Part shown: one piece after another, positions 1 to 64,000 of the stretch
Layout of the letters: the number at the start of each line of letters is the position of its first letter
How positions within the stretch are numbered: position 1 is the stretch's first letter
Origin: Candidatus Micrarchaeota archaeon
Lineage (GTDB): Archaea; Micrarchaeota; Micrarchaeia; Norongarragalinales; Norongarragalinaceae
Direction of reading: 5' to 3'
Length of the DNA stretch: 64,000 bases
Assembly (NCBI GenBank): GCA_016207165.1
Contig: JACQQD010000008.1
Coordinates: 112,386-176,385, forward strand
Position numbers and translations under genes: made by a program
The notes under the pieces: generated by a model
Databases searched by the model: none
What the model saw: only the letters and a program-made list of their open reading frames with translations
What the model was told of the DNA's origin: nothing

Positions 1-240
1 CGCCTGCTTCACGGTTTGGTCACGCATGTTTCGCAACAGGAGCAATGGCGGCGGGAAGACTTGACACAACTTTTGCGCCATCACCTCCACGACACGAATC
101 TCGCGCCACACATTCAAGAGATGAGCGTGCATCGGATGCTGCCGGTTCTGCACATGAACTGGCCCCAATCCCGTGCCTTGGCGCACGACTTGGCCCGATA
201 CTTGGTTTGGCTCGGGTTTAATGGCCCGCTTCCCCGGTGA
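1..240 (+). CDS. Hypothetical protein, 5'-truncated by window edge
   Basis: Frame is open from base 1 to a TGA at 238-240. No recognisable motif. Confidence 0.3.
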   Translation, partial: RLLHGLVTHVSQQEQWRREDLTQLLRHHLHDTNLAPHIQEMSVHRMLPVLHMNWPQSRALAHDLARYLVWLGFNGPLPR

Positions 241-246
241 TTTGTT

Positions 247-699
247 TTGGCCTCTCTTTTGACTTCCTTGAAAAAAGTCGTTTCCGCGTCCAAGAACGAT
301 CCGGTTCTGCGCCAGCGCCTCATCGCGCAAGCCATGTTGTTGGGCCAACTCAAGTACATCAAAAACAAGGTCTCGGCTCCGGCCAACGCGTGGCACGACG
401 CGGACGCCTTCGAGAAATTCATGTTTTCCGTTTTGAAGCCTTCCCGATTTGCCAAAGGCTGGACCCAGCGCATTCTGCACTCGTTTGTTTTGTCCATGGT
501 CTTGGCGCACGGCGACTCCAAGAAACTGCGGGCCAAAGCCGGCGCATTCTTGCAGAAGTTTGACAAGCGGTACCACAAGCTCTCCGCGTTTTTCGCGAAA
601 TCCCCAGGGTTCTTCGCCGCGTACCTTTCGGGGTTGAAGTTCCAGAAAGACGTTGTGACGGTTGGGTTGCTGCGGTGCCTCGCGACGCCGCGTCATTGA
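247..699 (+). CDS. Hypothetical protein (150 aa) whose last ~35 codons are the unit of the 3x direct repeat
   Basis: Intact ORF. The C-terminal FFAKSPGFFAAYLSGLKFQKDVVTVGLLRC segment is re-encoded in frame at 1633-1736 and 2710-2820. Confidence 0.45.
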   Translation: MASLLTSLKKVVSASKNDPVLRQRLIAQAMLLGQLKYIKNKVSAPANAWHDADAFEKFMFSVLKPSRFAKGWTQRILHSFVLSMVLAHGDSKKLRAKAGAFLQKFDKRYHKLSAFFAKSPGFFAAYLSGLKFQKDVVTVGLLRCLATPRH

Positions 700-700
700 C
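588..700 (+). repeat. Direct repeat copy A1 (~110 nt; 3' end of CDS 247..699)
   Basis: About 80-85% identical to 1633-1736 and 2710-2820. All three copies are in the same orientation. Confidence 0.8.
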
Positions 701-707
701 TCTTTGG

Positions 708-1229
708 CTATTCGTCTTTCAGGTGCTTTCGGCAAAGGTATTCCAATACACCGTCTTGCCAGCCCCGCGAATCAATCATTCTTAAAATCGCGTCATTGCC
801 TTGGTTTTTTGACCACGTGCCTTGCTTGACCAATTCCACGATCACGGCCGCACTAATCACGATGCGGATGCCCTCGGCTTGGGCCAAGCCGTCCAGTCTG
901 TAGCCGGCTTCCACGTCATCGCATACCAGCAGTGGAATTTTTTCCCGAATGCACAGTGTGAATGCGCTTGCTTCGCCCACGTCCACAAGTCCCGTCACCG
1001 ACGGCAAAACTCGGACGGGGGCCGCATCCATTTTTCCCGACTTGATTAAGGCGAGGATTTTTTTGGCTGCTTGACCGACTCGGTCGTCAAAACCAGCCAA
1101 TTCCTTGAGCTCGTCAACCACGGCCCTTGCAATCTTCCAGGAGACGATGGAAAACGAGGGTGTCAGAGCGCCAGCAAGTTCCAGGGAAACCAGGGCCGAA
1201 GTGTCCCCCGCCGCTGTTTTTAGTGCCAT
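708..1229 (-). CDS. PIN-like nuclease (DUF3368-type), putative toxin
   Basis: 173 aa. PIN-like acidic residue pattern. Lies immediately downstream of the RHH/UPF0175-like gene with a 6 nt gap. Confidence 0.5.
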   Translation of the reverse strand: MALKTAAGDTSALVSLELAGALTPSFSIVSWKIARAVVDELKELAGFDDRVGQAAKKILALIKSGKMDAAPVRVLPSVTGLVDVGEASAFTLCIREKIPLLVCDDVEAGYRLDGLAQAEGIRIVISAAVIVELVKQGTWSKNQGNDAILRMIDSRGWQDGVLEYLCRKHLKDE

Positions 1230-1235
1230 GCCGGT

Positions 1236-1547
1236 TTATCCCAAGCCTTGTTCAAACGACTTTTTGGCCGTGGAAACGAAAAAGGCGACTTTACGAGCTT
1301 CCTCGTATCCCAGCACTCGCACCAAGTCGTCAAAGAGGATTTGGCCTTCCGCAAATTTTTTCGCAACGATTTTCTTCATTTCGTTCAGCGACTGCTCCCG
1401 CGCGTAATATTCTTCGACGGCTTTCCGTACGATGGCCGAACGAACCTGCCGTTTGCCTTTGGCCAATATCTCGAGTTTCTTCTCCGTTTCAGGCTCCACG
1501 CGAACGTGAATGACGGATTCATGCGCCACGGCAACCCACCTCCACAT
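1236..1547 (-). CDS. RHH/UPF0175-like antitoxin
   Basis: 103 aa. N-terminal ribbon-helix-helix-like segment VRVEPETEKKLEILAKGKRQVRSAIVRKAVEEYY. Paired with the downstream PIN gene. Confidence 0.5.
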   Translation of the reverse strand: MWRWVAVAHESVIHVRVEPETEKKLEILAKGKRQVRSAIVRKAVEEYYAREQSLNEMKKIVAKKFAEGQILFDDLVRVLGYEEARKVAFFVSTAKKSFEQGLG

Positions 1548-1632
1548 CCAATGTAATACTTTGTATCACATATTAATGTTTCGGCGAATTGTCCATCCGA
1601 AAAAGGGCTGACAAGCCACGGCTGGCTTGCCT

Positions 1633-1736
1633 CGTTTTTCGCCAAGTCCCCGGAGTTTTTCGCCGCGTACTTGACGGGGTTGAAGTTCAAGAAAGACGCC
1701 GTCACGGCCGGGTTGCTGCGGTGCGTGGCCCGTTGA
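1633..1736 (+). repeat. Direct repeat copy A2
   Basis: Re-encodes FAKSPEFFAAYLTGLKFKKDAVTAGLLRCVAR-stop in frame. It is a duplicate of the 3' end of CDS 247..699. Confidence 0.8.
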
Positions 1737-1866
1737 TTTCCGTCGGCGTCAAGTACCTGTTGGCAATTGCTTTTCGGTTGCTTTGCAGAGGCTTGGAAAA
1801 CGGCTTAGTCTTTTCTTCGATCTGTTTTTGCCGTGGTTGCACTGCCAACGCGGTTTGTTTCTTTCC

Positions 1867-2169
1867 CTACTTTCCTTTGAGTAGCCGGGCGAGCGTTTTT
1901 TCCTCCTCGTCGTCCTCTCCGTAAAGCGCTTCGTCAACGCCCGTGTTTCTGAGGGCTTCCAGGACTTGGCGCGTGGAGACGTTGAGGCTCTCCGCAATTT
2001 TTCGAATCGAGTATCCTTTTTTCCGGAGGTCAGCCACGGTTTCATCCAGGAGCGCCTTGAGGAGGTATTGGCGGGCCACATCCACGCGTTTGAGGTAGTT
2101 TTGCTTGGCTTTGGCGTCCAGCACGTCCACGGCTTCCTTGGGCAAGCCCAAGTGAATGTATTTTGTCAT
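1867..2169 (-). CDS. HTH antitoxin-like protein (UPF0175-like)
   Basis: Internal Met start MTKYIHLGLPKEAVDVL. HTH-like segment GYSIRKIAESLNVSTRQVLEAL. Overlaps the upstream PIN gene by 4 nt. Confidence 0.45.
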   Translation of the reverse strand: MTKYIHLGLPKEAVDVLDAKAKQNYLKRVDVARQYLLKALLDETVADLRKKGYSIRKIAESLNVSTRQVLEALRNTGVDEALYGEDDEEEKTLARLLKGK

Positions 2170-2642
2170 GATTTGATTCCCTCCAAGTTCTTCAACGCGG
2201 TTTCGACTTTTTTTGTCCTCGGGTACGTGACGGAAAGTTTTTCCAGCCACGCAACCGCCGTCCGTCGTTCCACCACATCTTTTTTCGCCAGAAATTCGAT
2301 GAATGCCGGCGTGGAAAGAACGGCGATGTGCCGATTTCTTGCCGCCGCCATCAAAAGCCCGTCGTCGGTGACCAGAACGCATTCCCGTTTGCGTTGCGTG
2401 CACGTTTCCAGGAGGCTTGCATCGACGGGCGAGAGGTTGCGAAACGCGGAATCCGTCTTGGCGGCTTTGCTTTCAAGGATGGCCACGCATTCCGCCATCC
2501 TGACGCTTTTGATTTCGTCTTTCAGGTTGTGTCGCGCCTCGTCCAATACCGCCTGGATGCTGGCGGGGCGGACGATTCCCAGTGCCTGGACGTCAATTTC
2601 GGCCATGAACGTGAGGAACGTTGCATCCGCAACGTACAACAT
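2166..2642 (-). CDS. PIN domain protein, putative toxin
   Basis: 158 aa. Conserved Asp pattern (ATFLTF..D; VLVTDDG). Translationally coupled with the downstream HTH protein. Confidence 0.55.
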   Translation of the reverse strand: MLYVADATFLTFMAEIDVQALGIVRPASIQAVLDEARHNLKDEIKSVRMAECVAILESKAAKTDSAFRNLSPVDASLLETCTQRKRECVLVTDDGLLMAAARNRHIAVLSTPAFIEFLAKKDVVERRTAVAWLEKLSVTYPRTKKVETALKNLEGIKS

Positions 2643-2709
2643 GGCATTTTATTACAATTTGTAATTCTTAACCTTTTTGGTTTCCGGTCCTATTACTCCG
2701 TTGCGGATT

Positions 2710-2820
2710 CTTTTGTTCGCCAAGTCCCCGGAGTTCTTCGCCGCGTACCTTTCGGGATTGAAGTTCCAGAAGGACACCGTCACAACCGGGCTTCTGCGTT
2801 GCTTGGCTGTGGCCCGATAG
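2710..2820 (+). repeat. Direct repeat copy A3
   Basis: Re-encodes FAKSPEFFAAYLSGLKFQKDTVTTGLLRCLAVAR-stop. Third copy of the CDS 247..699 3' end. Confidence 0.8.
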
Positions 2821-2913
2821 TTTTCAAGCGTTTTTCTTTGGCTTTTTGTTGCTACTGCGGGGTGTACTCGCGGCCCGCAGTGTTTAAATAACCGGCTTGT
2901 TCTACTAAGAGTC

Positions 2914-4350
2914 ATGGCTTTCAGGGGTCTTTCCCGGCTTCACTGGGTCGTCTTGGCCATTGTTTTCGTTGCTGGCGCCTTATGGTATCTTTCTTCCACT
3001 TCTTCCGCTCCGGTCCGCGATTTAGGCGGTTCTGCCTCTCCAACCCCTTTGGCTGTTTCCGACCAGACGCTTTCCGGAACCCCAACGCGCATTTCGTATG
3101 AGGGTTCCACGGTTTCGCTTGAACGACACGTTTCCGAGGACGGCAAGACGCATACGTCGGTAGTTGAGAATTTGGGTGAGTCCACGGTGAGCGTGGGCAT
3201 CATCACGGTTGTTCCCAAGTCGCTGGCTTCCTCGGCTTCGCAACTGGGGCTTTCAAAAGATGTCGACGTTCTGGAGGACGACCCCATCGTTCTTCGCCTC
3301 GTTGACTTGGGTTCCGGTCAGAACGCGGCTCACAGCATTGTTTTGAAGTCAACGGCTGGACGTGACCGGGGCGTGTACCACATTTTTGTTTTGAATGCTA
3401 AGATGTGGTTGAACCAGTACACGGAGCAATTCGCGGAATTGGTGCAATTGCTGAAGACCTTGCCGGACAACGTTTCCAACGATGAGGCGAACCAGGTTTC
3501 GGATGCCTTCAGCCGTATTCTGAACGGAGACGGTGATCCCGCAGCCCGCATTGTTTCTGCGAAAGAGTACTTGGCGTCCAAGTCCACCGGCGCTGTCACG
3601 TTTGCGGTGGACGAGGACCAGCCGTTCGGCGACGTCCAAATGCAATTGTCTATTGACAACCCCGTTTCCTTGTATGCTTTGCCTTTGTCCAATGAGTTCA
3701 CCTCGGTGCTGGGTTTGGGTACGCACTTGGGCGTCCGCCAGGGTTATGCTCACGTGCAAGGCCAAGATTCCGCTTTCGGCGGTCTTGAACCTTCCTATTT
3801 GCAGGACTACGTCAAGTTGGTTCAGACTAAGGACGGCGGTTATGCGTTGTTGGCGGACTTGCAGGCTCCGGCGCGCCAATCCCTGCCGGAATTCTCGGTT
3901 TCCGGACGCGCGGAACTGTTCTTCTCTGGCCGGCCCAACACGGCTATTTTGGTTCCCATTCGCGTGGACTTGCTGCCGGCCGAGCACTTCGGCGACTCCA
4001 GCCTAGACACGCCATTTGACTTGATTGCGTACGATTGCGGCGACTTGCAAAACGAGTTGGGCATTGCGGAACACGCGCTTTTGACCAAGGCCGCGCAGGT
4101 GGACGAAGTCAACGACCAACTGCTTTCAGGAGACCAAGTCACGCTGGTTAGTTCCTTGCGCGTGAACTTGGAGCGTTTTGACGGCTTTCCCGAGGAATGC
4201 CAAGGCTTGCCGGAGATTTTTGAAGGAATTCCGTTCAAGGCCAGAAAAATCAACGTGGTGACTTACTCTTACAAGGAGGGCGAGGCCACGTGGGAGTTGG
4301 TGGAAGAAGAACCACCTACTTTTCGGGAAATCGAGGTTTCGGATTCATGA
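2914..4350 (+). CDS. N-terminally membrane-anchored or secreted surface protein, paralog of 5429..7189
   Basis: 478 aa. N-terminal TM helix (VVLAIVFVAGALWYL). Juxtamembrane PVRDLGGSASP and LEDDPIVL motifs are shared with the 586-aa paralog. Confidence 0.55.
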   Translation: MAFRGLSRLHWVVLAIVFVAGALWYLSSTSSAPVRDLGGSASPTPLAVSDQTLSGTPTRISYEGSTVSLERHVSEDGKTHTSVVENLGESTVSVGIITVVPKSLASSASQLGLSKDVDVLEDDPIVLRLVDLGSGQNAAHSIVLKSTAGRDRGVYHIFVLNAKMWLNQYTEQFAELVQLLKTLPDNVSNDEANQVSDAFSRILNGDGDPAARIVSAKEYLASKSTGAVTFAVDEDQPFGDVQMQLSIDNPVSLYALPLSNEFTSVLGLGTHLGVRQGYAHVQGQDSAFGGLEPSYLQDYVKLVQTKDGGYALLADLQAPARQSLPEFSVSGRAELFFSGRPNTAILVPIRVDLLPAEHFGDSSLDTPFDLIAYDCGDLQNELGIAEHALLTKAAQVDEVNDQLLSGDQVTLVSSLRVNLERFDGFPEECQGLPEIFEGIPFKARKINVVTYSYKEGEATWELVEEEPPTFREIEVSDS

Positions 4351-4378
4351 GTATCTTTTGTAACGAGGGGTTTGGAGG

Positions 4379-5272
4379 TTGTCGGGTATGACTTGGAAAA
4401 CGTTTGGAGTATTGGGTTTGGCTGCCGCACTTTTCTTGACGTTGGGAGCCTTTGTCGTAGGCGCGCCGGGAGGGACGCCCGCGGGCGGTCCTGCGACTCC
4501 GAAAATTATCTACTGTGCGTACAAAAGCCAGTCTTGGCTTCTTGACTCCTCTTTGTTGCAGAAGTATCCAGACGCCTGGTTGGTGGCGAACAACTACATT
4601 CGCTATCTGATGAAAGAAGGTGTCATTGCCGACGGTTCGGTGGGCACTTCGACGTCCGGCGGCGTGTACCATAAGGCTGATTACAACCCGGCTTTTGAAA
4701 ACCTGTATATTGATTTGTGTTACCGTTCGGGCGTGACTCAAAATAAACTTAGCCTTATTTCCAGTGAGGAATATGCTGAGCGGGCTTTGGCTGACTTGAA
4801 GTCCTTTGCCAAGTCGAACGTTCGGTCGCAAGCGCTTGATGACGCTTTGACGGATTTCCGCGTATGGGTCAACGATAATTTGGGAAAGGCCAAGACCAAA
4901 GTGGTTCGGGGGGCGCGGGATTTCTGGAATGATTGGTTGGATGCCCAAAAGCGGCTTGCCACTGAGACGAACGAGCAGGCTAAGCGCGTGTTGACCTTGG
5001 CTGTCCAAGTCAATAAAGAAATTGGTGCCAACGAGATGCTGTCTGATAAAGAACAAACCGAAAAGAAGACGCGTGTTGTCGTTATTACCGGTTTGATGAC
5101 TGAACTTATTAAGAGCAACCCAGGCATCACGGCTTCAGTAAAGGGCAAGTCGGACAAAGAAATCAAGGACATTTTCTACCGATATTTGCGGGATGAATCG
5201 GCCCCGGTAGATTCTGAAACCGTAAAGTCGCAGTTGCTCGCCCGTCTTACGGGCGGCCTAGTAGCGACTTAG
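4379..5272 (+). CDS. Hypothetical exported/membrane protein
   Basis: 297 aa. N-terminal hydrophobic segment (FGVLGLAAALFLTLGAFVVGA). Same operon and strand as its neighbours. Confidence 0.45.
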   Translation: MSGMTWKTFGVLGLAAALFLTLGAFVVGAPGGTPAGGPATPKIIYCAYKSQSWLLDSSLLQKYPDAWLVANNYIRYLMKEGVIADGSVGTSTSGGVYHKADYNPAFENLYIDLCYRSGVTQNKLSLISSEEYAERALADLKSFAKSNVRSQALDDALTDFRVWVNDNLGKAKTKVVRGARDFWNDWLDAQKRLATETNEQAKRVLTLAVQVNKEIGANEMLSDKEQTEKKTRVVVITGLMTELIKSNPGITASVKGKSDKEIKDIFYRYLRDESAPVDSETVKSQLLARLTGGLVAT

Positions 5273-5428
5273 CCTTTTCTTTCTTTTTTTCTTTTTCCTT
5301 CTTTTTCTGATTGGGTGCGAGCGTAGGCTTTGACTGGTTTCGGTTTGGGGGTTTGAACGGCAGTGGGGGGCGGGAATGCTTGCCGCGTTTGGAACTGTTT
5401 TTATTCAGGTTGCGCCTACTTTTAGCAC

Positions 5429-7189
5429 ATGTCGGACGCCTCTTTTTCGGTTGCATCGGACGGCGAAAAACCGTCGTTGCCGTTAATTGGTTTGGCGGTG
5501 TTGGTGGTGTTGGCTGGCGCCGTAATCTTTTTGTCGCAAAATTCCACCACCCCGTTTCGTGACTTGGGTTCTCCGGCGCCCCCGCAAGCCGCTTCGGTTT
5601 CTGGCGTTGTTTCTTCCACGGAGTCTTTTTCGCTTTCCGGTGCCCAAGTCCGAGTCGATTCCGAGGTCTTCGTGGTTGGCGAACGCATGACGGAAAAAGT
5701 GGCTCTTGAAAGTTCCAGTGCTTGGACGGGTTACTTCGTGGAAGTGATTCCCAAAGAGTTTGCGGCTTCGGCTTCAAAATTGGATTTGAATGGATATTCG
5801 GACGTCCAAGTTCTGGAGGATGACCCCGTGATTGCCGTTCCCATCGTGCTTTCGCCTGGTAGCCCGGTTTCGTTGTCGAAAACCGGTTCCAGCACCAATC
5901 TCCGCTTGCTTCACTTCCTGGTTTCGGACGACGCGCTGTCGTCGGATGCGTCCGAGCGGAAAGAACAGCTCAGGCAAATTGCGGCGGCGTTTGGCGCGTT
6001 GGACTTCGAGCAGTTGCTGGTGTTCACCGGAAGTGACATTGAGGCGTTTCAAGGGGATGTTTCGGGTTTGTTGAGCGATTCGTCGAAGACTTTTCCGGAG
6101 CGCGTGGCCGCGTTGAAAGGGAAAGTCTCGGCGCAGACGTCGTCGGAGAACGTGGAAGCTGCTTTGAAGAGAAGCGAGAACAAGATTTACTTGGAACTCA
6201 ATCCGTATGCGCCTTCTTCGACGTACCGGTTGCCCGTGGTTTCGACGCGAGGCTCTGTCGAATTGACCCGCAATGCGTTTGCGCCTTTGTTGAAAGTGTC
6301 TGGGTTGGACGTGCCCCGGCTTGAGACGAACGTCGGTTTTTCCCAAAGCGTTGAGACCGATCCGTGGCTTGTCGAGGTGGCCGTCGACGCGTCTCGGGTT
6401 GAAACTTCAGGGGGCAAACTGGTTCTGGACGGCGAGCCATTGATCAACGCATTGGGGTCTTTGGATGTGCAATTCACCCAGGAATTGGACGTCAAGCAAA
6501 GCATTCCGTTTTTGGTTGAGTTCACGCAGCCGCCGGTTGCCGATTACTTGGCGTTTTATGTTCCCGCCATTTATTACGGGTCCACTGACGTGCCCTTCTT
6601 GATGAGAAACGACGCATCCATGGATTTCCAAGTCAGCGTGTGCGGTCAAGAACAAATTTTGTCTGCTGAAACTTGGCAAGTTCTTTACGTGTCTCCGGAA
6701 AAAATCGACGACTGCCAAATCACGCAGGGAACGGAAACCCTGGTCTTGGGCGGAAAGACGGGGTTGACGGCGATGCCGGTTCGCGTGGATTTGTCCAAAG
6801 AGGATTATTCGCCGGATGTCAAGGCGGCTTTGTCTGGGAATGGATACTTGTTCCACCGGTATGCCGTGCCGCTTTCCGAGTCGCCGTCGGATTACTGCTC
6901 CAACCGCTTGTGTACCTGCGATGCGGCCGTTGAATCGACCAAGAATTTGGTTCTTCGGGCAACGGAATTGAACCGCCTTTACCAGGCAACGCATGCTTCG
7001 ACTTTGGTGCTTTTGGATTCGACGGAAGCCGGTTGTGAATACGAATTTTCGGAGGATGGGCGACTTTCGCTTGAACCCGGTCTAAATGTCGTCCAAGCCA
7101 CTTTTTCCGAATCCAATGCGCACGACCAGCCATTCACCGTCGTGGTTTCAACTGAAAAAATAAAGGGCGGGTTCTTCGGGGCGGACTAA
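5429..7189 (+). CDS. N-terminally membrane-anchored surface protein, paralog of 2914..4350
   Basis: 586 aa. TM helix (LIGLAVLVVLAGAVIFL) followed by TPFRDLGSPAPP and VLEDDPVIAVPIV motifs matching the 478-aa protein. Confidence 0.55.
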   Translation: MSDASFSVASDGEKPSLPLIGLAVLVVLAGAVIFLSQNSTTPFRDLGSPAPPQAASVSGVVSSTESFSLSGAQVRVDSEVFVVGERMTEKVALESSSAWTGYFVEVIPKEFAASASKLDLNGYSDVQVLEDDPVIAVPIVLSPGSPVSLSKTGSSTNLRLLHFLVSDDALSSDASERKEQLRQIAAAFGALDFEQLLVFTGSDIEAFQGDVSGLLSDSSKTFPERVAALKGKVSAQTSSENVEAALKRSENKIYLELNPYAPSSTYRLPVVSTRGSVELTRNAFAPLLKVSGLDVPRLETNVGFSQSVETDPWLVEVAVDASRVETSGGKLVLDGEPLINALGSLDVQFTQELDVKQSIPFLVEFTQPPVADYLAFYVPAIYYGSTDVPFLMRNDASMDFQVSVCGQEQILSAETWQVLYVSPEKIDDCQITQGTETLVLGGKTGLTAMPVRVDLSKEDYSPDVKAALSGNGYLFHRYAVPLSESPSDYCSNRLCTCDAAVESTKNLVLRATELNRLYQATHASTLVLLDSTEAGCEYEFSEDGRLSLEPGLNVVQATFSESNAHDQPFTVVVSTEKIKGGFFGAD

Positions 7190-7192
7190 TCC

Positions 7193-10100
7193 ATGCGTTT
7201 TTTTGTCTTCATTGTTTTCCTGGTGTTGGCGGGTTTGGCTTCATCCGCCGCCTTTGACTTGGCCAACCAACCCAAAGTCAGCGTATACATCGGCTCGGAT
7301 GCGTCCGTTCCCCATGCTTCCGGCGGGGCTTCGTACGCGTTTCGTTTGGCCGGCCCCGCCGTGGTCGGACCCAAGGGGATTGAGGCCAAAATCCAGGCCA
7401 CGCGTTCCGGCCAAGCCGAGTGTCCCGGTACAATCAAGGTCAACACGCAGGAGCAATACGCGTGCAACACGGTGTGCATTCGGTTGATTGGCTACCGGAC
7501 GCAAGCCGCCATTGATGCGGACAGCGCTTCCGGTCAACAACCTCTTTCCCAAGAGGACGCCATCGGCGAGCACGCTTTCATGCAAATAGGTTTGAAGTCA
7601 TCGGATGGCTCGTGTAATGTCGCGCCGACGGCCGCGGATGTCCAGGCCCTCGCGCAATCGTCGTCGAAAATGACTCCTGAAGAGCAGGCCCGCGCAAGCC
7701 AATCCATTTCCGGCGGCTATCACCGCTTCCTGAAAGACGTTTCAATCGATGTGGCGTTGCTGGCTGGCATCCGCTTCAAGCGGGCGACGCCGCAATACTT
7801 GGAGCACCCCCGTGAATTGACGGACTTGATGGCCAGCTTACACAAAGTGGAATACCTCGTCTTTCATGCCCCGACGTTTTTGGGCGTCCGCGATACCGTG
7901 GAACAATCCCAACTCGCGATTCGCGCGAATTCCGTGGAGTTGGCGTCAAGCGCCATTGCCTCCTGCGGCGCTCATCCCGCCTTTTTGGAGGAGTTTTCCG
8001 TGAATGGTTATGGGCCCAGTTCACTGTTTTCCGTTGGCCCCTCCGATGAATGGATTCGCTCGTCGTACAAGACGGCGGCTTCCTTGGATGAAGCCAAACA
8101 ATTTCTTTCCTGCATCGGGCAAATCAAGGGCGAAAAGGGGTACTTCTTTTTCGACCGGAAAATTGACCCCAAGACCATCACGCGCGCCTTGGAGGATCCA
8201 GGGTACACGTTTTTGACGGAGTACGACAAGTCCCGCCGGCAGGAAGGCAACCTGGATGTGACGCAAGCGGACCGCGTGGTTTTCGCCTACGAATTTGGCA
8301 AGTACCTGTATACGCAGAAAGAGGACGCCGACGCCATCAACGTGCTTTCCGCCGCGATTCTGGAAGCCGAGCGGTTGCGCATTCCCAACGTGGTTCACCC
8401 TCAAAGCGGTTTGGGACTCCAGAAAGACGCGTTTGACACCATCAACGCCGTTTTGGCGCGGCAGGGCCGGGAACCCATGGCGACGCTGGGCGGTTGCCTC
8501 AACGGCTTCTTGAATCCGCTTATCATCCTAAAACCTCTTCAGTTGCTCAAGATAGGTGCCAAGACCGGCGCCGTCATGTCTGCGGGCGGCCGCGTCATCC
8601 ACTTGGGCTTTGCTTTACAAGGCGGTCAGCAACTCATTGGCGCGGCCCAAACCGCGCAGGAGTCGGCTTTGGACTCCACCATTTCGGGTGTGTGCGGGAC
8701 GGTCATGTTTTTTGGCGGCCTGAAAGCGGGTCTGACGCGAGCCCCCGCGGCGTCTACGGAAATGGTTCGAACGCCTGAGACAGGCAAATGGGTGTCGCGT
8801 CCGGTCATTGGAGGCTCCAAGGCGGCGTCGGCGCGTGCCTTGGTCTTGAACAAGGAATTGGCGGATACCCCGGTTGAGTTGGTTGTACAACGCTTCACCA
8901 AGTTTTCAAGCCAGCTTAAACCCGGTGAATCCGCTGGAGAGTTTTTTGTGCGGTTGACGGTGAAAGGCAAAGAATTGACTATTCGCGTCACGCCCGAAAA
9001 CCATCGAGCCGTTTTGGCGGACGTGTTGCACATAAAGGCGACGCTGGCCATGGAAAAAGCAGACGCCGCCCAGTTTTCTCCCAGTTCCATCAAGGAGTTC
9101 CAGCAGGCGCTCTCGGAATTGTCGAAAGTGGATTCGGAGAAGGCATCATTCTACAACGAGTTCAATTTCCAGTTGAATGAACTGCTGAACGCCAAATCGA
9201 AGGAGGCCAAGCAGTCCATCCAGGAAAAACTCATCGGTTTGGTCTTCCAGCTATCCAAGCCTGAAAATAATCCCGCCAAGCAGCGCATCACGTTCTTGCA
9301 AGCGTTGCCTTCCGGCAAAGCCCAGACTCTGGATGGCTTGACCCCTGCCCAACCCCCTGGAACCGCTCAGCCCAGCGATCGCCGGACCCTCACGGAGCGC
9401 TTGCAAGCCGCGACGGAACTCTTCAAGAAGGCGAAAGAAAAGTTCGGCCGCAGCCTTTCGCGCGTGAAACAGTTCTTTTCGTTCAAGGACGGCCGGAGGA
9501 TTGAAGTTCCGGAAGAGGCGTCCAGCCAAATCGCGGACGCCCACGTGGCGGCGTCGGCGACCGGCGAAGCCCAACAAGTCGTTGTTGAGGTTTTGGTGAA
9601 CGGAAAGAAGCAGAACATGCCGGTGTTTGTTCGCCCTGGCGGAAAATTTTTGTCGATTGAGGAAATCAAGCAAGTGGCCAAAGACGGGAAAACCACGATT
9701 GCGGGAGTAGTTCGACTCGGGGAATTGGTCGTTTTTGATACCCGCCCCCAGAACCTGCGCTTTTTGCAAACTATTCGCCTCAATGACCTGCTTTCCGACT
9801 CCAGGCCCCTGCCTGCTCTTCGTGAATCGGTTACGGCGTTGGCGGATGCCGAAACCCTGTCAACTGATCCTTCAAGCGCCGGCAAGTCAACTCGTCCAGG
9901 TGACGCCGTCCAATTGCCTGAAACCCGCTGGAAGGATGCGTTGACGCGTCTGGGGTTAAGGCGAAATGGAAAATATGATGCCTACTACTTGGTTGAAGGT
10001 GCGGCGTTGCGGAATGGGGTTCCCCTCCGTTTCGAAGTGACTGGATCCGACAACCACGTCGGTTTTCTGGTTTTGAAAATCATCCGGAACAAAATTCCGG

Positions 10101-12775
10101 AAAGCATTCGCGACGCGACCATTGAAACGCTCAAGAAGGAGGGTTTCACGGAGCACTCCGACGGCACCGTGTTCTCGAAGGAAGTCGACGTCCGGGGCCA
10201 GCAGGTGCTCTTGGTTCCAAAGCCGGGAGCCACAGGCTTGGCCACCCCGATCTTGGATACCGTGGCACCGGAGTTCCAGGCCTTGATTAAAGAACTTTTG
10301 CCAAACGAAGGCCGCGCCCAACGCGTTGCAACCGTGGAGGAAGCCGAAGCCCTGCTTGGGGAAAAAGGTTTGCTGGCGGATCCAACCGCCAAGACCCAGG
10401 AAGGCGGCAACCCATTTGACCCCGGCAAACTTATTGAAGATCAAGCCGCCAAGGCCGAGCCCAATGCTCGTGAAGTGGCCGAGGAACAACGCCGGCTTGC
10501 GGAAGAGCAATCCAAAGTCGAACCGGTGCGCGCTCCAGTGCAAACCCAGGATGGGGTGTGGGAGGTTTCGGAAGGCCGTGGGTTGACTGTCGGTCGACTG
10601 ACCGCCAACCGAGTCGTTCTTCCATCCGAGTCCATTGCCCGCCGGCAAGGAACCTTTTCCGCGGATTCAAAGGACGGCGTCTTTTACGTCAACACTGGTT
10701 CAACGAGCGGATACAGGGTTATTCGGGGCCGCAACGAGCAGGAGTATCCGGGGAGCCACACGGAACCCGTTTCGCTTAAGGCGGGGGACTCCGTTGTATT
10801 CGCGGACGGTTCCCGCGTCGTCGTGGACTCTTATTCGCCGAAATCCGGTTCCGGGCCTGCGGTGGCCCGCTTCCGCGTTGAACCCGCGGAAACGTCTACG
10901 TCGCCCACCCTGGAAACTCTTCCGAGGACGAAAGGTGGTTCGTATTCGATTACGGGTTGCGCCGTTTGCCTGACGCAAAATCCGTTGGCCAGGGATTTCC
11001 TGGTTGACGAGGGCCAGAAGGCTTCGGTCGGACGCCAGGAAGGCAACACGATCATGTTTGAAAATGCGCATGTTAGCCGCGAGCAAGGAAGGTTCGACGT
11101 GGGCGCGCTGGGCGTTACTTACACGAACTTGGGCAGGTCGAACTTCTTTGCCGCTGTAATCGGGGGCCGCCGCCATGATTTTCCTCCGACGCACGGCGAG
11201 CCCATTTTGCTTGGCCCGTTTGATTCCATTCTTTACTTGAACGGCGAAAAAATCGTCGGCAGCATTACCGTTCAAGAGTTCGCGAAAGCCGCGTCGACGG
11301 GCAGTTCCCGGCTTTTGTTGCGCGTGGAGCGCGCTGGCTTCACTTCAACTCCGGAAACAGAGGGGGGGCCCGCAGTGACTCCGGAAAAAGCCGAGGCCAA
11401 CCGCGAGGCGTTTGAAAAGCCACCGGCGCGTGCGTCCGGCGCCAAGCCCAAACTTGAAGTGAAAAAAGCCGGAGTGGCCGAACAGGCCAAAGTGGGGGAA
11501 ACGGTATCCCAAGATTCTCTTTTGAGCATAGAACAAGGTGACCGGTCGGTGGATGTCGTCGCAGATGGCGTAGGCGGCGCGCTTGGAGGCAGAGTCGCGT
11601 CGCAAGCCTTTGTAAATGGGATTAATACCCGCTTTCCAGAAATGACGGATCAACTTTCGTTGGAAGAAGCCTTTAATGGAGCTGCAGGAGACACCGTCAG
11701 CGCGTTACGCCCTGTTTTAGAAGCAAACAAGTTTGACCGTGAGACTGGCGAGCCGTTGAATCCGCAGGGCGGCACCACGGCGTTGGTTCTTCTGATCAAC
11801 GGACGTAAAGCGCACCTCGCGGGCATCGGGGATGGTGCGTTGTTTATGATTCGCGGCGGTAATATTGAACTGTTATCGGAAATACACAACGACGCGTACG
11901 GCGCCCGCGGTCAGGTTGCGGGTTTGAGACCTGAGGACGCTTTCGTTGACAGAACCGAAGCCGGCGTAAATACGATGCGTAACTCCATTACCCGATCGAT
12001 TGACGCCGGGATATACGACGGGGAGTTCGAATCCTCTCAAGGCATCCCTCGGGGTCAGCATTTCTCTCGTGAATTCTCCGTACAAGACGGCGACCGGTTT
12101 ATTCTCGTTTCAGATGGCGTGGCGGATGTGGTCACGCCGACCGAGATTCGCGAGATTGGCAGACGGGGTACGCCGGAACAAGCCGCCCAAGCAATCTTGG
12201 CCTTGGCCCGACAGCGCATCTCCGGCCGGCATGAAGGCAACTTTGAAGGTCGCAAAATTCCCATCGACGGCAAGAACGACGACATTTCCGTCATCGTGCG
12301 GGATGTCGGCGAGCGGCCGGCTTCTGAGGAATCCTCTTCGGAGCCTTCGCGGTCCGAACCTGCGGTGGCGCGTTCGGCTCCTCCGGCAAGCATGGATTTG
12401 GAGCCGTTTACCCGGCTGATGCCTGCTGGGCCGACTTATTCCATTCGCATTGGCCGCGACGCCGTAAATGATGTGGTGTTGCCCAATGACTTCGTCAGCC
12501 GCTATCAGGGGGTGTTGCATTCGGATTCCTCCGGTCGGTTGTTTTACGAAAACGAAGGCGGATCCAATTCGTTTTGGCTTGGTCGTGGAGGCAGTTTGAC
12601 GGAGTTGTCGGGTCGCCGAACCATTGAACTGCGTGTTTTAGACTCGATTTTCTTTGCCGATGGAAGCCGAGTGTACTTCCGTCACCTTAACCCCGCTTAC
12701 CCCGGTTCGCTGCCAAGCGCGGTTTTCGACTTTTTCCCGAAATCCGTGGATGCCCCCGAATTTCAACCGACGTGA
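7193..12775 (+). CDS. Giant (1860 aa) signal-peptide protein with multiple FHA domains and a PP2C-type Ser/Thr phosphatase domain
   Basis: N-terminus MRFFVFIVFLVLAGLASSAAF. FHA-like segments at ~10.57-10.80 kb, ~10.95-11.26 kb and ~12.43-12.70 kb (IGRDAVNDVVLPNDFVSRYQGVLH). PP2C motifs DGVGG, GGTTA, GDGALF, SDGVADV and NDDISVIV at ~11.53-12.30 kb. Start is 4 nt after the stop of the upstream gene. Confidence 0.7.
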   Translation: MRFFVFIVFLVLAGLASSAAFDLANQPKVSVYIGSDASVPHASGGASYAFRLAGPAVVGPKGIEAKIQATRSGQAECPGTIKVNTQEQYACNTVCIRLIGYRTQAAIDADSASGQQPLSQEDAIGEHAFMQIGLKSSDGSCNVAPTAADVQALAQSSSKMTPEEQARASQSISGGYHRFLKDVSIDVALLAGIRFKRATPQYLEHPRELTDLMASLHKVEYLVFHAPTFLGVRDTVEQSQLAIRANSVELASSAIASCGAHPAFLEEFSVNGYGPSSLFSVGPSDEWIRSSYKTAASLDEAKQFLSCIGQIKGEKGYFFFDRKIDPKTITRALEDPGYTFLTEYDKSRRQEGNLDVTQADRVVFAYEFGKYLYTQKEDADAINVLSAAILEAERLRIPNVVHPQSGLGLQKDAFDTINAVLARQGREPMATLGGCLNGFLNPLIILKPLQLLKIGAKTGAVMSAGGRVIHLGFALQGGQQLIGAAQTAQESALDSTISGVCGTVMFFGGLKAGLTRAPAASTEMVRTPETGKWVSRPVIGGSKAASARALVLNKELADTPVELVVQRFTKFSSQLKPGESAGEFFVRLTVKGKELTIRVTPENHRAVLADVLHIKATLAMEKADAAQFSPSSIKEFQQALSELSKVDSEKASFYNEFNFQLNELLNAKSKEAKQSIQEKLIGLVFQLSKPENNPAKQRITFLQALPSGKAQTLDGLTPAQPPGTAQPSDRRTLTERLQAATELFKKAKEKFGRSLSRVKQFFSFKDGRRIEVPEEASSQIADAHVAASATGEAQQVVVEVLVNGKKQNMPVFVRPGGKFLSIEEIKQVAKDGKTTIAGVVRLGELVVFDTRPQNLRFLQTIRLNDLLSDSRPLPALRESVTALADAETLSTDPSSAGKSTRPGDAVQLPETRWKDALTRLGLRRNGKYDAYYLVEGAALRNGVPLRFEVTGSDNHVGFLVLKIIRNKIPESIRDATIETLKKEGFTEHSDGTVFSKEVDVRGQQVLLVPKPGATGLATPILDTVAPEFQALIKELLPNEGRAQRVATVEEAEALLGEKGLLADPTAKTQEGGNPFDPGKLIEDQAAKAEPNAREVAEEQRRLAEEQSKVEPVRAPVQTQDGVWEVSEGRGLTVGRLTANRVVLPSESIARRQGTFSADSKDGVFYVNTGSTSGYRVIRGRNEQEYPGSHTEPVSLKAGDSVVFADGSRVVVDSYSPKSGSGPAVARFRVEPAETSTSPTLETLPRTKGGSYSITGCAVCLTQNPLARDFLVDEGQKASVGRQEGNTIMFENAHVSREQGRFDVGALGVTYTNLGRSNFFAAVIGGRRHDFPPTHGEPILLGPFDSILYLNGEKIVGSITVQEFAKAASTGSSRLLLRVERAGFTSTPETEGGPAVTPEKAEANREAFEKPPARASGAKPKLEVKKAGVAEQAKVGETVSQDSLLSIEQGDRSVDVVADGVGGALGGRVASQAFVNGINTRFPEMTDQLSLEEAFNGAAGDTVSALRPVLEANKFDRETGEPLNPQGGTTALVLLINGRKAHLAGIGDGALFMIRGGNIELLSEIHNDAYGARGQVAGLRPEDAFVDRTEAGVNTMRNSITRSIDAGIYDGEFESSQGIPRGQHFSREFSVQDGDRFILVSDGVADVVTPTEIREIGRRGTPEQAAQAILALARQRISGRHEGNFEGRKIPIDGKNDDISVIVRDVGERPASEESSSEPSRSEPAVARSAPPASMDLEPFTRLMPAGPTYSIRIGRDAVNDVVLPNDFVSRYQGVLHSDSSGRLFYENEGGSNSFWLGRGGSLTELSGRRTIELRVLDSIFFADGSRVYFRHLNPAYPGSLPSAVFDFFPKSVDAPEFQPT

Positions 12776-12905
12776 ATTCCTGAGGGGTAGAAGCGTTCCG
12801 GTTCATTTTGTGATAATGAACGAGTATAATTCGAGCCAATTCAGCTTTTTTGTATGATTCAAGATATCAAAAATGATGTCTTTTTCCGTTTGGGTCGCCG
12901 CGACG

Positions 12906-13655
12906 TCATTTCGGCATTTTCTGGATGGCGAGGCGGGCGGCGTCATCAAAATCCACGGGGTTGGGGCTCAAGGCGTTCATTTCCGTTTTCCAGATTTTTT
13001 CGGTTTGCCGTACGCGTTTTTGGAATTCATTGGCGTTGAAGGTTTTTTCGTAGTACGTCAGTTTGCCGTTGACGAGTTCTTTGTCGGGGACGGCGTTTCT
13101 TCGTAAAAGAAAGTAGAGGTCGTACAGGTCGCGGGCGGATTGGCGGGTGAGGATGGCGCGGATTTTTTCGGCGGCGATTTCCGTTGCGTCCATGGTCTTG
13201 AGTGCGTAGGGGAACACGTCGGGATACGGCGGTTGAATGCTGGTGATGACGGGTTCCAGACGCGTTTTTTCGCGTAGGCTGAATTCAAGTTGCACCGTGC
13301 ATTCGCTGATGGGTTTTCCCATGTAAAGCGGGCCGCGGACGCGCAGTTTGGCGGTTTTCGAAACGGGGGTTTGACTGGTTTTCCACGTGGGTTCGGAAAA
13401 GCCCGCTGAAGCCAAAAACGCGGAGGCATTATCTGCGTCGGGTTGTTCTTCCTGGTCCGCCAGCGTAAAGTCCAAGTCCTCGGAGTAGCGGGGAAGCTGG
13501 AAGGCTTTCTGGAGGCAGGTGCCTCCCTTGAAGACGCCGGCAAACCCGGTGCGCGACAAGTACGACAAAAGCCAGTGCTGGACGTAGTCTTTCTCTTTTT
13601 GGCCTAATGTGAATCCCGGCGGCCCGTATTGGTCGAGTCCTTTCCGGTCAAGCAT
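12906..13655 (-). CDS. abiEii: AbiEii-type nucleotidyltransferase toxin (DUF1814)
   Basis: 249 aa. GGTCLQKAF..YSEDLDF nucleotidyltransferase motif. Overlaps the upstream AbiEi-like gene by 8 nt. Confidence 0.65.
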   Translation of the reverse strand: MLDRKGLDQYGPPGFTLGQKEKDYVQHWLLSYLSRTGFAGVFKGGTCLQKAFQLPRYSEDLDFTLADQEEQPDADNASAFLASAGFSEPTWKTSQTPVSKTAKLRVRGPLYMGKPISECTVQLEFSLREKTRLEPVITSIQPPYPDVFPYALKTMDATEIAAEKIRAILTRQSARDLYDLYFLLRRNAVPDKELVNGKLTYYEKTFNANEFQKRVRQTEKIWKTEMNALSPNPVDFDDAARLAIQKMPK

Positions 13656-14214
13656 GGCGCATCAGGTTTTTCAGGCGTTTGTTGGCGGCGGCGCTGGACA
13701 AGTAAGGCGGAATTTTTCCGGCTTTGACGTGGGCCAGTGCTTCCATGATGATGGCCGCCGGACAGCTTTTGGGGATGCTGATGGCGTCGGCCACGGCTTT
13801 TTCGGGTGTGGCCAGGAACAGGTTGTCTTTTTTCTCGTAGGCCCGGAACTGGTTTTTAGGGACGCGGTATTCCTGGACGGGTGTTCCAAGGACCTGATAC
13901 TTTTTTGCGTTGCGCGTGACGGCAAGCTGGATGGTGCGGTGGGGTTGTGTGGTCAATCCGTGCAAGTGCAATGCGGTGTGGAAAGACACGTAGGCGGGGG
14001 TTGAAATCTCGCAGGCAACGGCTTCATGCATGGCATCGGAAAACGCCCACCAACCGCGATGGACCAAAAAAAGGACGCCTTTTTTGTGGAGGCGATGCAG
14101 GTGCAGACGCGCGTACGCCGGGTTTTGGGCCAAGGCGACGAATTCTTTGGTGCGGAAGGCGGCGCGCCCGGAACCCCGAAGAATTTCTATGATTTTATTG
14201 CTTTTCATTATCAA
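13648..14214 (-). CDS. abiEi: AbiEi-like antitoxin/transcriptional regulator
   Basis: 188 aa. Gene order and overlap with the AbiEii gene. N-terminal wHTH-like region. Confidence 0.55.
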   Translation of the reverse strand: MIMKSNKIIEILRGSGRAAFRTKEFVALAQNPAYARLHLHRLHKKGVLFLVHRGWWAFSDAMHEAVACEISTPAYVSFHTALHLHGLTTQPHRTIQLAVTRNAKKYQVLGTPVQEYRVPKNQFRAYEKKDNLFLATPEKAVADAISIPKSCPAAIIMEALAHVKAGKIPPYLSSAAANKRLKNLMRHA

Positions 14215-14320
14215 AAATGATAACGAAATAGTATAAAAACGTTTTCATGGGGGTTTGGTGTGGGAATCGGCTTCCGACGCCCTTTCCGCCTGATGCGGGC
14301 TTGGCCGTCCATGGCCTGCT

Positions 14321-15433
14321 TCAGGGTAAGTAGATTTTTTCGTAGGCTTTCGTGGTGTTATCCCAGTTGAATTGCTTGAGGACTTTCTTTCGGCCGTTTC
14401 GACCGAATTTCTTGGAGGTTTTCGGGTCGGCCAAAAGTTCGTTGGTTTTTTGGGCCAGGAGCTTCGGGTTTTTCGGTGGAACCAAGAAGCCGTTTTGGTT
14501 TTGGTCCACGACTTCGGGAATGCCGCCGGTTGTGGTTGAAACTACGGGTTTTCCGGAGGCCATGGCTTCAAGCAAAACCATGCCGAAGGGCTCCCACAGT
14601 GAGGGAAGGACGAAGACGTCGCAGGCGGCGTAGTATTGGGCGATCACGTCTTCGGACAGCTCGTCGGTGATGAAGGTGACGGGCGCCTTCTTTTTTTTCG
14701 CGTATTTTTTCAGGGTTTTTTCAAGGGGCCCGCGTCCAATGATGACGGTGTCGGCGTTGATTTCCAGGGAGGCGTCGATGAGGTATTTGAGGCCTTTTTG
14801 TTTGACGAGGCGTGCGACGCACAAGACGAATGGTTTTTCGTGGGGTGCGTTTGGGGTTTGTTTTCTCGGTTTGAAGACGTGGGCGTCAACTCCGTTGTAG
14901 GCCACGGCCTTTTTTCCGTGGAATTTTTTGGGGAGGGTGATGTCCAGCGTGTTTTGGCTGACTCCGAGGATTCCGGTGCACGCGTTCATTACAGTTGAAC
15001 CTATGGTGTCGTCAAAGGCTTGGCCCCAAAAGTCGGTGGCCACGTCAATGCCTGTGGTTCGGGCGTTGTGCAGGGTCAAGTACAAGGGAACGCCGTATTT
15101 TTTGGAGGCGGCCACTAGGTCCAGTCCATAAAAGAATCGGTTGTGGGCGTGGACGAGGTCCATGTGCGGCAAAAGTTTGGCGAGGTCTTTGGCGTGGTCC
15201 GGCATGATGGGGATGGGTGGGACGAGGGGTTGGGGTAAGTCTTCCAGGACCCAGGCGTTGGAGCGTACTAAGTGCATGCCGTGAAGGTCCTCTTTTTTTG
15301 GGGTGTTGGGCAGCTTTGCGGTCAGGACCGTGACGTCGTGGTTCTTGGAGAGCCGTTTGCCGACTTCCAGGACGTGTTTTTCGGTGCCGCCTTGGTAGGG
15401 GGAAAAAAAGGGGTTGAGCATGAGGATGCGCAT
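14321..15433 (-). CDS. Glycosyltransferase family 4
   Basis: GT4 signature EPFGMVLLEAMASGKPVV. Probable true start MRILMLNPFF at 15433. The longer ORF to 15523 adds a non-conserved N-terminal extension. Confidence 0.7.
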   Translation of the reverse strand: MRILMLNPFFSPYQGGTEKHVLEVGKRLSKNHDVTVLTAKLPNTPKKEDLHGMHLVRSNAWVLEDLPQPLVPPIPIMPDHAKDLAKLLPHMDLVHAHNRFFYGLDLVAASKKYGVPLYLTLHNARTTGIDVATDFWGQAFDDTIGSTVMNACTGILGVSQNTLDITLPKKFHGKKAVAYNGVDAHVFKPRKQTPNAPHEKPFVLCVARLVKQKGLKYLIDASLEINADTVIIGRGPLEKTLKKYAKKKKAPVTFITDELSEDVIAQYYAACDVFVLPSLWEPFGMVLLEAMASGKPVVSTTTGGIPEVVDQNQNGFLVPPKNPKLLAQKTNELLADPKTSKKFGRNGRKKVLKQFNWDNTTKAYEKIYLP

Positions 15434-15618
15434 GCTAATGGTGACGGTGGAATTGGATTTAAAGCGTGACGGCTGACACGGGAAGAATTGTTTGTTGGTT
15501 ATGTTTTCGTTCGTCGGTTCCATTCGCGTCGTATTCGCTTGACGTATTTACTTCCGCTTCCTTTTTCATTTTTCCAAAGTCCCGCGGCGTTGTCCATGAC
15601 TTTTTTTCTGAGTTTTAT

Positions 15619-15782
15619 AGCAAGACCGGCAAATGAAACAAACCGCTTGGCGGTTTGTTGCATGCTGCAAGCCGTTATCGGCTTGCATCATTTCACGACG
15701 AATAGGCCGGTCTTGCTAGACAGCACAGCACAAATTGCTATGGCAATTTGTGTGGCCTTGCAAATCTTAGCGATTTGCAAGA
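15619..15782. other. Block of five perfect, mutually unrelated palindromes (9-13 bp arms, 3-4 nt spacers)
   Basis: tagcaagaccggc/gccggtcttgcta (15619-15631/15707-15719). aacaaaccgcTTGgcggtttgtt (15638-15660). tgcaagccgTTATcggcttgca (15666-15687). cacaaattgcTATGgcaatttgtg (15730-15753). cttgcaaatcTTAGcgatttgcaag (15758-15782). Confidence 0.7.
15691..15725 (-). promoter_or_regulatory. Conserved intergenic motif 1 (CTGTCTAGCAA-N6-CCTATTCGTCGTGAAAT), copy upstream of GT4
   Basis: Near-identical 34 nt copy at 26000-26033 upstream of HMG-CoA synthase. Both have the same orientation relative to the downstream gene, and both are followed by a TTGCTATA box. Confidence 0.5.
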
Positions 15783-15882
15783 AACCAAGACTATTGGCTT
15801 GGGAAACTTTCTTGGTTTGCTGTATTGATGCCATCGATGTCATTTCGCGTCAAGTTCTGATGTTTTCTTCGATTTATTCGTT

Positions 15883-17136
15883 TCACACGGTGACGGTTTT
15901 TCCTTCGGTTGGAGCCGATGCGTCGAAGCCTTCGGCTTTGAGGTCCGCGACGAGGGCTTTGGCGGCGGATTCGTCGCCGTGCACGCAGAAGACGTGTTTG
16001 GGGTTGACGGCTTTCGCGTAGGCCACCAGCTCGGGGCCGGAGGCGTGCGCCGAGAACTCGAATTGGCTTACCGGGAGGTTGACTTTGTCGGAGTAGCCGT
16101 TGAACCGCACTTTTTGGCCGTTTAGAAGCGCGTAGCCGTTGGATCCAGGGGCTTGGTAGCCGGTTAACAAAACGACGCCGTTTTGGCGGTGGTTCAGAGC
16201 CTTCAAATAGGATAATGCGGGTCCGCCGTCAAGCATTCCGGCGGTGGCGATGATGACTCCGGGTTTTTTGACGGCGGCTTGGCGTTGCGTGTGGGATTCC
16301 ATGAAGCGCGTGCGTTTTACGGCGTCGCGCAAGAGGTTTGGGTTCTTGATGTAGGAGGGAAAATCCAGCATGATGTCGGTCACGGTTTTGGCCATGCCGT
16401 CCAAGTAGAAATCGGCTTGAACGCCTCTAGCTTGTAAAATGCAGAGGATTTCCTGCGCTCGGCCGATGGCGAAAGCGGGAACCAAGACGGTTTGGTTGTG
16501 GTCGACGGCGTCTTGGACTTGGTCGCAGAAGCGTTTTTCGAGTTCGTTTCGGTCGGGGTGGTCGGCTCCGCCGTACGTGCTTTCCGTGACCAGCACGTCG
16601 ACGTCGCTTTTGGGTGGCTTGGCGCCGGCGTGAAGCCGCGTGGGTTCGGGTTTGAAGTCGCCGGTGTACAAGAGCGTTTTCTTGTTTTGGATGAGGACTT
16701 GCGCGGCGCCCAGGATGTGGCCGGCGTCGAAGAACTCGAAGCGGGTGTCTTCGTAGAACGCGTATTGGGCGTTGTAGGGAAGCGGAATGGCGTGTTTGAG
16801 CAGGGTCTTGACGTCTTTGCGGTTGTAGGGTAGCGCTTTCTTGTTTAAAATCGCGATTTTTTCGGAGTCTTCCCACAACAAGTTCACCAAGGGCAATGTG
16901 GGAAAGGTGGCGAAGGCGGGGATGGGGTGGTGTTTGTAGAGGGAGGGCGCGGCGCCGGAGTGGTCCAAGTGGGCGTGGGAGAGAATGAATGCGTCGGCTC
17001 TGATTTTCGAGAAATCCGGCATGCTGTCTTCTTCCCGGATTTTCATGCCCGCGTCCAAGACGATTTTGACGTCGGATTCGACGAGAAACGCGCTTTTGCC
17101 GACTTCTTGGCAGGCGCCGATGAAGGTGAGCTTCAT
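15883..17136 (-). CDS. Beta-CASP/metallo-beta-lactamase RNA-processing nuclease (aCPSF2-like)
   Basis: 417 aa. HAHLDHSG metallo-beta-lactamase motif. Beta-CASP length and architecture. Confidence 0.75.
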   Translation of the reverse strand: MKLTFIGACQEVGKSAFLVESDVKIVLDAGMKIREEDSMPDFSKIRADAFILSHAHLDHSGAAPSLYKHHPIPAFATFPTLPLVNLLWEDSEKIAILNKKALPYNRKDVKTLLKHAIPLPYNAQYAFYEDTRFEFFDAGHILGAAQVLIQNKKTLLYTGDFKPEPTRLHAGAKPPKSDVDVLVTESTYGGADHPDRNELEKRFCDQVQDAVDHNQTVLVPAFAIGRAQEILCILQARGVQADFYLDGMAKTVTDIMLDFPSYIKNPNLLRDAVKRTRFMESHTQRQAAVKKPGVIIATAGMLDGGPALSYLKALNHRQNGVVLLTGYQAPGSNGYALLNGQKVRFNGYSDKVNLPVSQFEFSAHASGPELVAYAKAVNPKHVFCVHGDESAAKALVADLKAEGFDASAPTEGKTVTV

Positions 17137-17191
17137 TCGATTTCCAGAACGGCGGGACTGTATTTAATGCATTGCACGGTTCGTGCCCTTG

Positions 17192-17491
17192 TCAGAGGGG
17201 TGTGGCGTGTTGGAGGACGTCCTTGATGATGACTGAGGTTTTCGATACTTTTTGGAATTCGTCGGGGGTATAGCACAGCAAGTCCGCCACAATGGGCACA
17301 TCGGTGTGGCGCCAAATAAGGCCTCCCCGGTTCACGAATGGTGTTGCCTTGAATTTTTGGCTGATGATGATCAAGTCGTAGTCGGATTGGGCTTTGGCGG
17401 TGCCTTTGGCCCGGCTTCCGAACAAGTAGATTTTGGCGTCGGAAAAAAGGAGGCGTATGTCCTTCAGTAAGGCGCTTAGTTTTTCATCCAT
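17192..17491 (-). CDS. Minimal nucleotidyltransferase (MNT, pol-beta superfamily), orphan
   Basis: 99 aa. LFGSRAKGTA..SDYDL motif. No HEPN partner adjacent. Confidence 0.55.
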   Translation of the reverse strand: MDEKLSALLKDIRLLFSDAKIYLFGSRAKGTAKAQSDYDLIIISQKFKATPFVNRGGLIWRHTDVPIVADLLCYTPDEFQKVSKTSVIIKDVLQHATPL

Positions 17492-17729
17492 GTCTCAATC
17501 AGTTCCAGGCCTTCTTGTGCGTCGGCCTTTTTTTAGTAGGTTGTTGCCGGATGGCTTTTGTTTTTTCCGGTGCGCGCCTTCCAACCGTCTCTTCGTCGTT
17601 TGTCGAATTGGGTTGGCGTTTAAAGGAGGTGTCCGCGTTGTTTTCTTAAAGAGCCTTAGGCGTTTCCATGCCCGTCTTGCGGGGTTCATGGAAGGCGGTT
17701 TGGGTTTTTTTTGAAGAGGTGTTAAGGAA

Positions 17730-18098
17730 ATGGCTGGAAAAAGCATGTGGCCGATGTTGGGCGCGTACGCGTTCATCGTGGGCGTAGTGTTGGCAATCGT
17801 GTTGGGTGTATTGATTCCGCCGAACGCGTGGTTGTTGGCGGGCTTGTCCATCTTGGGGTTGCTCGTGGCGCTTTTGAACGTCACGGAAAAGGAAGTCCAC
17901 GACTACTTGTTGGCCAACGTTACGGTGATCATTGGCGCGAACGCGTTTAACGTCATGGTCACGTCTTTGGCGTCGCCGTTGGGCTTGGGTGCCATGGCGA
18001 CGACGCTGCAGACGATTACGTCGAACCTGGTGTTCTTCGTGGCTCCAGGCGCCGTTTTGGTGGCCCTCAAGGAAATCTATCAGTTGGCCCGCAACTAA
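17730..18098 (+). CDS. Small integral membrane protein (3 predicted TM)
   Basis: 122 aa, strongly hydrophobic. Confidence 0.4.
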   Translation: MAGKSMWPMLGAYAFIVGVVLAIVLGVLIPPNAWLLAGLSILGLLVALLNVTEKEVHDYLLANVTVIIGANAFNVMVTSLASPLGLGAMATTLQTITSNLVFFVAPGAVLVALKEIYQLARN

Positions 18099-18151
18099 GA
18101 AAACCGTTTGGGGGGCGTTTTGCCCCCGATTCTCTTTTTTCCGTTCTTTTT

Positions 18152-19144
18152 CTATTTCAATAGTTCGGCTTTCTTCAAGGCGTTGAGGTCTTTGGATCGC
18201 GTCAGAAACATTGTGGTTTTCAGTTCGTGCTTGTATTTCTGGATGGCTTGCCGCACGCCCGAAACGCCGGCGTGTTGTTGGGCTTTGATGAAGGGGGACG
18301 CGGCGCCAGCCAGGGTGGCGCCCAATCGGATGGCTTTGGCGGCTTCCAACCCGGAGCGAATGCCGCCGGAGGCAATTAATGGGACTTTGACGGCTTTGGC
18401 GCATTGGGCTAGGGCTGAAGCGGTGGGGATGCCAAAGTCCCAGAACACGTCTCCGCTTAATCCGTGGCGGTGGTGTTCCACGGCGGACCAGGACGTACCG
18501 CCGGTGCCGGACACGTCGATGGCTTTCACGCCGGCTTTTTGGAGTTCCTTGGCGATGGTGACGTTGATGCCGGCTCCGACTTCTTTGGCGATGACTGGCA
18601 CCCGGAGGGCGTCACAGGTGTCCGCGATTTTTGCGAGGATTCCGTTCCAGTTCTTGTCGCCTTCGGGTTGCACGGCTTCCTGCAAGGGATTCAGGTGGAT
18701 GCAGAGCGCGTCGGCATTAATGGCGTCCACGAGCCACTGGATTTGCTTGAGGGAGTATTGCTTGAGTTGGTAGGCTCCGATGTTGCCGCATAGGAAGAGG
18801 CCTTTCTGTTTGACGGCGTAGGTTTTGGAAAGCGTGGGGTCCTCCAGCATGGCGCGTTGGCTGCCGACGGCGAAAACGATGCCTTCTTGGGCGCAGGCTT
18901 GCGCGATTTCGGAATTGATTTTTTGGGCGTCGGTATATCCTCCAGTCATGCCGGTGACCATGAATGGCGCTTTGAGGGCGTGGCCTAAAAACGTGGTTTC
19001 CAAGTTGACGGCGTGGAAGTCTTGTTCCGGCAAGGCATAGTAATTGAATCGGATGGCGTCAAAGCCGTTGCTTTGGTGGCCTTGGACGTCTTGGTTCAAG
19101 ACGATGTCGACGTGTTCGCCTTTGCGTTTCTGGGTTTGCTTCAT
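18152..19144 (-). CDS. fni: Isopentenyl-diphosphate delta-isomerase type 2 (FMN-dependent)
   Basis: TIM-barrel IDI-2 motifs (FMVTGMTGG, VSGTGGTSW, ASGGIRSG). Start taken at MKQTQKRK (19144). The longer ORF would overlap the upstream gene. Confidence 0.75.
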   Translation of the reverse strand: MKQTQKRKGEHVDIVLNQDVQGHQSNGFDAIRFNYYALPEQDFHAVNLETTFLGHALKAPFMVTGMTGGYTDAQKINSEIAQACAQEGIVFAVGSQRAMLEDPTLSKTYAVKQKGLFLCGNIGAYQLKQYSLKQIQWLVDAINADALCIHLNPLQEAVQPEGDKNWNGILAKIADTCDALRVPVIAKEVGAGINVTIAKELQKAGVKAIDVSGTGGTSWSAVEHHRHGLSGDVFWDFGIPTASALAQCAKAVKVPLIASGGIRSGLEAAKAIRLGATLAGAASPFIKAQQHAGVSGVRQAIQKYKHELKTTMFLTRSKDLNALKKAELLK

Positions 19145-19160
19145 ATGACGGTTTACTCCT

Positions 19161-20270
19161 TCAGGCTTTTTCAAGGCGTAGGCCGGCGTTGTCGATGGCC
19201 AAGTCAAATACGGCGAGGCCTTGTTCAAGTAAGTGGCTTTTGAGGTTCTCGGCTTTTTCGGTGGATAGGCACAAGGCGGCGATGGAGTCCAGGCCCCCGG
19301 CTCCGGGGCCTTTGGCGACGAAGGCGCCGTGTTTTGGGGCGCCTGAAAGGATTTTTTCAAGTGGCGGGGGTTGGATGGGGGCCCCGCTTTCTTCTCCGAG
19401 TTTTGTGGTGAGGCTCCATCCTTCGTTGAACCACTTCTTGAATTCGTTGAGGTTTTCCGGCGAGAAATCGGTTTGCAGTTCGTCGAGGTACCCCATGGCG
19501 TTGACGTTGGCTTCGTTTAAGCGTTTGACGAGGTCGTGGTATTGTTCGGCGTGCATTTTTTTCCAGGCGTTCACGGTTTTGACCATGGACGTCGTGGACG
19601 CGCTGTCTTTGGGGAAGGTGGCAAAAACGAGTTGGAACAGATCGGGTGTAGCCAACGGCCTAACCAGGTAGTCCCAGGTTTCATCCGCGTTTTTTGGGAA
19701 GGATTCCAGGGTTTCGGGGGTGAAGCGCTGGTATTCGCAGGAGCCGAAACACGCCGCCGCCACGTCGTAGCCTGACCCGATTTTGCCTTGGGCCTGCGCG
19801 TGCGCGGCTTGCGCCACGTGGTGCGTGGTTTTGAGGTCGGAAATGTCGTGGAACGCCAGCAGCCCGTGGGTCATGGCGGCGGTGGCGGCGGCGGAAGAAC
19901 CCAACCCGCTTTTTCCGGCGGTGACGTTGAAGGCCGCATCCGTTCGGGTGTTGAGGTGGAATGGTTTTGGCGTGATGCCTCTGCGTTCCAGGTATTGGAA
20001 TGTTTTTTCGATGGCGGATTGAGCGAACTTGGTTTCCGGCGCGCCGCGTTCCAGTTCCAGTCGCCCGTTTTTCCACTGGGCGTGCGTGTCGACGTGGAAT
20101 TGGGGGATTTGGATGCGGATGGTTTCCGCGGAACTGACTTCCGCGTGCACGCGGGCGGAAACGGTGGACAAGTAACTGGTGTTGCCTTTTTCCAGGACGC
20201 TGTAGCCGCCAAGCCAACCGATTTTTCCGGGGGCGGAAGCTGAAATCATGTGGTTGGAACCTTGGTTCAC
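19161..20270 (-). CDS. Phosphomevalonate kinase (GHMP kinase, ERG8-like)
   Basis: SAPGKIGWLGGYSVLE N-terminal motif and GKSGLGSSAAATAA ATP-binding loop. 4 nt overlap with the upstream MVD gene. Confidence 0.6.
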   Translation of the reverse strand: MNQGSNHMISASAPGKIGWLGGYSVLEKGNTSYLSTVSARVHAEVSSAETIRIQIPQFHVDTHAQWKNGRLELERGAPETKFAQSAIEKTFQYLERRGITPKPFHLNTRTDAAFNVTAGKSGLGSSAAATAAMTHGLLAFHDISDLKTTHHVAQAAHAQAQGKIGSGYDVAAACFGSCEYQRFTPETLESFPKNADETWDYLVRPLATPDLFQLVFATFPKDSASTTSMVKTVNAWKKMHAEQYHDLVKRLNEANVNAMGYLDELQTDFSPENLNEFKKWFNEGWSLTTKLGEESGAPIQPPPLEKILSGAPKHGAFVAKGPGAGGLDSIAALCLSTEKAENLKSHLLEQGLAVFDLAIDNAGLRLEKA

Positions 20271-21331
20271 GTAAAGACGATTCCTTTTGATTGGTTGAAG
20301 GCGTGGGGGATGACGTTTCCGGATTCATCGAGCAGGTGGCCGGTTTCAAGGCGTTTGGGGCCGTTTCCAACGCCGCAGACCAGCGTCTCGGTGACCCCTG
20401 GAATTTCTTCCAGCATTTTTTGGACGGCTCCGGCTTGGTTTTTCGTGGTGTAGACGTGGGCGTTGGGTCCGGCGTCAAAGGTGTACGCCGCCTGGATGCC
20501 GTTGGCGTTAAACTCGTTCACGGCGTGCATGACGTCTTTGGAGTGGTCGTTGAGGTACAAAATCGGGGGCCACGTGTCAAGCATCACGGCGTGCATGTTG
20601 CTGGACTCGCGCATGGTTAATTCGCCGAAGGTTTCAAAGTCTTTGGCTAGAACGGCTTTTTTCATGTCGTGGATGAGTCCGGGCAAGTACGCCAGGCGGG
20701 CTTTGTAGAGCTGGCTTGTGGCCACAGTCTGTTTCATGCCGGCTCGTGACGAGACTTTCTTTTTGGTGGCGTCAACGACGGCAATGACGTTGCGGATTTC
20801 CGGCCAATGCGTTGCCGGAGCGACTTGTTCGGCAAACGAGTCCGAGCCGTCGGCTTTGACGCCTTTCTTCCATTCCACGAATCCTCCCAGAACGGAGCGG
20901 CAGGCGGATCCGGAGCCCAGGCGCGCGAGCATGGAGGTTTCCCGGGGATTTAGTTTTAGTCCGGCGGCCATGGACGCGGCGCAGGAAAGCGCGGCAAGTC
21001 CTGCGGCGCTGGAGGCAAAGCCGGCGGCGGTGGGGAAACAGTTCAACGACGCGATGTGGGCTTTGTCTTGGATTCCGGCTTTTCGGCGGATGACGTCTAA
21101 AAGCTGTAGGCGTTCCGCGGTTTCCTTGTCTGAAAGATCGATTTTTTGGCCGTTGAGCCAGAACGAGTCGGCCTTGAATTTTTTCGAGTAGACGACCGTG
21201 GTGCGGGTCTTGAGGGTCTCGTCCATGGTAAAGGAAAGCGATCCTTCGGTGGGCAGGATGAGTTTCTCGTCGCGTTTGCCCCAGTACTTGACCACGGCAA
21301 TGTTGGGCGTGGCTTCAAAAGTGGCTCTCAT
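20267..21331 (-). CDS. mvaD: Diphosphomevalonate decarboxylase
   Basis: NIAVVKYWGKRD and PTAAGFASSAAG motifs. Start at MRATFEA (21331), 4 nt overlap with the upstream HAD gene. Confidence 0.75.
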   Translation of the reverse strand: MRATFEATPNIAVVKYWGKRDEKLILPTEGSLSFTMDETLKTRTTVVYSKKFKADSFWLNGQKIDLSDKETAERLQLLDVIRRKAGIQDKAHIASLNCFPTAAGFASSAAGLAALSCAASMAAGLKLNPRETSMLARLGSGSACRSVLGGFVEWKKGVKADGSDSFAEQVAPATHWPEIRNVIAVVDATKKKVSSRAGMKQTVATSQLYKARLAYLPGLIHDMKKAVLAKDFETFGELTMRESSNMHAVMLDTWPPILYLNDHSKDVMHAVNEFNANGIQAAYTFDAGPNAHVYTTKNQAGAVQKMLEEIPGVTETLVCGVGNGPKRLETGHLLDESGNVIPHAFNQSKGIVFT

Positions 21332-22020
21332 GGCGTCTTCACGTAGGATAGGATGTCTTGCGGCTTTTTTAAGGTCGTCACGTCTTCGTCGGGAGTCGGC
21401 GGCAATCCGTAGCCCCACTCCGCAAAAAACAATCGGGCGCGGCCTTGCAGGCTTTTCAGGACGCGGGGCATGTCGTCGACGAACCACACGGTTTCTTCCT
21501 TGAGGCTTTCCACTTGCCGTTTTTTGAGTTCGTCGCTGGAGGCCGAGAAGCGGCTGGAGCCTACCACGCGGTCAAAGTAAGGGAACAATTGCTTGGCGGC
21601 GAGGTATTTTTTTAGGCTGGAGTCGTCGCGCGCCGAGACCACGGCCATGCGTGGGCCTTGGTTTTTGAGTTGTTTCAGGGTATCGATGATGCCGGGATAA
21701 ACGGGGTTGTGGGGGAACTGTTTTTCCAGAAGCAAGTCGCGGTGCTTGTGGTAGAGTTCGCGAAGCTCCAGAACGCCGTTTTTTCGCTCCAGGCCGACGC
21801 GGTGGAGGTTTTCGCGGGTGTACGGAACGTGTTGTTGCCGGGCGAAGTACTGGATGAAGAAGTCGGTGGCTTGCACCGCGGTTTTTCGTTCGACTCGGAA
21901 TTGTTTCAGGCTCAAGGGTTCAAGGCCGAATTCTTCCAGCGCCGCGTTGTAGCTGGCAAAGCATTCGTGGACGGTGTCCACCAAGACGCCGTCAAAATCC
22001 CAGGCTAAAAGCATTTGCAA
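21328..22020 (-). CDS. HAD-superfamily hydrolase
   Basis: DxDGVLVDT motif I (WDFDGVLVDT). 230 aa. Co-operonic with MVD/PMK/IDI2. Confidence 0.6.
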   Translation of the reverse strand: MQMLLAWDFDGVLVDTVHECFASYNAALEEFGLEPLSLKQFRVERKTAVQATDFFIQYFARQQHVPYTRENLHRVGLERKNGVLELRELYHKHRDLLLEKQFPHNPVYPGIIDTLKQLKNQGPRMAVVSARDDSSLKKYLAAKQLFPYFDRVVGSSRFSASSDELKKRQVESLKEETVWFVDDMPRVLKSLQGRARLFFAEWGYGLPPTPDEDVTTLKKPQDILSYVKTP

Positions 22021-22054
22021 AAACCCTTAAACCTTTGCGTACAGTTTTCCGTAA

Positions 22055-23101
22055 TTGGTTTGTGGGGGTTGGATTGTTTTTATGGTTCTGGTTTCCGCGT
22101 CGGCGCCAAGCAAGGTTCATTTGGCGGGCGAGCACAGCGTGGTGTACGGGGGTTGGGCGTTGGTGGCGCCGGTGGAAGTGGGTGGCAAACGCAACGCCGT
22201 TTCCCTGGAGAAACGCGGTGGCGGGTTTTGGTTTGGAGGCGACTTGGGTGCTGCTTGGCTTGAAGGCGGGGCCAAGAAGGGCGACGAAGTCTATCACCCC
22301 TTGTTGGACGTGGCCTTGCATGTGGCCGGCAAAACAGGCCGTAGCCTGGACGGATTGAAAGCCACGCTTTCTTGGGCCGGCGCCCCAAGGGGCACGGCGA
22401 ATTCCGCGTCGATTTCCGTGGCGTTGGCTTTGGCGTTGTTCAAGCACTTCGGGAAAAACCCAGGCCAATCCGAGTTGTACGACGCGGGGTTCGTGGGCGA
22501 CAACGCGTACCACGGCGGAAAGAGTTCGGGCGGCGACGTGGCCGCCGTTGTTTCCGATAAGGCCAAGAAGTTCCGGCGCGTGTTCAAGGACGGTGCCGTG
22601 GTGCCGGAGTCGTTGGACGTGGAACTTCACATGCCTCGCGGTACGCAGTTGGTGCTGGCTTCCACCCAAAAAGAAGGCCAGGAACGCTCCTCTACGGCCG
22701 CGCTCATCGAACAGTTTGCCAAGGCGCATGGCGTGTCCAAGAAGCCGGCGGAAATGTCGGATGCCGAACGCCATGCGCTGTTTGACGCGTTTGATGTCGT
22801 GGTGGAGAAAATCGCTTCCTTGTGCGGGAGGGACGCGTCGCCGGAGGCGTTGGGAGCGGCGTTGGATGAAAACCATTCCTTGTTGGAAAGCGTGTCCACG
22901 CCCGCCATTGACCAAACCCTTTCCGTGGCGAAGCAGGCGGGGGCGTTGGGTGGGAAACTCATTGGCGCCGGGGGCGCGGGTAGCGCGTTGATCGTCTTGG
23001 TGCCGGACGAGAAGCTGAAAACCGTCCAGTCGGCGGTGTCGGATCTTGGCTTTGAGTCGTGGCCCGTTGGCTTGGCGAAGCGCGGGCCGGCCTTGGATTA
23101 A
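22055..23101 (+). CDS. mvk: Mevalonate kinase
   Basis: SAPSKVHLAGEHSVVYG N-terminal motif and GGKLIGAGGAGS. Start could be 22082 (MVLVSASAP). Confidence 0.7.
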   Translation: MVCGGWIVFMVLVSASAPSKVHLAGEHSVVYGGWALVAPVEVGGKRNAVSLEKRGGGFWFGGDLGAAWLEGGAKKGDEVYHPLLDVALHVAGKTGRSLDGLKATLSWAGAPRGTANSASISVALALALFKHFGKNPGQSELYDAGFVGDNAYHGGKSSGGDVAAVVSDKAKKFRRVFKDGAVVPESLDVELHMPRGTQLVLASTQKEGQERSSTAALIEQFAKAHGVSKKPAEMSDAERHALFDAFDVVVEKIASLCGRDASPEALGAALDENHSLLESVSTPAIDQTLSVAKQAGALGGKLIGAGGAGSALIVLVPDEKLKTVQSAVSDLGFESWPVGLAKRGPALD

Positions 23102-23117
23102 CTTTTTTTGGGTTGGC

Positions 23118-23516
23118 TTAGTGAACGCGTTGAATGCGTTCGACGTGGTCAAAGTCCGAGTCAAACGAGAGGATTTCTCGGAGGCCTCGTTTGTTGGTGG
23201 CATGGACGCTGAGGGCGTCGGAGAGGCTGAATCGGCCGTATTTCTTCATCAGTTTGCCGGCGGCTTCCAGGTCTTGGACGCTTACAGATTCAATGGCGAT
23301 GTTTTTCGCGTTCAGAAATGCCTGCAGTCCTTCGTGGGCGGCTTGCGGCCCGTCCCGGCTGAAAAGATACGTTACGGCTTCTTCGATGACGTGCGTGGTG
23401 ACGACGAGGCGTTCATTGTCTTTGACGATGTCCTCGATGAGTTCTTTTGCTCGGTCATGATGGGCGTCGCTTTTCCGGAACAATGCGATGAAAAGCGATG
23501 CATCGGCGGTCTTCAT
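23118..23516 (-). CDS. vapC: VapC-like PIN-domain toxin
   Basis: 132 aa. PIN acidic residues. Immediately follows the small antitoxin-like gene. Confidence 0.65.
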   Translation of the reverse strand: MKTADASLFIALFRKSDAHHDRAKELIEDIVKDNERLVVTTHVIEEAVTYLFSRDGPQAAHEGLQAFLNAKNIAIESVSVQDLEAAGKLMKKYGRFSLSDALSVHATNKRGLREILSFDSDFDHVERIQRVH

Positions 23517-23795
23517 TTAATCCCCGTAAAGCACCTGATGTAGATCTTCCGCGGCATTGGAGGGCGGCCCGCTCTTGACGATGCCTGCAAAGTCCCTCAA
23601 GGTTTTTTTCTTTCCAGCGGTCAACCCCTGGTTTTCAAGGGTGAACGCCAATGCCTCCCCCACGACTTCCGCGTCGGAGACCTTGGCTTCCCGCTGAAGA
23701 ATCATTTTAGCCTTTAATTGATGCAGCTTGCGCATGACGGGCTCCGGCACGCGAAGTGAAACGAGGTGACCCAAGAGAAAACCACCACGAGTCAT
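23517..23795 (-). CDS. VapB-like antitoxin
   Basis: About 90 aa. Position immediately upstream of the PIN gene. Confidence 0.4.
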   Translation of the reverse strand: MTRGGFLLGHLVSLRVPEPVMRKLHQLKAKMILQREAKVSDAEVVGEALAFTLENQGLTAGKKKTLRDFAGIVKSGPPSNAAEDLHQVLYGD

Positions 23796-23811
23796 ATATT
23801 TTTTATACTTT

Positions 23812-24072
23812 TTATACTTTTTGGTATTTTTGACGCGCCGTTTTCAGGTCGTATCGTTTGCCGAAACCCGGTACCCGAACGGCTTTGGTCTTTCGGATTT
23901 TTTCCAGTTTTTTTAGGTATTCCGGCCGGATTTCCCGTTCCATGAGGGTTTGCCCGTATTCGGCCACCACGTAATTGAGTGCTTCGTCTTTCCGCTTGAA
24001 GCCATGCAAGGCCTTGACGACGTTCAACACGCGATCTGTTTTTTCATCCAAATGGACGACGGCTTGTTTCAT
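23812..24072 (-). CDS. Small antitoxin-like/hypothetical protein
   Basis: 86 aa, basic C-terminus. Confidence 0.3.
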   Translation of the reverse strand: MKQAVVHLDEKTDRVLNVVKALHGFKRKDEALNYVVAEYGQTLMEREIRPEYLKKLEKIRKTKAVRVPGFGKRYDLKTARQKYQKV

Positions 24073-24130
24073 GTTATTTCACGTAATCTCATTTTATTTC
24101 ATGTAATAAAACGGTTTCGGTGGCTGGTGG

Positions 24131-24562
24131 ATGGGGTGGTGGAACGGTTGTCGAAACGCGTTCCGCCGCTGGATAACGTTTATTTTAGCCAATGTCTTGA
24201 ATGGTTTCATGGACTGTGTCTTGTGTTCGGAGGTTCAGGCCGTCGTTGCTGCCGGCGACCATTACTGGGAGCCCCTGCCGGATTGCGTCAATGCGTTGGA
24301 TGTTTTCGGGTATTTCGGCGATGACTTGGATTGCGTTTATCTTAAGAAGTGTCCGGCGTGCAAGACGTATTTCGCGGAGTACCACGCGGACCATTTTGAG
24401 TCCGGTGGCGCGGTAAGCCAACGCATTGAAAAAATCGATGCCGAGAAAGCCCTCGAAATCATCAAGAAAGTGATGACGAAGGTTGAGGGTGCAGAGTGGC
24501 TTAAGTCTAAGTATTCGTTGGCCAAGCTGCAAAAAGAATTGAGGAGTTTAGAGAAGTCGTAG
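24131..24562 (+). CDS. Hypothetical protein with Cys-x2-Cys ... CPAC putative zinc ribbon
   Basis: Motifs CVLC and CPAC. True start may be MDCVLC at ~24206. Confidence 0.3.
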   Translation: MGWWNGCRNAFRRWITFILANVLNGFMDCVLCSEVQAVVAAGDHYWEPLPDCVNALDVFGYFGDDLDCVYLKKCPACKTYFAEYHADHFESGGAVSQRIEKIDAEKALEIIKKVMTKVEGAEWLKSKYSLAKLQKELRSLEKS

Positions 24563-24579
24563 CACACGTCGTGGTGGGT

Positions 24580-25845
24580 TTAACCGTCCAAGAGTTCTTT
24601 GGCGCGCTTTACGTTGACGTTTTTCTCTTTGGCCATGATGGCGGCGATGCGGTCAATGTCGTCGCCGGTTGCCCCGGCTTGCACGGCAATGTTGGCGGCG
24701 TGCAACTTCATGTGACCTTGCTGGATACCTGTCGTCGCCAAAGCGCGCATGGCCGCAAAGTTCTGCGCCAATCCAACGGATGCCAGGATTTCGCCGAGTT
24801 CTTTTGCGCTTGAAACCCCCAGAATCTTGAGGTTGGTTTTGGCCATGGGGTGGGTGCGCGTCGCGCCGCCGACGACTCCAACGGCCATGGGCAACTCGAT
24901 TTCTCCGGTCAAGTCGCCGTCCTTGGTTTTCCAGTATCGCGTGAGGGTAGTGTATTGGCCGGTTTTCATGGCGTACACGTGTCCGCCGGCTTCCATGGCG
25001 CGCCAGTCGTTGCCTGTCGCCAAAACGACGGCGTCCATGCCGTTGAAGATGCCTTTGTTGGCGGTGCAGGCGCGGTACGCGTCGTTGGCGGCGAAGGCGT
25101 AGGCGTCAAGCATCGCTTCCACGATGGCTTCTCCGTTGAAAGCGCCTTTGGTGCTTTCCGCAAGGGCTTCTTTCGTCCAAGTGGCATGCGCTTTGGCGGT
25201 GCGGTGCACGGCCAAATTCGAGAGGATGCGGAGGCGGGCTTTGGCGCCGGTGATTTGCTCGATTTTGGGGCTGATGGCTTCGCACATGGTGTTCACGGCG
25301 TTGGCGCCCATGGCGTCCTGGACGTTGACCAGCAAATGCAAGATGAGCATGTCGCCGCGGCTGGTTTTAATCACCCGGCTTTCCAGGTCCACGGCTCCAC
25401 CGCCGCGGGAGACCATGACGGGGTCTTTTTCGTTGGCGGTTTCAAGCAATTCGCCCTTGTGTTTTTTGACGGCGGCTTGGGCTTTACGGAAATCCGGGAC
25501 GTGCACCAACTGGATTTGGCCGATCATGATGGGTTGCGTGGTGGATGCCGTGAATCCTTTTGGGAGGCACAATTTGGCGGCGTGGCTGGCGGCCGCCACT
25601 ACCGAGGGCTCTTCGACGACCATGGGGACGAGGCGTTCTTTGCCGTTGACTTTGAAGTGGTCGGCGATTCCCAACGGCAAAGGGTAGGCGCCCACCACGT
25701 TTTCGATCATGCGGTTGGCCGTGGATTCGTCCAATCCCCCAAACGTCTTGAGGCGCGCGAGGTCCTCGGCGTCCAATTTCGCCAGTGTGGCGACTTCCTC
25801 GGCGCGTTCTTGGGGTGACTTGTTCCTAAACTCTTTGGAGAGCAT
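24580..25845 (-). CDS. hmgA: HMG-CoA reductase, class I
   Basis: 421 aa. ENVVGAYPLPLGIA and GGATRTHPMA motifs. Confidence 0.85.
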   Translation of the reverse strand: MLSKEFRNKSPQERAEEVATLAKLDAEDLARLKTFGGLDESTANRMIENVVGAYPLPLGIADHFKVNGKERLVPMVVEEPSVVAAASHAAKLCLPKGFTASTTQPIMIGQIQLVHVPDFRKAQAAVKKHKGELLETANEKDPVMVSRGGGAVDLESRVIKTSRGDMLILHLLVNVQDAMGANAVNTMCEAISPKIEQITGAKARLRILSNLAVHRTAKAHATWTKEALAESTKGAFNGEAIVEAMLDAYAFAANDAYRACTANKGIFNGMDAVVLATGNDWRAMEAGGHVYAMKTGQYTTLTRYWKTKDGDLTGEIELPMAVGVVGGATRTHPMAKTNLKILGVSSAKELGEILASVGLAQNFAAMRALATTGIQQGHMKLHAANIAVQAGATGDDIDRIAAIMAKEKNVNVKRAKELLDG

Positions 25846-25954
25846 GAAACCGTATTGGAGTCCTGGGGTTTCAAAAGGCTGCCGGGTGTTGGGCGATTGA
25901 CGAAGGGTCTACGGGTTTTTATACGCGGATTGTCCAGAAAACGCTTGAACTGAA

Positions 25955-26001
25955 TTACAGTAAACCACGAATGTTTCCCGACAAAATAGTCGTGGTTTAC
26001 T
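25955..26001 (+). promoter_or_regulatory. Palindrome cagtaaaccacga-N19-tcgtggtttactg containing conserved motif 2 (CCCGACAAAATAGTCG)
   Basis: 13 bp perfect arms. Motif 2 recurs at 37647-37664 in the same orientation relative to the downstream gene. Confidence 0.5.
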
Positions 26002-26033
26002 GTCTAGCAAACTCCGCCTATTCGTCGTGAAAT
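26000..26033 (+). promoter_or_regulatory. Conserved intergenic motif 1, copy upstream of HMG-CoA synthase. A TTGCTATA box lies ~20 nt before the ATG.
   Basis: Matches the reverse complement of 15691-15725. Confidence 0.5.
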
Positions 26034-26069
26034 TTGCGGGGTTTGCTATACTGGAAGGTTTATTGTTCA

Positions 26070-27107
26070 ATGGCAGGCATCATCGGCTACGGCGTCTCCA
26101 TTCCGCGCTTCCGCATCAAGACCGAGGAAATCGCGCGGGTGTGGGGCAAAAACGGGGCGCACATCACCTCGGGTTTGGGCGTCAAAGAGAAAGCCGTAGC
26201 CAGCATCGACGAGGACTCCGCTACTCTGGCGGTGGAGGCCTCCCGGCGGGCCGTCCTTATGGCGGGCATTGACCCGCAGAAAATTGGCGCGGTGTACGTG
26301 GGCTCGGAATCCAAGCCGTATGCCGTCAAGCCCACGGCGTCCATTGTCGCGGATGCGTTGATGGCTGGACCGGACCTCATGGCCGCCGACTATGAATTTG
26401 CGTGCAAGGCGGGAACGGCTGGAATGCAGAACTGCCTGGGTTTGGTGTTAAGTGGAATGGTGGACGTGGGACTGGCGGTAGGCGCCGACACCGCTCAGGG
26501 AAGGCCGGGGGATGCATTGGAGTTTTCGGCGGCCTCCGGCGGCGCCGCGTTTTTGGTGGGGTCCAAAAACGTGATCGCGGAAATCAATTGCACGTACTCG
26601 TTCACCACGGACACGCCGGACTTTTGGCGGCGCCAACACGCCGAGTTTCCGCAGCACGCCGGAAGGTTTACCGGCGAGCCCGCGTATTTTCGTCACGTGG
26701 TTTCCGGGGCCAAGGGCGTGATGAAAAAGGCGAAGACGAAACCCGAGGACTACCAGCATGCCGTGTTTCACCAGCCCAACGGGAAATTCCCTGAACGCGC
26801 GGGCCACATGCTGGGCTTTTCCAAGGAACAACTCCAAACCGGCTTGGTCACGCCGTCCATTGGCAACACGTATTCCGGCGCGTCCTTGATTGGCTTGGCG
26901 GCGGTGTTGGATGAAGCCAAACCCGGCGACCGCATCTTGTGCGTGTCGTATGGTTCGGGGGCGGGAAGCGACGGGTTTGACATCACGGTAACGCCGGAAA
27001 TCAAGAACAAAAAGCCGGTGGTGTCCGTCAAGCAGTTGGTGGCGGATAAGCAGTACATCGATTACGGGCTGTACGTCAAGCACCGGAGAAAACTCAAGAG
27101 TTTGTGA
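26070..27107 (+). CDS. hmgB: HMG-CoA synthase (archaeal type)
   Basis: Start at [12 protein letters not shown]. Length, sequence and operon context with thiolase and DUF35. Confidence 0.8.
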
Positions 27108-28279
27108 GATTGATGCGATCCGTTTCCGTTATTGGCGTGGGGCAAACCAAGTTCGGCGAGCACTGGAACGATTCGCTTAGGGACTTGGTTACCGACGCGG
27201 GCGTGGCCGCCATTTCCGATGCGAACGTGGAAGGAAAGGACGTTCAAGCCGTTTTCGGCGGCTGCATGGCCGCCGGCCGCTTCATCGGCCAGGAGCACAT
27301 CGGCGCGCTGTTGGCCGACCAAATGGGGTTGAACCCACTGCCGGCTGTACGCGTCGAGGCGGCGTGCGCGTCCGGCGGCGTGGCGCTTCGCATGGGGTAC
27401 TTGGCTGTTGCTTCCGGCATGTACGACGTGGTGGCGGTGGCGGGTGTAGAGAAGATGACGGATGTGTCCACCGAGGACGCCGCCGTGGCGTTGGCGGGCG
27501 CCGGCGACCAGGAGTGGGAGTTGTTCAATGGCGCGACGTTTCCCGCGATTTACGCGTTGATGGCGCAGCGCCACATGCTTGATTTTGGGACGACGGAGGA
27601 GCAGATGGCGTTGTGTGCGGTCAAGAACCACGGCCATGCCGTGTCCAACCCGTATGCCCAGTTTCGTAAAGCCGTTTCCTTGGAGCAAGTCATGGATTCG
27701 GGGTACATTGCTTCTCCCCTCAAGTTGTTGGATTGCTCGCCGCTGACCGACGGCGCCGCCGCGTTGGTGTTGTGTGCATCCGAAAAAGCCAGTAAATTCA
27801 CGGACAAGCCCGTGGACGTCATGGCTTCAACCCAGGCTTCCGACACGCTGGCTCTCCACGAACGCGAGACGCTGACGGGGTTGAAGGCCACGCAGGTGGC
27901 CGGCAGGGACGCCTTCAAGCAAGCCGGCATTTCGCAGAAAGACGTGGATGTTTTGGAGTGCCATGACTGTTTCTCCATCGCGCAAATCATGGCGTTGGAG
28001 GACTTGGGTTTCTGCAGGAAGGGAACCGGCGGGAAATTCGTGGAAGAAGGCCGTTCGGACAAAGACGGCGAGATTCCGACGAATTTGTCCGGTGGGTTGA
28101 AAGCCGTCGGCCACCCGGTGGGCGCGTCGGGGGTTCGGGAAGCCATTGACGTGGTCCGGCAGTTGCGTGGCGACGCGCCGAAGGAAGTCCAATTGAAGGA
28201 TGCAAAAATCGGTGTGTCGCACAACGTGGGCGGTTCCGGTGCCACGGTGGTCGTTCACGCATTCAAGAGAGGATTTTGA
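27104..28279 (+). CDS. Acetoacetyl-CoA thiolase (archaeal)
   Basis: [16 protein letters not shown]-terminus and thiolase Cys regions. 4 nt overlap with the HMGCS gene. Confidence 0.8.
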
Positions 28280-28306
28280 TATGGTTGCGCGAGACGGGGT
28301 TTTGGC

Positions 28307-28717
28307 ATGAGGGAAGCCTTGCCTTTGATGTGGCGGAACATTGCGGAACGCTATAATTTGATTGGCACGCACTGCGCCACCTGCGGCTCGAATTACTATC
28401 CCCAGCGAAAAGTCTGTCCCAAGTGCCGTCGGAAAGGTCAGCTTGAGGGCCGCGTGTTCCCTGGAAAAGGCGTGATTTTGTCGTCAAGCCAGGTCTTCGT
28501 TTCTCCGAAGGGCTTCGAGCACGAAACGCCGTATTGGCTGGCCGTCGTTGAATTGGACAACCACGCTAAATTGTTGACGCAAGTCGTGGATTCCGCGGAT
28601 GACCAAGTCAAGGCCGGCGCGCGGGTGGAAGTGGTTTTCCGCAAGATCTACGAAGACAGCCACGAGGGAGCCATTGCCTACGGCTACAAATTCAAAGTCG
28701 TGCCCGGCGGCAAGTAG
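28307..28717 (+). CDS. DUF35 OB-fold/zinc-ribbon protein (thiolase-HMGCS complex partner)
   Basis: CATCGSNYYPQRKVCPKC zinc ribbon. Third gene of the conserved archaeal operon. Confidence 0.7.
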   Translation: MREALPLMWRNIAERYNLIGTHCATCGSNYYPQRKVCPKCRRKGQLEGRVFPGKGVILSSSQVFVSPKGFEHETPYWLAVVELDNHAKLLTQVVDSADDQVKAGARVEVVFRKIYEDSHEGAIAYGYKFKVVPGGK

Positions 28718-28739
28718 TTTTTCATTCGGGTGCTTTTGA

Positions 28740-29027
28740 GTGTCGCAGGAACCCCACTTGTACTACTTTTTTGGGAGGGAATGCAGTTGGTGCGAGAAAA
28801 TGCATCCGTTGGTGGATCTTTTTGAACACAAGGAAAACGTGAAATTCGTGCAACTGGAAGTCTGGCACAACACGCAAAACCAGGAGAAACTCAAGGAGTT
28901 CGCCGAAGCGATTCGGCCCGCGTGCGGGGGACGGTTGGCGGTTCCCGCGTTTTACAATTTGGAAACCAGAAAAGCCTTGTGCGGGTACGTGGACTACGAG
29001 GCGTTGAAAAAGTGGGCGTTGGGTTGA
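28740..29027 (+). CDS. Thioredoxin/glutaredoxin-like small protein (CSWC)
   Basis: 95 aa with a CxxC (CSWC) motif near the N-terminus. Confidence 0.45.
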   Translation: MSQEPHLYYFFGRECSWCEKMHPLVDLFEHKENVKFVQLEVWHNTQNQEKLKEFAEAIRPACGGRLAVPAFYNLETRKALCGYVDYEALKKWALG

Positions 29028-29033
29028 ATTGCT

Positions 29034-29471
29034 TCAGCCTTCCACGATGACGGTGCCTTTCACGCCGGAATCAAGTTCTTCAAACGAGTACTCGCCGGGT
29101 TCGGTGAACTGTTTTTCGAATTTTTCTTTGTAATTGAGCGGTTCGGAGAGCTCTTCTTCCAGTGAAATTATTTTTTGCTTTTGGCTGTCGTAATTGATCC
29201 ATTGCACGATGGTTCCTGTTTTGACGGTGGTGGTTTCCGGCGTCAATCCGTTTTCGGAGAGCAGGATTTGCCGGGCCAGGGTTTGCGGGTCCGGCGCGCT
29301 TTCAAGTTCGGAGGGTGGTTGGGCATCCAGGTTTTCTCCGGGGGTTATTTGGTCAACGGTTTGACTGATTCGGTTATCCAAGTCCCGGAACGAGGGCGAG
29401 TCGGAAATGGGTTGCGTCTGGACGCATCCCAGAAGAGCCAAACCCAAAACAAGCAGCATCCATTTCATCAA
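29034..29471 (-). CDS. Secreted protein, possible lipoprotein
   Basis: Signal peptide MMKWMLLVLGLALLGC. Confidence 0.4.
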   Translation of the reverse strand: MMKWMLLVLGLALLGCVQTQPISDSPSFRDLDNRISQTVDQITPGENLDAQPPSELESAPDPQTLARQILLSENGLTPETTTVKTGTIVQWINYDSQKQKIISLEEELSEPLNYKEKFEKQFTEPGEYSFEELDSGVKGTVIVEG

Positions 29472-29477
29472 AAACGC

Positions 29478-30395
29478 TCACCTGGATAACGCTTGCAAGT
29501 CAAGATATTGGTCGTTGACCGTGCACCCTCGGCCGTCCACCCACTTGCAGAAATTGATTCCCAACGCGCCTCCTTGTCCGGTGCTACGGCATTGGGCCTC
29601 CGGAATTTTCTGGCATTGCTTCTCCAGTTGCGCAATGGCGGGATCGTTGTTGCGCACGGTTTCCGGAGTTGCAGCGTATGCGCCGGGGTTGGTGCAACAT
29701 ACTTCTTGGGGCGACTGGCAACTTTGGAATCCGTTGAATGCCTGAGCGATGGCTGGCACGATGTACGCGTCGCTTCCGCCGAATTGGCGAGCCAGTTTCT
29801 TGACTTTCTCTTGGAATTGCCCGTCCCTGACGATGTCCTTGGCTTCCGTCATTTTCCTCCAGCCTGGTTCTTGAGAGGAAGTGGGGCATTGGGTGACGAA
29901 GCACTGCCCGCTTCTGTGTTCCAGCGTTACGTCAACAATGCCGCGGTAGGGCCACGTTTTTGGGTTATTGGAGTCATACAATCGGGGCTCGTAGCCGCGG
30001 TGCGTGATGACGTGGCCTGTGGACAATAGGTTCAGGTCGCCCACGCAAGCCCCTCGGCCTCGAATGGCGGGCGGAGCCGGCTGGGGTTTGGGTGGCGCCC
30101 CTTTCACGGTGACGACTTGGTTGTTCGTGCCCAAAATTTTTCGTTCGTCGTCTTGCTGGTAGGCTACGGTGGTAATAACGAAATATTTGCCTGGAGTTAC
30201 CTGCAAATTCACTTGCTTTGCCGGTGGGCCTCGCTCCGAATATTGTCGTTTATACTCGGCATCCGCAAAATAGGGCACGTTAAACTTGTTGGCCACGGTT
30301 TGGCGGTCGCTGAATCGCTGGACGACGATGTCGATGGTTGGGGCAACCGGGCCGGTGTAGTCGATGCGTGTGGTGACTACAACTATAGTCTCCAC
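29478..30395 (-). CDS. Cys-rich extracellular domain protein. Possibly the C-terminal part of a fusion with 30280..31872 through a frameshift.
   Basis: 305 aa with 10 Cys. Overlaps the upstream ORF by 116 nt in a different frame. The upstream ORF ends in a Pro/Thr-rich linker. Confidence 0.4.
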   Translation of the reverse strand: METIVVVTTRIDYTGPVAPTIDIVVQRFSDRQTVANKFNVPYFADAEYKRQYSERGPPAKQVNLQVTPGKYFVITTVAYQQDDERKILGTNNQVVTVKGAPPKPQPAPPAIRGRGACVGDLNLLSTGHVITHRGYEPRLYDSNNPKTWPYRGIVDVTLEHRSGQCFVTQCPTSSQEPGWRKMTEAKDIVRDGQFQEKVKKLARQFGGSDAYIVPAIAQAFNGFQSCQSPQEVCCTNPGAYAATPETVRNNDPAIAQLEKQCQKIPEAQCRSTGQGGALGINFCKWVDGRGCTVNDQYLDLQALSR

Positions 30396-31872
30396 TGGAT
30401 TTTACGCTAACACTTCGGAGTCGGCCTTCGCCTGGCAGCGACGACGCAGGTTCGGGTTCTTGAGGACCGGAAACCTGAACTTCCTTGGGCGTTTCGGTGG
30501 CCTCTTTGGGCGTTGTGGCCGGCGGCTCCGGCAAGTCCAGGTCCGCGGTTTGGCGGATGGTCAAGACCACGTATTGTTTGGGGATGCGTTCCAGCCATGG
30601 CGCGTCCAAGGGGTTGTCACCGTTTTTGACTTGGTCTTTGTAGGCGGCCGCAATTTGTTCACGGGTGGGCCGGCTGAACATGAATTGGAGGGCGATTTTT
30701 TCCTTGGCTTCTTTTTCGCCAAGCTTAGCGCCGGCGGCCAAGCGGTCGGCGCTGGGAAGCGTCGACGTTTTTCCGTTGGAAAGCGCGACTTGAGAGACGA
30801 TGTCGTTGCCTTGGAACGTGTTTTGCCCGCCGACGTTGAACGAATGGCCCCAAAAGTCCTTGAGCTTGAACCGGATGCCTCCGTCCTGCGAGGCGTCAAT
30901 GATTTCAATGCGGTAACCTTGGCCGAATGTCAACGTCACCGGCGCGTTGGCGATTTGGCTGACGTCCAGCAAGTATTGGGCGGTTTGTTGGGGTTTCACG
31001 TGGTGGGCGACGGCGGCCAGTTCCGGTGCGGCAAAGCGCTTGGGCGTTGGCTGGTAGCCCTTGGATTCGCCGCGGAAGACTTCCGGGTACGCGTCCATGA
31101 ACACGGCGTAGTCGCCGTTGGGCGCGTATTGGAGTTGCGTTCGGCCACTCCACGAGAAAGCGGGCGACGTTCCCGTCGGTCTTCGGAGTCGTCCGGGGTT
31201 GACGCTGCGCCGGATTTCCAGCGAGTCGAAACGCGGAGCGGATCCGGCTATGGACTGGAAAGCGGCTTCGTCGAAAATCACGGGTTTGGCCATGGCCACG
31301 ATTTTGGCGTTGTCGGCTTGGGCGTCAAGCCACCCGCCGCGGACCACGTCCGTGCTGTCGTAGCGGAGCGCAACCGAAGGGATGTGAAACAAAGGGTAGA
31401 ACTGGCCATACGCCTTGGTGACTTCCTGTTTCAGTTGGGCGTCCGTTTTCGCGTTTAGTTCTTTGTCGATTCGCTCGGATTTGACGAAGTCGCTTGGGAA
31501 AGAGAGGGCGGTTTTCGGGGTCTTGGATTGCCAGACGCTGGCGTCGTTGCCGGCGGCACGGATTTCAATGACTACGACGAATTCACTGCTTTTCGGGGAC
31601 GCCAAAGGGGTGGCCTTGATCAGTTCGTCTTTGGATGCGTAGTTTTCCAAGGACAAGTCGGCTTGGATGTTCACGAAGTTTCTTTGTTCCGCCGACGTTT
31701 TTTCAACCAAAACGAATGCGCCATCGGTTTTTTCGACGGCGTCCACCGAATCCAGGGTGTAGGTTCCCCCGTCTGAAAGCGGGTGGAACGAGATGCTGAC
31801 CGGCGCCGCGGATGCGGCGGACGCAAAAAGAATGAGGACGGCCAGGATGTGCCAAGCGGACCGATCGTGCAT
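30280..31872 (-). CDS. Secreted hypothetical protein with C-terminal PT-rich linker
   Basis: Signal peptide MHDRSAWHILAVLILFASAASAAP. 530 aa. Confidence 0.45.
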   Translation of the reverse strand: MHDRSAWHILAVLILFASAASAAPVSISFHPLSDGGTYTLDSVDAVEKTDGAFVLVEKTSAEQRNFVNIQADLSLENYASKDELIKATPLASPKSSEFVVVIEIRAAGNDASVWQSKTPKTALSFPSDFVKSERIDKELNAKTDAQLKQEVTKAYGQFYPLFHIPSVALRYDSTDVVRGGWLDAQADNAKIVAMAKPVIFDEAAFQSIAGSAPRFDSLEIRRSVNPGRLRRPTGTSPAFSWSGRTQLQYAPNGDYAVFMDAYPEVFRGESKGYQPTPKRFAAPELAAVAHHVKPQQTAQYLLDVSQIANAPVTLTFGQGYRIEIIDASQDGGIRFKLKDFWGHSFNVGGQNTFQGNDIVSQVALSNGKTSTLPSADRLAAGAKLGEKEAKEKIALQFMFSRPTREQIAAAYKDQVKNGDNPLDAPWLERIPKQYVVLTIRQTADLDLPEPPATTPKEATETPKEVQVSGPQEPEPASSLPGEGRLRSVSVKSSGDYSCSHHTHRLHRPGCPNHRHRRPAIQRPPNRGQQV

Positions 31873-31996
31873 GGTGTGTTATACGCGTTGAAAGCGCTTA
31901 AAAGGGTTTTGGGGTTTCCAGGTTCCGGCTTCGGAATCTTTTTAACCGCCCGAAGCCTGCTTGTTGTTCGGAAGGCCTTTTTCGGGCGGTTTTTTC

Positions 31997-32830
31997 ATGA
32001 TCGGCATTTACTCGAATTTTGAAGAGTTTTCGAAAGTCGCCGAACAAATGGGCGTCAAGGACGACTTGCGGGCGTTGTTGACGCTGAACCTCATCTTTTT
32101 CGAGCGGTACGAGGATTACTCGATTGTCAGCGTGAGGGATTACTCGGATTCGCCCAACAACATTCTGGTTTTGTCCAAGGACAAGACGGTTTTGTATTCG
32201 GAGAAGCAGATCACGCAACGCGATTTCCGGTTGTTCAAGTACACGGTGCAGAAGACGTACGGCGAGTCCACGGCCTTGACGCTTCTGGTTTTAAAGGAAG
32301 TGTTGCGGTCGTACACGAAGCATTTCGACAAGATCAATGCCGAGATCGACACGTATTCCGGGGTCAAGGACCTCGACAAAATCGAGTTGACCACCGTCAA
32401 CTTGCGTAAACTCACGGTGGACGTGGAGGACTTCCAGAACTTGTTGTATACGTTGGAGGACCGAAAAGTCCGGGAATTCCGCACCGAGTACTTGGAGTAC
32501 GACTACGACTTGGTGTTGGCGCGCACCCAGCACTTGTTGGACCGGTGCCGGAACCACTTGCAGGAACTGCGCGACTTGCGGTCGGAAGTCGAGGTGCGGG
32601 CCACCGCCGACTTGAACCGGAGCATCAAGAGCTTGACGGTGGTCATGATGTTTTTGACCATCATCACCGTGGTGTTGTCGGTTCCCAACACCGTGGCCAC
32701 CGTGTTCGGCGTGCCTCCGATTGCCGCGTTGTACGACCCCCAGACGATTTTGGCCATCGTGGTTTTGTCCATGGTTGTGGCGGCGGCTTGGGGCGTGCAT
32801 TACTGGACGAAAAAAAAGCTGGAGTTGTAG
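31997..32830 (+). CDS. CorA-like divalent cation transporter (2 C-terminal TM)
   Basis: Cytoplasmic N-domain plus two C-terminal TM helices. Canonical GMN motif is not evident (FGVP). Confidence 0.45.
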   Translation: MIGIYSNFEEFSKVAEQMGVKDDLRALLTLNLIFFERYEDYSIVSVRDYSDSPNNILVLSKDKTVLYSEKQITQRDFRLFKYTVQKTYGESTALTLLVLKEVLRSYTKHFDKINAEIDTYSGVKDLDKIELTTVNLRKLTVDVEDFQNLLYTLEDRKVREFRTEYLEYDYDLVLARTQHLLDRCRNHLQELRDLRSEVEVRATADLNRSIKSLTVVMMFLTIITVVLSVPNTVATVFGVPPIAALYDPQTILAIVVLSMVVAAAWGVHYWTKKKLEL

Positions 32831-32834
32831 CCGA

Positions 32835-33260
32835 ATGGAATCCTGGATTGTTTACGCGTTGGTCGCCGTCTTGTTGTTGGGCGTGTCGAACTTCTTGTTT
32901 AAAACAGTGGTCAACGCCGTTGAATCCGAGGACTTGAAGTTGGAGGCCGCGTGGCCGGTTTTGGCCGTTTTTTTTGGGGCGGCATTGCTGGTGGCGTTGG
33001 CTTACGTCTACTTCGTCATCCAGCCGCCCGCGACGCTGCTTTTGTCCGTGGCGGCGTTGGCGGTTCTGTCCATGGTCGCGGTGGGCTTCATCTTTTTGTC
33101 GCTCAAGACGGGCAAGGTGGCGGTGGTCACCGCTTTGCTTGGTTTGAGCGCCGTGGTCGTCGGCGTTTTGTCTTATGCCTTCTTGGGCGACCGGTTTTCG
33201 GCCAAGGAATTGGTGGGAATGGGTTTGGCGTTGGCGGCCGTGTGGGCGCTTGCCGCGTAA
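32835..33260 (+). CDS. Small DMT/EamA-like membrane protein (4 TM)
   Basis: 141 aa, hydrophobic. Internal ATG chosen at 32835. Confidence 0.4.
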   Translation: MESWIVYALVAVLLLGVSNFLFKTVVNAVESEDLKLEAAWPVLAVFFGAALLVALAYVYFVIQPPATLLLSVAALAVLSMVAVGFIFLSLKTGKVAVVTALLGLSAVVVGVLSYAFLGDRFSAKELVGMGLALAAVWALAA

Positions 33261-33267
33261 GGGGCGT

Positions 33268-34389
33268 TCAGTCTTTTTGGAGTTTGAGGACGTCGACTTT
33301 CCTGCCGTTCTCGAATTGGCGGAGTTTTCGGCGCGTGTGTCCGGGGTTGGGGTATCTTTTTTCGAGTTGTTTTCGCCGTTCCTGGAGTTGTCGGACGCGG
33401 TCGTCGCCTAAGGCGTTGGCCCCAATTTCAAGGGCGTTGTGGATTTGCTCCAATTCGTCCAAGTCGAGGTGGACTTCCATGTATTTTTCGTATTCGCGGC
33501 GGTCGTTGGCCAACCGGTTTTGCAGTTCCAGCCACTCGTCTTCTTTCCCTGGTTCCGGGGGCTCGTCGGCCAGCCGCGCCGTGCTTTGTTTGAAATAGGA
33601 GAACAGCCGTTCATGGCGTTCTTCGGGAGTTGCGGGAGCCTTTTGAGTTCGGGATGTCGCGGGAAGCGTTTTTTCAAGGACGTGCCAGACGCGTCCGCCG
33701 GTGGCCCTGGAAAGCATGCGATCGCCCCACAAGCGCAGGGCGTCTTGTTCGGTGCGGGGTCGCTTGGGCTGGGAAACCAATTCGCGCAAGGCGTCCAGCA
33801 TCCGCAGCGTGATGGCCAGTCCCTGGAAGTTCTTCTCGATTTTCTGGCTTTCCTTGTGCAGGTGCTCCATGTTTTCTCGAATCTGTTCTTGGGTCAGCAA
33901 GCCGTCGTCGGGGCGCGGGTGCCGGACTAAATTCTTGGCTTTATAGAACAAGGGGTAGCGTTGCCTGCCGAGTTTTTCGTGCCACCTTCGCCGTACCAGC
34001 GTGCGGGCGGGTAAAAACAGGCCGCTGGCCGCGGAGTAGAAGAACATGTGTTCGGGGTCTCCCACGGCGTGCGAGAAGGCCGCTCCCAAAGCCGAGGCGT
34101 GAAGCACGTCGCTGAGTTTTACGGATTCGGCTTTTCCGGTGTCCGTGGGGATGGGCAGCGGGTTTTCGCCGCGGACGATGGACAGCCGCGTTTCCGGGTT
34201 CGCGACGATGGCTTTCAGCGCCAGGTGGACGTAGTATTCTTGTTCGACGTCGCGGATGCGGCTTTCCACGATTTTTCGGGCCCGATTCGCATCCCAGTCT
34301 TTCAGGCGCAACGCGTATTCCTTGAGCATCTGGTTGGAAATGGTCCGGAAGCGGGAGGGCAAAGGCGAGCGGAAGGGTTTTTCACGCAT
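33268..34389 (-). CDS. Hypothetical protein
   Basis: 373 aa, no recognisable motif. Confidence 0.4.
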   Translation of the reverse strand: MREKPFRSPLPSRFRTISNQMLKEYALRLKDWDANRARKIVESRIRDVEQEYYVHLALKAIVANPETRLSIVRGENPLPIPTDTGKAESVKLSDVLHASALGAAFSHAVGDPEHMFFYSAASGLFLPARTLVRRRWHEKLGRQRYPLFYKAKNLVRHPRPDDGLLTQEQIRENMEHLHKESQKIEKNFQGLAITLRMLDALRELVSQPKRPRTEQDALRLWGDRMLSRATGGRVWHVLEKTLPATSRTQKAPATPEERHERLFSYFKQSTARLADEPPEPGKEDEWLELQNRLANDRREYEKYMEVHLDLDELEQIHNALEIGANALGDDRVRQLQERRKQLEKRYPNPGHTRRKLRQFENGRKVDVLKLQKD

Positions 34390-34542
34390 ATGGCTTTCCT
34401 GGTGTTCCCTCCAATATTAGGCTTTTTTCTGGGGTCAAACCCAAGAAATAAAAGCCACCGCGGCAAAAATTTTTTCACGTTTCTTGGGCGGTGAAGCCGT
34501 TTATTGGTACGCGGCCCAATTGGTTTTCGAGGGATTTACTTT

Positions 34543-35493
34543 ATGGACTTTGATTTTGACGTGTTGATTGTCGGCGCGGGCGCCGCGGGCTTGACGGCGG
34601 CTTTGTACACGTGCCGGAAAAACCTCAAGACGGCCATCGTCTCCATTGACGTGGGGGGGCAGACGAATTTGACGTCCAACATCGAGAACTATCCTGGGGT
34701 TGAACCCATGCATGGCGCGGTTTTGATGCAGAAGTTCCTCAAGCAAGCGCAGGGCGTGGGCGCCCAACTGATTTCCGGCAAAGTCGGCAGGATTGAAAAA
34801 ATCGAGAACGGTTTTCGCGTCAACCTCAAGGACGGCCAAGCGTTTACGTCCAAATGCGTGCTGTTGGCTTTTGGCAAAGTCCCGCGCACCCTGGGCATTC
34901 CTGGGGAGGACCACTTTTTTGGGAAAGGCGTGTCGACTTGCGTCACGTGCGACGGGCCCCTGTTTCGGGGTAAGGACGTCGTGGTGGTGGGCGGCGGCAA
35001 TTCCGCCATTGAAGGCGCTTTGGAACTGGCGGAAATCGCGAACAAGGTTTATTTGGTGCACCGCCGGGACGCGTTTAGGGCGGACGAAATCACGGTGCAG
35101 AAGCTGAAGTCCCACAAGAACATGGAGTTGGTCTTGAATTCGGCGGCGGTGGAAGTCAGAGGCCAAAAATTCATTGACACGGTGGTCGTTCAAGACGTCA
35201 ACACCAAGGCCACGCGCGACTTGGCCGTCAAAGGCATGTTTTTGGAGATTGGCTTCATCATGGACATTTCCATGCTGGAGGGGTTGAACGTGAACGTCAA
35301 CGCCAAGAAGGAGATCTTATCGGATTCCGTGACGTGCCACACCAACGTTCCTGGATTGTTTGCCGCCGGGGACTGCACGGCGATTCCTTTCAAGCAGACC
35401 GTCATTTCGGCGGGCGAGGGCGCCAAGGCGGCGTTGGAAATCCATCGTCACATGACTGGAGCGAAAGGCATTGCCCTGGATTGGGACCATTAA
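34543..35493 (+). CDS. trxB: Thioredoxin-disulfide reductase
   Basis: FAD motif VLIVGAGAAGLTAALY, CVTC redox-active disulfide, and NAD(P) motif VVVGGGNSA. Confidence 0.8.
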   Translation: MDFDFDVLIVGAGAAGLTAALYTCRKNLKTAIVSIDVGGQTNLTSNIENYPGVEPMHGAVLMQKFLKQAQGVGAQLISGKVGRIEKIENGFRVNLKDGQAFTSKCVLLAFGKVPRTLGIPGEDHFFGKGVSTCVTCDGPLFRGKDVVVVGGGNSAIEGALELAEIANKVYLVHRRDAFRADEITVQKLKSHKNMELVLNSAAVEVRGQKFIDTVVVQDVNTKATRDLAVKGMFLEIGFIMDISMLEGLNVNVNAKKEILSDSVTCHTNVPGLFAAGDCTAIPFKQTVISAGEGAKAALEIHRHMTGAKGIALDWDH

Positions 35494-37310
35494 GCGGCTT
35501 CGTGGTGCAGGGCTTTTGGCAGTAAAAGCGTCAGGGCGGCGTCTTTTCCGTGATCCAGTTCCCGTGCCATGTGTTCCAACACCGTTCGCGGGTCGTCCTT
35601 ATCGGTACGGAGGTTTCGCCAGTGCCGGCGCCAGCCTTTACCCAGTTTGAGTTGGACGGCGTTTTCCTGCAGTTCTTGCGCGGTCAGGTTGACGCCGGAA
35701 CGCCTTGTCAATTCTGTTGCCAGAAATTCGTAGGCCTGTTCCCTGCTTTGGGGGAGCTTGGGCACCGGTAAACTTGCCGCTTTAGCTCCGGCGAGGTCCT
35801 TGTACTGGCTTTGCAGGCGCTCCCGTTCGCTCTGACCGGAAATGCCGAGGCTGTACAGCAGCTTGTTGAGGTTGTGCCATGTATCGGCTTTTGCGCCGGG
35901 ACCCTTGGGCGGTTTTCTCACCCGGTTTCCAAGAGAGTCAATCCACCAGTCTTTGTCTTCGAGGATCAGGTTGCCGGTGTTGTTGACCACGGCTTTGGCG
36001 ACGTGTTGCGCAAAGCCGTCCAGTCTGTCTTGGGTGAAGTGGGGGTCCACCTGGGCTTTGCGGCGAAGCAATAGTTCGGTGACTTTGATGAAGTCGTAGC
36101 CGGCGTTGGGGTGGTGTTCATGGACTTGGGCAAGCGGGACGCCCAATTCGGCGGCCACGGCTTTTTGGGCGGCGGCTTGGAACGCGTTGGTGGGCGGCGC
36201 TGGCGTTTTTGCGGGGGCCGGGCCGGGCGTCAACGTGATTTGAGGCGGCTTGCCGCCGGTGGTGTGCGTGAACAGTGGCGTCGGGGCTTCAGCCCCGGTC
36301 GCGACTGCGGCTGGCGTGGGCTTGGCAAAAGATTGTTCGATTTGGTCCGCGATGAAGCCAGGGGTTTTCAGCGCACCCAGCATGATGACGGCGCCGATGG
36401 CGGCGGCTTTGGCTCGTTCTTTCCAGAGAAACGGCGCCGGTTTTTCCGCGAAGCGTCGCATGGCTGTGTGTTTGTCTTTTCGGCGCAAAAGCTTGAGTTC
36501 CTCGATGCCGTGGAGCATCTGGCGCGGGGTGGCGGTGGCTTTGGAAAGGATGTCGTTCGTCATTTGGGCAGGAAAGTGCGAGAGCATGTATTCCCTCACC
36601 AAAAACTCGTTCACGTCGCCTTGGACGCGCCGCAGTTCTTGTTTGTACTCGTCCAAGGCGGCGCCTTTGACTTCAGGACTCCAGTTCGGCTCGGCGCGTA
36701 TGGCGTGGCTCAGCTTGTTTTGTGCGGTGTCGCCTTGCTCGGCGGCTTTCAGGTGTCCTTGAGCGACGTGGAGTTGTTGTTCCAGGAGGCGTTTCATCTC
36801 GTCGGGATGAACGTCGCTGGGTAATCTCCATTCCCGGTTGCCTACGCGGATGAAGTTGCCTCCCAGAAGCACTAGCGGGTCTTTTCTTCCGCTGATTCTC
36901 CTCTGGCGCTCCATGAAGGCGCTGAGCCTTGCCAGAAATCCGCGGAACATGAAGTTCGGTCCCAAGTCTCGGAATTGGTGCTGCAAGCGATTTTCGATGT
37001 CGGCGTCAACTTTTTCTTGGAGCTCAGCTTCAAGCGCTCGCGTTTTTTCCTCGAATTCCAGGAGTTTCGGGTTGGTGCGCCGCAATGCGTTTTCATGTTC
37101 TCTTTCGACCGCCGGCGCGTACCCGTCGCCCAGCATGGTTTGAACCCGGGTTTGGATTTCTTCGTGAAGGGCGCGTTCTTCGTGGGCGCTCAGCCGTGTT
37201 TTGATGCCTAAGACGGCGGGAGTCCACGTCTGCTCTCCCGCCCATCGCATGAGTTTCCTAGCGTGGTTTCGGAATGCTTCCAGGAACGTCATTTTTTCTT
37301 CCTCGGCCAC
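35490..37310 (-). CDS. Hypothetical bitopic membrane protein (606 aa). Cytoplasmic coiled-coil N-domain, one TM, Pro/Ala-rich linker, extracytoplasmic C-domain.
   Basis: TM AAAIGAVIMLGALK. Linker PTPAAVATGAEAPTP..PAPAKTPAPP. Confidence 0.45.
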   Translation of the reverse strand: MAEEEKMTFLEAFRNHARKLMRWAGEQTWTPAVLGIKTRLSAHEERALHEEIQTRVQTMLGDGYAPAVEREHENALRRTNPKLLEFEEKTRALEAELQEKVDADIENRLQHQFRDLGPNFMFRGFLARLSAFMERQRRISGRKDPLVLLGGNFIRVGNREWRLPSDVHPDEMKRLLEQQLHVAQGHLKAAEQGDTAQNKLSHAIRAEPNWSPEVKGAALDEYKQELRRVQGDVNEFLVREYMLSHFPAQMTNDILSKATATPRQMLHGIEELKLLRRKDKHTAMRRFAEKPAPFLWKERAKAAAIGAVIMLGALKTPGFIADQIEQSFAKPTPAAVATGAEAPTPLFTHTTGGKPPQITLTPGPAPAKTPAPPTNAFQAAAQKAVAAELGVPLAQVHEHHPNAGYDFIKVTELLLRRKAQVDPHFTQDRLDGFAQHVAKAVVNNTGNLILEDKDWWIDSLGNRVRKPPKGPGAKADTWHNLNKLLYSLGISGQSERERLQSQYKDLAGAKAASLPVPKLPQSREQAYEFLATELTRRSGVNLTAQELQENAVQLKLGKGWRRHWRNLRTDKDDPRTVLEHMARELDHGKDAALTLLLPKALHHEAA

Positions 37311-37606
37311 CGGCTAGCGATTTCATCGGATTGGGCAATCAATTGCCTGACTTCGTTTTGGAGTCTTATCACTTCCTTTTCTTGCTCTACTTGGGCCTGG
37401 ACACTCGTTTTTGCCAACTCCATCATGCGGCGGATTTCAAGGCCTGTATGGTCGTTTCCCGCTTGTTTGCGGATGTCTTGGCACACGGCTTCTGCGATTT
37501 GTCGAGCCGTTTCAGGATGGATGTGGTGTCTTTCGGGCAATTTTTTCTCGAGGAATGCCTGCAGGCCCGTCAGGCTTGCTTCCAACCGTTGCCTCGTTGT
37601 TTCCAT
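37289..37606 (-). CDS. Small coiled-coil protein (105 aa)
   Basis: Charged heptad-like sequence. Overlaps the downstream 606-aa gene. Confidence 0.4.
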   Translation of the reverse strand: METTRQRLEASLTGLQAFLEKKLPERHHIHPETARQIAEAVCQDIRKQAGNDHTGLEIRRMMELAKTSVQAQVEQEKEVIRLQNEVRQLIAQSDEIASRWPRKKK

Positions 37607-37630
37607 GATAGCAGATATTTAGGGAAACGA

Positions 37631-37689
37631 CTTTTTTATAGCAATCCCCGACTATTTTGTCGGGTCACTTTCTTGGTTTGCTGTATTGA
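37631..37689 (-). promoter_or_regulatory. Promoter region of the 105-aa/606-aa operon: motif 3, motif 2 and a GCTATAAAAAA box
   Basis: Motif 3 ACTTTCTTGGTTTGCTGTATTGA at 37667-37689 is identical to 15807-15829. Motif 2 cccgactattttgtcggg at 37647-37664. TATA-like box ~30 nt before the ATG at 37606. Confidence 0.5.
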
Positions 37690-37704
37690 CTTTCGTTTTT
37701 TTCC

Positions 37705-39465
37705 TTATTTTTTGGGTGTGCGCGGGCTTTTGGTTCGCGTGCGGCCGAGTTCGTCTTCGTAGGTGGACGCGCTTCCGTCTTGTTTCCAGCCGCCTTGGGA
37801 TACCGGGATTTCCTTCATGCGTTGGTGGTAGCGTTGCATCACGGTTTGGACGTCGGCGTCTTTCCATAGTCCGCCGCCGTCCATGCCCCAGGGAACGGCC
37901 CAATTCCAGCTTTTCAGGATGGCGCGCAGGTTTTGGTCGACGTCGGCTTTCGTCTTGTTCTCGTCCAGCCACGTGATGGATCCGTCTTTGACGCCTTGGT
38001 CGCGGGCCAAGAGGATTTTGGTGTGCCAGTTTCGGCCCCATAACTTCAAGTCGCCGACGTGGAGCGCCTTTTCTTTCTCGGCTTTGCGTTCCATGAGCAC
38101 TTCCAAGAGGATGCGGTCGTTGACGCCGGTGTTCTTGTCCGTGACGTTGGCCTGGCCTTTTTTGGCCGCGGATTGGAAGGCGTCCACGATTTGGTTGGCG
38201 TACTGGGCAAACAGGCTTGGTTCCGGGGGTGGCGTGGGTCCGCCGCCCGTTACTTCAGGCGCCGGAGTCTTGGGCGACGGCGTTTTCGGCGAATCGGGGG
38301 CTGTGGGTGAAGGCGTGACGGCGACTGAAGTTGGCGTCGCGCTTCTCCGGATGGCTGGCGGCTCGGCTTGTTGGGCGAAGTATTGTTCGGTTGCTGGCGC
38401 CACGACTTTGGGCCCGCTTACGCCCGCCAGCATGGTGGCCATGACGCCGACGGCCGCCCAGTTTTGAGCTTTGGCGGATTGGGAGAGTCTTTTGACCCAG
38501 GATTCGGCTTGCCCTGGGGTTTGGATGCCTTGCAGGGCCTTGTCCACGCCTTGCTCTTCGATGATGTGGACGATGAACGCGTGGTTGATGTCTCTGCGCA
38601 ATGCCAAGTTTTCGGCCAGGTCGTATCCGTAGCGCGAGCCGATGTGGTGTTTGAACAAAAGCTCCGCGATTTTGCGTTCGGCGTGTCCGCGGCCAAAGAG
38701 GCCTTGGACTTGGAACATGTCGCTCAGGTGCTGGGGTCCTCCGCCTTGTTTGTAAAACACTTTTCCGAGTGCGCGCTTCGTTTTGCCCCAGCCTTGCTTG
38801 ACGCCGTGCTTGAATTTGTTCAAGCGTCCTTCGGCAGGCAGGGCTTCTTGGGGTGCGGGTTCTGGGTGTTCTGAGAACTGTTCGAGAGCGGCTTGGTATT
38901 GGGCCAGCATTTGTTGGGGTGCGGCGTCGCGGTCCCATTCCAGGTTGCCGATGGTGGGGTGGTTTCCGCCGGTCAGTTCGTGCACGTCGTCGAGGTATTG
39001 TTGAAAGCTGAAGTGTTGTCCGAGGCCGAATCGGGCTCGGAATCTCTCGGATAAGTCGTCTTCGACGAATTGCTTGAGGCGGCGCGCGGTGGCTTGTTCT
39101 TGGGATTGTTTGCGTTGGGGGTGGCGTTCTTCTTCGCGTTCATGGCGGGCTTGCAGGCGAGCCGCTTTTTTCAAGATTTCTTGGACGGCGGATTCCAATT
39201 CGGCGTCGGCGTTGGCCACTCCCCGGGCGGTGGCCTCGGTGACGGCGTCATAGAAGTCTCGAGTCGTGTGGTCCTTGACTTCTCTTTCGATGGCGGCCTG
39301 GTACCTTTCCGCCAAGCCGTCCAGGGCGTGTTCGGTTTGCAGTCGAGCAAAGTCGTGGGCGGCTTCCCGGCTGGCGGAAAACTCGCCGAAGAATCTGGGC
39401 CAGTTGATGTTTTTGAGGTTTTCCCGGAACCGGTTCACGCTTTCCCGAATTTTTCGTAGGATCAT
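37705..39465 (-). CDS. Hypothetical bitopic membrane protein (586 aa), same architecture as 35490..37310
   Basis: TM NWAAVGVMATMLAGV. Linker PTSVAVTPSPTAPDSPKTPSPKTPAPE. Confidence 0.45.
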   Translation of the reverse strand: MILRKIRESVNRFRENLKNINWPRFFGEFSASREAAHDFARLQTEHALDGLAERYQAAIEREVKDHTTRDFYDAVTEATARGVANADAELESAVQEILKKAARLQARHEREEERHPQRKQSQEQATARRLKQFVEDDLSERFRARFGLGQHFSFQQYLDDVHELTGGNHPTIGNLEWDRDAAPQQMLAQYQAALEQFSEHPEPAPQEALPAEGRLNKFKHGVKQGWGKTKRALGKVFYKQGGGPQHLSDMFQVQGLFGRGHAERKIAELLFKHHIGSRYGYDLAENLALRRDINHAFIVHIIEEQGVDKALQGIQTPGQAESWVKRLSQSAKAQNWAAVGVMATMLAGVSGPKVVAPATEQYFAQQAEPPAIRRSATPTSVAVTPSPTAPDSPKTPSPKTPAPEVTGGGPTPPPEPSLFAQYANQIVDAFQSAAKKGQANVTDKNTGVNDRILLEVLMERKAEKEKALHVGDLKLWGRNWHTKILLARDQGVKDGSITWLDENKTKADVDQNLRAILKSWNWAVPWGMDGGGLWKDADVQTVMQRYHQRMKEIPVSQGGWKQDGSASTYEDELGRTRTKSPRTPKK

Positions 39466-40052
39466 GGTTTGGACTCCTGATGTCGGTCGTGCAACGCTTT
39501 TGCCGCGAGCATGACTTCTTTTTCATCTGCGGTAAGTTCTTCCAGCTCTTGTTTCCGGCGTCGTTCCGCTTTGGCCCATTCCCGGATTATCGCTTTGAGT
39601 CCTTCAGCGGTTCCACGCAGTTTTTGGCGTCGGGCGTATTCGGCGTCGTCCTCCGCATTTTTCACTCCTTGTTCGGCTTGGGCGAGGTGTTCCCGGATGC
39701 GGGTTTCGGCTTCTTCTCGATGTTCTTCCACTTGCTGCATGACGTGCTTCACAGCGGCCTGCGTCATTGGAGTAATGTGTTCTTCTTCCACTCCGGCTTT
39801 TCGGAGGGCGGCTTCGACTTCGGTCCACACGTGTTCGCCGTTTTCGCCGAAGATGTCTTCCAAGTGGCGGGCCGCAGCGGTTTGCAGTTGTCCGAACCGG
39901 TTGAAGTGGATGCCTTGCACGTCTGCGAAGGCGACGCGCATGCCGATGCGTCGCTGGAGCGTGAGCAGTTTTCTTCGGTTTTTCAACAGTTTTTCTCGGG
40001 TTAGCGCGTTGTCCAAGTCTTGGGGTGTTGTGCGGCGTCGTTCTTCTGGCAT
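39462..40052 (-). CDS. Coiled-coil protein (196 aa), basic N-terminus and acidic C-terminus
   Basis: 4 nt overlap with the downstream 586-aa gene. Confidence 0.4.
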   Translation of the reverse strand: MPEERRRTTPQDLDNALTREKLLKNRRKLLTLQRRIGMRVAFADVQGIHFNRFGQLQTAAARHLEDIFGENGEHVWTEVEAALRKAGVEEEHITPMTQAAVKHVMQQVEEHREEAETRIREHLAQAEQGVKNAEDDAEYARRQKLRGTAEGLKAIIREWAKAERRRKQELEELTADEKEVMLAAKALHDRHQESKP

Positions 40053-40099
40053 TGAAGTGTCTTAGGCATTTTTAGACTTAAAAAGGTGGCTTGTAGGTT

Positions 40100-40582
40100 T
40101 TAGAACAAGCGGTGGCTGTCGTCTTTGAGGAAGTCTTGGACTTCTTCCTCTTCTTGGCCTTGCGGGCTGGTCTGAGGCATGGAGAACATGTCCATGCCGC
40201 CGCCGGTGGCTGGAGGTGGAGTGGGTGGGGCGTGTTCCAGGGCCTCCAAAAGCGCGCGGTCCAAGTCGTTTTTGAGTTGCTGGTCCAAGACGTTGATGTC
40301 TTCTATAACCAGAAATACGTATTTGCCTTCCGCGATTTCCACGTCGGCGATCTTGTCTCTTAAGAAACTCATTTCGTGTTCGTTGTCGGATTCCGTGGTC
40401 ACTACGGCTACAATGGCGTCGACTTGTCGGCCGAAGAGCTTCTTGCAGGCGGCGGGAACCTTGAAGGGGTTGGGGCACGTGAATTTCTCGATTTGGACGT
40501 CGGCCTGCAAGTCGGCCAATTCGCTGAAAGCGGGGTAGGCGTCTTTGGAGTTGGTTTTGCAGTCAAGAAACCCGATGCGCAT
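40100..40582 (-). CDS. Archaeal-type riboflavin synthase-like (lumazine synthase fold) with a low-complexity C-terminal tail
   Basis: MRIGFLDCKTN..PAACKKLF..DAIVAVV resembles MJ1184-type RibC (PVACKKLL). Confidence 0.45.
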   Translation of the reverse strand: MRIGFLDCKTNSKDAYPAFSELADLQADVQIEKFTCPNPFKVPAACKKLFGRQVDAIVAVVTTESDNEHEMSFLRDKIADVEIAEGKYVFLVIEDINVLDQQLKNDLDRALLEALEHAPPTPPPATGGGMDMFSMPQTSPQGQEEEEVQDFLKDDSHRLF

Positions 40583-40796
40583 GGTGTATGGAGCAAACGG
40601 CGTGCAGGCTAATTAATGTTTTTGAGGTCTTTTGGACTCATGTAGCTTTGGGGGGTTTGCTTTCGTGAACTTAACGGCCCCTGCGTTGCGGAAGCGGCTG
40701 GAACCGCGTGGGTGGTCCGGGCCGAGCCGGACGCGGGAGGCAGGCGTTTTTATTCATGGGGCGTCCTTAGTGGCTTGTCTTTGGAGGTGGGCGTGA

Positions 40797-41132
40797 GTGC
40801 CTGGATTGTTGGCCGAGGCGTTGCATCGGCGTTTGGAAAAAATGGGTTTCAAGGATGTGGAGTTGAACAAGCGAGGGGGAGTAGTTCATGTTCCCTTGGA
40901 CGTCAATACGCGTTCAACCCGGCTTTTTGAGCACGTTGGCGGCGAGGGTTCCCGCGCGGAACGCCTCAAGCAAGCGTTGCATCAGCACGTTGGGGTTATC
41001 CGGGAGGCTTTGGGCGGGGGAAGTTTTACGTTGGAGGATGTGACTTCCCAGCCGCGTCGGCTCGGCGGCCCGCGTGAGGCTCAATACGATGTGAGCCACG
41101 TCTTGGGTTACAAAATTACTTTCCATGCTTAG
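40797..41132 (+). CDS. Questionable small ORF (111 aa) in a 545 bp region with no convincing gene
   Basis: No motif. Listed for completeness. Confidence 0.15.
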   Translation: MPGLLAEALHRRLEKMGFKDVELNKRGGVVHVPLDVNTRSTRLFEHVGGEGSRAERLKQALHQHVGVIREALGGGSFTLEDVTSQPRRLGGPREAQYDVSHVLGYKITFHA

Positions 41133-41785
41133 AGTCGCACGCAGGCGGTGGTGCGGTACAAGCGTTTTCCTTCGCGTTCGCCGATGAGTTTGCGGGTGTA
41201 CGTGGCGTCCAGGCGTAGCTGGGTCAACGCCTCAAGGCCGGGGCGTTTTTTGCCGACTTGGATATCGACGCCTTCTTTTTGTTGGACCACCTTGGTGACG
41301 AACGTCTTTTTCTCGATGAGGCGGACCAGTTGCGCCGAAATTTTCTGGGTTTTTTCCTTGGGTCCGCGGATTTGGATGACGGCTTCGTGGTAGCCTCCTG
41401 ACCGCAGGGAACAGTCGGGGCACATTTTCTTTTCCAGGGGCATGGCCAGGGAATATTTTTCGGCGACGGCTTGGCCGTCTACATTGAATTCCATGTCGAT
41501 TCTTGCCTCGACGTGCTTTTTGTCGGGCTGGTGGAATTGAATGCGGCAGTGCGTGAGGGCGTATTTGGACTGGATTTTTTCGCGGATGTGCGCGTGGAGA
41601 AAGTCGGAGGCAACCCACTCGCCTTTCAAGCGGATTCGCTCGCATTTTGGGCATTGCAGTAAGGAGATTTCCGGCAGGCTGAAGATGCGGTTGCGTTGGA
41701 TGAAGCAGTTCCTGCAAAACGATGCGAGGAAGGGCGTGTCGCGGCTTGACGCGCCGCATTGGGGGCAGATTCTTTCCATGTCCAT
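41129..41785 (-). CDS. NMD3-like zinc-ribbon protein (COG1499-like)
   Basis: Four CxxC pairs (CPQCG, CRNC, CPKCE, CPDC) in the N-terminal half. 218 aa. Confidence 0.4.
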   Translation of the reverse strand: MDMERICPQCGASSRDTPFLASFCRNCFIQRNRIFSLPEISLLQCPKCERIRLKGEWVASDFLHAHIREKIQSKYALTHCRIQFHQPDKKHVEARIDMEFNVDGQAVAEKYSLAMPLEKKMCPDCSLRSGGYHEAVIQIRGPKEKTQKISAQLVRLIEKKTFVTKVVQQKEGVDIQVGKKRPGLEALTQLRLDATYTRKLIGEREGKRLYRTTACVRL

Positions 41786-41891
41786 TGGGTCTTTGGGGCG
41801 TTGACTGGTTTTAAGCCATTGGGCTCGGGGTGGGGGGGCGGGCGTCGCTTGGCGTATTTTATATGCCGTTGCCGTAGAACTTCTCTATTGC

Positions 41892-43685
41892 ATGAAGCAG
41901 GATTTGCGGGGCAAGTTCGTGCACTTGTCCGACGTGTTGGTGGAGTTGCCGTCCGTCAAGAGGCTCTTGGCGTATTTGGTGGTTGCCGCGTTTTTCGCCG
42001 GATTTCTCATCCGCTTCAGTCACGGGCGCAGCCTGTTTGACGCGGCGCTGTTTGGGGGCCTGGAGGGGTTTTGGCTGTTGTTTTTGCCGGCGGTGCTGGC
42101 CGCCGCGCTGGCGTCGTCGCTTTACCACAACAAGTTTTTCCAGTACTTTCTGTCCACCTCCCTGGTTTCGGCCGTCGTCGTGGGCCTCTCGTACGTGTTG
42201 AGTGTCCTGGTTTTCAACCAGTTCAAGTTGGGTTTGAGTTTTCTGGCGTTGCTGGGCAACGCGTTCGGCTTGGTCATTTGGTTTGTGGCCGCGTACGTGA
42301 TTTTGTCTTCGCGGCCGGTCAAGGCGCTCGTCGTTTCCGTCGTCTACCCCGTGTTCAACATTGCGTTTCTGGTATCGTGGAACTTGCTGGGCGTGGCGGA
42401 GTCGTCGCTTCCCTTGGACGTGTCTTTCGTGACGTTGTTCAAGTTTGCCGTGGCCGCCGGCATCTTGTTGTTGTCGTTGGGCGCGCTTTTTTACGTGATC
42501 AATGCGCCGTCGCGCCGCAACTTCGGCGTGTCGACCATGCAGGCCCTCACGCTTTTTTTTGCGCAGTGGATTCAGGGGGACAAAGGATTGGAGGAGTTCT
42601 TGGGCCGGTTCGGTGAGCAAGTAACGACTCTGATTGGGGCTGTGGCTTTTAAGGCAAAATCCGGGAGGCTGAAAGCCGTTTTTTTGGTGCCGCACGTGCA
42701 TTTCGGTCCTTTCGGCAATTTGGGCGGCAGCGCGTTTCCGGCCGTGCTCTCGAAACGCTTGAAGCGGGTCTTTGGCGCGGAGACGTTTGTGTTCCATCCG
42801 CTGGTCACGCATGACTTGAATCCCGTGCACTCCAACCAGGCCACCCACTTGGGGAAAGAATGCGAGGCGCTGGTCTCGTCCTTGGCGTCGTTTTCTCCGA
42901 AGGGCTTCATCGCCGAAAGCCAGGTCCGGGAGAACCAAGTGGGCGTGATGGGTTTTGGAAGGAAAGCGTTTTTTTCCATTACGCGGGCGCCGCATTCCAC
43001 GGAGGACTTCGAGTTGTCCGTGGGCGTGGCGTTGCGCAACTTGGCGCTTCGGCGCTTTGACGACGCGTTGGTCGTCGACCGGCACAACAGTTTGACGGAT
43101 GGGGAGATGTATGACGTGGGCTCGGACGTGTACTACGCGTACGCCGACGCGCTTTCCGCCTTGGAACCCGAAGCCGAAGGGGTCTTGTCTCTGGGCGTTT
43201 CTTCGGATGCGTTGGAGGATTTCTCGTTGGAGCAGGGCCACGGGGCCGGTGGAATGAAAGTCGCGGTTTTGGGTTTCGGAAGGAAAAAGGCGTGCGTGGT
43301 GTGGGTGGACGCCAACAATGCGTTGCCGTCGTTTCGGGACGCCGTGCGGGAGCGCTTGAAAGAATTTGGCTTCGTGGACTTGTTCACGTCCGACACGCAT
43401 TCCGTCAACACCGTGGGCGGCATTCACAACCCGTTGGGCGCGCACCCGCGCCACCAGGAATTATTGGACCGGATTTCGGCGTGCGTGGCGCGTGCCGAAA
43501 AAGACGTGGAGCCGGTGTCCGCCGCCTTGTCGTCGCGGCGCGTGTCGTTGTCGGTGCTGGGCATCCAGCGGCAAGCCGAATTGGTCACCACCGTCAACGC
43601 CATTGTTTCCGTGGCGAAAATCGTGGCTCCGGTCATGTTCTTTTTGGCGTTGGTGTTGGTCTTCTTCGCGTTTCTGGTGCTCTGA
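41892..43685 (+). CDS. Polytopic membrane protein with soluble C-terminal domain (DUF2070-like)
   Basis: About 8 TM in the first 300 aa. 597 aa. Confidence 0.5.
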   Translation: MKQDLRGKFVHLSDVLVELPSVKRLLAYLVVAAFFAGFLIRFSHGRSLFDAALFGGLEGFWLLFLPAVLAAALASSLYHNKFFQYFLSTSLVSAVVVGLSYVLSVLVFNQFKLGLSFLALLGNAFGLVIWFVAAYVILSSRPVKALVVSVVYPVFNIAFLVSWNLLGVAESSLPLDVSFVTLFKFAVAAGILLLSLGALFYVINAPSRRNFGVSTMQALTLFFAQWIQGDKGLEEFLGRFGEQVTTLIGAVAFKAKSGRLKAVFLVPHVHFGPFGNLGGSAFPAVLSKRLKRVFGAETFVFHPLVTHDLNPVHSNQATHLGKECEALVSSLASFSPKGFIAESQVRENQVGVMGFGRKAFFSITRAPHSTEDFELSVGVALRNLALRRFDDALVVDRHNSLTDGEMYDVGSDVYYAYADALSALEPEAEGVLSLGVSSDALEDFSLEQGHGAGGMKVAVLGFGRKKACVVWVDANNALPSFRDAVRERLKEFGFVDLFTSDTHSVNTVGGIHNPLGAHPRHQELLDRISACVARAEKDVEPVSAALSSRRVSLSVLGIQRQAELVTTVNAIVSVAKIVAPVMFFLALVLVFFAFLVL

Positions 43686-43689
43686 GTTT

Positions 43690-44844
43690 ATGCGGATTGG
43701 TTTTTTTACGGATACGTTTTTGCCGAACATCGACGGCGTGGTCACGTCCATTCAGAACGCGCGCGGGTTTTTGACGCGCCACGGGCACGACGTGTACGTG
43801 TTTTCGGCGGGAAGCAAAAGCGACGCGGCTCAGAACGCGGACGAAAACGTGTTTTTCTTCCGTTCCATCGCGTTTCCGCCGTACCCCATGTACAAGCTGG
43901 CCTTGTTTCCGTATTTGGGTGCGGTAAGCAAGGCCAGGGAAAAGAAGTTGGATGTCGTGCACTGTCACGCCATCACGTCCATGGGATTGGCGGCTCGGCG
44001 GGTGGCTGGGCAATTGGACTTGCCTTTGGTGGGCACGTTTCACACCATGATTACCGACGCGACGCAGTACGTTACGCGCAACCAGTGGATCAAGTCGCGG
44101 GCGTCGAAAGTCGTGTGGAGGGGCATCTCGCTTTTCTACAAGCCGTTTGACGCGGTGACGGCGCCCTCGCAGGTGACCGCCGACTTGTTGGAAAAGCACG
44201 GCGTTGCGCGCGTCAGGGTGGTGCCCAACGGCGTGGACGTGCACCGTTTTTCGCCGGACTTGGATTCCAGGGTGGTGCGGAGCCTTTTGGGGTTGGAAGA
44301 CGACGAGGCCATGGTGTTGGTGGCCGGCCGGTTGGGTTTTGAAAAGAACGTGGACGTCGTCATCCAGGCCGCCCAGCGCGTGCTGAAAAAAAGGAAGGCG
44401 CGGTTCGTGGTGACGGGCGACGGGCCGGCTCGGCCGTCGCTTCAGGCGTTGGCGAAAAAAGCCGGGGTTCGTGACGCGTTCGAGTTCGAGGGTTTCGTGA
44501 ACTCCAAGGCGTTGCCGTATTATTATGCGGCGGCGGACGTGTTGGTTTCCGCGTCGGCATTTGAGACGCAGGGCTTATCGATTTTGGAGGCCATGGCGGC
44601 CGGCTGTCCGGCGGTTGGAGCCAACGCGTTGGCGATTCCGGAGGCCATTGCCGACGGTCGAAACGGGTTCTTGTTTGAGCCGTTCAACGCAAGCGATTGC
44701 GCGGACAAGGTTTTGGCGGTGTTGGACGCCGATTCGAGGCAGTCGTCCAACTTGTCGAGGGCCGCCCGCAGGACGGCGGAAGGCTATTCCTTGGAGAAAA
44801 CGGGCGGGGAATGGTTGGACGTGTATGAATCCGTGATGGGTTAG
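43690..44844 (+). CDS. Glycosyltransferase family 4
   Basis: Start MRIGFFTDTFLPNIDGV. Motifs ETQGLSILEAMAAGCPAV and EGF. Confidence 0.7.
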   Translation: MRIGFFTDTFLPNIDGVVTSIQNARGFLTRHGHDVYVFSAGSKSDAAQNADENVFFFRSIAFPPYPMYKLALFPYLGAVSKAREKKLDVVHCHAITSMGLAARRVAGQLDLPLVGTFHTMITDATQYVTRNQWIKSRASKVVWRGISLFYKPFDAVTAPSQVTADLLEKHGVARVRVVPNGVDVHRFSPDLDSRVVRSLLGLEDDEAMVLVAGRLGFEKNVDVVIQAAQRVLKKRKARFVVTGDGPARPSLQALAKKAGVRDAFEFEGFVNSKALPYYYAAADVLVSASAFETQGLSILEAMAAGCPAVGANALAIPEAIADGRNGFLFEPFNASDCADKVLAVLDADSRQSSNLSRAARRTAEGYSLEKTGGEWLDVYESVMG

Positions 44845-45485
44845 GCGTCCAGCCGGCTTTCGATTTGTTCTTTGGAGTGGAATCCTTCGAGTTTTTCGGC
44901 GTTTAAAACCAGGGTGGGGTACCGCGTGACTTGGTGGATTTCTTTTAGGGCGTTGACTGCCGGCATGTTCAAGCTGGAGTCCAGGGCGTAAATCAAGAGT
45001 TCGGGGCGGTCTTTTTTCAGGGGCGGGCCTACCAGGCCTTGTTTGAGGCATTCGGCGCAGTCTTTCGTGTAGAAATACAAGAGGGTCTGCGTCTTGGCTC
45101 CGCATTCCTCTTTGATTTTTTGGGTCAACAGGTAGTCGCGGACTTGTTTGAGGGTGTACTCGCGTTTGAGTTTCAAGACGTTTTCGTCGCTGGGGCCTTG
45201 GCTGTGCTCAAGGGCGTCGATTTTGACGCCGAATGCCGTGGTTTCCAAGTCAAATTCCGAAAGCGTGGATTGGTAGAAGGGGCACAGCGTGGTGGTGGAG
45301 TTGGGGTTGAACAGCAACAGCACTTCCAGTTCTCCGGTGCGGCTTTGCAAAAGCGAGAGCTCCGAGGCCAGCTGGTTGGAGGCGTCCTCTGCAATGAAGG
45401 CGCCGGTGAGGATGCCGACGGCGAACAAAAACGCGGAGATGGCAAACGCCGCGGCGTAGGTTTTCCAGGAAATGCTTCGCATCAA
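44841..45485 (-). CDS. Membrane-anchored thioredoxin-like protein (CAEC)
   Basis: N-terminal TM, then a thioredoxin-fold-like region with CAEC. Confidence 0.45.
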   Translation of the reverse strand: MMRSISWKTYAAAFAISAFLFAVGILTGAFIAEDASNQLASELSLLQSRTGELEVLLLFNPNSTTTLCPFYQSTLSEFDLETTAFGVKIDALEHSQGPSDENVLKLKREYTLKQVRDYLLTQKIKEECGAKTQTLLYFYTKDCAECLKQGLVGPPLKKDRPELLIYALDSSLNMPAVNALKEIHQVTRYPTLVLNAEKLEGFHSKEQIESRLDA

Positions 45486-45529
45486 TGGTTTGAACCCCTT
45501 TTACCGTTTTAAGTGCTTTGGGCAACCGC

Positions 45530-46723
45530 CTACCACTTGAGTTTTTCTCTCCGAAGTTCGCGAAAGGCGGTGACCAGCCAGAAAAACGTGATGAGCGGCG
45601 TGTAGATCAACAGGTACAGCGCCAGGACGGGGGTGGAGAGGCGTTCGCCTTGCATTTGACGGATGCCCAGGTACGCCCACGCGACGGTGGCCGTGAAGAT
45701 CAAAACGCCAAGGACGTGTAGGGGAGTGAGGCCAAGGTAGATGTTTTCCAAGCCGTAGGCGAAGAGTTCCCCGACGGTTCCGCTGAATACGGCGTACAGC
45801 ATGAGCAAGAAGACGATGAATACGGCGAAGATGCTTAAAATCGCCAGGGGCATGACCAGCAAGCCAAAGTCTCCGTACTTGGGGGAGACCAAGTACCAAT
45901 GTTTGATGATGTTTCGGATGCCGCCGCGGTGCCAGCGCACGCGTTGGTTGACCAGGGCGTTGAGGGTTTTTGGCACGCGCGTGTACACTACGGCGTCAAG
46001 GCTGGAGGCGATTTGGTATTGGTGGCCTTGGATGCGGTACGCCATTTCTTGGTCTTCCAAAATGTTGCCTTCGTCGTAGCCGCCCACTTCGTCAAAGACG
46101 TTTCGGCGGAACATGCTGAGCGGCCCTGGGGTGACGGTGACGGAGTGGATGAAGGACTGGAGTTTTCTTGAAAAAACGGTGAGCAGGTACTCGACGCGCT
46201 GGAGTTTTTCCAACACGGTCTTGGGTTGGTACACTTTCATCAGGGGCGTGACGGCCGCGACTTTCGGGTCGGAAAAGTATCCCACCATGTGAAGGAGAGC
46301 GTCTTTTTGAATGAAGGAGTCCGCGTCCAAGGTGGCCACGAGTTCGGTCTTGGTTTTGGACAAGGCGTTGTTCAGGGCCCGGGCTTTGCCCGCGTTTTTC
46401 TGGCGGATCAACGTCACGTTCTTGTGTTTTTCGGCGAACGGCCGTGCAATCATTGGGGTTCTGTCTTTGGAGCCGTCGTCCACCACGATGATGTTCTTGA
46501 CCCCTTTTTTGTAGTCCACGTCCAAGACGGATTGGATGGTTTGCGCGAGGCCGTCTTCTTCGTTGTACGCGGGAATGATGATGGTCAAGGACGGGAGTTT
46601 CTTGGGTGGTTTTGGGGATTCGCGGACGCGTTCGCGGTTTTCCAGGTACACCAAGATAAAAAATACGGTGGCAAACAGCGTCAAAAAAGACAGTCCGTAG
46701 GCCAAAAGCAACCGGATTTCCAT
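45530..46723 (-). CDS. Processive family-2 glycosyltransferase (QxxRW-type)
   Basis: Motifs IIIPAYNEE, VVDDGSKD and QRVRWHRGG. TM helices at both ends. Confidence 0.7.
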   Translation of the reverse strand: MEIRLLLAYGLSFLTLFATVFFILVYLENRERVRESPKPPKKLPSLTIIIPAYNEEDGLAQTIQSVLDVDYKKGVKNIIVVDDGSKDRTPMIARPFAEKHKNVTLIRQKNAGKARALNNALSKTKTELVATLDADSFIQKDALLHMVGYFSDPKVAAVTPLMKVYQPKTVLEKLQRVEYLLTVFSRKLQSFIHSVTVTPGPLSMFRRNVFDEVGGYDEGNILEDQEMAYRIQGHQYQIASSLDAVVYTRVPKTLNALVNQRVRWHRGGIRNIIKHWYLVSPKYGDFGLLVMPLAILSIFAVFIVFLLMLYAVFSGTVGELFAYGLENIYLGLTPLHVLGVLIFTATVAWAYLGIRQMQGERLSTPVLALYLLIYTPLITFFWLVTAFRELRREKLKW

Positions 46724-46748
46724 ATGGATTTTTTTTGTTTTCCTGGCT

Positions 46749-47036
46749 TTAAGAGCCCGCGTGGTGCGCTTTTTCCCAGTGCTTTCCTAGGTATTCGAAC
46801 ATCTCGTGAAAGGTTTCCAGTTCCCGGCGAAACTGGGGGACGTACATTCGCGCGCTTTCGCGTGGGTCGCCTTCCAGTTTTTCGATTTTTTCACCGTGGT
46901 CTCGAATGTATCGTTTGAGTCTTTCTTCCAACTGCGGGTAGTCAACGGTGCCCTCGTCGCTCATGAGCCTGAATCCGATGTGTAGTTCCGGCTTTTTTTC
47001 CTTGACGTATTCCAGGAAACGTTTGATGTGACTCAC
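46749..47036 (-). CDS. Hypothetical small protein
   Basis: 95 aa. 4 nt overlap with the upstream GT2 gene. Confidence 0.3.
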   Translation of the reverse strand: MSHIKRFLEYVKEKKPELHIGFRLMSDEGTVDYPQLEERLKRYIRDHGEKIEKLEGDPRESARMYVPQFRRELETFHEMFEYLGKHWEKAHHAGS

Positions 47037-47740
47037 CGCACGATGGCGTAGCGCTTCGTCTTTTTCCCCAAGAGGAAGTTGACGGTGGTGTGGCCCCAGT
47101 CCAACAACAACCCCATCCAGCCTTCTTTTTGGAGGCGGCGGTTGGATGTGTACGCCGTGTATTGGTTCAAAAGAACGACTCGGCCGAACTTCGAGATGCG
47201 GAGGGACAAGTCTTGGTCTTCGGAGGCGTGCATTTGCTCGTCAAATCCATGCACTTTCCACAAGGTTTTTGCCCGGTAGAACACGCAGTTGCCGGCAATG
47301 ACCGGTTTTCCGAATGCGGTGGAAACGCGGACGATGGCGTTGAGCAACGTAAAGAACAGTTGCGTGTTCCAATCCGTCACGCTCGGCCGGATTTCGCAGC
47401 CCACGCTGACGACGTCGGGCTGCATGTCCAGGATTTCCAGGGCTTCCTCTACGAATTCTTTTTGGGGTTTCGTGTCCGCGTCGCAGAAAAGCAGGACGTC
47501 GCCGTTGGCTTTTTTCGCGCCGGCGTTGCGGCCCGCGGCGATGCTGGCGTTCTTCCAGTCTTTTCCGCGTTCGCGCACCACGTTCGCGTATTTTTTGGCG
47601 ATGGCGCGTGTGGCGTCGGTGCTGTGGCCGTCCGCGACAATGAGTTCCGCATTCTTGGGAGTGACTTTTCGGAGGTGTTTCAGGGTGGCGGCGATGCCTT
47701 GGGCTTCGTTGAGTGTGGGGATGATGACGGAGAGCTTCAT
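47033..47740 (-). CDS. Glycosyltransferase family 2
   Basis: Motifs VIIPTLNE, VADGHSTD and CDADT. Confidence 0.65.
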   Translation of the reverse strand: MKLSVIIPTLNEAQGIAATLKHLRKVTPKNAELIVADGHSTDATRAIAKKYANVVRERGKDWKNASIAAGRNAGAKKANGDVLLFCDADTKPQKEFVEEALEILDMQPDVVSVGCEIRPSVTDWNTQLFFTLLNAIVRVSTAFGKPVIAGNCVFYRAKTLWKVHGFDEQMHASEDQDLSLRISKFGRVVLLNQYTAYTSNRRLQKEGWMGLLLDWGHTTVNFLLGKKTKRYAIVR

Positions 47741-47767
47741 CAGAGCAAAGCACGCCGTTTGGAGTTA

Positions 47768-50110
47768 TTAATCCGCTGGCAGGCGGGTTTTCTCGGTCAT
47801 GGCGCGCAAGCGCTCCAGCATGATTTTCTGTTCGGCGGATGCCACGACTTTGCGGGTCACGTCGATGACGTCGGCGTTGACGGAGACGCTGTCAATGCCG
47901 AAGCGCACCAGGGCTTCCGCGAATTCGGGGTAAACCGAGGGTGCCTGGCCGCAGCAGGAGACGTTCACGCCGAACTTGTGGCAGGATTCAATGACGCGTT
48001 GGATGGACTTGATGACGGCCGGGTCGCGTTCGTCGAAGTCTTCGGCGACCAAGCTGGAGTCGCGGTCCAATCCCAGGGTCAGTTGGGTGAGGTCGTTGGA
48101 GCCGATGCTCATGAAGTCTACGCCCAACTGGCAGAATTCTTCCGCTAAGACCGCCGTGGATGGCACTTCGCACATGATGCCCAATTTGAAGTCCTTGTTC
48201 TGGTGTAAGCCGCTTTCCTCGACCAAGGCCTTGCAGAGCTTGTATTCGTGGAGGGTTCTGACAAAGGGAATCATGAGCCACAAGTTGGTCAACCCGAATT
48301 CCTCGCGGACTTTCTTGATGGCGGCCAGCTCCATGCGGAAGACTTCGGGGTCCTTGATGTAGCGGAAGCAACCGCGGAAACCGATCATGGGGTTTTCTTC
48401 CTTGGGTTCAAACTCTTCACCGCCTTCCAAATTCCGGTATTCGTTGGTCTTGAAGTCCGTGGCGCGGTAAATCACGGGGCGGGGAAAAAATTCGGAGCAG
48501 GCTTTGCGCAAGCCGTTGGCCACGGCGTCAATGAATTCCTGTTGGCGGCCTTCAGCAATCAACTTTCGGGGGTGAACTCCTAAGCCGGCGACCATGAACT
48601 CGGCTCGCAGCAATCCGATGCCGTCAACGTTCTTGGAAGCGACTCGGTCGGCCAGCTCCGGTTCGGCGAGGTTGACGTAGATTTTGGTGCCGGTGACCAG
48701 TGGAGCGCCGGCAGAAACGGAGGCCGCCGCTGGCGCGCTGGATTCCAGTTTGACTTCGCCGTCATAGATGACGCCGCGCTTCGCGTCCACGGTGACTTTT
48801 TGGCCGTCGGAAAGCGTTTGGGTGGCCGTGTTGGTGCCGACGATGCAGGGCACGCCCAGTTCCCGCGAAACGATGGCGGCGTGGCACGTCATGCCGCCTT
48901 CATCGGTGACGATGGCCGCCGCGCGCTTCATGGCGGGCACGTAGTCCGGCGACGTCATTTTGGCGACCAGGATGTCGCCTTTTTGGATTTTGTCGATTTG
49001 CTTGGCGGATTGAAGGATTTTTACCGGTCCAAAGCCGATGCCCGGCGCCGCTCCAAGGCCTTTCAGAAGCACCGTGGCTTTGCTTGCGTCCATTCCTTCA
49101 CTCACCTCTTCTTCCTGGTTTTCCTTGTACGTGGTAATGGGCCGGCTTTGCACGATGAAGGCGTCTCTTCCTTCGATGGCCCACTCGATGTCCTGCGGCT
49201 TTCCGTAGTGGTCCTCGATTTTGCGCCCCAAACCCGCAATGATGGTGATTTCTTCGTCGGAGAGCTTCTGGTTCTCCTGCATTTCCTCGGGCACTTCCTC
49301 GTCGCGCGTCACGGTCCCGACGCGGACGACCATTTGGGTCTGTTTGCGGACGCCTTTCTCGACGATCTTGTTGGAGTTCTTGTCAACGACGTAGTGGTCC
49401 GGGGAAATGGATCCGGATACGATGGCTTCCCCCAATCCGAACCCGGCTTCAATCACGATTTTGGTCCGGTCGTTCGTCATGGGCTCGACGGTGAACATGA
49501 CTCCGGACTTGTCGGATTGCACCATTTTCTGGATGACCACCGCGATGCCGACGTCGACGTGGTCAATGTCTTGGTCTTGGCGGTAGTAGATGGCTCTGGC
49601 TTCAAAAAGCGACGCCCAGCATTTCTTTACGGCGTCCACCACGGCGTCGGCGCCCTTGACGTTCAAAAACGTGGCCTGTTGGCCGGCGAATGACGCCTCT
49701 GGCAAATCCTCGGCGGTGGCGCTGGAGCGGACGGCGACGAGCACCTCGCTTTCGTTGGAGGGGATGAATGTGGCGCCGCACAGCTTGTTGTAGGCCCGAA
49801 CGATTTCGGCGCGGATGTCGGAGGGCACTTGCTTTTCGAGGATGGCGTCCTTGATTTCTTCGCTGACGCTTTGCAGTTTTTTGGAGTCTTCAGGATCCAA
49901 GTTCTCGGTTTTCACGCGCACCAGGGCGTCCAGACTGGAACGGTTCATGAAGTCGTGGTAGGCTTGCGCGGACGTGATGAAGCCGGGAGGCACGGGGAAA
50001 CCGGCTTGCGTCATTTCCCCCAAATTGGCTCCTTTTCCTCCGGCGACGCTCAGGGAGGCCTTGCTTAATTCATTGAACCAGTAAACGACTTGCGTCAAAC
50101 GTTTCCCCAC
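47768..50110 (-). CDS. ppsA: Phosphoenolpyruvate synthase (pyruvate, water dikinase)
   Basis: 780 aa. N-terminal GGKGANLGEM. Phospho-His region GGMTCHAAIVSRELG. PEP-utilising C-domain. Confidence 0.85.
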   Translation of the reverse strand: MGKRLTQVVYWFNELSKASLSVAGGKGANLGEMTQAGFPVPPGFITSAQAYHDFMNRSSLDALVRVKTENLDPEDSKKLQSVSEEIKDAILEKQVPSDIRAEIVRAYNKLCGATFIPSNESEVLVAVRSSATAEDLPEASFAGQQATFLNVKGADAVVDAVKKCWASLFEARAIYYRQDQDIDHVDVGIAVVIQKMVQSDKSGVMFTVEPMTNDRTKIVIEAGFGLGEAIVSGSISPDHYVVDKNSNKIVEKGVRKQTQMVVRVGTVTRDEEVPEEMQENQKLSDEEITIIAGLGRKIEDHYGKPQDIEWAIEGRDAFIVQSRPITTYKENQEEEVSEGMDASKATVLLKGLGAAPGIGFGPVKILQSAKQIDKIQKGDILVAKMTSPDYVPAMKRAAAIVTDEGGMTCHAAIVSRELGVPCIVGTNTATQTLSDGQKVTVDAKRGVIYDGEVKLESSAPAAASVSAGAPLVTGTKIYVNLAEPELADRVASKNVDGIGLLRAEFMVAGLGVHPRKLIAEGRQQEFIDAVANGLRKACSEFFPRPVIYRATDFKTNEYRNLEGGEEFEPKEENPMIGFRGCFRYIKDPEVFRMELAAIKKVREEFGLTNLWLMIPFVRTLHEYKLCKALVEESGLHQNKDFKLGIMCEVPSTAVLAEEFCQLGVDFMSIGSNDLTQLTLGLDRDSSLVAEDFDERDPAVIKSIQRVIESCHKFGVNVSCCGQAPSVYPEFAEALVRFGIDSVSVNADVIDVTRKVVASAEQKIMLERLRAMTEKTRLPAD

Positions 50111-50200
50111 CGGACGCGCCGTGCTTTGGCGCCTGACGGAAAAAGAAATTCGTCAGTTGACGCTTACAAGGGTTTCAACGTTTAAAACGCTTTGGCCGGC

Positions 50201-51205
50201 TTACGGGGTTTTCGGTACCGGCACTTTTTTCCCGGTGGTGGCCGAATCCACGCAGGCCTGGGCAATCGCGATGGCGTTGAGGCCGTCTTGCGCGGTGCAG
50301 AGGGGTTTCTCGTTTCCTTTTGCGGCTTCCAAAAAGTGCTCCAGTTCGGCGCGAAGGGGTTCTTTTTTGGTGAAGTACGGCCGCATTTCCGTCCCGCGTC
50401 CGGCCCGCCACAAAATCTCATCAAAGGTCTTGTACTCGGGTTTCTGGTCGCCTTGAAGCGTGACGGTGAGTTCCTGGGTAATGTAATCCAAGTGAGCGGA
50501 TCCTTTTGTGCCGGTAACGATGAGTTGCCTCGTCTTGATGGGGGTGACGCGGTTGGTTTCCACGGCCGCGTAAAATCCGGGAAATTCCAAAATCGCGGAG
50601 GCCACGTCGTAGGAATCCAAGACGGCTTGATGGACGCCGAACACCGTTTCCGGCTTTTTGCCGGTCAGGTAGCACAATACGTCCATGTCGTGCACGCCTT
50701 GGTCAAAGAAGGCGTGGCCGAGTTTTCGAGGCGACGGCACGCCGAAGCGGTGGGCGGAGGCGTACACGATGTCGCCGATTTGGTGCAGGTGTTTCTTGAG
50801 GGTTTGAACTCCCGGGTTGAAGCGCTCGATGTGGCCCACGCACAAAACGGCTTCGTGTTTTTCGGCCAGGGCTTTCAGCGCCACGCCTTCGGGAATCGAG
50901 GCCGCCAACGGTTTTTCCACGAGGCAGGCGATGCCTTTCTCCAAAAGGATGCCGGCGACTTGGGCGTGAAACGGCGTGGGGACCACGATGCTTGCGGCCT
51001 GCGGTTTTTCCTTTAACGCTTCTTGCAAGGAGTCGTGGACGCGGACTTTGCCGTCCAAGTTCATTTCAGTGAGTTGTTTCTTGGATTCCGCGTTGGGTTC
51101 CACCACGTGCACAAACGCCACGTCGTGCATGGCGACGTAGTTTCGGATGTGGTGCCGTCCCATGGCGCCGGCGCCTACCACTAAGACGTTCATGGGCTGT
51201 TTCAT
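50201..51205 (-). CDS. Gfo/Idh/MocA-family NAD(P)-dependent oxidoreductase
   Basis: Rossmann motif VLVVGAGAMG. Start at 51205 or 51193. Confidence 0.65.
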   Translation of the reverse strand: MKQPMNVLVVGAGAMGRHHIRNYVAMHDVAFVHVVEPNAESKKQLTEMNLDGKVRVHDSLQEALKEKPQAASIVVPTPFHAQVAGILLEKGIACLVEKPLAASIPEGVALKALAEKHEAVLCVGHIERFNPGVQTLKKHLHQIGDIVYASAHRFGVPSPRKLGHAFFDQGVHDMDVLCYLTGKKPETVFGVHQAVLDSYDVASAILEFPGFYAAVETNRVTPIKTRQLIVTGTKGSAHLDYITQELTVTLQGDQKPEYKTFDEILWRAGRGTEMRPYFTKKEPLRAELEHFLEAAKGNEKPLCTAQDGLNAIAIAQACVDSATTGKKVPVPKTP

Positions 51206-51392
51206 GCGACAAACCAAATAAATAGTTGGGTTCCGGAAGCGGGTGCACAACGCACGAGGGGGTGTCCGGCACCCACCCCGGATGTATGTAAAGTATGTTT
51301 TACATTATGTATATAAAGCTTTACGTCGGGTTTTGGGTGTTTCCCTTGGCGAAATCTCTTAAGTTTCCGTTTCCACTTTGAGTGTCCGATTT

Positions 51393-51500
51393 GCGGCTGT
51401 GGTCTAATGGTTTGCTTCCTGGTTTCAAGATTCAAACCGGATATTGGCATGATTCGAGCTTCCCAAGCTCGCTGCGCGGGTTCGATTCCCGCCAGCCGCA
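51393..51500 (+). tRNA. tRNA-Gly(CCC) with a ~36 nt non-canonical intron in the D-arm
   Basis: Acceptor stem GCGGCTG/CAGCCGC with A73. T-arm GCGGG-TTCGATT-CCCGC. Anticodon arm CGAGC-TTCCCAA-GCTCG. 55 nt lie between the acceptor and anticodon stems. A model with a 3 bp D-stem and an intron after position 21 gives a 72 nt mature tRNA. C2:G71 and G3:C70 fit Gly. Confidence 0.5.
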
Positions 51501-51612
51501 TTCAGTCCAGGTCTGTGTGCGCAATTGGTCAGATTGTGCCGTATTGCGCAAGAATATGCAGAATACGGCACTATTTAACCTCAGGCCTGTTTGGCCATTG
51601 ACGAGCGGGTCT
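51490..51612 (+). repeat. att core (CGCCAGCCGCATTCA) plus conserved ~110 nt arm, copy 1
   Basis: About 80% identical to 53779-53897. Confidence 0.7.
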
Positions 51613-51686
51613 TCGTTCAAAATTGGATCAAGTGCATAGCGTTGTTCCCGCGTTTCTCTTGAAAATGACGGCGCGTTTGATATTAT

Positions 51687-52715
51687 TTAATGTTGGGCGG
51701 GTACTTTTTCAACATGCCAGAGTTGCCGTTGAGGGTCAAACCGTGCTCGAAACAAAGACTGCATGACTTCCGCATCCACTCCAAGGGAGTCTAAATGAGG
51801 ACGAAAGTGTTGAATCATCGCTTCTCGCAAGGAAGGATCCATCAGGTGTTCTTTGAGGGAAGCGTGGTTCGCGCCCCATACCATTCCAATGGTTGGTTTT
51901 TTACCGCGCTCTTTGGCGACGGTTTCCGCAACGATCTCTTCCAATTTTTTCGCACCCATCGCATTTCGGAACTCGGATGCGGCCGTTGGAAAGAAGCTTC
52001 CAGAGTACCAAGCTAACGCGCGTCGGGCAATTTCCCTTCGACGGATTTCACCCGGCCAAGAGACGGCATGAAGCAACGCTTGAAACGGAGGCAAAAAGGC
52101 GTAAGAAAAGGCGGCTGCGCCAGCTTTCAAACCTACTTTTTTTCCCAATCCTAAAAATGCCCGACGCGAAAGGGTGGCCGAATCCCTGATTTCTTGAGCT
52201 CTTTTAAGACGCGCTTCAAGCTTTTTGAGTTTATTTGATCGTGATTTTCCTTGTTGGGCTAATTCCGTTTTATGGGCCTGAATTTCGCCCTCGATTAGTT
52301 TTTGTGCGGCTTCTTGTTGACCTCTGGCCTTTTTCTTCTCGAGTATTTCTAGCAGGTCAAGCAAGGCAGATCCGCCTAGTAGCATCCCGATAATTCTTCC
52401 CGGTCCGGGCCTGTATTTGAGCCGAAGGTTCACGTCCTCCCGATTCAAGTCAAAATCCCCTAACCAGACTTCCGCTCCACCTTGAGCCGCTTTGGCCAAA
52501 AGCATCCGCAACTTTCTGTCTCCGGCGTTTAGAGTCGCTTTGCTGTTCATCACCCGTCCAAGGTATTCCGCATCGTCTTTTTTTGTCAACGGATAATCGA
52601 AAAACAGAGCGTCCATGTGCTGCGGATCGAGGTCCGACCAGTCCTCTTGATGGGATTCCAATTCTAGTGCGTAATGCGCCTTAGGTGTTTCAAAGCGGAG
52701 GTATCCCATATGCAA
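51687..52715 (-). CDS. Hypothetical protein (342 aa)
   Basis: No confident motif. Lies in cassette B1. Confidence 0.4.
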   Translation of the reverse strand: MHMGYLRFETPKAHYALELESHQEDWSDLDPQHMDALFFDYPLTKKDDAEYLGRVMNSKATLNAGDRKLRMLLAKAAQGGAEVWLGDFDLNREDVNLRLKYRPGPGRIIGMLLGGSALLDLLEILEKKKARGQQEAAQKLIEGEIQAHKTELAQQGKSRSNKLKKLEARLKRAQEIRDSATLSRRAFLGLGKKVGLKAGAAAFSYAFLPPFQALLHAVSWPGEIRRREIARRALAWYSGSFFPTAASEFRNAMGAKKLEEIVAETVAKERGKKPTIGMVWGANHASLKEHLMDPSLREAMIQHFRPHLDSLGVDAEVMQSLFRARFDPQRQLWHVEKVPAQH

Positions 52716-52805
52716 TCTCTGAACTTCTTTTCTTTAAAACAATTTGACCTCCGCTTTTCGGCCGTCAATAGTCCTTTCGATCCACATTTCAAATGTTTGA
52801 CCTAT

Positions 52806-52905
52806 GTCTTGAAGAACTTCTCATGCGTCTCCTTGAGGCGCGCATAAAGGAAATTCTCAAGCGTAATGGTTCGTCCGTTGTCTGAATCTTCCAGGGCCGA
52901 AAAAT
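52806..52905 (-). pseudogene. 3'-terminal fragment of a Fic-family gene
   Basis: Encodes YFSALEDSDNGRTITLENFLYARLKETHEKFFKT-stop. About 85% nt identity to 54535-54655 (C-terminus of the intact Fic gene). Homology ends abruptly upstream. Confidence 0.6.
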
Positions 52906-52959
52906 AGGTTAATAAGATAGTCTTACCAATAAGACTTTAGCTGAAAATGAGGTGTTCAT

Positions 52960-53241
52960 ATGGCTCGTTCAAAGGACCTTCAAATCACGAAGATGTCGTC
53001 CCGCGGCCAAATCGTCATTCCGGAAGGCATCCGGGACGAACTGGACCTGCACGCCGGATCCACGTTCGTCGTATTCGGAAAAAAGGAAGCGGATGCCATC
53101 ATGCTGAAAAAACTGGAGTTTCCCGAACCGAGCAAAGCCTTTGACGAAATGGCGCAATGGGGAGAAAAACACGCCAAATCGAAAGGGTTGGATACGTCCG
53201 CCAGCAGAATCGTTGAAAACCAGCACAAACGCAGAAAATGA
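52960..53241 (+). CDS. AbrB/SpoVT-type antitoxin
   Basis: KMSSRGQIVIPEGIRDEL looped-hinge-helix motif. 4 nt overlap with the downstream PIN gene. Confidence 0.6.
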   Translation: MARSKDLQITKMSSRGQIVIPEGIRDELDLHAGSTFVVFGKKEADAIMLKKLEFPEPSKAFDEMAQWGEKHAKSKGLDTSASRIVENQHKRRK

Positions 53242-53651
53242 CTTCCCTTCCAAGCGTGGTTTTTGACACGAACGTCCTGGTGTCCGCCATCTTGTCCACG
53301 AAAGGGGCCTCATACGCACTGGTGCGCCTCGCTGCCGAGGGAAAAATCGTCGGCTACACGTCCAAGACGCTGATGGATGAATTCCGGGAGATCATCCAGC
53401 GGGATTACGAAGTCTCGCCGGAGAGGGCCAACCGCATGGTCGACGTGTTCCTGCAGTTCCTGAAAATAGTCGACCCCACCATTCGACTGGACGCCGTCCG
53501 CGAAGATCCGGATGACAACCGTGTTTTGGAATGCGCCGCCATGGCCAACGCGAAATTCGTGGTTTCCTGGGATCCGCACCTCACCAAACTTGGCAGGTTC
53601 GAGGAGATTCAAATCTTGAATCCGGGAAAAATGCTCGGTTTGCTGAAGTAA
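53238..53651 (+). CDS. vapC: VapC-like PIN-domain toxin
   Basis: VVFDTNVLVSAI N-terminus and PIN acidic residues. Confidence 0.65.
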   Translation: MTSLPSVVFDTNVLVSAILSTKGASYALVRLAAEGKIVGYTSKTLMDEFREIIQRDYEVSPERANRMVDVFLQFLKIVDPTIRLDAVREDPDDNRVLECAAMANAKFVVSWDPHLTKLGRFEEIQILNPGKMLGLLK

Positions 53652-53691
53652 ACCGAACGGCATCAGGTCTGTTTCTTTTTAACGTCGTGTT

Positions 53692-53897
53692 GAATTCAAC
53701 ACGATTTTACCAAACAAACCACACCCACCAAGCAGGCCTCTAAGCGCGGCAGCCGCATCCAGAACAAGTCTGAGTTCGCGCCAGCCGCATCCAGTCCAGG
53801 TCTGTGTGCGTTTTTTGCACGATTGTGCACATATGCGCATGATTATGCAGAATTCAGCACTATTTAACCTCAGGCCCGTTTGGCCCTTGACGAGGGT
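53692..53897 (+). repeat. att copy 2: left flank, two degenerate tRNA 3'-end cores, and the conserved arm
   Basis: gcgcggcagccgcatccag equals the tRNA 3' end with the T-loop deleted. A second core, gcgccagccgcatccagtcc, follows. Arm runs 53797-53897. Confidence 0.65.
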
Positions 53898-53922
53898 CAA
53901 ATTGTCCTTTGTCAGGCTTCAT

Positions 53923-54519
53923 TTATTCCTGACTGTTTTTCAAGTTGAACGTTACATTCATTACTCGTTCGGAAAACGCTCGGGCACGAATCGAATCGGA
54001 ATCACTAAGATTCCCAAAACCAAAGACTGAAAATGTCCCTTGCAGTTGGGCATAAAACACAGTTTTATCCAATTGCGCGCCCTTCTGCCGCAGATTCTTC
54101 ACGACAAAATCCAAATTTCCGGGTTCATTTCTAATACGACGGTCTTGATCGGTTAAATCAAACAAAATTGATTTTACGGCCAAGCCAAAGTTTCCGGTTC
54201 CTTTCTTGACACAAAAAAGCGCCATCTTTGTTTTTGAAAGGTTTTGCGATTCCAAGTATTTCTGGATTGAAAAGCCATGATGCAGTAGGCCTCCAGCAAA
54301 AACAAAATCAAACCCGGAAATTGATGGTGTTTCCAATGAAGTCTTAACGACAACCCTCGAATTTATCTTCCGTGCGCCTTGAGCAATAGCCTCAGCCAAT
54401 TGTTTAGCTTTTGAACCATCATAAACCACCAAAACGTTCATGTTTGAGGGTAACCGTCCAAACTTAATTAAACCCACATTTTTCTCAGGAAAATGTGACA
54501 ATATACCGAAGAGTCTCAA
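53923..54519 (-). CDS. Flavodoxin-like fold protein
   Basis: MNVLVVYDGSKAKQLAEAIAQGARK. Lower GC than surroundings. Confidence 0.45.
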   Translation of the reverse strand: MRLFGILSHFPEKNVGLIKFGRLPSNMNVLVVYDGSKAKQLAEAIAQGARKINSRVVVKTSLETPSISGFDFVFAGGLLHHGFSIQKYLESQNLSKTKMALFCVKKGTGNFGLAVKSILFDLTDQDRRIRNEPGNLDFVVKNLRQKGAQLDKTVFYAQLQGTFSVFGFGNLSDSDSIRARAFSERVMNVTFNLKNSQE

Positions 54520-54522
54520 TAA

Positions 54523-55476
54523 TCATTCCAAATATTTGACGTAAATCTTGAAGAACTTTTCATGCGTCTCCTTAAGCCGCGCATAAAGAAAATTCTCCAA
54601 AGTGATGGTTCGACCGTTGTCCGCATCTTCCAGAGCTGAAAAGTAGGACAGCCGCTGCGTTTTGCGGATGATGAGTGGAGGGTAGCCAGCTTGCAACAAC
54701 ATGGCGTTGATGAGGAAGCGACCGACGCGGCCGTTGCCATCTTCGAAAGGATGGATTTGTTCGAAACGGCCGTGAAATTCAGCTGCGAGTTGCAGCGGGT
54801 GCTTTTTGGAGCGGTTTTCCTCAAACCAGACAAATAGCTCGCCCATTTGTTTTGCGACGCCTTCCGGCGGCGTGGTGAGCACTTGCCGGCCGTGGATGTA
54901 ATTGGGCAGTTGCTTGTAGCCCGTAGCGATTCCCATGTCCTTGACGAGAATCGAGTGCATTTTGTGCATGTCCTTTTCGCGGACTTTGAGTTTGCCCCGC
55001 AAAATAAGGTCAATGACTTGCCGGGAATTACGGGTTTCGTAGATTTCGCGCAAGTTTTTGCCCGGAATGGCGACGTTTTCATGAATGACGATGGCAACGT
55101 CCTTGAGAGTCAACGAGTTTCCTTCAATGGCGTTGGATTCGTAGGTGAAGTTAACGGTGAAGCGGTCGAACAAATCGGTTTTTTGGGCATCCGTCATCTT
55201 CGACATCAGTTTGCGGTATTCCAACCGCATGCGTTCCATTTTTTCAGGCGCCGAAAGGTCTCGTAGTTTCAGCGAGGCATAGTGCTTTTTCGCGAAACGA
55301 ACCCGAGCTTCAACCTCTTTTTGTTCAAAATAATCCTCAAGTTCCCGATTGTTTTTGCCGGTTCGGCCTTGGACGCGCTTGGCTATTTTGTGCACCCGAC
55401 CGTCCGGTAAGCGGATGGACTTGACCGCATACAGATAGTCTTTGCCTTTGATGCGCTTTTGAGCGAAATGAGCCAC
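54523..55476 (-). CDS. fic: Fic-family protein (class II-like, putative AMP transferase)
   Basis: HPFEDGNGRVGRFL Fic motif. Upstream TYESNAIEGNSL segment matches the [ST]xxxE[GN] inhibitory motif. Start codon is GTG. Confidence 0.75.
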   Translation of the reverse strand: MAHFAQKRIKGKDYLYAVKSIRLPDGRVHKIAKRVQGRTGKNNRELEDYFEQKEVEARVRFAKKHYASLKLRDLSAPEKMERMRLEYRKLMSKMTDAQKTDLFDRFTVNFTYESNAIEGNSLTLKDVAIVIHENVAIPGKNLREIYETRNSRQVIDLILRGKLKVREKDMHKMHSILVKDMGIATGYKQLPNYIHGRQVLTTPPEGVAKQMGELFVWFEENRSKKHPLQLAAEFHGRFEQIHPFEDGNGRVGRFLINAMLLQAGYPPLIIRKTQRLSYFSALEDADNGRTITLENFLYARLKETHEKFFKIYVKYLE

Positions 55477-55483
55477 GAATTAG

Positions 55484-55526
55484 TTAACCCCACAGATTTA
55501 TTTAAACCTATCTTTTGTGGGGTTAA
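55484..55526 (-). promoter_or_regulatory. Fic promoter: TTTAAATA TATA box inside an 11 bp inverted repeat
   Basis: ttaaccccaca-N21-tgtggggttaa. On the gene strand the spacer reads GGTTTAAATAAATC, ~27-34 nt before the start codon. Confidence 0.5.
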
Positions 55527-55560
55527 AACAAACGTTACGGACTATTTCAATTCATGTGCC

Positions 55561-55665
55561 GAATTCAACGCGATTCAACCAAACAAACAACGCACGCAGC
55601 CAACACTGTAAGCGCGGCAGCCGCATTGAGGACAGGACTCAAGGTGCGCCAGCCGCATTCAACGT
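55561..55665 (+). repeat. att copy 3 (left flank plus cores, no arm)
   Basis: Matches 53692-53797 (gaattcaacRcgatt...taagcgcggcagccgcat...gcgccagccgcattca). Confidence 0.6.
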
Positions 55666-55752
55666 GGCCGCTGCGTGATGGGAAAAAATAAGAAAAAGAG
55701 GCCAAGCGGCCGAAAAGAAATGGATGCTTGACGCGTTGCGCGTCCAACGTCT

Positions 55753-55950
55753 TTAAACTTTCTTGGCGTTCTTGGCGCGTGGGCCGCGTTCGGATTGTTC
55801 CACGTCGTATTCGACTTGGTCGCCGACGGCAAACGCGGTGCCCCCCTGGATGGCCGAGGAGTGCACATACACGTCTTTTCCGTCGTCTCCGGTAATGAAC
55901 CCGAACCCGCGGGCGTCGTTGAACATCTTGACTTTTCCTTTCATACTCAA
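55753..55950 (-). CDS. Cold-shock domain protein (CspA family)
   Basis: MKGKVKMFNDARGFGFI...VYVHSSAI. RNP1/RNP2-like motifs. Confidence 0.7.
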   Translation of the reverse strand: MSMKGKVKMFNDARGFGFITGDDGKDVYVHSSAIQGGTAFAVGDQVEYDVEQSERGPRAKNAKKV

Positions 55951-56085
55951 TCACCTAATTTTTCAAAATCAGAAAACAGGTTTTGCTTTCCAACCCAATT
56001 CTTGGGGTGTTGGTGGTATAAATGGCCGACTTTTGGCTTTGTTTCGGGTTTCCGGCGGGCGGGTAATCAAGAAATCAGTCTTTGG

Positions 56086-56379
56086 CTATGCCGCGACCGC
56101 CAGGGCCAAAAATCCGGCAACCGAGATCACAAAAAACCCTGCTCCGTTTTCCATTCCAAGAATTTTTGCGGTTCCCAGGACCAGTGCCAATGCGGCGAAT
56201 AAAGCCAGTCCAACCTGGAGGGAGGCCAAGCCCGTAACGATGCCCATGGTTGCCGCCAACAGCATGCCGGGCGCCCAAAGAAGTGGGCTTGCCGCCGCGT
56301 CGCCGGCTCCCGCATAGCCGAAGAACAGGCCGAGGGTCAACACGACCCAGACGTTTTGGGTGCTGAACAAGGCGCTCAC
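56086..56379 (-). CDS. Small membrane protein (possible)
   Basis: 97 aa, Ala/Gly/Leu-rich hydrophobic. May be a GC-artefact ORF. Confidence 0.25.
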   Translation of the reverse strand: MSALFSTQNVWVVLTLGLFFGYAGAGDAAASPLLWAPGMLLAATMGIVTGLASLQVGLALFAALALVLGTAKILGMENGAGFFVISVAGFLALAVAA

Positions 56380-57335
56380 AAGCCGTTGGCCTCCGAGTCA
56401 AACACGGCATGCGTTTTTTGGATGTAGCGGCTTGGACCGAACTTCTGCTTGAATTGGTGTAGGGACTCAAACTCGCTGCCGCCGAGGTTGGCCGCATTCA
56501 TGCCTTGGGCGTGGGCGCGGCGCAGGGTTTCAAGGACAATGGTTTCGGAAAAGCCCGGAAACCGGTTGGTGGAAATGTTGCAGTAGAGTCCCACGCTTTG
56601 TTTTCCGGTTCGTTCCGCGAGGCTGAAGCCTTCGGGCTTGCCGTCGAGGTAGAATACGTAAGAGAACACGTTTTTTTCGTCGCAGCGCGTGTAGAGGCTT
56701 TCCATGTAGCGGTGGTGCAAGTCCACGGAGTGAAGGAGGAGGGGGTCTCTTCGGATTTTTTCGTCAAACCGGTTGGAAAAATGTCTTTCCCACCCCGATA
56801 GCACGCGCACGGCGTCTTCGTACATGGACGGATGGTAGGGCAGGGCCACCGCGTTTTTGCGTTTTCGGAAATGCGTCGTGGCGTGCCGCAGGCGCTTGAG
56901 GGCCGGTCCTTTCAACGTGACCAATGCGTCCAAGTCCACGATGGTCTGGGGAAACGTGTCTTCGTCGTAACGGTAGTCGGAGTGCCAGCCTTCGTTTGGT
57001 GCGTAGCTTCGGAAATTGTGGCGTTCCAGGAAGGAAAATTCGTTCTCGGAGAGGTTTTTCACGATCACCGGCTTTCCGCTTTTTCGTTCCAGGGTTTCAG
57101 CCAGTTCCGGCACGCGCCCCAATCCTTTAGGTCCGAGCCACTTCGTGATGACGTACGGGGTCTGGTTGGGGTACCGTGTGGTGTAAAGCACCGCGGATTC
57201 GTTCTCTTGGTGGATATACCCGCCGAAAAACGTGCTTTGCATCACGTAGCTCCACGAATCGCTGTAGTCGCCCCCCGGATATTGCTCCGCCAGTTCATTT
57301 CGGTGGTCCGGCGTCAGTTTATGTTTTTCAGCCAT
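56376..57335 (-). CDS. Hypothetical protein, possibly DUF2156/aminoacyl-phosphatidylglycerol-synthase-C-terminal-like
   Basis: 319 aa. Assignment is weak. Confidence 0.3.
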   Translation of the reverse strand: MAEKHKLTPDHRNELAEQYPGGDYSDSWSYVMQSTFFGGYIHQENESAVLYTTRYPNQTPYVITKWLGPKGLGRVPELAETLERKSGKPVIVKNLSENEFSFLERHNFRSYAPNEGWHSDYRYDEDTFPQTIVDLDALVTLKGPALKRLRHATTHFRKRKNAVALPYHPSMYEDAVRVLSGWERHFSNRFDEKIRRDPLLLHSVDLHHRYMESLYTRCDEKNVFSYVFYLDGKPEGFSLAERTGKQSVGLYCNISTNRFPGFSETIVLETLRRAHAQGMNAANLGGSEFESLHQFKQKFGPSRYIQKTHAVFDSEANGL

Positions 57336-57427
57336 GAAATCCTTATACTTGGCCGAGAATAAGATTTTTTGAACGATTTTTTACCTAAAACGGTAAATTT
57401 ATAACCATTTTTTACCCATTATGCTTC

Positions 57428-57934
57428 ATGCGGAGCAAGAACGTGTTGTCGTTGGAGTACGGCCCGAAAGCGGACTTGGACGAGACGGACTGGAAAATTC
57501 TGAAATTGTTGGAGGAGGACGCGCGCATGAGCATCAGCCGCATGGCGCGGCGGTTGAATCTTTCGCGTGACAAAGTCAAATACCGCTTGAAGCGGTTGGT
57601 CTCCGAGAAGATCGTTCTGTCGTTCATGGTCATGACGAACCTGCCGAAACTGGGCTACACGGTGTGGGGCTACATGCACGTTCGTTTTGCCAATCTTACG
57701 CGCAAGCGCGAGCAGGACTTCATCAACCACGTGCGCAGCCACCCGAACATCTTGTTCGCGCATTCGACGCTGGGGGCTTGGGATTTCGGGGTGGAGTTCT
57801 TCGCCAAGGACCCCGGGCATTTTTTCCAACTGCAGAAAGACTTGAAGGAAACGTTTTCCGACATCATCAAGGATGCGGAAACCGGTTCGTTTGTCGACGT
57901 GTACAAGACGTTGTACGTGCCGCCGAGGCCGTAA
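57428..57934 (+). CDS. lrp: Lrp/AsnC-family transcriptional regulator
   Basis: Motifs DWKILKLLEEDARMSISRMARRLNLS (HTH) followed by a RAM domain. Confidence 0.7.
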   Translation: MRSKNVLSLEYGPKADLDETDWKILKLLEEDARMSISRMARRLNLSRDKVKYRLKRLVSEKIVLSFMVMTNLPKLGYTVWGYMHVRFANLTRKREQDFINHVRSHPNILFAHSTLGAWDFGVEFFAKDPGHFFQLQKDLKETFSDIIKDAETGSFVDVYKTLYVPPRP

Positions 57935-57943
57935 TCGTCTTTA

Positions 57944-59281
57944 ATGGGTTTGACTCCAGAGCTTCTGGATATGGCCCCTCTTCCTTTTTCAATTCGAAAA
58001 TTGACTGCGCAGGAGCGTGCACGTCACGAGGAATTCTACCGTTACATGGCGGAAAACCATCCTGACGTGCATGAGGCGCTCATTGAGGGCAAGCGTCCTC
58101 GAATTCCTCCGTACGTCTTGAAGCTCAGTTTTCCGCGCCTTGCTGGCAAACTTAGGGAGTTGCACGCGTTGAATCAGGAACGAGGTACTGGTCTTCAAAT
58201 TGAGGAGCTTGGAAGCTACCTGAATTTCGGTCGGGACAAATGGGAGGCCTTACTGGAACGGCGTTCTCCTTCAAGCGTTTCAAAACCCGGCGAGGTGCCT
58301 GCTGAAGCCACTGGTTCGTCGGGTAACCGAAAGGTCGATTCGCCTCCTGCTCCGGCTTCTCAGAGCCAAAAATCGACGGGTTCTTTACCGGCCGGCGCCG
58401 CCCGTCGGAAAACCCAGACGCCGCCTCCCGCCCAAACCAGTTCCGTCAAGCATCAGTCTGCCGCGCAACAAGTCAAACCAAAGCCGGCTCTTCGGGCGCC
58501 TTCGCGTCCCGCGCCCAAGGAAACGACGCCGGAAGAGGCGTTGGCGCATTTGGAGCAATCCCTGTCTTTGTGGGCCGCGGCGGGTCTGGCGTCCACGCAT
58601 GGGCACAAGGACTTGTCGGATTTGGAGATTGAGGGCCGGGTGGCGGACTTGGTGGCGGATAAAATGGATGCCACGGCGCGCGTTCTTTCTTCTCCCAAAC
58701 TGGTTTCGAGTTTGGCGCGGCGCCTGGAAAAAAGCAGGCTCAAGCCGAGGGAAGTCCTGTATTTTTCAAACCAGGTGCGAAACGCGGTGGAACGGTGGCA
58801 GAGCCAGAGGGCCGGGGAATCTTTTGCCGCGGCAAAGCCTTCCAAGAGGACTTTGAGGGATTCCCTGACTTCGTTTTCCGCGTTGTTGGCGGATCACCGG
58901 AGGAAAATGAAGGATTCATTTCTGCGCTTGAACCGGGATCCGGCCACTTCCGTTGGACAGCTTGAGACGCGTGATTTGGGTGTCTCGATTTCTCATCTTG
59001 CCGAAGACGAGAAACTTCAAGAGGCGTTTCGTGCGGTTCTGAAAAAAGCCTTTGAGGGTTCTTCAACCAGCGGAAGCTTTCTTCTTCGAAAGCACCCCGC
59101 TCTTGTAGACTCCATGAACGCGTCTGGCGGCGACCATTTTTTCAATCTGGTTCACGTCAACGACGCCTTGGTCCAGGAGTTGGGGCATGAACTAACGCGG
59201 TCTGGAGTGTCGGCGGAATCGTTTGACGCGTTTCAGAAAAAACTGTATGCCCGTTACAAGCTGTTTGGCTTGGTCTCTTAG
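57944..59281 (+). CDS. Hypothetical protein with disordered Pro/Ser/Ala-rich centre
   Basis: 445 aa. Confidence 0.4.
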   Translation: MGLTPELLDMAPLPFSIRKLTAQERARHEEFYRYMAENHPDVHEALIEGKRPRIPPYVLKLSFPRLAGKLRELHALNQERGTGLQIEELGSYLNFGRDKWEALLERRSPSSVSKPGEVPAEATGSSGNRKVDSPPAPASQSQKSTGSLPAGAARRKTQTPPPAQTSSVKHQSAAQQVKPKPALRAPSRPAPKETTPEEALAHLEQSLSLWAAAGLASTHGHKDLSDLEIEGRVADLVADKMDATARVLSSPKLVSSLARRLEKSRLKPREVLYFSNQVRNAVERWQSQRAGESFAAAKPSKRTLRDSLTSFSALLADHRRKMKDSFLRLNRDPATSVGQLETRDLGVSISHLAEDEKLQEAFRAVLKKAFEGSSTSGSFLLRKHPALVDSMNASGGDHFFNLVHVNDALVQELGHELTRSGVSAESFDAFQKKLYARYKLFGLVS

Positions 59282-59321
59282 TAGGGAAACTTTGAATAAC
59301 GGGGGCTTTCCTTTTTTTCCC

Positions 59322-59678
59322 ATGGCGGGTTGGCGACTCAAGTTTCATGAATTGGATGGGCGTGGGCAAGACTGGCACGCCCGCTTTTATGAGCAGCTTC
59401 TGCGGCAAGATCCCGAAGCGCATGCCGCTTTGGTCGGACCTCTGAAACCCGTTTTGTCATATCAACTCACTCAGGGCAATGTTTCCAAGGCGGTGGGCTA
59501 TGCCGTGACGCTCCATCGGCTCAACGAAGCGCTTGGTACCGCGGTGCGTTTGGAGGACATGCAATCCCACATCAGCACGGGTTCCAGCCGGTTCATCCCT
59601 CAATTTGAAATGAAGTCCGGGGTAATGGTTCCGGAAGAAATCCGGGTAAAACTAAAAATTGCGCCCCGCCGGCAATAG
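59322..59678 (+). CDS. Hypothetical small protein
   Basis: Internal start MAGWRLKFHE. Confidence 0.25.
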   Translation: MAGWRLKFHELDGRGQDWHARFYEQLLRQDPEAHAALVGPLKPVLSYQLTQGNVSKAVGYAVTLHRLNEALGTAVRLEDMQSHISTGSSRFIPQFEMKSGVMVPEEIRVKLKIAPRRQ

Positions 59679-59692
59679 CTGTTCAGCGGATT

Positions 59693-60304
59693 TCATTTTT
59701 TTTCCGGCTTGGTGAGTTCCGCGAGAAAGTAGCCGGTGTGCACGTGGTCGATGAATTCTTTTCCCATGTGTTCTTCCAGGATGCGTCGGTGGTCCGGTGG
59801 AGGAATGACGAGTCCCGTTTCGTGAAACGTTTCTGGGGCGTGGCTGTCCTTGGTCAACAAATTCATGGCCAGCTGGTTTTCTTTGGCCAACTTTTCCAGG
59901 AATTCGGGTGGCGCGGCGTAGGGCATTAGGGTGTGGCCGACGAGGATGCGGCCGCCGGGTTTAAGCCATTTCGCGGCCAACGCGATAATTTGTTGGGCTC
60001 GCCTTTTGATGTTGGGTTGGTTTAACACGTTGTGGATGTGGATTTCGTCGGCCCGTCCTTCCGGAAAATGGGTTTCTTGCGCGGTTTTCGGGACCACCAG
60101 GACGTGTTGGCGGATGGATTCGAATGCTTTTTTCATTTCTTCGATTAATTCATATTGGTCCGGGTCGGGTTCGATGCAGACGTGGAGTTCGCCGGCTTTA
60201 ATGACGCGGCCTTCTCGTATGCCGGGGAAACGGCTTCCGGGACCGATGTGGACGATGACGGCGCCGGGGTGTTCGCGGATGCGTTGGAGTTGTTCTGGGT
60301 TCAT
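59693..60304 (-). CDS. Hypothetical protein, SAM-methyltransferase-like motif LKPGGRILVGHT. Paralog of 61874..62446.
   Basis: Shares ELHVCIEPD/ALHVCVEQR and LKPGG.LVLVG.T with the second copy. Confidence 0.35.
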   Translation of the reverse strand: MNPEQLQRIREHPGAVIVHIGPGSRFPGIREGRVIKAGELHVCIEPDPDQYELIEEMKKAFESIRQHVLVVPKTAQETHFPEGRADEIHIHNVLNQPNIKRRAQQIIALAAKWLKPGGRILVGHTLMPYAAPPEFLEKLAKENQLAMNLLTKDSHAPETFHETGLVIPPPDHRRILEEHMGKEFIDHVHTGYFLAELTKPEKK

Positions 60305-60307
60305 GCG

Positions 60308-61324
60308 TTAAAACCATTTTTTCAGGGAGGACTGTTTCTCGTCGGCGTTCTGGAAGGCTTTCTCCAGCGTGGTTTGAATGCGGTCTTCGCCGAAATCGTT
60401 TTCGTCCACCATGAATGTTTTGATGCCGGGGATGTCGGCGGGTTTTCGTTTGAGTTGTTCGGCCGTGACCTTTTCGTAGGGCGGGTGTAGGAAGAGTTTT
60501 TCGAGGGGTTCATAGTCGATGGGGGCTTCCAGTTTGGCGTTGATGTCGTCAAAGGATTTGGCGTCTTGGACGAGTTTGAGGGCTTTTTTGGGGCCGATGC
60601 CGTTGATGCCGTCGTTAAAGTCGGTGCCGATGAGGATACCGGCCCACACCAGCTGTTCGTGCGTGAGTTTCAAGGCGTCGAGGTTTTCTTTGAGGTAATA
60701 TATTTCGGGGTGGATTGTGGCGTACTGGTTGCGGCGGGGAAGCTTTCGCCTTCCACTGAAAGTGAGGTTGCGGACGAACGCGGGGGCGCCAAACAAGAGC
60801 GCGTCAAAGTCTTGCGAGGCCACGGCGTCAACTAGTCCTTTCTTCACCATGCCGGCGGCTTGCGCCTCGCCTTCCGAGGGCGCCTGGATCCAGGGCAGGC
60901 CCATCAAGTCCAAGAGTTTCTGGCTTTGTTTGACCATGTCGCGGGTGAGGCGGGCCGTTCGTTGCGCCAGCATGGCGGCTTCTTCCAGGCGGCCTTCTTC
61001 GCGGGCTTTGCGCAATAGCTCTTCGGCTTCCATCTTTTTTTCGACGCGTTCGGCGATGGTCTTGGCTTTCAGTTCGCTTGGGACGCCGTCAAAGACGTAA
61101 ATGGGCGTGATGTTTTTTTCCAGAAGCGCGCAGGTGCGGTAGAAGAGGCCCGAAAGGTGTGACGTGATTTCGCGGTTTTGGTTTTGAAGTGGCGTTCCGT
61201 CGGGTTGGCGGATGATGGTGAGGAATTGGTAAAGCGCATTGTAGGCGTCCACGGCGTAGGTGCCGGAAAGCTGGTCCAAGGTTTTTTCGTGGGCCACGAG
61301 TATGGGTTTGAGTTTTACTCCCAT
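60308..61324 (-). CDS. fen: Flap endonuclease 1
   Basis: N-terminus MGVKLKPIL. Motifs GIGPKKALKL and C-terminal PIP-like QSSLKKWF. Confidence 0.85.
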   Translation of the reverse strand: MGVKLKPILVAHEKTLDQLSGTYAVDAYNALYQFLTIIRQPDGTPLQNQNREITSHLSGLFYRTCALLEKNITPIYVFDGVPSELKAKTIAERVEKKMEAEELLRKAREEGRLEEAAMLAQRTARLTRDMVKQSQKLLDLMGLPWIQAPSEGEAQAAGMVKKGLVDAVASQDFDALLFGAPAFVRNLTFSGRRKLPRRNQYATIHPEIYYLKENLDALKLTHEQLVWAGILIGTDFNDGINGIGPKKALKLVQDAKSFDDINAKLEAPIDYEPLEKLFLHPPYEKVTAEQLKRKPADIPGIKTFMVDENDFGEDRIQTTLEKAFQNADEKQSSLKKWF

Positions 61325-61404
61325 GCGTGGTTTGGTGGTTTGCCGGGTTTATTTTTCTTGGGGATTTCGGAAAGCTTTATAGCGCGTGCGGCAAAGTGGC
61401 TGTC

Positions 61405-61866
61405 ATGGAGTCTTGCCAGGTTTGCGGAAGGGAGGCGGTGGGCGAGGGGTTCGTTGAAGGAGCGAAGGTGCCTTTGTGCAACCGGTGCATTGACCACGCG
61501 TCGAAATTCGACGTGTACGACGACTACAAGCCGCACGCGCCCGAAAAAAAGTTCGTGCCCAAAGCCCAGGTCGTGGAGCGGTTCGTGGATGGCTGGGCGC
61601 AGAAAATCAAGTCGGGCCGGGAAAAGAAGGGCTGGGACCGATTGGAGCTAGGGAAGCGCTTGTTCATTTCGGAGACGGACATCAAGGCGTTTGAGGATGG
61701 AAGGAGAAAGCCGGAGCCGGGCCAGCGCGAGAAAATCGAGAGGGAACTGGGCATTTCGTTGGTGGAGTCGGAGGTCTTGGATTCCGTGGAGAAAACGCAG
61801 ACCGCTCCGCCCAAGCCCGGTCAGGCGTTGACGCTTGGGGATTTAGTCAAGATCAAGAAGAAGTGA
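61405..61866 (+). CDS. Archaeal MBF1-like protein (zinc ribbon plus Cro/C1 HTH)
   Basis: CQVCGRE..CNRC zinc ribbon. C-terminal HTH region GWDRLELGKRLFISETDIKAFE. Confidence 0.55.
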   Translation: MESCQVCGREAVGEGFVEGAKVPLCNRCIDHASKFDVYDDYKPHAPEKKFVPKAQVVERFVDGWAQKIKSGREKKGWDRLELGKRLFISETDIKAFEDGRRKPEPGQREKIERELGISLVESEVLDSVEKTQTAPPKPGQALTLGDLVKIKKK

Positions 61867-61873
61867 CGATGGA

Positions 61874-62446
61874 ATGGGTATCCACCGTTTGCCTTTCCGT
61901 GTCTTGAATTATGAGGGGCCCAAGGTCTTGGCGGTTGGCTCGGGTGAATACTATCCCGGTACGGAACATGGGCCGCCGCTTCTGGATGGCGCACTTCACG
62001 TATGCGTTGAACAGCGTCGTAACATGCATGACGCTTTTCAGCAAATCGGCAACTTGGAGCACGTGGAGCCGATTTGCGGTTCCGTCCAAACCTTTCGCCT
62101 GCCCTCGGATTTTTTCGACCAGGTCCATTTTTTCAACGTGTTCAATTCCTATCCATTTGGCATGAGCTTGTTGCCTTGGATGGAAGACCATTTGGGCGTG
62201 GTCAAGCCGGGTGGACTTGTTTTGGTGGGTAACACGCATACGCCGAATTTGACGTGGATGGACCAAATTGCACCCGTGTTTGCCCGTCGCGGGTTTTCCG
62301 CAGAACAATTGGCGTACTGGGACCCCGCCAAGTCCGAACTGTCCGCTCGTCAGAGGGAGCGTTTTGTGAAGTTCATGGGATCGGGTGTCCTCAATCACAT
62401 CACGCCCGGCGCCGTTCTGGTGGCCTTCAAAAAAAGGAAGGCCTAA
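61874..62446 (+). CDS. Hypothetical protein, paralog of 59693..60304
   Basis: See the paralog at 59693..60304. Confidence 0.35.
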   Translation: MGIHRLPFRVLNYEGPKVLAVGSGEYYPGTEHGPPLLDGALHVCVEQRRNMHDAFQQIGNLEHVEPICGSVQTFRLPSDFFDQVHFFNVFNSYPFGMSLLPWMEDHLGVVKPGGLVLVGNTHTPNLTWMDQIAPVFARRGFSAEQLAYWDPAKSELSARQRERFVKFMGSGVLNHITPGAVLVAFKKRKA

Positions 62447-62524
62447 TGCAATTCGCCAACCACTACCTTTTTCTTGGGCTTTGGGCCTAGGTTTGTTTCT
62501 CCGTTTGGGATTTTGGTTTACTTC

Positions 62525-64000
62525 ATGAAGCACGTCAAGACTTGGTTTTCGCTTGGGTTCGCGTTGGTGCTGGAGGCCATCAGTTTGGGGGCCGTCTTCT
62601 TTACGTCGGCCTCCGACGTGGCGCGGTATTTGGTGTTGGCGGGCGTCGCCGTGCAGGCGATGGCTGTTTATTCGTTGAAGAAGGACCGGCGGGCCGCGTT
62701 TGCCATCACAGCCATTGCGTTGTCGTCCATGATTTGGTTCTTCTATTTGGCGTATTCCACGTTGTCGCTTTGGCCCAAGGTGTTCGGGTGTTTGGGCGTG
62801 TTGGTGGCGACCGGGTTTGCGTTCCACAAGATGACGGGCGTGGACTCGTTTTACGGCTTTTTGATGGTCCGGTCTCTGGCGGGTTTTGACGTGATGAAGT
62901 CCGTGGCCAAAAACCACCCGAAGTTTTCGCGGTGGATCACGGATTTTGGGGCGACCATGACGTTCGGCGTGCCGTGGGGCTTCAAGACGTACGGCGTCCA
63001 ACGGGTTGCCGGGCACGCACTGTTGCTTCTGTTCTTGTTGGGCGTTTTGGTGGTGACGCCGTTTTTCGGCGCGTTTCGGGCGCCTCTTGAAGTCGTGGCC
63101 GCCGTCACGTTGTTGTTCGGCTTCATTGGTTTTGGCTTGCTTTCGCTTTTGTCAAGCGCGTACAACGTGTTGACGGTGCCCAACGCCCCTCCGGGCGTGC
63201 AACTCTTGATTCCGGGGGTGACGCTTCCGTGGGAAAGCGTTTTCGCCATCGCCGTGATTGCCATCGTGCACGAAGTCGCGCACGGGGTTTTGGCGTATGT
63301 GGAGAAGCTGGAGTTGAAGTCGTCGGGTGTGGTGTTGTTTGGTTTCTTGCCCGTGGGCGCGTTTGTCGAGCCGGACGAGGAAAAATTGGATAAGTTGGCG
63401 TTGGAGAAGAAGCGCCGCATCTTGGTGGCCGGCTCCACGTCGAACACGCTTTTTTTCGTGGTTTTCTTCGCGTTGGCCTTTGTCGCGTCGCTTTTGATTC
63501 CGCCGCTTACAGCGGGTGTTCAGGCAGGGATGATTCCCGACAACTCGACGCTTTCCGGGGTTTTAAGCGCGGGTGCCGTGTTGGTGTCTTTGGATGGAAC
63601 GCGGGTGCCGTTGGCGCAGGACGTGTACGCGGCGGCCAACGCCACGCACAATCCGCAAGTGGTTTTTGACGATGGTGGCCGGATTGTTTCCGTGCCGTTG
63701 ATGGAGGTCGTCATCACTTCCGTGAATCCGGGTTACCCGGCGTTTGGGGTTCTGGAGGAGGGCGACCGGATTTTGGCGGTGGACGGCCAGCCCGTGCGGG
63801 TGTTGGGGGATGCCACGCAGGCCATTGCGGGAAAGAGCGAGGGTGACGTGGCGGTGGTGACCACGCCGCGGGGCAACCACTCGGTTTTTTTGGGTGCCGA
63901 GAACCGCATCGGCGTCATGCTGGGCTTGGCGCCGGCGGTGTTGGTGGAAAACACGCCTTTGCCGGGTTTTGAGTGGGCGTACGGGGCCGCCGCGTTCTTG
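62525..64000 (+). CDS. Site-2 protease (M50 family, RseP-like) with PDZ domain, 3' partial
   Basis: HEVAHG (HExxH) inside a TM helix. PDZ-like GDRILAVDGQPV. ORF runs to the window end. Confidence 0.65.
   Translation, partial: MKHVKTWFSLGFALVLEAISLGAVFFTSASDVARYLVLAGVAVQAMAVYSLKKDRRAAFAITAIALSSMIWFFYLAYSTLSLWPKVFGCLGVLVATGFAFHKMTGVDSFYGFLMVRSLAGFDVMKSVAKNHPKFSRWITDFGATMTFGVPWGFKTYGVQRVAGHALLLLFLLGVLVVTPFFGAFRAPLEVVAAVTLLFGFIGFGLLSLLSSAYNVLTVPNAPPGVQLLIPGVTLPWESVFAIAVIAIVHEVAHGVLAYVEKLELKSSGVVLFGFLPVGAFVEPDEEKLDKLALEKKRRILVAGSTSNTLFFVVFFALAFVASLLIPPLTAGVQAGMIPDNSTLSGVLSAGAVLVSLDGTRVPLAQDVYAAANATHNPQVVFDDGGRIVSVPLMEVVITSVNPGYPAFGVLEEGDRILAVDGQPVRVLGDATQAIAGKSEGDVAVVTTPRGNHSVFLGAENRIGVMLGLAPAVLVENTPLPGFEWAYGAAAFL

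Follow-up and report, generated by a model that had tools for sequence, protein, structure and literature searches.

Two unrelated toxin-antitoxin (TA)-type operons lie in series behind a conserved protein gene (gene X), each followed by an orphaned copy of the coding end of that gene, and the reading that we favor is that they were inserted serially by recombination of the Campbell type in the final ~105 nt of gene X. That the insertions were serial and supplied a replacement gene end is well supported by the series of cassettes and ends at related loci, the synonymous divergence of the copies, parallel cases on another archaeal contig (L020), and tandem tRNA-linked elements in the same window, a term used here for the whole 64-kb stretch of DNA that was analyzed. 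The features of the locus are listed in Table 1.

Table 1. Features of the gene X locus, numbered from the first nucleotide of the window
Feature	Position	Strand	Description
Gene X (target), HY572_04275 (NCBI)	247..699	+	150 aa
Copy 1, gene end in current use	579..699	+	ends in LLRCLATPRH, then stop
Cassette 1 toxin, PIN domain of DUF3368 type, HY572_04280	708..1229	-	PF11848 match (precomputed)
Cassette 1 antitoxin, ribbon-helix-helix (RHH)	1236..1547	-	RHH_1 E 0.003 and RelB-like E 0.002, both short of the curated cut-offs
Cassette 1 control region	1553..1577	-	palindrome GTAATAC-N3-GTATCAC and TATA-like box ATTAATAT, 23-30 nt upstream of ATG
Copy 2, orphan end	1625..1736	+	ends in LLRCVAR, then stop; in-frame start codon (ATG, GTG, TTG) absent
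Cassette 2 regulator, antitoxin-like, RHH then HTH	1867..2172	-	HTH_7 E 1.5e-4
Cassette 2 putative toxin, HY572_04295	2166..2642	-	158 aa; 27% identical to L003 5641..6102
Cassette 2 control region	2652..2671	-	palindrome TTACAATTTGTAA and TATA-like box TTAAGAAT, 22-29 nt upstream of ATG
Copy 3, orphan end	2703..2820	+	ends in LLRCLAVAR, then stop

Gene X belongs to a conserved family of ~145 aa with members on related, mostly metagenomic contigs (homologues P0002 and P0009-P0014), in which the C-terminal LLRC sequence is kept; profile searches against Pfam, NCBIfam, PADLOC, and PDB returned nothing significant. Its end is present as a direct repeat of ~105 nt in three copies with the same orientation (579-683, 1625-1729, and 2703-2807). 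By blastn, copies 1 and 2 and copies 2 and 3 are each 84% identical over 95 nt (both E 4e-25), and the value for copies 1 and 3 is 89% across 63 nt and 78% across 93 nt. The overall identity of 82-84% agrees with the first-pass annotation, in which the end of CDS 247..699 was said to recur twice downstream at ~80-85%. Weaker homology of copy 2 possibly extends back to ~1609, across a 2-nt indel. A pattern for the 38-nt core had 0 matches in 100 shuffles, and no fourth copy was found within the 64-kb window at the DNA or peptide level. Logan contigs from two sequencing runs are 100% identical to the locus over 12,642 and 1,511 nt, and the arrangement is therefore not an assembly artefact. All three copies reach a stop codon in frame, at 699, 1736, and 2820, and their translations end in FFAKSPGFFAAYLSGLKFQKDVVTVGLLRCLATPRH (copy 1), FFAKSPEFFAAYLTGLKFKKDAVTAGLLRCVAR (copy 2), and LFAKSPEFFAAYLSGLKFQKDTVTTGLLRCLAVAR (copy 3). 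The earlier statement that each copy re-encodes the same C-terminal peptide and stop thus holds for the core peptide, which is in frame to the stop, whereas the last 3-6 residues differ. Copy 3 has been annotated by NCBI as HY572_04300, a 47-aa ORF at 2677..2820 with a TTG start.

The differences between the copies are mostly synonymous, with dN/dS values of 0.16, 0.12, and 0.26 for the three pairs over the 96 nt compared, in which there are no indels. The synonymous bias is significant for each pair (Fisher p = 1e-3, 4e-5, and 0.012), the last value being that for the two orphans, copies 2 and 3. Because copy 2 has no in-frame start codon, its coding-like conservation would be historical. The tail of copy 3, CLAVAR and a stop, is identical to that of a relative with a single gene end (L026), and copy 3 is therefore most likely the original end of gene X, with the ancestral tail LAVAR retained. 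Alignment of the three copies had been suggested as a means of defining the crossover core, but no core could be mapped. The lineage-specific differences are patchy, being those of copy 1 on the left and right and of copy 2 only in the middle, and show no significant clustering (11 runs versus ~12 expected, in a hand count with adjacent changes merged).

Each of the two intervals between the copies, 700-1624 (cassette 1) and 1737-2702 (cassette 2), is ~0.95 kb long and contains a single minus-strand operon of two genes that has a TATA-like box and a palindrome, consistent with the earlier proposal that each has a promoter-like region of its own. The cassette 1 toxin gene is convergent with gene X, the two stop codons being 8 nt apart, and is preceded 6 nt upstream by the gene for an RHH_1-like protein. 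The AlphaFold model of the toxin (pLDDT 91) has as its best Foldseek matches the PIN domains of AF0591, VapC4, and SMG6, and residues D9, E86, D104, and D105 are invariant across five homologues. Counterparts of the antitoxin in L020, L021, and L022 match RHH_1, and a similar palindrome precedes the RHH-PIN pairs homologous to cassette 1 in four further sources (L018/L019, which are one sequence, L020, L021, and L022). Judged by sequence and model, cassette 1 has the attributes of a type II VapBC-type pair: a predicted PIN-fold toxin, an upstream, putatively DNA-binding antitoxin, and a likely palindromic operator; toxicity is predicted. What appeared to be cassette 1 in another context (L002) proved to be this very locus with a gene called on the wrong strand.

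Cassette 2 is unrelated to cassette 1, and the two intervals thus do not represent a tandem duplication of one unit. Its regulator has 45% aa identity to the partner protein in L003, which scores above the RHH_1 and HTH_58 cut-offs. The putative toxin has acidic motifs that resemble those of PIN domains by eye only (DxT.., ..D.., ..TDD). It has zero matches in Pfam, NCBIfam, PADLOC, and PDB (phmmer), its single-sequence AlphaFold model (pLDDT 46) is unusable, and its hhalign probability against the PIN1 family is 3.6%. The first-pass annotation placed a PIN toxin and antitoxin pair in each interval; a two-gene TA-type operon is present in both, but the PIN assignment is verified only for 708..1229. 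Neither cassette encodes an integrase, both intervals being filled by the two TA-type genes, and no recombinase (Phage_integrase or other) was detected in the 64-kb window among the 30 ORFs searched against Pfam and the 10 searched against PHROGs.

Insertions at gene X are polymorphic among its relatives. The loci compared have conserved upstream genes and carry 0, 0, 1, and 2 cassettes with 1, 1, 2, and 3 gene ends in L023-25, L026, L003, and the window, respectively. (i) L023-25 (38% aa identity) show one end only, with the following gene beginning 22 nt beyond it. (ii) L026 (57% aa identity) has a single end with no adjoining TA genes. (iii) L003 (83% aa identity) has one cassette between two ends, of which the distal one is frameshifted; this cassette is distantly homologous to cassette 2 (its two proteins have 27 and 45% aa identity) and is oriented the opposite way. 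The relatives therefore have one or two ends, and not three copies fixed as an ancient duplication, the arrangement that the first-pass annotation had itself set against its proposal. Because the cassettes of the window are unrelated and that of L003 is reversed, the insertions would be independent and not derived from one duplicated unit. A tandem duplication of genes, with the copies as paralogues, was likewise rejected: only the last ~35 codons recur, the operons between them are unrelated, and copy number varies among relatives. The cassette-free loci of L023-25 and L026 appear to be empty sites of the kind expected for an integrative element, in relatives that are distant (38-83% aa identity), so the exact pre-insertion site is not among them. 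The series is thin because the databases hold only two close relatives. A protein-pattern search of GTDB representative genomes returned zero relatives of gene X, and a degenerate DNA pattern for the peptide KSPEFFAAY gave only chance bacterial matches. Three bacterial methyltransferase loci from a metagenome scan were dismissed, the motif WHDADAF being shared with them by chance.

In L020, two further genes each have a cassette bracketed with the same geometry. At site 1, a 35-nt repeat (97% identity) corresponds to the last 10 codons and stop of a convergent NTP-transferase gene, and the cassette is an RHH and DUF3368-PIN pair that shares homology and relative orientation with cassette 1. 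At site 2, a 57-67-nt repeat (90-93% identity) lies inside the end of an FAD oxidoreductase gene and encloses another cassette of two genes; the 17 codons of the original tail are left as an orphan 10 nt ahead of the next gene. All five cassettes (two in the window, one in L003, and two in L020) are 0.66-0.98 kb in size and consist of the operon only, with margins of <135 nt and no gene fragments, and the orphan repeat is retained in every one. The inserts of the window, L003, and L020 are thus flanked by direct repeats from the target gene end, as integrative elements are. The earlier proposal of repeated insertion, each time with a replacement gene end, is borne out by the occupancy series, the synonymous bias, and the L020 geometry. 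A TA island (L018), reached through a PIN1 homologue, was rejected as a further parallel because its repeats are whole paralogous genes and not gene ends. The window also contains two related ~2-kb elements that lack a recombinase and lie in tandem at the 3' end of a tRNA gene. These tRNA-linked elements have extra ORFs and look like decayed elements. The gene X repeat, the PIN1 family, and the tRNA-linked repeat all had no match in IMG/VR, and no episomal or viral copy was found there.

In the mechanism that we favor, the incoming DNA, presumably a circular intermediate, would bring its own copy of the gene X end and undergo conservative recombination of the Campbell type in the final ~105 nt of the gene. 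After each insertion, gene X would continue into a newly supplied functional end (at present copy 1), and the older end would be left downstream, orphaned and untranslated (copies 2 and 3); the order of the events is one that we infer. The addictive TA pair would guard the insert against loss through recombination between the flanking repeats. Since the cassettes encode no recombinase, the reaction would depend on a trans-acting recombinase, from the host or another element, or on host homologous recombination over the ~100 nt of homology. The first-pass annotation took the lack of a recombinase to imply mobilization in trans; none is present in the window, but action in trans is one of three options, the other two being homologous recombination by the host and the decay of larger elements that bore a recombinase. 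Features that weigh against this mechanism are that the ~105-nt repeats, at 82-84% identity, exceed typical att cores in both length and divergence and that the synonymous bias of copy 3 is also explicable with the orphans as fossils of the states through which the functional end passed in succession; the changes specific to copy 2 are too few to decide between an imported and a fossil origin.

DPANN genomes are small and streamlined, and such streamlining would suit an alternative in which a larger, integrase-bearing virus or plasmid entered the gene X end with a replacement end and was later reduced by deletion to an undeletable TA pair and two att copies, the 1-kb cassettes never having been mobile. 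Bacterial precedents are documented (PMC5704250) both for decay to cis-mobilizable elements (CIMEs), which are flanked by att sites and lack an integrase, and for tandem accretion at a target gene end, and the tRNA-linked elements of the window, with their extra ORFs, resemble such products. The uniform, operon-only content of all five cassettes, with narrow margins and no gene fragments, speaks against this origin, as do the occurrence of a cassette 1 homologue, identically oriented, at another target gene and the retention in every case of a functionless orphan repeat that random deletion should often remove; we regard it as rather unlikely. Less probable again is a duplication of the target in situ, in which the act of insertion produces an exceptionally long target-site duplication (TSD) of 35-105 nt and the orphans are fossils of the end of the host gene rather than imported alleles. 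The repeats do differ in length by target (35, 57-67, and ~105 nt) and are always target-derived, the younger-looking repeats of L020 are 93-97% identical, and a synonymous bias in the changes specific to copy 3 is predicted by the fossil model also. However, we know of no transposition mechanism with duplications of this length, and terminal inverted repeats are absent at the cassette borders. Furthermore, the orphans differ from one another mainly at synonymous sites with no indels, copy 1 retains six nucleotides that are absent from copy 2, and the L003 orphan is no nearer to its own gene end (69% identity) than to the window copies (70-74%), a comparison that is indecisive on imported versus in situ origin. 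A DDE or casposase transposon was rejected on similar grounds, there being no inverted repeats at the borders and a repeat length of 35-105 nt versus an expected TSD of ≤15 bp.

The possibility that the orphans, copies 2 and 3, serve as small genes or regulatory elements and are maintained for a function of their own draws on the open reading of both orphans up to the stop, their coding-like conservation, and the TTG start and gene call of copy 3. Nevertheless, it is highly improbable: copy 2 has no in-frame ATG, GTG, or TTG, the distal copy of L003 is frameshifted, the extra copies are missing from relatives with an intact gene X, and both orphans are upstream of the TA transcription units and outside them. 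An integron-like array, with the repeats as attC-type folded single-strand sites for an IntI-type integrase, has the least credence of all and is effectively refuted by the folding of the repeats, for which a test of attC-like structure had been suggested: both strands of all copies fold no better than shuffled sequences (z-scores of +0.43 to +1.39, 200 shuffles), and the centroid structures are nearly empty. The likeness to short cassettes separated by a recurring element of ~100 nt is loose, and TA cassettes are common in chromosomal integrons, according to references given in PMC9668308; in contrast, the repeats here are coding sequence conserved at the peptide level, the cassettes have their own promoters and are on the opposite strand, and there is no integrase match in the window.

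Serial insertion at gene X can be set beside several known systems. It is established for archaeal mobile elements that they integrate in the 3'-distal portion of protein genes and use the site again in tandem (PMC6563490). The gene X locus resembles these elements in its insertion into a protein gene end with flanking direct repeats, the supply of a new stop and tail with orphaning of the original, and site re-use that gives tandem arrays, with empty sites in relatives. The known elements are larger, with integrases or casposases among them, and have nearly identical att sites of 8-69 bp, whereas the units described here are ~1 kb in size, contain a TA operon only, lack a recombinase, and are bordered by a ~105-nt repeat of 82-84% identity. 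The style of insertion is thus itself known, and the locus is a miniature, recombinase-less version of it. ICESt1 and ICESt3 of Streptococcus thermophilus are targeted to the 3' end of fda. With them, att-flanked, integrase-less CIMEs and tandem accretion at the target gene's end have been described (reviewed in PMC5704250), and the architecture of the gene X locus, with integrase-less, att-flanked units stacked at the end of a target gene, fits the definition given there. Mobility through the recombinase of another element is proposed here as a further shared trait. In bacteria, CIMEs arise when conjugative elements decay, and they as a rule comprise assorted remnants; the units at gene X, unlike these, are uniform TA-only operons in DPANN archaea with no known helper element, and no autonomous relative or helper was found in the accessible data.

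Integrons, which the first-pass annotation held to be undescribed in archaea, have already been reported there (PMC9668308). Like those at gene X, their cassettes are ~1-kb units without a recombinase gene that form arrays, with a recurring site between them and TA modules that stabilize the array. The locus differs from integrons in that the recurring site is a copy of the coding end of a host gene and in that an attC hairpin, an IntI/attI platform (the integrase being sought in the window), and a common orientation or promoter logic are all absent. As examples of type II VapBC-type modules that act as selfish cassettes and move horizontally, the vapBC loci of Sulfolobus islandicus, which are reported to be flanked by degenerate IS copies (PMC3718332), likewise combine an RHH antitoxin and a PIN toxin with an autoregulatory palindrome in variable regions, and homologous pairs occur in a different context in each genome; the flanks at gene X are duplicated target gene ends and not IS remnants. 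IMEX elements also have no integrase and integrate site-specifically at dif through the host Xer recombinase. Their tandem arrays are cited in PMC6563490 by way of Das et al. (2013). Arrays of integrase-less elements are common to both systems, the borrowed host recombinase being an IMEX trait, but no dif-like site was identified at gene X and the target is the end of a coding gene.

More tentatively, and with clearly less confidence than we place in serial insertion at gene X, the locus may represent a class of ~1-kb non-autonomous integrative cassettes in Micrarchaeota (DPANN). A self-regulated TA operon would be the sole cargo of such cassettes and a captured 3' end of the target their attachment site, with movement in trans or by homologous recombination of excised circles; they would form arrays at gene ends as functional analogues of integron cassettes that dispense with attC and IntI. 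Chromosomal TA modules are obviously mobile and usually lack mobility machinery, and how they spread is a long-standing loose end. The five cassettes, at four targets in three genomes, bear footprints of insertion in the form of a duplicated end, a replaced tail, and orphaned originals, and gene X carries a datable stack of insertions. If the cassettes are only remnants, the locus shows that addiction modules outlive the elements that delivered them and that a gene end can be replaced serially without loss of function. If the ~1-kb unit of TA operon and gene end is itself mobile, it would be the smallest type of integrative element described in archaea and would provide a testable route for the dispersal of TA modules in streamlined DPANN genomes, by means of a circle and a trans-acting recombinase or of RadA-dependent recombination.

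The last gene of the operon inside which the window begins (gene X; HY572_04275, 150 aa, 247..699) has a 3' end of ~105 nt that recurs twice downstream in unchanged orientation. By blastn, copies c1/c2 and c2/c3 each align over 95 nt at 84% identity (E 4e-25), and c1/c3 over 63 nt at 89%. As the first-pass annotation had claimed, these are three copies of a gene end: all are open in frame to a stop and encode the common peptide ..FAKSP(E/G)FFAAYL(S/T)GLKF(Q/K)KD.VT.GLLRC.., only the last few residues being variable. No further copy was found in the 64-kb window at either the DNA or the peptide level. Logan contigs from two sequencing runs, both of the same study, match the locus at 100% identity over 12,642 and 1,511 nt; therefore the triplication is not an assembly artefact. 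By its protein accessions the window belongs to a Candidatus Micrarchaeota MAG.

Coordinates of gene-end copies, cassette genes and tRNA-linked repeats in the window
Feature	Position	Strand	Description
c1	579-683	+	stop at 699, tail LATPRH*
c2	1625-1729	+	stop at 1736, tail VAR*
c3	2703-2807	+	stop at 2820, tail LAVAR*
Cassette 1 antitoxin, RHH protein	1547..1236	-	weak RHH_1 and RelB matches
Cassette 1 toxin, PIN protein	1229..708	-	PF11848/DUF3368 in precomputed annotation
Cassette 2 putative toxin, 158 aa	2642..2166	-	first gene of operon
Cassette 2 RHH-HTH protein	2172..1867	-	second gene of operon
Repeats A	51486-51605 and 53775-53894		85% identical; begin within last ~14 nt of tRNA
Repeats B	52785-52908 and 54524-54647		85% identical
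Repeats C	53692-53793 and 55561-55661		76% identical

The intervals between the copies, 700-1624 with cassette 1 and 1737-2702 with cassette 2, each hold a two-gene operon, and the two cassettes show no relationship to each other. A PIN toxin had been proposed for both. The assignment stands for cassette 1, where the AlphaFold model (pLDDT 91, five homologues included) has PIN domains as its best PDB matches (AF0591, VapC4, SMG6, and PAE2754), but not for the 158-aa protein of cassette 2, in which no PIN domain was confirmed. The control region of cassette 1, 23-30 nt 5' of the ATG, comprises the palindrome GTAATAC-N3-GTATCAC and a ATTAATAT box, the palindromic operator lying at 1553-1569, beside the TATA box and 5' of the RHH gene. 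Similar palindromes, this one or its variants, precede homologous RHH and DUF3368-PIN pairs in four other sources (L018/L019, L020, L021, and L022), and the exact 17-mer operator is common to the window and L022 (204-220) despite proteins that are only 63% identical. Cassette 2 has a toxin-first gene order with its own palindrome and TATA-like box.

Over 32 aligned codons the differences between the copies are mainly synonymous, with dN/dS of 0.16 for c1/c2, 0.12 for c1/c3, and 0.26 for c2/c3 (Fisher p 1e-3, 4e-5, and 0.012, respectively), and the 96-nt stretch compared contains no indels. Because c2 has no in-frame start codon, its coding-like conservation is historical. The copies are thus consistent with genuine gene ends that later became orphans, cut off from their gene. 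Such orphans could be either alleles imported with the inserting DNA or the end of the host gene itself at successive stages; the changes unique to c2 (about three synonymous and two conservative) are too few to tell these origins apart, and the orphan of the related locus L003 resembles the window copies at least as closely as it does the end of its own gene.

Gene X is a member of a small family of ~145-aa proteins with a conserved C-terminal ..LLRC.., and four locus types were recovered that share at least an upstream gene of 187-196 aa. (i) L023-25 (38% identity to X) have one end, and the following gene begins 22 nt downstream. (ii) L026 (57%) has one end with the tail ..LLKCLAVAR* and no adjoining toxin-antitoxin (TA) pair. 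(iii) L003 (83%) has X, then one plus-strand cassette, a distant homologue of cassette 2 (27% and 45% identity), and then a frameshifted second gene-end copy. (iv) The window has two cassettes and three ends. Relatives do not share an ancient fixed three-copy duplication, because their numbers of ends and cassettes differ, and the series is an insertion polymorphism; the outcome that would have refuted the first-pass annotation was therefore not observed. The tail of c3 is identical to that of L026, so the distal copy is probably where gene X originally ended. Gene X of L026 (6498-6945, GCA_053535395.1) is broken by two in-frame stops, first TAG (codon 109) and further on TAA, with frame and tail retained; a recent pseudogene, an error of sequencing, or recoding may account for them. 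The TAG lies near the position of the left border of the window repeat region.

A homologue search with the cassette 1 PIN toxin led to JGI contig Ga0434945_005832 (L020), in which two more gene-end duplications (5894-6687 and 7747-8728) each surround a two-gene cassette. In one, the target is an FAD oxidoreductase gene, within whose end a 57-67-nt repeat (90-93% identical) flanks a minus-strand cassette; the gene that still functions now finishes in a new tail of 8 codons, and its original tail of 17 codons is left as an orphan 10 nt 5' of the next gene. In the other, the target is a convergent NTP-transferase gene, of which the last 10 codons and stop form a 35-nt repeat (97% identical) flanking an RHH and DUF3368-PIN pair 45% identical to cassette 1; just as in the window, the cassette has its toxin end next to the live gene end and its promoter next to the orphan. 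All five cassettes (two each in the window and L020, one in L003) are 0.66-0.98 kb long, with the operon as their sole content. A further candidate, a TA island in another MAG (L018 3451-5971, GCA_053535435.1), was rejected since what recurs there is an entire gene of ~115-175 aa, present as three diverged paralogues with TA pairs in between, and not a duplicated gene end.

Self-comparison of the window also detected a tandem of two related elements, each of ~2 kb and lacking a recombinase, at the 3' end of an intron-containing tRNA (51393-51500), the intron fitting an archaeon. The region 51393-55661 reads as two integrated elements, judging from its repeats: the second B repeat makes up the 3' terminus of a minus-strand Fic/DOC gene (54523..55476), the first is an orphan copy, and the tRNA-end core occurs a third time near 55640. 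One element carries an AbrB/MazE and PIN_3 pair (52960..53651), whereas Fic belongs to the other; the region is low in GC (0.47-0.50), and neither Pfam nor PHROGs identified an integrase in it.

The stretch from gene X to the glycosyltransferase gene 14321..15523 behaves as a variable island, with gene content unlike that of L026. It includes an 1860-aa ORF (7193-12775) with PP2C phosphatase and faint FHA matches, preceded by several ORFs without a known family; relatives instead have giant proteins (1331-3301 aa) 5' of gene X. Further modules of addiction or defence type are located downstream of gene X at 12906-14214, where an AbiEii toxin (12906..13655) adjoins a 188-aa partner, and at 17192-17884, a small minus-strand gene pair. 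The ORF adjoining a 417-aa Beta-Casp gene encodes a 99-aa, MNT-like NTP_transf_2 protein in the precomputed annotation of a matching Logan contig. A mevalonate-pathway cluster (18152-28279; HMG-CoA reductase, HMG-CoA synthase-like, thiolase, diphosphomevalonate decarboxylase-like, and FMN-dependent dehydrogenase genes) is as expected of an archaeal chromosome.

The pattern at gene X bears the marks of conservative integration, into the end of a gene, of DNA that brings a replacement end with it. Serial insertion of this kind, as first proposed, is well supported by the occupancy series in relatives and the recurrence at the L020 genes. A long target-site duplication generated in situ is less likely because we know of no mechanism that makes such long duplications, terminal inverted repeats are absent, and synonymous differences separate one orphan from the other. 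The likeness to an integron array that had been suggested is rejected, as on neither strand do the repeats fold as well as shuffled sequence; the accompanying remark that integrons have yet to be described in archaea is outdated, since they have been reported there (PMC9668308).

No recombinase was detected in 40 scanned ORFs of the window, which implies that serial insertion would have used an enzyme provided in trans or the host's own recombination machinery, with ~100 nt of homology as its substrate, or else that the recombinase was lost as larger elements decayed. We favor mobility of the minimal cassette itself because the five cassettes are uniformly clean, the useless orphan repeat is kept in all of them, and a homologue of cassette 1 occupies a different target gene. 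Archaeal integrated elements resemble the window cassettes in inserting into gene ends with a replacement end and forming arrays by re-use of the site (PMC6563490), and bacterial CIMEs resemble them in lacking an integrase and accreting in tandem in the same manner (PMC5704250). What is new here is the stacking of miniature, recombinase-less cassettes containing only TA operons at gene ends in DPANN archaea.

Follow-up and report, generated by a model that had tools for sequence, protein, structure and literature searches.

A giant Micrarchaeota protein combining three FHA modules and a PP2C phosphatase domain with a predicted secretion signal

Introduction

Where does a protein phosphatase act when it is joined to phosphothreonine-reading FHA modules and placed behind what looks like a secretion signal? 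To our knowledge, the FHA and PP2C domains characterised so far in prokaryotes all work in the cytoplasm, and an extracytoplasmic location therefore has a low prior. The question is raised by a very large gene in a metagenome-assembled genome of Candidatus Micrarchaeota, a tiny symbiont that belongs to the DPANN archaea. By what molecular means these archaea take hold of their hosts and exploit them is, as far as we know, largely obscure, and we know of almost nothing on effector proteins exchanged between archaea. FHA-PP2C fusions are represented by KAPP of plants, which acts at the plasma membrane, and by the bacterial protein DRA0334 of Deinococcus radiodurans (PMC2553837; bioRxiv 10.64898/2026.01.23.701218). 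Among the DPANN archaea, the cultured, host-dependent Micrarchaeota Mia14 has large strain-specific secreted surface proteins (PMC5498576), and the SPEARE proteins of Nanohaloarchaeota are giant multidomain surface proteins that carry an enzyme domain (PMC6642349). In the literature, no paper was found that ties DPANN or Micrarchaeota to an FHA protein of the present kind.

Here, we analysed a stretch of 64,000 nucleotides that contains this gene (hereafter, the window). The encoded protein combines a predicted secretion signal, FHA modules and an apparently intact phosphatase, and it may thus dephosphorylate targets outside its own cytoplasm, possibly in a host. The reading that we favour, with a probability of roughly 0.4, is that of a lineage-specific giant protein that would be exported by the Sec pathway and whose FHA/PP2C reader-eraser cassette would act on phosphoproteins of the host.

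Results

The ORF of 1,860 amino acids is located on the forward strand, at 7193..12775, and the N-terminus of its product reads MRFFVFIVFLVLAGLASSAAF. The ORF is as the preliminary description had it; it is the same in two assemblies, and NCBI PGAP predicts the same protein (MBI4360967.1, 'protein phosphatase 2C domain-containing protein'). The gene could in principle be an artefact, be it a chimeric assembly or a gene that has decayed or been fused and does not yield a single protein; the absence of homologues would fit, as would the frame that the ORF shares with the preceding gene, g3, from which only TAA and one codon separate it. However, an independent Logan assembly matches without a difference over 15,644 nt, the whole ORF included, GC3 (0.56-0.72) and codon usage are even along its length, and the residues of the FHA and PP2C domains are intact. 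Chance, moreover, cannot give an open frame of 5.6 kb at 57% GC. An artefact is thus highly improbable. A read-through fusion of g3 and the giant gene was rejected in spite of the common frame, since g3 ends in TAA and the two gene callers keep them apart. No paper was found that mentions SRR12113385. The features of the locus are summarized in Table 1.

Table 1 Features of the giant gene and of the genes upstream of it. Positions are those of the window.
Feature	Position	Residues	Strand	Remarks
TATA-like box TTTAAATA	2883..2890		+	~27 nt 5' of the g1 ATG; possible promoter of a leaderless transcript, proposed from the sequence
g1, MBI4360964.1	2914..4350	478 aa	+	N-terminal anchor, S/T/P-rich stalk, ORFan ectodomain
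g2, MBI4360965.1	4388..5272	294 aa	+	N-terminal anchor, P/G/T linker, basic helical-looking ORFan
T-rich tract after g2	5275..5309		+	35 nt; resembles an archaeal oligo-T terminator (putative)
TATA-like box TTTTTATTC	5398..5406		+	~27 nt 5' of the g3 ATG (putative)
g3, MBI4360966.1	5429..7189	586 aa	+	N-terminal anchor, domain in common with g1
Signal-peptide-like N-terminus	7193..7252	1-20	+	n-region MR, 14-aa h-region FFVFIVFLVLAGLA, c-region SSAA
ORFan head region	7253..8470	21-426	+	6 of the 10 cysteines of the protein
Gly-rich, weakly hydrophobic predicted helices	8471..8737	427-515	+	Not of TM grade after calibration
ORFan middle region	8738..10549	516-1119	+	Helices and strands mixed; only ~560-700 (helical bundle) at pLDDT 60-84
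FHA module 1	10550..10840	1120-1216	+	Pfam, paralogue profile; G1134-R1135 kept, conserved Ser replaced by Ala1149
FHA module 2	10979..11281	1263-1363	+	Under the Pfam cutoff, paralogue of 1 and 3; G1280-R1281 and S1295-R1296 kept
PP2C/PPM phosphatase domain	11498..12307	1436-1705	+	Pfam, NCBIfam, PDB alignment; D1441, D1458, D1641, D1696/D1697
FHA module 3	12407..12694	1739-1834	+	Pfam, paralogue profile; G1754-R1755 and S1769-R1770 kept
AT-rich intergenic region	12776..12905		.	Oligo-T run past the TGA stop; convergent with the abiEii gene

In the last 740 residues of the protein lie a PP2C domain of bacterial type and three FHA modules that are paralogues of one another; the HMM searches proposed in the preliminary description gave significant matches for both families. 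PF13672 and PF00481 were tested for the phosphatase. The PP2C_2 family matches residues 1436-1650 with 55.5 bits (cutoff 24) and the Pfam PP2C family matches with 31.7 bits (cutoff 20.3). The NCBIfam model Stp1_PP2C also matches (E 1.3e-15), and its score of 57.6 bits is far under the equivalog cutoff of 230, so the domain is not an Stp1 orthologue. Every motif quoted earlier for the phosphatase core was located: DGVGG at 1458, GGTTA at 1526, GDGALF at 1546, SDGVAD at 1640 and NDDISV at 1695. The domain aligns with PppA, tPphA, Stp1 and PstP, with DGxGG and SDG conserved. All four metal-binding aspartates are present; three of them (D1441, D1458 and D1641) line up with PppA and tPphA, while D1696/D1697, in GKNDDISVIV, were assigned through motif inspection. 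In PHROGs, one unannotated family, phrog_5650, matched the segment of residues 288-554 (about residues 1408-1674 of the protein), which lies roughly over the PP2C domain.

The three FHA-like modules that had been claimed are also found, two by Pfam and the third by its paralogues. Modules 1 and 3 match Pfam FHA (PF00498, cutoff 20.7) at residues ~1132-1203 with 28.1 bits and at residues 1751-1798 with 27.7 bits, respectively. In module 2, the FHA-like stretch (residues ~1278-1317) scores 12.3 bits (E 0.24), under the threshold of 20.7. A profile made of modules 1 and 3 only recovers it with 34.2 bits, while 300 shuffled copies reach a maximum of 3.2 bits; judged by this profile, module 2 is a genuine paralogue of the other two. 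A fourth FHA module was looked for in the giant protein and none was found. The joint profile of the three modules has the FHA domains of ArnA, CT664 and EmbR as its top PDB matches. Concerning the phosphothreonine site, each of the three modules keeps the Gly-Arg pair (R1135, R1281 and R1755), and modules 2 and 3 keep the Ser (S1295 and S1769). The Asn of the N-G loop is found as S-N in modules 2 and 3 and is ambiguous in module 1. The conserved His is replaced by Gln in each of the three.

The N-terminus, described earlier as signal-like, begins with M-R, which is followed by the 14 hydrophobic residues of FFVFIVFLVLAGLA, by S17-S18-A19-A20 and by F21-D22. By residue inspection, it has the features of a Sec (class I) signal peptide, which are a positive n-region, an h-region of 7-15 residues, small residues at -3/-1 and no Pro at +1. 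The C-flank of the h-region begins with Asp and has no K/R cluster, and the flank charges favour an N-in/C-out orientation. A comparable N-terminus, MHDRSAWHILAVLILFASAASAAP, occurs in another protein of the window. A Tat signal was rejected (no twin arginine), as were a class III, pilin-type signal (no K/R-G/A cleavage motif ahead of the h-region) and a sorting signal at the C-terminus, of the PGF-CTERM or another type (no hydrophobic C-terminus). The hydrophobicity sum of the N-terminal segment, -1.9, is like that of genuine TM helices of this genome, most of which lie between -4.6 and +3. The next-best segments of the giant protein score 5.2-6.9, and cytoplasmic enzymes from the same genome 3.4-6.9. 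After this calibration on the genome's own proteins, no second TM-grade segment was found in the giant protein.

These data bear on another possible topology, in which the protein would be a cytoplasmic, membrane-tethered regulator similar to KAPP. Its N-terminal helix would be an uncleaved reverse anchor, or residues 495-515 would be a real TM segment, and its targets would be the cell's own membrane-proximal phosphoproteins, made by a kinase that is encoded elsewhere. The biological prior is on its side, as the FHA-PP2C fusions KAPP and DRA0334 act intracellularly (PMC2553837; bioRxiv 10.64898/2026.01.23.701218) and in the SPEARE proteins of DPANN archaea the enzyme domain follows a TM helix and is intracellular (PMC6642349). 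Residues 495-515 are predicted to be helical and are followed by a K/R-rich stretch, and 8 of the 10 cysteines of the protein sit before residue 510. However, with a score of 5.2, this segment does not stand out from those of soluble enzymes. The short h-region with its small-residue c-region and the flank charges also argue against a reverse anchor, as far as charges and segment scores show.

The distribution of N-x-S/T sequons points in the same direction. The giant protein has none among its 58 Asn, while 7.6 are expected and 0 of 2,000 shuffles reach zero; four control motifs are not depleted. In the FHA/PP2C part alone, there are 0 sequons against 3.7 expected (P 0.016), whereas cytoplasmic proteins have about as many as expected: the 49 window proteins without a hydrophobic segment contain 44 (expected 45.9). 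The window proteins with an N-terminal TM segment or signal peptide contain 4 against 18.0 expected; the avoidance was noticed post hoc and has a base of only 7 genes of the exported type. No AglB gene was seen in the window, and no description of sequon avoidance in archaea was found in the literature. The cysteine counts are even in all four proteins (g1, g2, g3 and the giant), and the segment 511-1860 has 0.15% Cys, compared with 0.3-2.05% in the cytoplasmic enzymes that were examined. Taken with the evidence on both sides, a cytoplasmic tethered regulator seems to us unlikely, though it is the most credible of the competing readings. Support for export is only indirect and comes from the N-terminus, from the absence of a further segment of TM grade and from the sequon avoidance.

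Some observations run against the reading that we favour. Archaeal surface proteins are usually enriched in sequons, which is the opposite of the avoidance seen here. The charges that flank the hydrophobic segment of g3 are ambiguous, the net charge being -1 on its N-terminal side and 0 on its C-terminal side. The replacement of His by Gln in the FHA modules and the loss of the conserved Ser from module 1 are further such points.

For the first 1,120 residues of the giant protein and for the three upstream proteins, none of the searches able to return a homologue detected one. No homologue was found in a word-indexed search with the full-length protein, in an exhaustive HMMER search with residues 1-1120 against 1.84 billion representatives, or, at a significant level, with residues 1121-1860 against 5.8 billion proteins, among which g3 found only itself. 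Searches of genome contigs with the giant protein and the neighbouring beta-CASP gene, and of metagenome contigs with the giant protein and the g1/g3 alignment, also found nothing; viral contigs, and plasmids and phages searched by tblastn, had no match. The 90% cluster of the giant protein has an unrelated 47-aa fragment as its representative, which is probably why the protein itself was not returned, and relatives behind similarly bad cluster representatives may be hidden from these searches. With no homologue, conservation and covariation could not be used as a check. Homologous operons, sought as the preliminary description had proposed, were not found either, and conservation is therefore of no use for the idea of a host effector. 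AlphaFold2 models made from the single sequence were uninformative, with a pLDDT of 39 for residues 1-560 and of 47 for residues 516-1120. Foldseek matches in the PDB were likewise rejected as uninformative, being only generic helical bundles with E > 0.3. In Pfam, no adhesin-type domain (PKD, CARDB, laminin-G, Ig), protease domain or restriction-endonuclease domain was found in the giant protein. A hidden kinase domain in the middle region was rejected, as there is no Pfam match at E < 1 and there are no HRD/DFG motifs.

The giant protein could also be an exported surface or adhesion protein that has no part in phospho-signalling. The FHA modules would then bind in a phospho-independent manner, and the PP2C domain would be structural or would be a non-protein phosphatase, for example in phosphate scavenging. 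All the evidence for export applies equally to such a protein, Micrarchaeota typically have giant surface proteins that are strain-specific (PMC5498576), and the FHA modules deviate from the consensus, with Gln for His in 3 of 3 and Ala for Ser in module 1. The retention of the four PP2C metal aspartates and of the GR and SR residues of modules 2 and 3 argues, however, for maintained catalysis and phosphothreonine binding, and the lack of an adhesin-type domain also speaks against a repurposed adhesin, which we regard as improbable without being far-fetched.

The three genes that precede the giant gene had been described as encoding N-anchored surface proteins, two of them with shared juxtamembrane motifs. 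Each of g1, g2 and g3 does have a single N-terminal hydrophobic segment, followed by an S/T/P stalk, and g1 and g3 share more than motifs: they have a homologous domain of ~135 aa (36% identity, E 1e-13), and the first ~150 aa of g1 are paralogous to g3. Otherwise, g1 has no match in Pfam, NCBIfam, PADLOC or PHROG. The genes are tightly spaced, as had been noted, but the spacer between g3 and the giant gene is 3 nt (TAA at 7187-7189, TCC, ATG), and not 4 nt, and g2 most likely starts at the ATG at 4388, with a GGAGGT Shine-Dalgarno sequence 7 nt upstream. The giant gene is translationally coupled to g3. That the four genes form one operon is doubtful: TATA-like boxes precede g1 and g3 and a T-rich tract follows g2, which suggests that there are probably two transcription units, g1-g2 and g3-giant. 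A scan for sigma-70 promoters and terminators, which does not apply to archaea, gave nothing useful. The reported absence of a Ser/Thr kinase gene holds in domain and motif scans, with no Pkinase or RIO domain in the ~55 window ORFs scanned and no HRDxKxxN motif in any window ORF of at least 80 aa.

AbiEii/AbiEi genes lie directly downstream, and PIN (DUF3368)+RHH and a second small pair lie upstream. Four ORFan genes between toxin-antitoxin modules, with a lower GC3 than core genes (0.59-0.65 in the four-gene region vs 0.67-0.80 in housekeeping genes), could be described as a mobile or conflict island, and a defence or addiction system inside the cell could be under the control of the FHA/PP2C module. 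Triads of FHA, PP2C and kinase are reported from conflict systems (PMC7159879). However, PADLOC has no match for any of the four proteins, the viral, plasmid and phage collections gave none, and domains of the NTPase, vWA, kinase or effector type are absent. The envelope, in turn, is indicated by the signal peptide and the N-anchored partners. A role in a conflict island has little likelihood.

Discussion

That the giant protein is exported, stays at the surface, is active as an enzyme and has targets in the host is our inference, and the following mechanism would connect these points. A short, cleavable-looking signal peptide would carry the chain over the membrane by the Sec pathway. The first ~1,100 residues, with the Cys-bearing head, the Gly-rich helical stretch and the mixed middle region, would be placed on the cell surface or outside it, where the N-anchored products of g1, g2 and g3 possibly retain them. 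A reader-eraser cassette on the logic of plant KAPP would follow in the C-terminal 740 residues: the three FHA modules would bind to proteins that carry phosphothreonine, and the PP2C domain embedded among them, dependent on Mn/Mg, would remove the phosphate. The most likely substrates would be phosphoproteins of another cell, the host archaeon at the contact site, because the window has no kinase gene and, as far as we know, no ATP-dependent phosphorylation occurs outside a cell. A host-directed effector is plausible in that it fits the DPANN lifestyle.

A bolder version of this proposal can be made. In AB-type toxins, translocation regions help the chain to cross or insert into a membrane. 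By comparison, the N-terminus might bind the host and residues 427-515 might help in crossing its membrane, so that a secreted effector would read and erase phosphothreonine in the host and shut down its Ser/Thr-kinase signalling. We hold this version to be unlikely.

The closest known logic is, by analogy, that of the KAPP-type, FHA-guided PP2C phosphatases. KAPP, DRA0334 and the giant protein have an FHA reader and a PP2C domain in one polypeptide, and in each the FHA part is expected to dock the phosphatase on phosphorylated targets. KAPP also carries an N-terminal hydrophobic segment, as the giant protein does. The giant protein differs in having three FHA modules around its PP2C domain, instead of one FHA domain, and in being 3-4 times larger, with an ORFan N-terminal region of 1,100 aa; it has no partner kinase nearby and no detectable sequence relationship with either fusion. 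Its predicted topology is opposite to that of KAPP, with a signal peptide and the domains outside, and it appears to lack a cytoplasm-facing membrane anchor.

In sequence, the PP2C domain is closest, among PDB entries, to PppA of the Pseudomonas T6SS, tPphA, Stp1 and PstP, which share its metal motifs. However, these are enzymes of 240-500 aa whose catalytic domains are cytoplasmic, with genes beside kinase or secretion genes. The matches to these Hanks-pathway phosphatases are weak (E 1e-6 vs the PDB), and their partner genes are absent around the giant gene; unlike in the PpkA/PppA/Fha1 system, there are no Hanks kinase or T6SS structural genes in the ~55 ORFs scanned. ArnA of Sulfolobus acidocaldarius, an archaeal phosphothreonine reader, is the top PDB match of the FHA profile, at a marginal E of 0.025. 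A vWA partner and kinases work together with this small zinc-finger/FHA protein, which regulates the archaellum from the cytoplasm, and such a context is absent at the giant locus.

As for scale and lifestyle, the giant protein resembles the SPEARE and Mia14 proteins, which are also very large, lineage-specific and mostly extracytoplasmic (as predicted here), join an enzyme domain to a part that is variable or of unknown nature and come from host-dependent DPANN archaea. It differs from them in having none of the protease, laminin-G, PKD, CARDB or restriction-endonuclease domains in Pfam, and a phospho-signalling cassette is unreported in those proteins; unlike SPEARE proteins, it has no TM-grade segment that would separate outer and inner parts. 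PP2C-hn of the Toxoplasma rhoptry and the FHA protein CT664 of Chlamydia show that such domains can be delivered into another cell. This likeness is one of concept only, although the FHA domain of CT664 is among the PDB matches of the FHA profile; the two proteins belong to other kingdoms, use other secretion routes, and neither of them joins FHA and PP2C.

If the avoidance of sequons were genome-wide, it would be a cheap sequence-only indicator of DPANN proteins that cross the membrane. If the giant protein is cytoplasmic, it is simply an unusually large archaeal phosphatase of the KAPP kind. If it is exported, FHA/PP2C signalling extends outside the producing cell in a prokaryote, and the protein is a concrete candidate for host manipulation by Micrarchaeota. 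Should it also act as a host effector, it would be the first phospho-signalling effector described for a symbiosis between archaea.

Authenticity of the giant open reading frame

The giant ORF is uninterrupted over 1,860 codons, starting with MRFFVFIVFLVLAGLASSAAF. The same protein is found in the NCBI annotation (MBI4360967.1, on a 181 kb contig) as a "protein phosphatase 2C domain-containing protein", an automatic name that already covers its PP2C content. The Logan assembly of run SRR12113385 includes an 18.4-kb contig that has 15,644 nt in common with the window; this overlap, which spans the whole ORF plus its junctions, is identical in the two. Codon usage and GC3 (0.56-0.72) are both even along the ORF. 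No sign of the assembly chimera considered in the preliminary description was seen in the second assembly, GC3 or codon usage, and an artefactual ORF is highly improbable. The ORF shares its reading frame with g3, the gene immediately upstream, and only TAA and one codon (TCC) lie between them (window 7187-7195). A single g3-giant protein was rejected, as TAA terminates translation firmly and the two are separate genes in both sets of gene calls; readthrough of this stop would turn the signal-like segment into a second transmembrane (TM) helix and place the FHA/PP2C part in the cytoplasm.

FHA modules and PP2C domain

Two stretches of the giant match the Pfam FHA model above its cutoff of 20.7 bits, at residues ~1132-1203 (28.1 bits) and 1751-1798 (27.7 bits), and a third, at ~1278-1317, is FHA-like and sub-threshold (12.3 bits, E 0.24). 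The three were aligned and leave-one-out profiles were made. Module 2 was recovered at 34.2 bits by the profile that left it out, made from modules 1 and 3, compared with a maximum of 3.2 bits in 300 shuffled copies of the protein. The giant thus holds three paralogous FHA modules, in agreement with the earlier count of at least three; a profile search of the protein found no fourth. The top PDB matches of the joint three-module profile are all FHA domains (ArnA, CT664, EmbR, Rv1747), with marginal E-values, from 0.025. The Gly-Arg pair is kept in all three modules, and the Ser-Arg pair and the S-N loop in modules 2 and 3. Module 1 has Ala1149 where Ser is expected, and the canonical His position is Gln throughout.

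The PP2C domain matches PP2C_2 (55.5 bits) and PP2C (31.7 bits) of Pfam over residues 1436-1650. The NCBIfam Stp1/IreP model matches with E 1.3e-15, far under its equivalog cutoff, and the best alignments are with bacterial enzymes, namely PppA (6jkv), tPphA, Stp1 and PstP. All PP2C motifs quoted in the preliminary description are in place, and the domain keeps D1441, D1458 (DGVGG), D1641 (SDG) and D1696/D1697 (NDD). Profile scores, together with the key residues kept, which in the FHA modules are part of the canonical set, place the giant in the PP2C and FHA superfamilies. An exported surface protein with repurposed FHA and PP2C folds would suit the exchange of His for Gln and, in module 1, of Ser for Ala; every catalytic aspartate is kept, which speaks against this reading, and it is unlikely.

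Upstream genes and genomic neighbourhood

Each of the three upstream genes, g1 to g3, encodes a protein with a single, strongly hydrophobic segment of 18-22 residues at the N-terminus, after which comes a part rich in S/T/P or P/G/T. The hydrophobic segments look like anchors, as described previously. A domain of ~135 residues is homologous between g1 and g3 (36% identical, E 1e-13), and none of the three proteins has a match in Pfam, NCBIfam, PADLOC or PHROG. Both g1 (TTTAAATA, 2883-2890) and g3 (TTTTTATTC, 5398-5406) have a TATA-like box ~27 nt 5' of the ATG, and a 35-nt T-rich tract is located directly 3' of g2. Based on these signals, we think that g1-g2 and g3-giant form two transcription units rather than the single operon proposed before. 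Across the 3-nt spacer, translation of the giant is coupled to that of g3.

Features of the window and of the Logan contig (L001 coordinates), which reaches ~2.7 kb further upstream
Feature	Position	Strand	Remarks
g1	2914-4350	+	
g2	4388-5272	+	probable start at ATG 4388, behind GGAGGT
g3	5429-7189	+	
Giant ORF	7193-12775	+	
Toxin-antitoxin modules upstream of g1	708-1547, 1867-2642	-	DUF3368 PIN(-like) protein with RHH partner; second small pair with HTH protein
AbiEii/AbiEi	12906-14214	-	directly downstream of and convergent to giant; strong PADLOC and Pfam matches
Mevalonate-pathway cluster, compact	18152-28717		FMN-dependent IDI2-like (type-2 IPP isomerase-like) enzyme, GHMP kinase, MVD-like decarboxylase, HMG-CoA reductase, HMG-CoA synthase/thiolase/OB-fold trio
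530-aa ORFan	30280-31872		classic signal peptide MHDRSAWHILAVLILFASAASAAP; adjoins the next three
Three large adjacent ORFans (373, 606, 586 aa)	33268-39465	-	no Pfam match
tRNA, 108 nt	51393-51500	+	Rfam 52.4 bits, yet missed by ARAGORN; hence probably with an intron, fitting an archaeal genome
Fic/DOC family gene	54523-55476	-	E 2.4e-18; inside low-GC patch
532-aa ORF	L001 1398-2996	+	upstream of window start; no Pfam match
Signal/anchor proteins in sequon count	2914-12775, 30280-31872, 44841-45485; L001 778-1341		

NCBI gives the source of all four genes as Candidatus Micrarchaeota archaeon, of the DPANN group, and the remaining window genes are archaeal in character. FEN1 has its nearest relatives in Pyrococcus and Desulfurococcus, and DUF2070, NMD3 and PEP synthase are also encoded. 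The mevalonate cluster is notable, since DPANN genomes are often described as lacking lipid-precursor synthesis. The four-gene cluster is flanked on both sides by toxin-antitoxin pairs, which suggests a variable genomic island, and its GC3 (0.59-0.65) is below that of housekeeping genes (0.67-0.80); that the giant is a component of a mobile or conflict island is nevertheless quite improbable. A low-GC patch at ~52000-56000 (0.47-0.50, compared with ~0.56 elsewhere) contains several ORFans and may be a second acquired island. The three large adjacent ORFans have zero cysteines, a pI >9 and no hydrophobic segment. The 532-aa ORF has an extreme Pro/Arg/Gly/Gln content, with the run GGGGPGGGDGGGGH, and is adjoined by two small ORFs with signal-like N-termini.

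Homologue and structure searches

No homologue was found for the full-length giant, for residues 1-1120 (exhaustive HMMER search of 1.84 billion cluster representatives) or for the last 740 residues, and a search with g3 found only itself. Two scans each of genome and metagenome contig collections, and searches of viral contigs, plasmids and phages, gave no homologues. The proposed comparison of homologous operons therefore had no relatives of the giant or g3 to draw on in any collection searched. The 90%-identity cluster of MBI4360967.1 has as its representative an unrelated ENA fragment of 47 aa (P0003), so that searches of representatives cannot return the giant itself, which is probably why they never did. 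This shows that such misclustering can hide sequences from representative-based searches, a point to weigh wherever a search yields no match. The AlphaFold2 models, made without homologues, were consequently poor, with a mean pLDDT of 39 (residues 1-560) and 47 (residues 516-1120); within residues 1-1120, only a helical bundle at ~560-700 reached 60-84. Foldseek found nothing meaningful.

Predicted topology

Topology was judged by four indirect tests: N-terminal anatomy, a second membrane segment, cysteines and sequons. The N-terminus has a positively charged n-region (Met-Arg), a 14-residue hydrophobic core, the small residues S17-S18-A19-A20 and then F21-D22. No Lys/Arg cluster follows the segment, and the charge difference across it, about -3, predicts an N-in/C-out orientation by the positive-inside rule. 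With its short core and AxA-like end, it looks like a cleavable Sec signal and not an anchor. Weak hydrophobic peaks occur at residues 428-446 and 492-514, and the K/R-rich stretch after the latter would suit the layout of SPEARE proteins, in which an ectodomain and a TM helix are combined with a cytoplasmic enzyme. A simple biological-hydrophobicity-scale sum was calibrated on proteins of the same genome. In DUF2070 and a GT2 enzyme, most genuine TM helices scored between -4.6 and +3; a small number of weaker peaks, reaching 6.6, resemble shoulders of adjoining helices. The N-terminal segment of the giant scored -1.9. Its two weak peaks (5.2-6.9) fall within the soluble-enzyme range of 3.4-6.9 (MVD, thiolase, HMG-CoA reductase and others), and the calibration thus does not positively support another TM helix. 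Since all defining domains of SPEARE proteins are absent, the giant is not a member of that group. Cysteine counts are even (g1, 2; g2, 2; g3, 6; giant, 10), and cysteine makes up 0.15% of residues 511-1860 of the giant, compared with 0.3-2.05% in the cytoplasmic enzymes examined, a pattern that is a weak sign of export.

Unexpectedly, the 58 Asn of the giant include no N-x-S/T sequon, for an expectation of 7.6 and with every one of 2,000 shuffles above zero. Four motifs that served as controls, namely reversed S/T-x-N, Q-x-S/T, D-x-S/T and adjacent N-S/T, occur as often as expected. For the FHA/PP2C part, the expectation is 3.7 sequons and the count is zero (P 0.016). A crude gene set was drawn from the window and the further 2.7 kb of the Logan contig. 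Its 49 proteins that lack hydrophobic segments hold 44 sequons (45.9 expected), whereas the seven with a signal or TM segment at the N-terminus hold four (18.0 expected) and 18 reversed motifs; minus the giant, this exported class has four for 10.5 expected. Judged on its sequons, the full chain, with the enzyme cassette, resembles the exported proteins of this organism and differs from its cytoplasmic ones. Selection on sequons is possible only for proteins that meet the oligosaccharyltransferase at the outer membrane face. However, the signal calls for caution, as it was noticed post hoc, its direction is opposite to that usual for archaeal surface proteins, no literature on sequon avoidance was found and the window has no AglB gene. 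This Micrarchaeota lineage may show such avoidance throughout its genome. Overall, these tests make export of the giant somewhat more probable than an intracellular location. A cytoplasmic, membrane-tethered KAPP-like regulator has a strong biological prior, but the flanking charges, the hydrophobicity calibration and the avoidance of sequons speak against it, and it is considered unlikely.

Proposed function

In KAPP-type phosphatases, an FHA domain docks the PP2C on phosphothreonine-bearing targets (PMC2553837), and DRA0334 is a recently described bacterial example of an FHA-guided PP2C (bioRxiv 10.64898/2026.01.23.701218). The FHA-guided phosphatase logic of the giant would be alike, but it is not a KAPP family member: it has no detectable sequence relationship and no kinase partner in the window, its FHA modules differ in number and order, and the indirect topology tests speak against a KAPP-like anchor orientation. 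A part in a T6SS-type phosphorylation pathway was also rejected. No description was found of a protein that joins a signal peptide to a giant ORFan region and three FHA modules.

As noted before, the window appears to lack a kinase gene: no protein kinase domain was found among the ~55 ORFs scanned, and the HRDxKxxN motif is absent from every ORF of at least 80 aa. No ATP-driven kinase is known to act outside the cell. A cultured Micrarchaeota relative needs a Thermoplasmatales host, has no RIO-family protein kinases and secretes large surface proteins that are specific to the strain (PMC5498576). Together, these points make partner-cell phosphoproteins the most economical targets for an exported, apparently active phosphothreonine reader-eraser. 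We tentatively propose, with a probability of about 0.4 for the whole chain, that the giant is exported and that its C-terminal FHA/PP2C cassette, a putative KAPP-like reader-eraser, would act on the phosphoproteins of a partner cell at the contact site; attachment would come from its first 1,100 residues, the ORFan region, and from the three anchored proteins. The ORF and its FHA and PP2C content, as first observed, are confirmed, and the interpretation then given is supported in part. Known from one MAG, with no homologue found and a topology predicted from indirect tests, the giant is a concrete, testable candidate for DPANN host manipulation.

Follow-up and report, generated by a model that had tools for sequence, protein, structure and literature searches.

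MITEs such as the promoter-carrying Correia elements of Neisseria and the archaeal SM elements of Sulfolobus are short inverted-repeat elements, non-autonomous, whose insertion between genes may introduce promoter-like ends. Another class of small repeats, the REP sequences, have stems of 5-13 bp and loops of 2-20 nt, occur as inverted dimers and in clusters, and include sub-families with compensatory changes in their stems (PMC3733652, PMC3116915). These papers describe REP/REPIN elements and their partners, the mobilising RAYT (Y1/HUH) transposases with genes flanked by the repeats, from bacteria only (PMC3733652, PMC3116915), and we found no archaeal REP-like family in the literature searched. 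Insertion sequences (ISs) also make use of such repeats: the IS110 family is the one most often found inside bacterial REPs (PMC1525189), and IS110/IS1111 targeting is known for REP, attC, and the Tn21 inverted repeats (PMC1525189, PMC11187229). Here, we analyse a hairpin-packed spacer of an archaeon, which is probably a nest of small non-coding mobile palindromic repeats, i.e., a REP/BIME (REPIN)-like cluster, and neither a purpose-built regulatory device nor an RNA gene.

The window, by which we mean the whole 64-kb stretch of DNA analysed, comes from a Candidatus Micrarchaeota MAG. The structured block occupies 15613-15825, within the interval 15524-15882 that the original prediction had delimited, and both neighbouring genes, one beta-CASP/aCPSF2-like and the other a GT4 glycosyltransferase, are on the minus strand. 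The spacer had been described as packed with five mismatch-free hairpins with stems of 9-13 bp and loops of 3-4 nt, one 13-bp pair enclosing two of the others. This description stands with corrections. There are four perfect hairpins, with stems of 9-10 bp and loops of 3-5 nt; the 13-bp pair does enclose two of them; and a sixth stem had been missed. The features of the block and its neighbours are the following:

14321-15523, minus strand: GT4 ORF on record, 400 aa, start at 15523
15457-15463, minus strand: TATA box of GT4 itself (TTTAAAT), 23 nt upstream of the ATG at 15433 and independent of the hairpin block
15618-15630 with 15706-15718: perfect 13-bp pair, enclosing H1 and H2
15637-15659: H1, perfect hairpin, stem of 10 bp, loop of 3 nt
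15666-15687: H2, perfect hairpin, stem of 9 bp, loop of 4 nt
15729-15752: H3, perfect hairpin, stem of 10 bp, loop of 4 nt
15757-15781: H4, perfect hairpin, stem of 10 bp, loop of 5 nt
15782-15790 with 15810-15818: sixth, split stem (AAACCAAGA with TCTTGGTTT), extended by ACAGCA (15720-15725) and TGCTGT (15818-23) and spanning H3 and H4
15883-17136, minus strand: beta-CASP/aCPSF2-like gene, ending in a stop codon that precedes the block by 58 nt in the direction of transcription

Such a concentration of hairpins is not expected by chance. Perfect hairpins with a stem of at least 8 bp number 11 in the entire window and those with at least 9 bp only five, of which four lie in a 145-nt stretch of the block; first-order Markov replicas give an expectation of 1.8 of the latter per 64 kb, or ~0.004 in 145 nt. 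The RNA folds much more stably than shuffled sequences (z-score of -9.3 for the minus strand and -7.9 for the plus strand), and so does the DNA of sub-blocks (z of about -7). Contigs from two other samples, L001 (SRR12113383) and L149 (SRR12113385), are 100% identical to the block wherever they overlap it, and both stop within it. A look-up with the GT4 protein gave no strain variant without the inserts, its sole return being an identical contig that ends in H1. Hairpin blocks of this kind split short-read assemblies and cause wrong calls of start codons, GT4 being an example. Its true start is probably the ATG at 15433 (MRILMLNP), which would give a 370-aa protein, judging from the conservation of the TTTAAAT box and of the MRIL start in L002. 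This 88%-identical relative keeps the box and the start of GT4 and, at the site of the block, carries genes for RHH, PIN, and nucleotidyltransferase proteins instead; the block therefore lies outside the conserved GT4 promoter.

Several other observations concern this neighbourhood. A basic ORF of 32 aa (MDNAAGLWKNEKGSGSKYVKRIRREWNRRTKT, 15499-15597, minus strand) starts 22 nt past the TATA box at the end of the block; it is probably not a gene, as Pfam gives no match and the 105-aa ORF found behind another of the repeats described below is not similar to it. In L002, an unrelated perfect 8-bp hairpin (CAACGTAA-taa-TTACGTTG, 7295-7313) follows the stop codon of the aCPSF2-like gene, just before the RHH antitoxin gene, and the nucleotidyltransferase gene is on the opposite side of the aCPSF2-like gene from that in the window. 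Genes of toxin-antitoxin or defence type are dispersed over the window (12906-14214, 17192-17491, 53238-53651, and 54523-55476), namely AbiEii with a 188-aa partner, a minimal nucleotidyltransferase, PIN, and Fic.

The original prediction regarded the stems as unrelated to each other and to any repeat family. This was wrong. The 13-bp pair and the split stem, which is 14 bp long, are the arms of one repeat unit, H1 and H2 are inverted copies of another, present four times in a contig from a different sample (L150), and H3 with H4 resembles H1 with H2 (p ~0.002). The first repeat, U, is a ~48-nt palindrome with 14-bp arms and a conserved loop of 18-19 nt (consensus CTATTyGTCGkGAAAywT, core GTCGGGAAAC). 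The block contains two U units in opposite orientation, so that the element is an inverted doublet. A search for the palindromes elsewhere, which the original prediction had proposed, found U at 25955-26051 and at 37637-37686 and the second repeat, h, in L150. Together with the focal block, the two further U copies make three U loci in the window by word matches, and the model of U (R1) found no further copy in the 64 kb. U also occurs in five metagenome contigs (L133, L150, L153, L154, and L157). The U features of the window are:

15613-15623, minus strand: outer end of the focal U doublet, reading TTGCTATAAAA, TATA-box-like and pointing outward to GT4
15617-15720, minus strand: U unit A, arms at 15618-15630 and 15706-15718, loop CTATTCGTCGTGAA^ATTT split by module X at the caret
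15719-15825, plus strand: U unit B, left arm ACAGCA^AACCAAGA (15720-15725 and 15783-15790) interrupted by module Y at the caret, loop at 15791-15809, right arm at 15810-15823
25955-26051, plus strand: intact U doublet between the genes of HMG-CoA reductase and HMG-CoA synthase, unit B at 25955-26004 and unit A at 26003-26051
37637-37686, plus strand: solo U unit whose stem has decayed, located upstream of a 105-aa ORF in a window-specific segment

Model R1 matches unit B at 15776-15825 (E=7e-10), and unit A has uninterrupted homologues at 26003-26051 and at 1408-1456 of L133. Read from 26051 to 25955, the intact doublet consists of TAGCAAACCCCGC, 18 nt, and GCGGAGTTTGCTA, followed by ACAGTAAACCACGA, 19 nt, and TCGTGGTTTACTGT; it thus has both of the large focal stems and none of H1-H4. 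L133, recovered in the metagenome scan, carries an uninterrupted doublet that is ~90% identical to the focal scaffold minus the modules X and Y. All copies of U and h are intergenic, and the doublets at the focal locus, at 26 kb, and in L133, L153, and L157 have their units in opposite orientation. L154 has a short-loop 'mini' unit where L153 and L157 carry full U units; hence, loop-less derivatives of U exist. A further fragment resembling a U arm (ATAGCAAACCGGC ... GCCGG) is found at 2815-2853 of L133 (minus strand), beside the second of its IS copies, and is possibly a decayed unit.

The arms of U vary in a coordinated manner. Across seven aligned units, compensatory changes affect 7 of the 14 pairs, 90.8% of the cells are paired, and the score was unmatched in 500 shuffles. 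G·U pairs are rare: the only two internal non-Watson-Crick pairs of the intact units are both G·U, in the 'sense' orientation. A CAA[AG]/YTTG core is common to the arms, which are less conserved than the loop. The doublet has terminal inverted repeats (TAYAGYAAACC/GGTTTRCTRTA), as MITEs do, and each of its outer ends reads TATAG/CTATA, forming a TATA box that faces outward. The end resembles the real promoters of this organism, where GC precedes TATAAAA, as at HMG-CoA reductase and GT4. The 11-mer TTGCTATAAAA recurs identically from 37644 to 37634, upstream of the 105-aa ORF, and similarity between the focal and the 37-kb loci does not extend past it, i.e., they share no larger duplicated cassette. 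The copy at 26 kb is flanked by two divergent promoters and precedes the TATA box of each, and its end TTTGCTATAC is a TATA box lying 27 nt upstream of the ATG of HMG-CoA synthase; because of this spacing, the U end may now drive that gene.

The second repeat, h, is a hairpin of ~30 nt with the form AT[G/C]A-stem-loop-stem-G[C/G]AT, a stem of 9-11 bp with a 3-bp base, and a loop of 2-4 nt. With its flanks, H1 reads ATGA-AACAAACCGC-ttg-GCGGTTTGTT-GCAT, and the opposite strand of H2 gives ATGA-TGCAAGCCG-ataa-CGGCTTGCA-GCAT; the latter is the H1 design inverted, and the two overlap at GCATGC. The model of h (R2) scores H1 and H2 with E-values of 1.7e-8 and 1.8e-10. Two-hairpin modules of this kind form the family M, and the block would contain two of them:

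15633-15691, plus strand: module X (family M), an inverted dimer of h holding H1 and H2, with h(+) at 15633-15663 and h(-) at 15662-15691
15726-15782, plus strand: module Y, holding H3 (15729-15752) and H4 (15757-15781) inside the left arm of unit B, its boundary ambiguous by 1 nt

Module X is missing from the U copies at 26 kb and in L133. The four h copies of L150 make up two M modules in its left flank (M1 and M2, at 278-335 and 355-414), with the same architecture and linkers (GGATGC/TCAT) as X; they are interleaved with a remnant of the U loop (GCGACAAAATAG), after which comes a U arm. In the six aligned copies of h, 7 of 12 stem pairs show compensatory changes, including the base (ATG/CAT versus ATC/GAT), and 97% of the cells are paired. 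The stems differ by 13 double changes and by no one-sided (G·U) change. The fourth position of h is an A·G mismatch in five of the six copies.

H3 and H4 match model R2 only weakly (E ~1.4-2.6), and we rejected them as canonical h units for this reason. The modules X and Y as wholes are more similar than 99.8% of structure-preserving shuffles (p=0.0018). As this whole-module test is positive in spite of the weak scores of the single hairpins, we class Y as a diverged module, and we read it as an older second copy of M. The IS200/IS605-derived PATE has two different sub-terminal hairpins and inserts 3' of a fixed tetranucleotide; X and Y differ in their left flanks (..CAAAT vs ..CAGCA), and each has two hairpins that are inverted copies of one type. 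The uninterrupted doublet of L133 confirms two insertions: H1 and H2, in the loop of unit A (AAAT^TTCA), and H3 and H4, in unit B, whose left arm they divide (ACAGCA^AACCAAGA). The original prediction had seen the palindromes as insertions into a pre-existing promoter, between a motif 1 and a TATA box. That H1 and H2 were inserted between these two is supported by the uninterrupted scaffolds at 25955-26051 and in L133. That the promoter pre-existed is not supported: motif 1 is the loop of U unit A on the minus strand, the TATA box is the terminus of U, and in L077, the closest relative, the orthologous spacer at HMG-CoA synthase is entirely without the element.

Comparison of orthologous spacers, also proposed at the outset, found the block replaced in L002 and a 92-nt doublet absent from L077. 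The latter is a syntenic contig of ~82% nucleotide identity, whose spacer between HMG-CoA reductase and HMG-CoA synthase aligns with that of the window on both sides and lacks exactly the doublet. Three more distant relatives (L078-L080) are likewise without it at the HMG-CoA synthase spacer, the orthologous promoters of HMG-CoA synthase and GT4 in relatives with 88-90% amino-acid identity have no U element, and models R1 and R2 found no match to U or h in ~58 kb of relatives. These alignments show that U elements are gained or lost as units between close relatives. They reveal no clear target-site duplication and no empty-site junction at base resolution, the flanks permitting either TA or AT; such a junction is not definable because the relatives, including L077 with its empty site, are too diverged. 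Other parts of the region also vary. The window segments 29108-31931, 35501-37784, and 37884-39576 are absent from or replaced in L077, and the second of them holds ORFs of 606 and 105 aa without Pfam domains along with the solo U unit. In the operon of HMG-CoA synthase, thiolase, and DUF35, the genes abut or overlap in the window and L077, and A-rich spacers of 200-280 nt occur at 3211-3410 and 4576-4831 of L078 and at 12278-12557 of L080.

Some of the metagenome contigs with U also carry ISs. In L133, two diverged transposase genes of the IS110 family converge on the U doublet. The elements are:

L133, 150-1403 and 1503-2760: IS1111-type ISs
L150, 421-1697: IS1111-type IS
L151, L152, and L153/L154/L157: further IS1111-type ISs, the whole set measuring 1261-1293 nt

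Those of L133, L150, and L153 have sub-terminal inverted repeats (ATGT[AT]GAAA[AT]GCC), extensions of 7 nt on the left and 3 nt on the right, and a non-coding region of ~220 nt downstream of tnp, which is the layout described for IS1111 (PMC11187229). We infer a DPANN-type origin of L133, L150, and L153-L159 from related transposases that are annotated as Micrarchaeota or Diapherotrites.

Both ISs of L133 and the 92%-related IS of L150 lie directly 5' of the AGCAA[GA] of a U arm (TAT^AGCAAGACC, TAT^AGCAAACCAAGA, and TCT^AGCAAACGG, the caret marking the junction), in three independent insertions. A 55%-related IS, of the P0260 type, has inserted three times at the U-U junction, in three different contexts, and the more distant copies of L151 and L152 at ..AT^AG.. 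of other sequences. The junctions show IS1111-type ISs inserting precisely at TAT^AGCAA of U arms and, on this evidence, U to be a programmed IS target. Every copy has, in its non-coding region, two short segments that vary with the sequences flanking this particular IS, namely with the left flank and with the complement of the right one: AGTCTAG, TTCTATAG, and CTTATAG match the left flank plus AG, and GGTTTGCT, CAGACT, and CAGTTTGCT match the complement of the right flank. Segments that track the flanks are predicted by the seekRNA/bridge-RNA mechanism (PMC11187229, PMC11208160). To judge from these matches, the segments resemble guides of the seekRNA/bridge-RNA kind that were retargeted naturally, in DPANN-type genomes. 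In the window itself, tblastn matches to IS110 transposases were at chance level, and there is no such ORF near 63.8 kb.

ARAGORN returned nothing relevant for the block, and a C/D-box sRNA was rejected by inspection, AUGAUGC being present on the minus strand and the D box absent. The exact 17-mer of the U loop had 52 matches in GTDB representative genomes, all bacterial and due to chance, exact words being a search that misses diverged copies. Four patterns (the H1/H3 consensus, U arm, U loop, and U loop plus arm) gave only chance matches in viral contigs. A GTDB genome scan seeded with the aCPSF2-like protein gave no relatives, and the sole return of an exact-protein look-up was a 2.4-kb Logan contig. 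Elsewhere in the window, at 51393-51500 (plus strand), Rfam matches (52 bits) a tRNA gene of 108 nt that ARAGORN missed and that presumably bears an intron.

Could the block be a structured RNA? It might be a non-coding RNA or a cis-acting one, e.g., the 5' leader of GT4 or, in the 3' UTR of the aCPSF2-like gene, a stabiliser or terminator, with hairpins kept by selection on RNA. The very stable fold (z=-9.3), the compensatory changes in both the U and h families, and the 'sense' orientation of the two G·U pairs of U would fit such a role, as would the position of the focal and 37-kb copies just downstream of a co-directional gene; many bacterial REPs have also been suggested to act as RNA hairpins (PMC3733652). 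We nevertheless consider an RNA function of this kind unlikely. Rfam provides no family match to the block even at E<=10, where the best score is 15.9 bits against a cut-off of 40 bits and nothing reaches the gathering score. The dimers are inverted, so any transcript has one sense and one antisense copy, and the copy at 26 kb precedes the TATA boxes of the two divergent promoters that flank it. The h stems have accumulated 13 double changes with no G·U intermediate, elements are missing at orthologous positions in close relatives, and they are nested within each other's stems. The original prediction, which favoured signals at the DNA level over a dedicated structural RNA, is supported in this respect. 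It had named two findings that would count against it. One was compensatory changes together with G·U pairs in related hairpins: the compensatory changes were found, and G·U pairs are lacking in h and infrequent in U. The other was membership in an abundant genome-wide repeat: the palindromes are members of repeats, since U and h recur, with an abundance that is known for 64 kb only, where there are three U loci.

Other readings assign the palindromes a role in DNA. An array of operators, in which GCAAAC/GTTTGC half-sites and the U loop are recognised by a transcription factor controlling mevalonate and envelope genes, is suggested by the TATA boxes adjoining all three U copies of the window, by the copy in the divergent spacer of HMG-CoA reductase and HMG-CoA synthase, and by the shared CAA[AG]/YTTG core of the arms, along with a loop that is more conserved than they are. 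The arms, however, are not fixed but co-vary, and complementarity is kept at positions that a dimeric factor would not read. In relatives (88-90% amino-acid identity), the HMG-CoA synthase and GT4 promoters work without the element, and in other contigs the U/h units are also found beside ISs and after unrelated genes, which makes this reading improbable. We regard as likewise improbable that the hairpins are single-strand recombination sites, folded like integron attC sites or the targets of another recombinase, and mark the boundaries of cassettes. Integron attC sites have R''/R' boxes and extrahelical bases, occur once per cassette, and are accompanied by a nearby IntI. Though the hairpins have an unpaired position (A·G) that is conserved close to their base, the flanking genes are variable and include toxin-antitoxin genes, and one subgroup of IS1111 targets attC sites (PMC11187229), the arms (AGCAAAC/GTTTGCT and CGCAAAC/GTTTGCG) by inspection break the R-box consensus (RYYYAAC/GTTRRRY) at 2-3 positions. 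Moreover, the copy at 26 kb is a bare insertion of 92 nt without a cassette, the window ORFs that were scanned include no integrase, and the units form inverted doublets and nest in one another. Finally, two Logan contigs end within the block, as they might if the palindromic joins were chimeras made by the assembler or by amplification. Such an artefact is hardly credible, given that three independent assemblies agree base for base where they overlap, including part of H1 as well as H3 and H4, and that homologous units and modules with sequence differences occur in unrelated samples.

We therefore read the block as mobile palindromic DNA, based on the inverted-doublet families, the stem changes that are exclusively double, the presence and absence of elements between relatives, the same nesting in two unrelated samples, and the targeting by ISs. 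It consists of three layers: a U doublet of two inverted ~48-nt units, with co-varying arms and outward TATA ends; module X, placed into the loop of unit A; and module Y, the diverged copy of M, placed inside the arm of unit B. The U and h units may spread as DNA hairpins, via single-stranded or cruciform intermediates, and a constraint at the DNA level could explain their perfect Watson-Crick stems, with which the absence of G·U in h fits. They would be moved in trans by an enzyme encoded outside the window, most likely a transposase of the HUH/Y1 type, as for REP/RAYT or IS200/IS605; a Pfam scan of 32 ORFs of 100-330 aa and of neighbouring genes in the window found no transposase or HUH protein, of the HUH/Y1 (RAYT) type or otherwise. 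Effects on the host are probable and would be secondary: the gene downstream could obtain its TATA box from the U end, and read-through from the aCPSF2-like gene would yield a very stable 3' structure. Alternatively, the strong conservation of the U loop and its constant position next to a TATA box could reflect a regulatory function in the host. As U ends are at the same time archaeal TATA boxes, a promoter could arise or be exchanged with every insertion, which would be an uncomplicated way for streamlined genomes to change their regulation.

A broader proposal, which is possible but in our view doubtful, is that Micrarchaeota genomes harbour a REPIN-like system in which U and h/M are self-propagating doublets, moved by an unrecognised archaeal enzyme specific for hairpins. 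They would insert preferentially into each other, rewire promoters such as that of HMG-CoA synthase with their outward TATA boxes, and serve as landing pads for RNA-guided IS1111 elements. If a comparable system exists in the tiny DPANN genomes, the genomic 'replicator' class would extend to the archaeal domain, raising the question of which enzyme moves it, and the associated IS1111 copies, with guides naturally retargeted to palindromes, would provide archaeal examples of bridge/seekRNA systems.

The comparison with known systems is as follows. U and h resemble promoter-carrying MITEs in being small intergenic inverted-repeat elements with promoter-like ends. MITEs, however, consist of terminal inverted repeats that enclose the place of a deleted transposase gene, and the present units are hairpins with conserved loops; we found no parent IS sharing their ends, and those of the associated IS1111-type ISs are unrelated. 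Known targets of IS1111/IS110 elements are REP for ISPa11, ISPpu9, and IS621, attC for ISKpn4, and the Tn21 inverted repeats for IS4321 (PMC11187229, PMC11208160). As in these elements, which are guided by seekRNA or bridge RNA, the insertion point of the present ISs within a palindromic repeat is always the same, and they have non-coding segments that match their flanks. They differ in coming from uncultured DPANN-type sequences, with guide-target matches deduced from sequence alone, and the window itself has no IS. The REP/BIME/REPIN elements are the closest relatives in kind. Their GTAG/CGTC tag is absent here, the ends being TATAG/TACAG/CTAG (U) and ATGA/ATCA (h), the host is an archaeon (Micrarchaeota, DPANN), and U has a long conserved loop and outward TATA boxes. 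REP/BIME copies number tens to hundreds per genome, compared with three U loci here, within 64 kb. Like them, U and h are short extragenic palindromes with stems of 9-14 bp, the U doublets and the h dimers (X and the M1 and M2 of L150) are inverted and clustered, and stem variants are kept by compensatory changes (7 of 14 pairs in U and 7 of 12 in h). Also like them, U is present or absent between close relatives, and ISs of the IS110 family choose the units as targets (PMC1525189).
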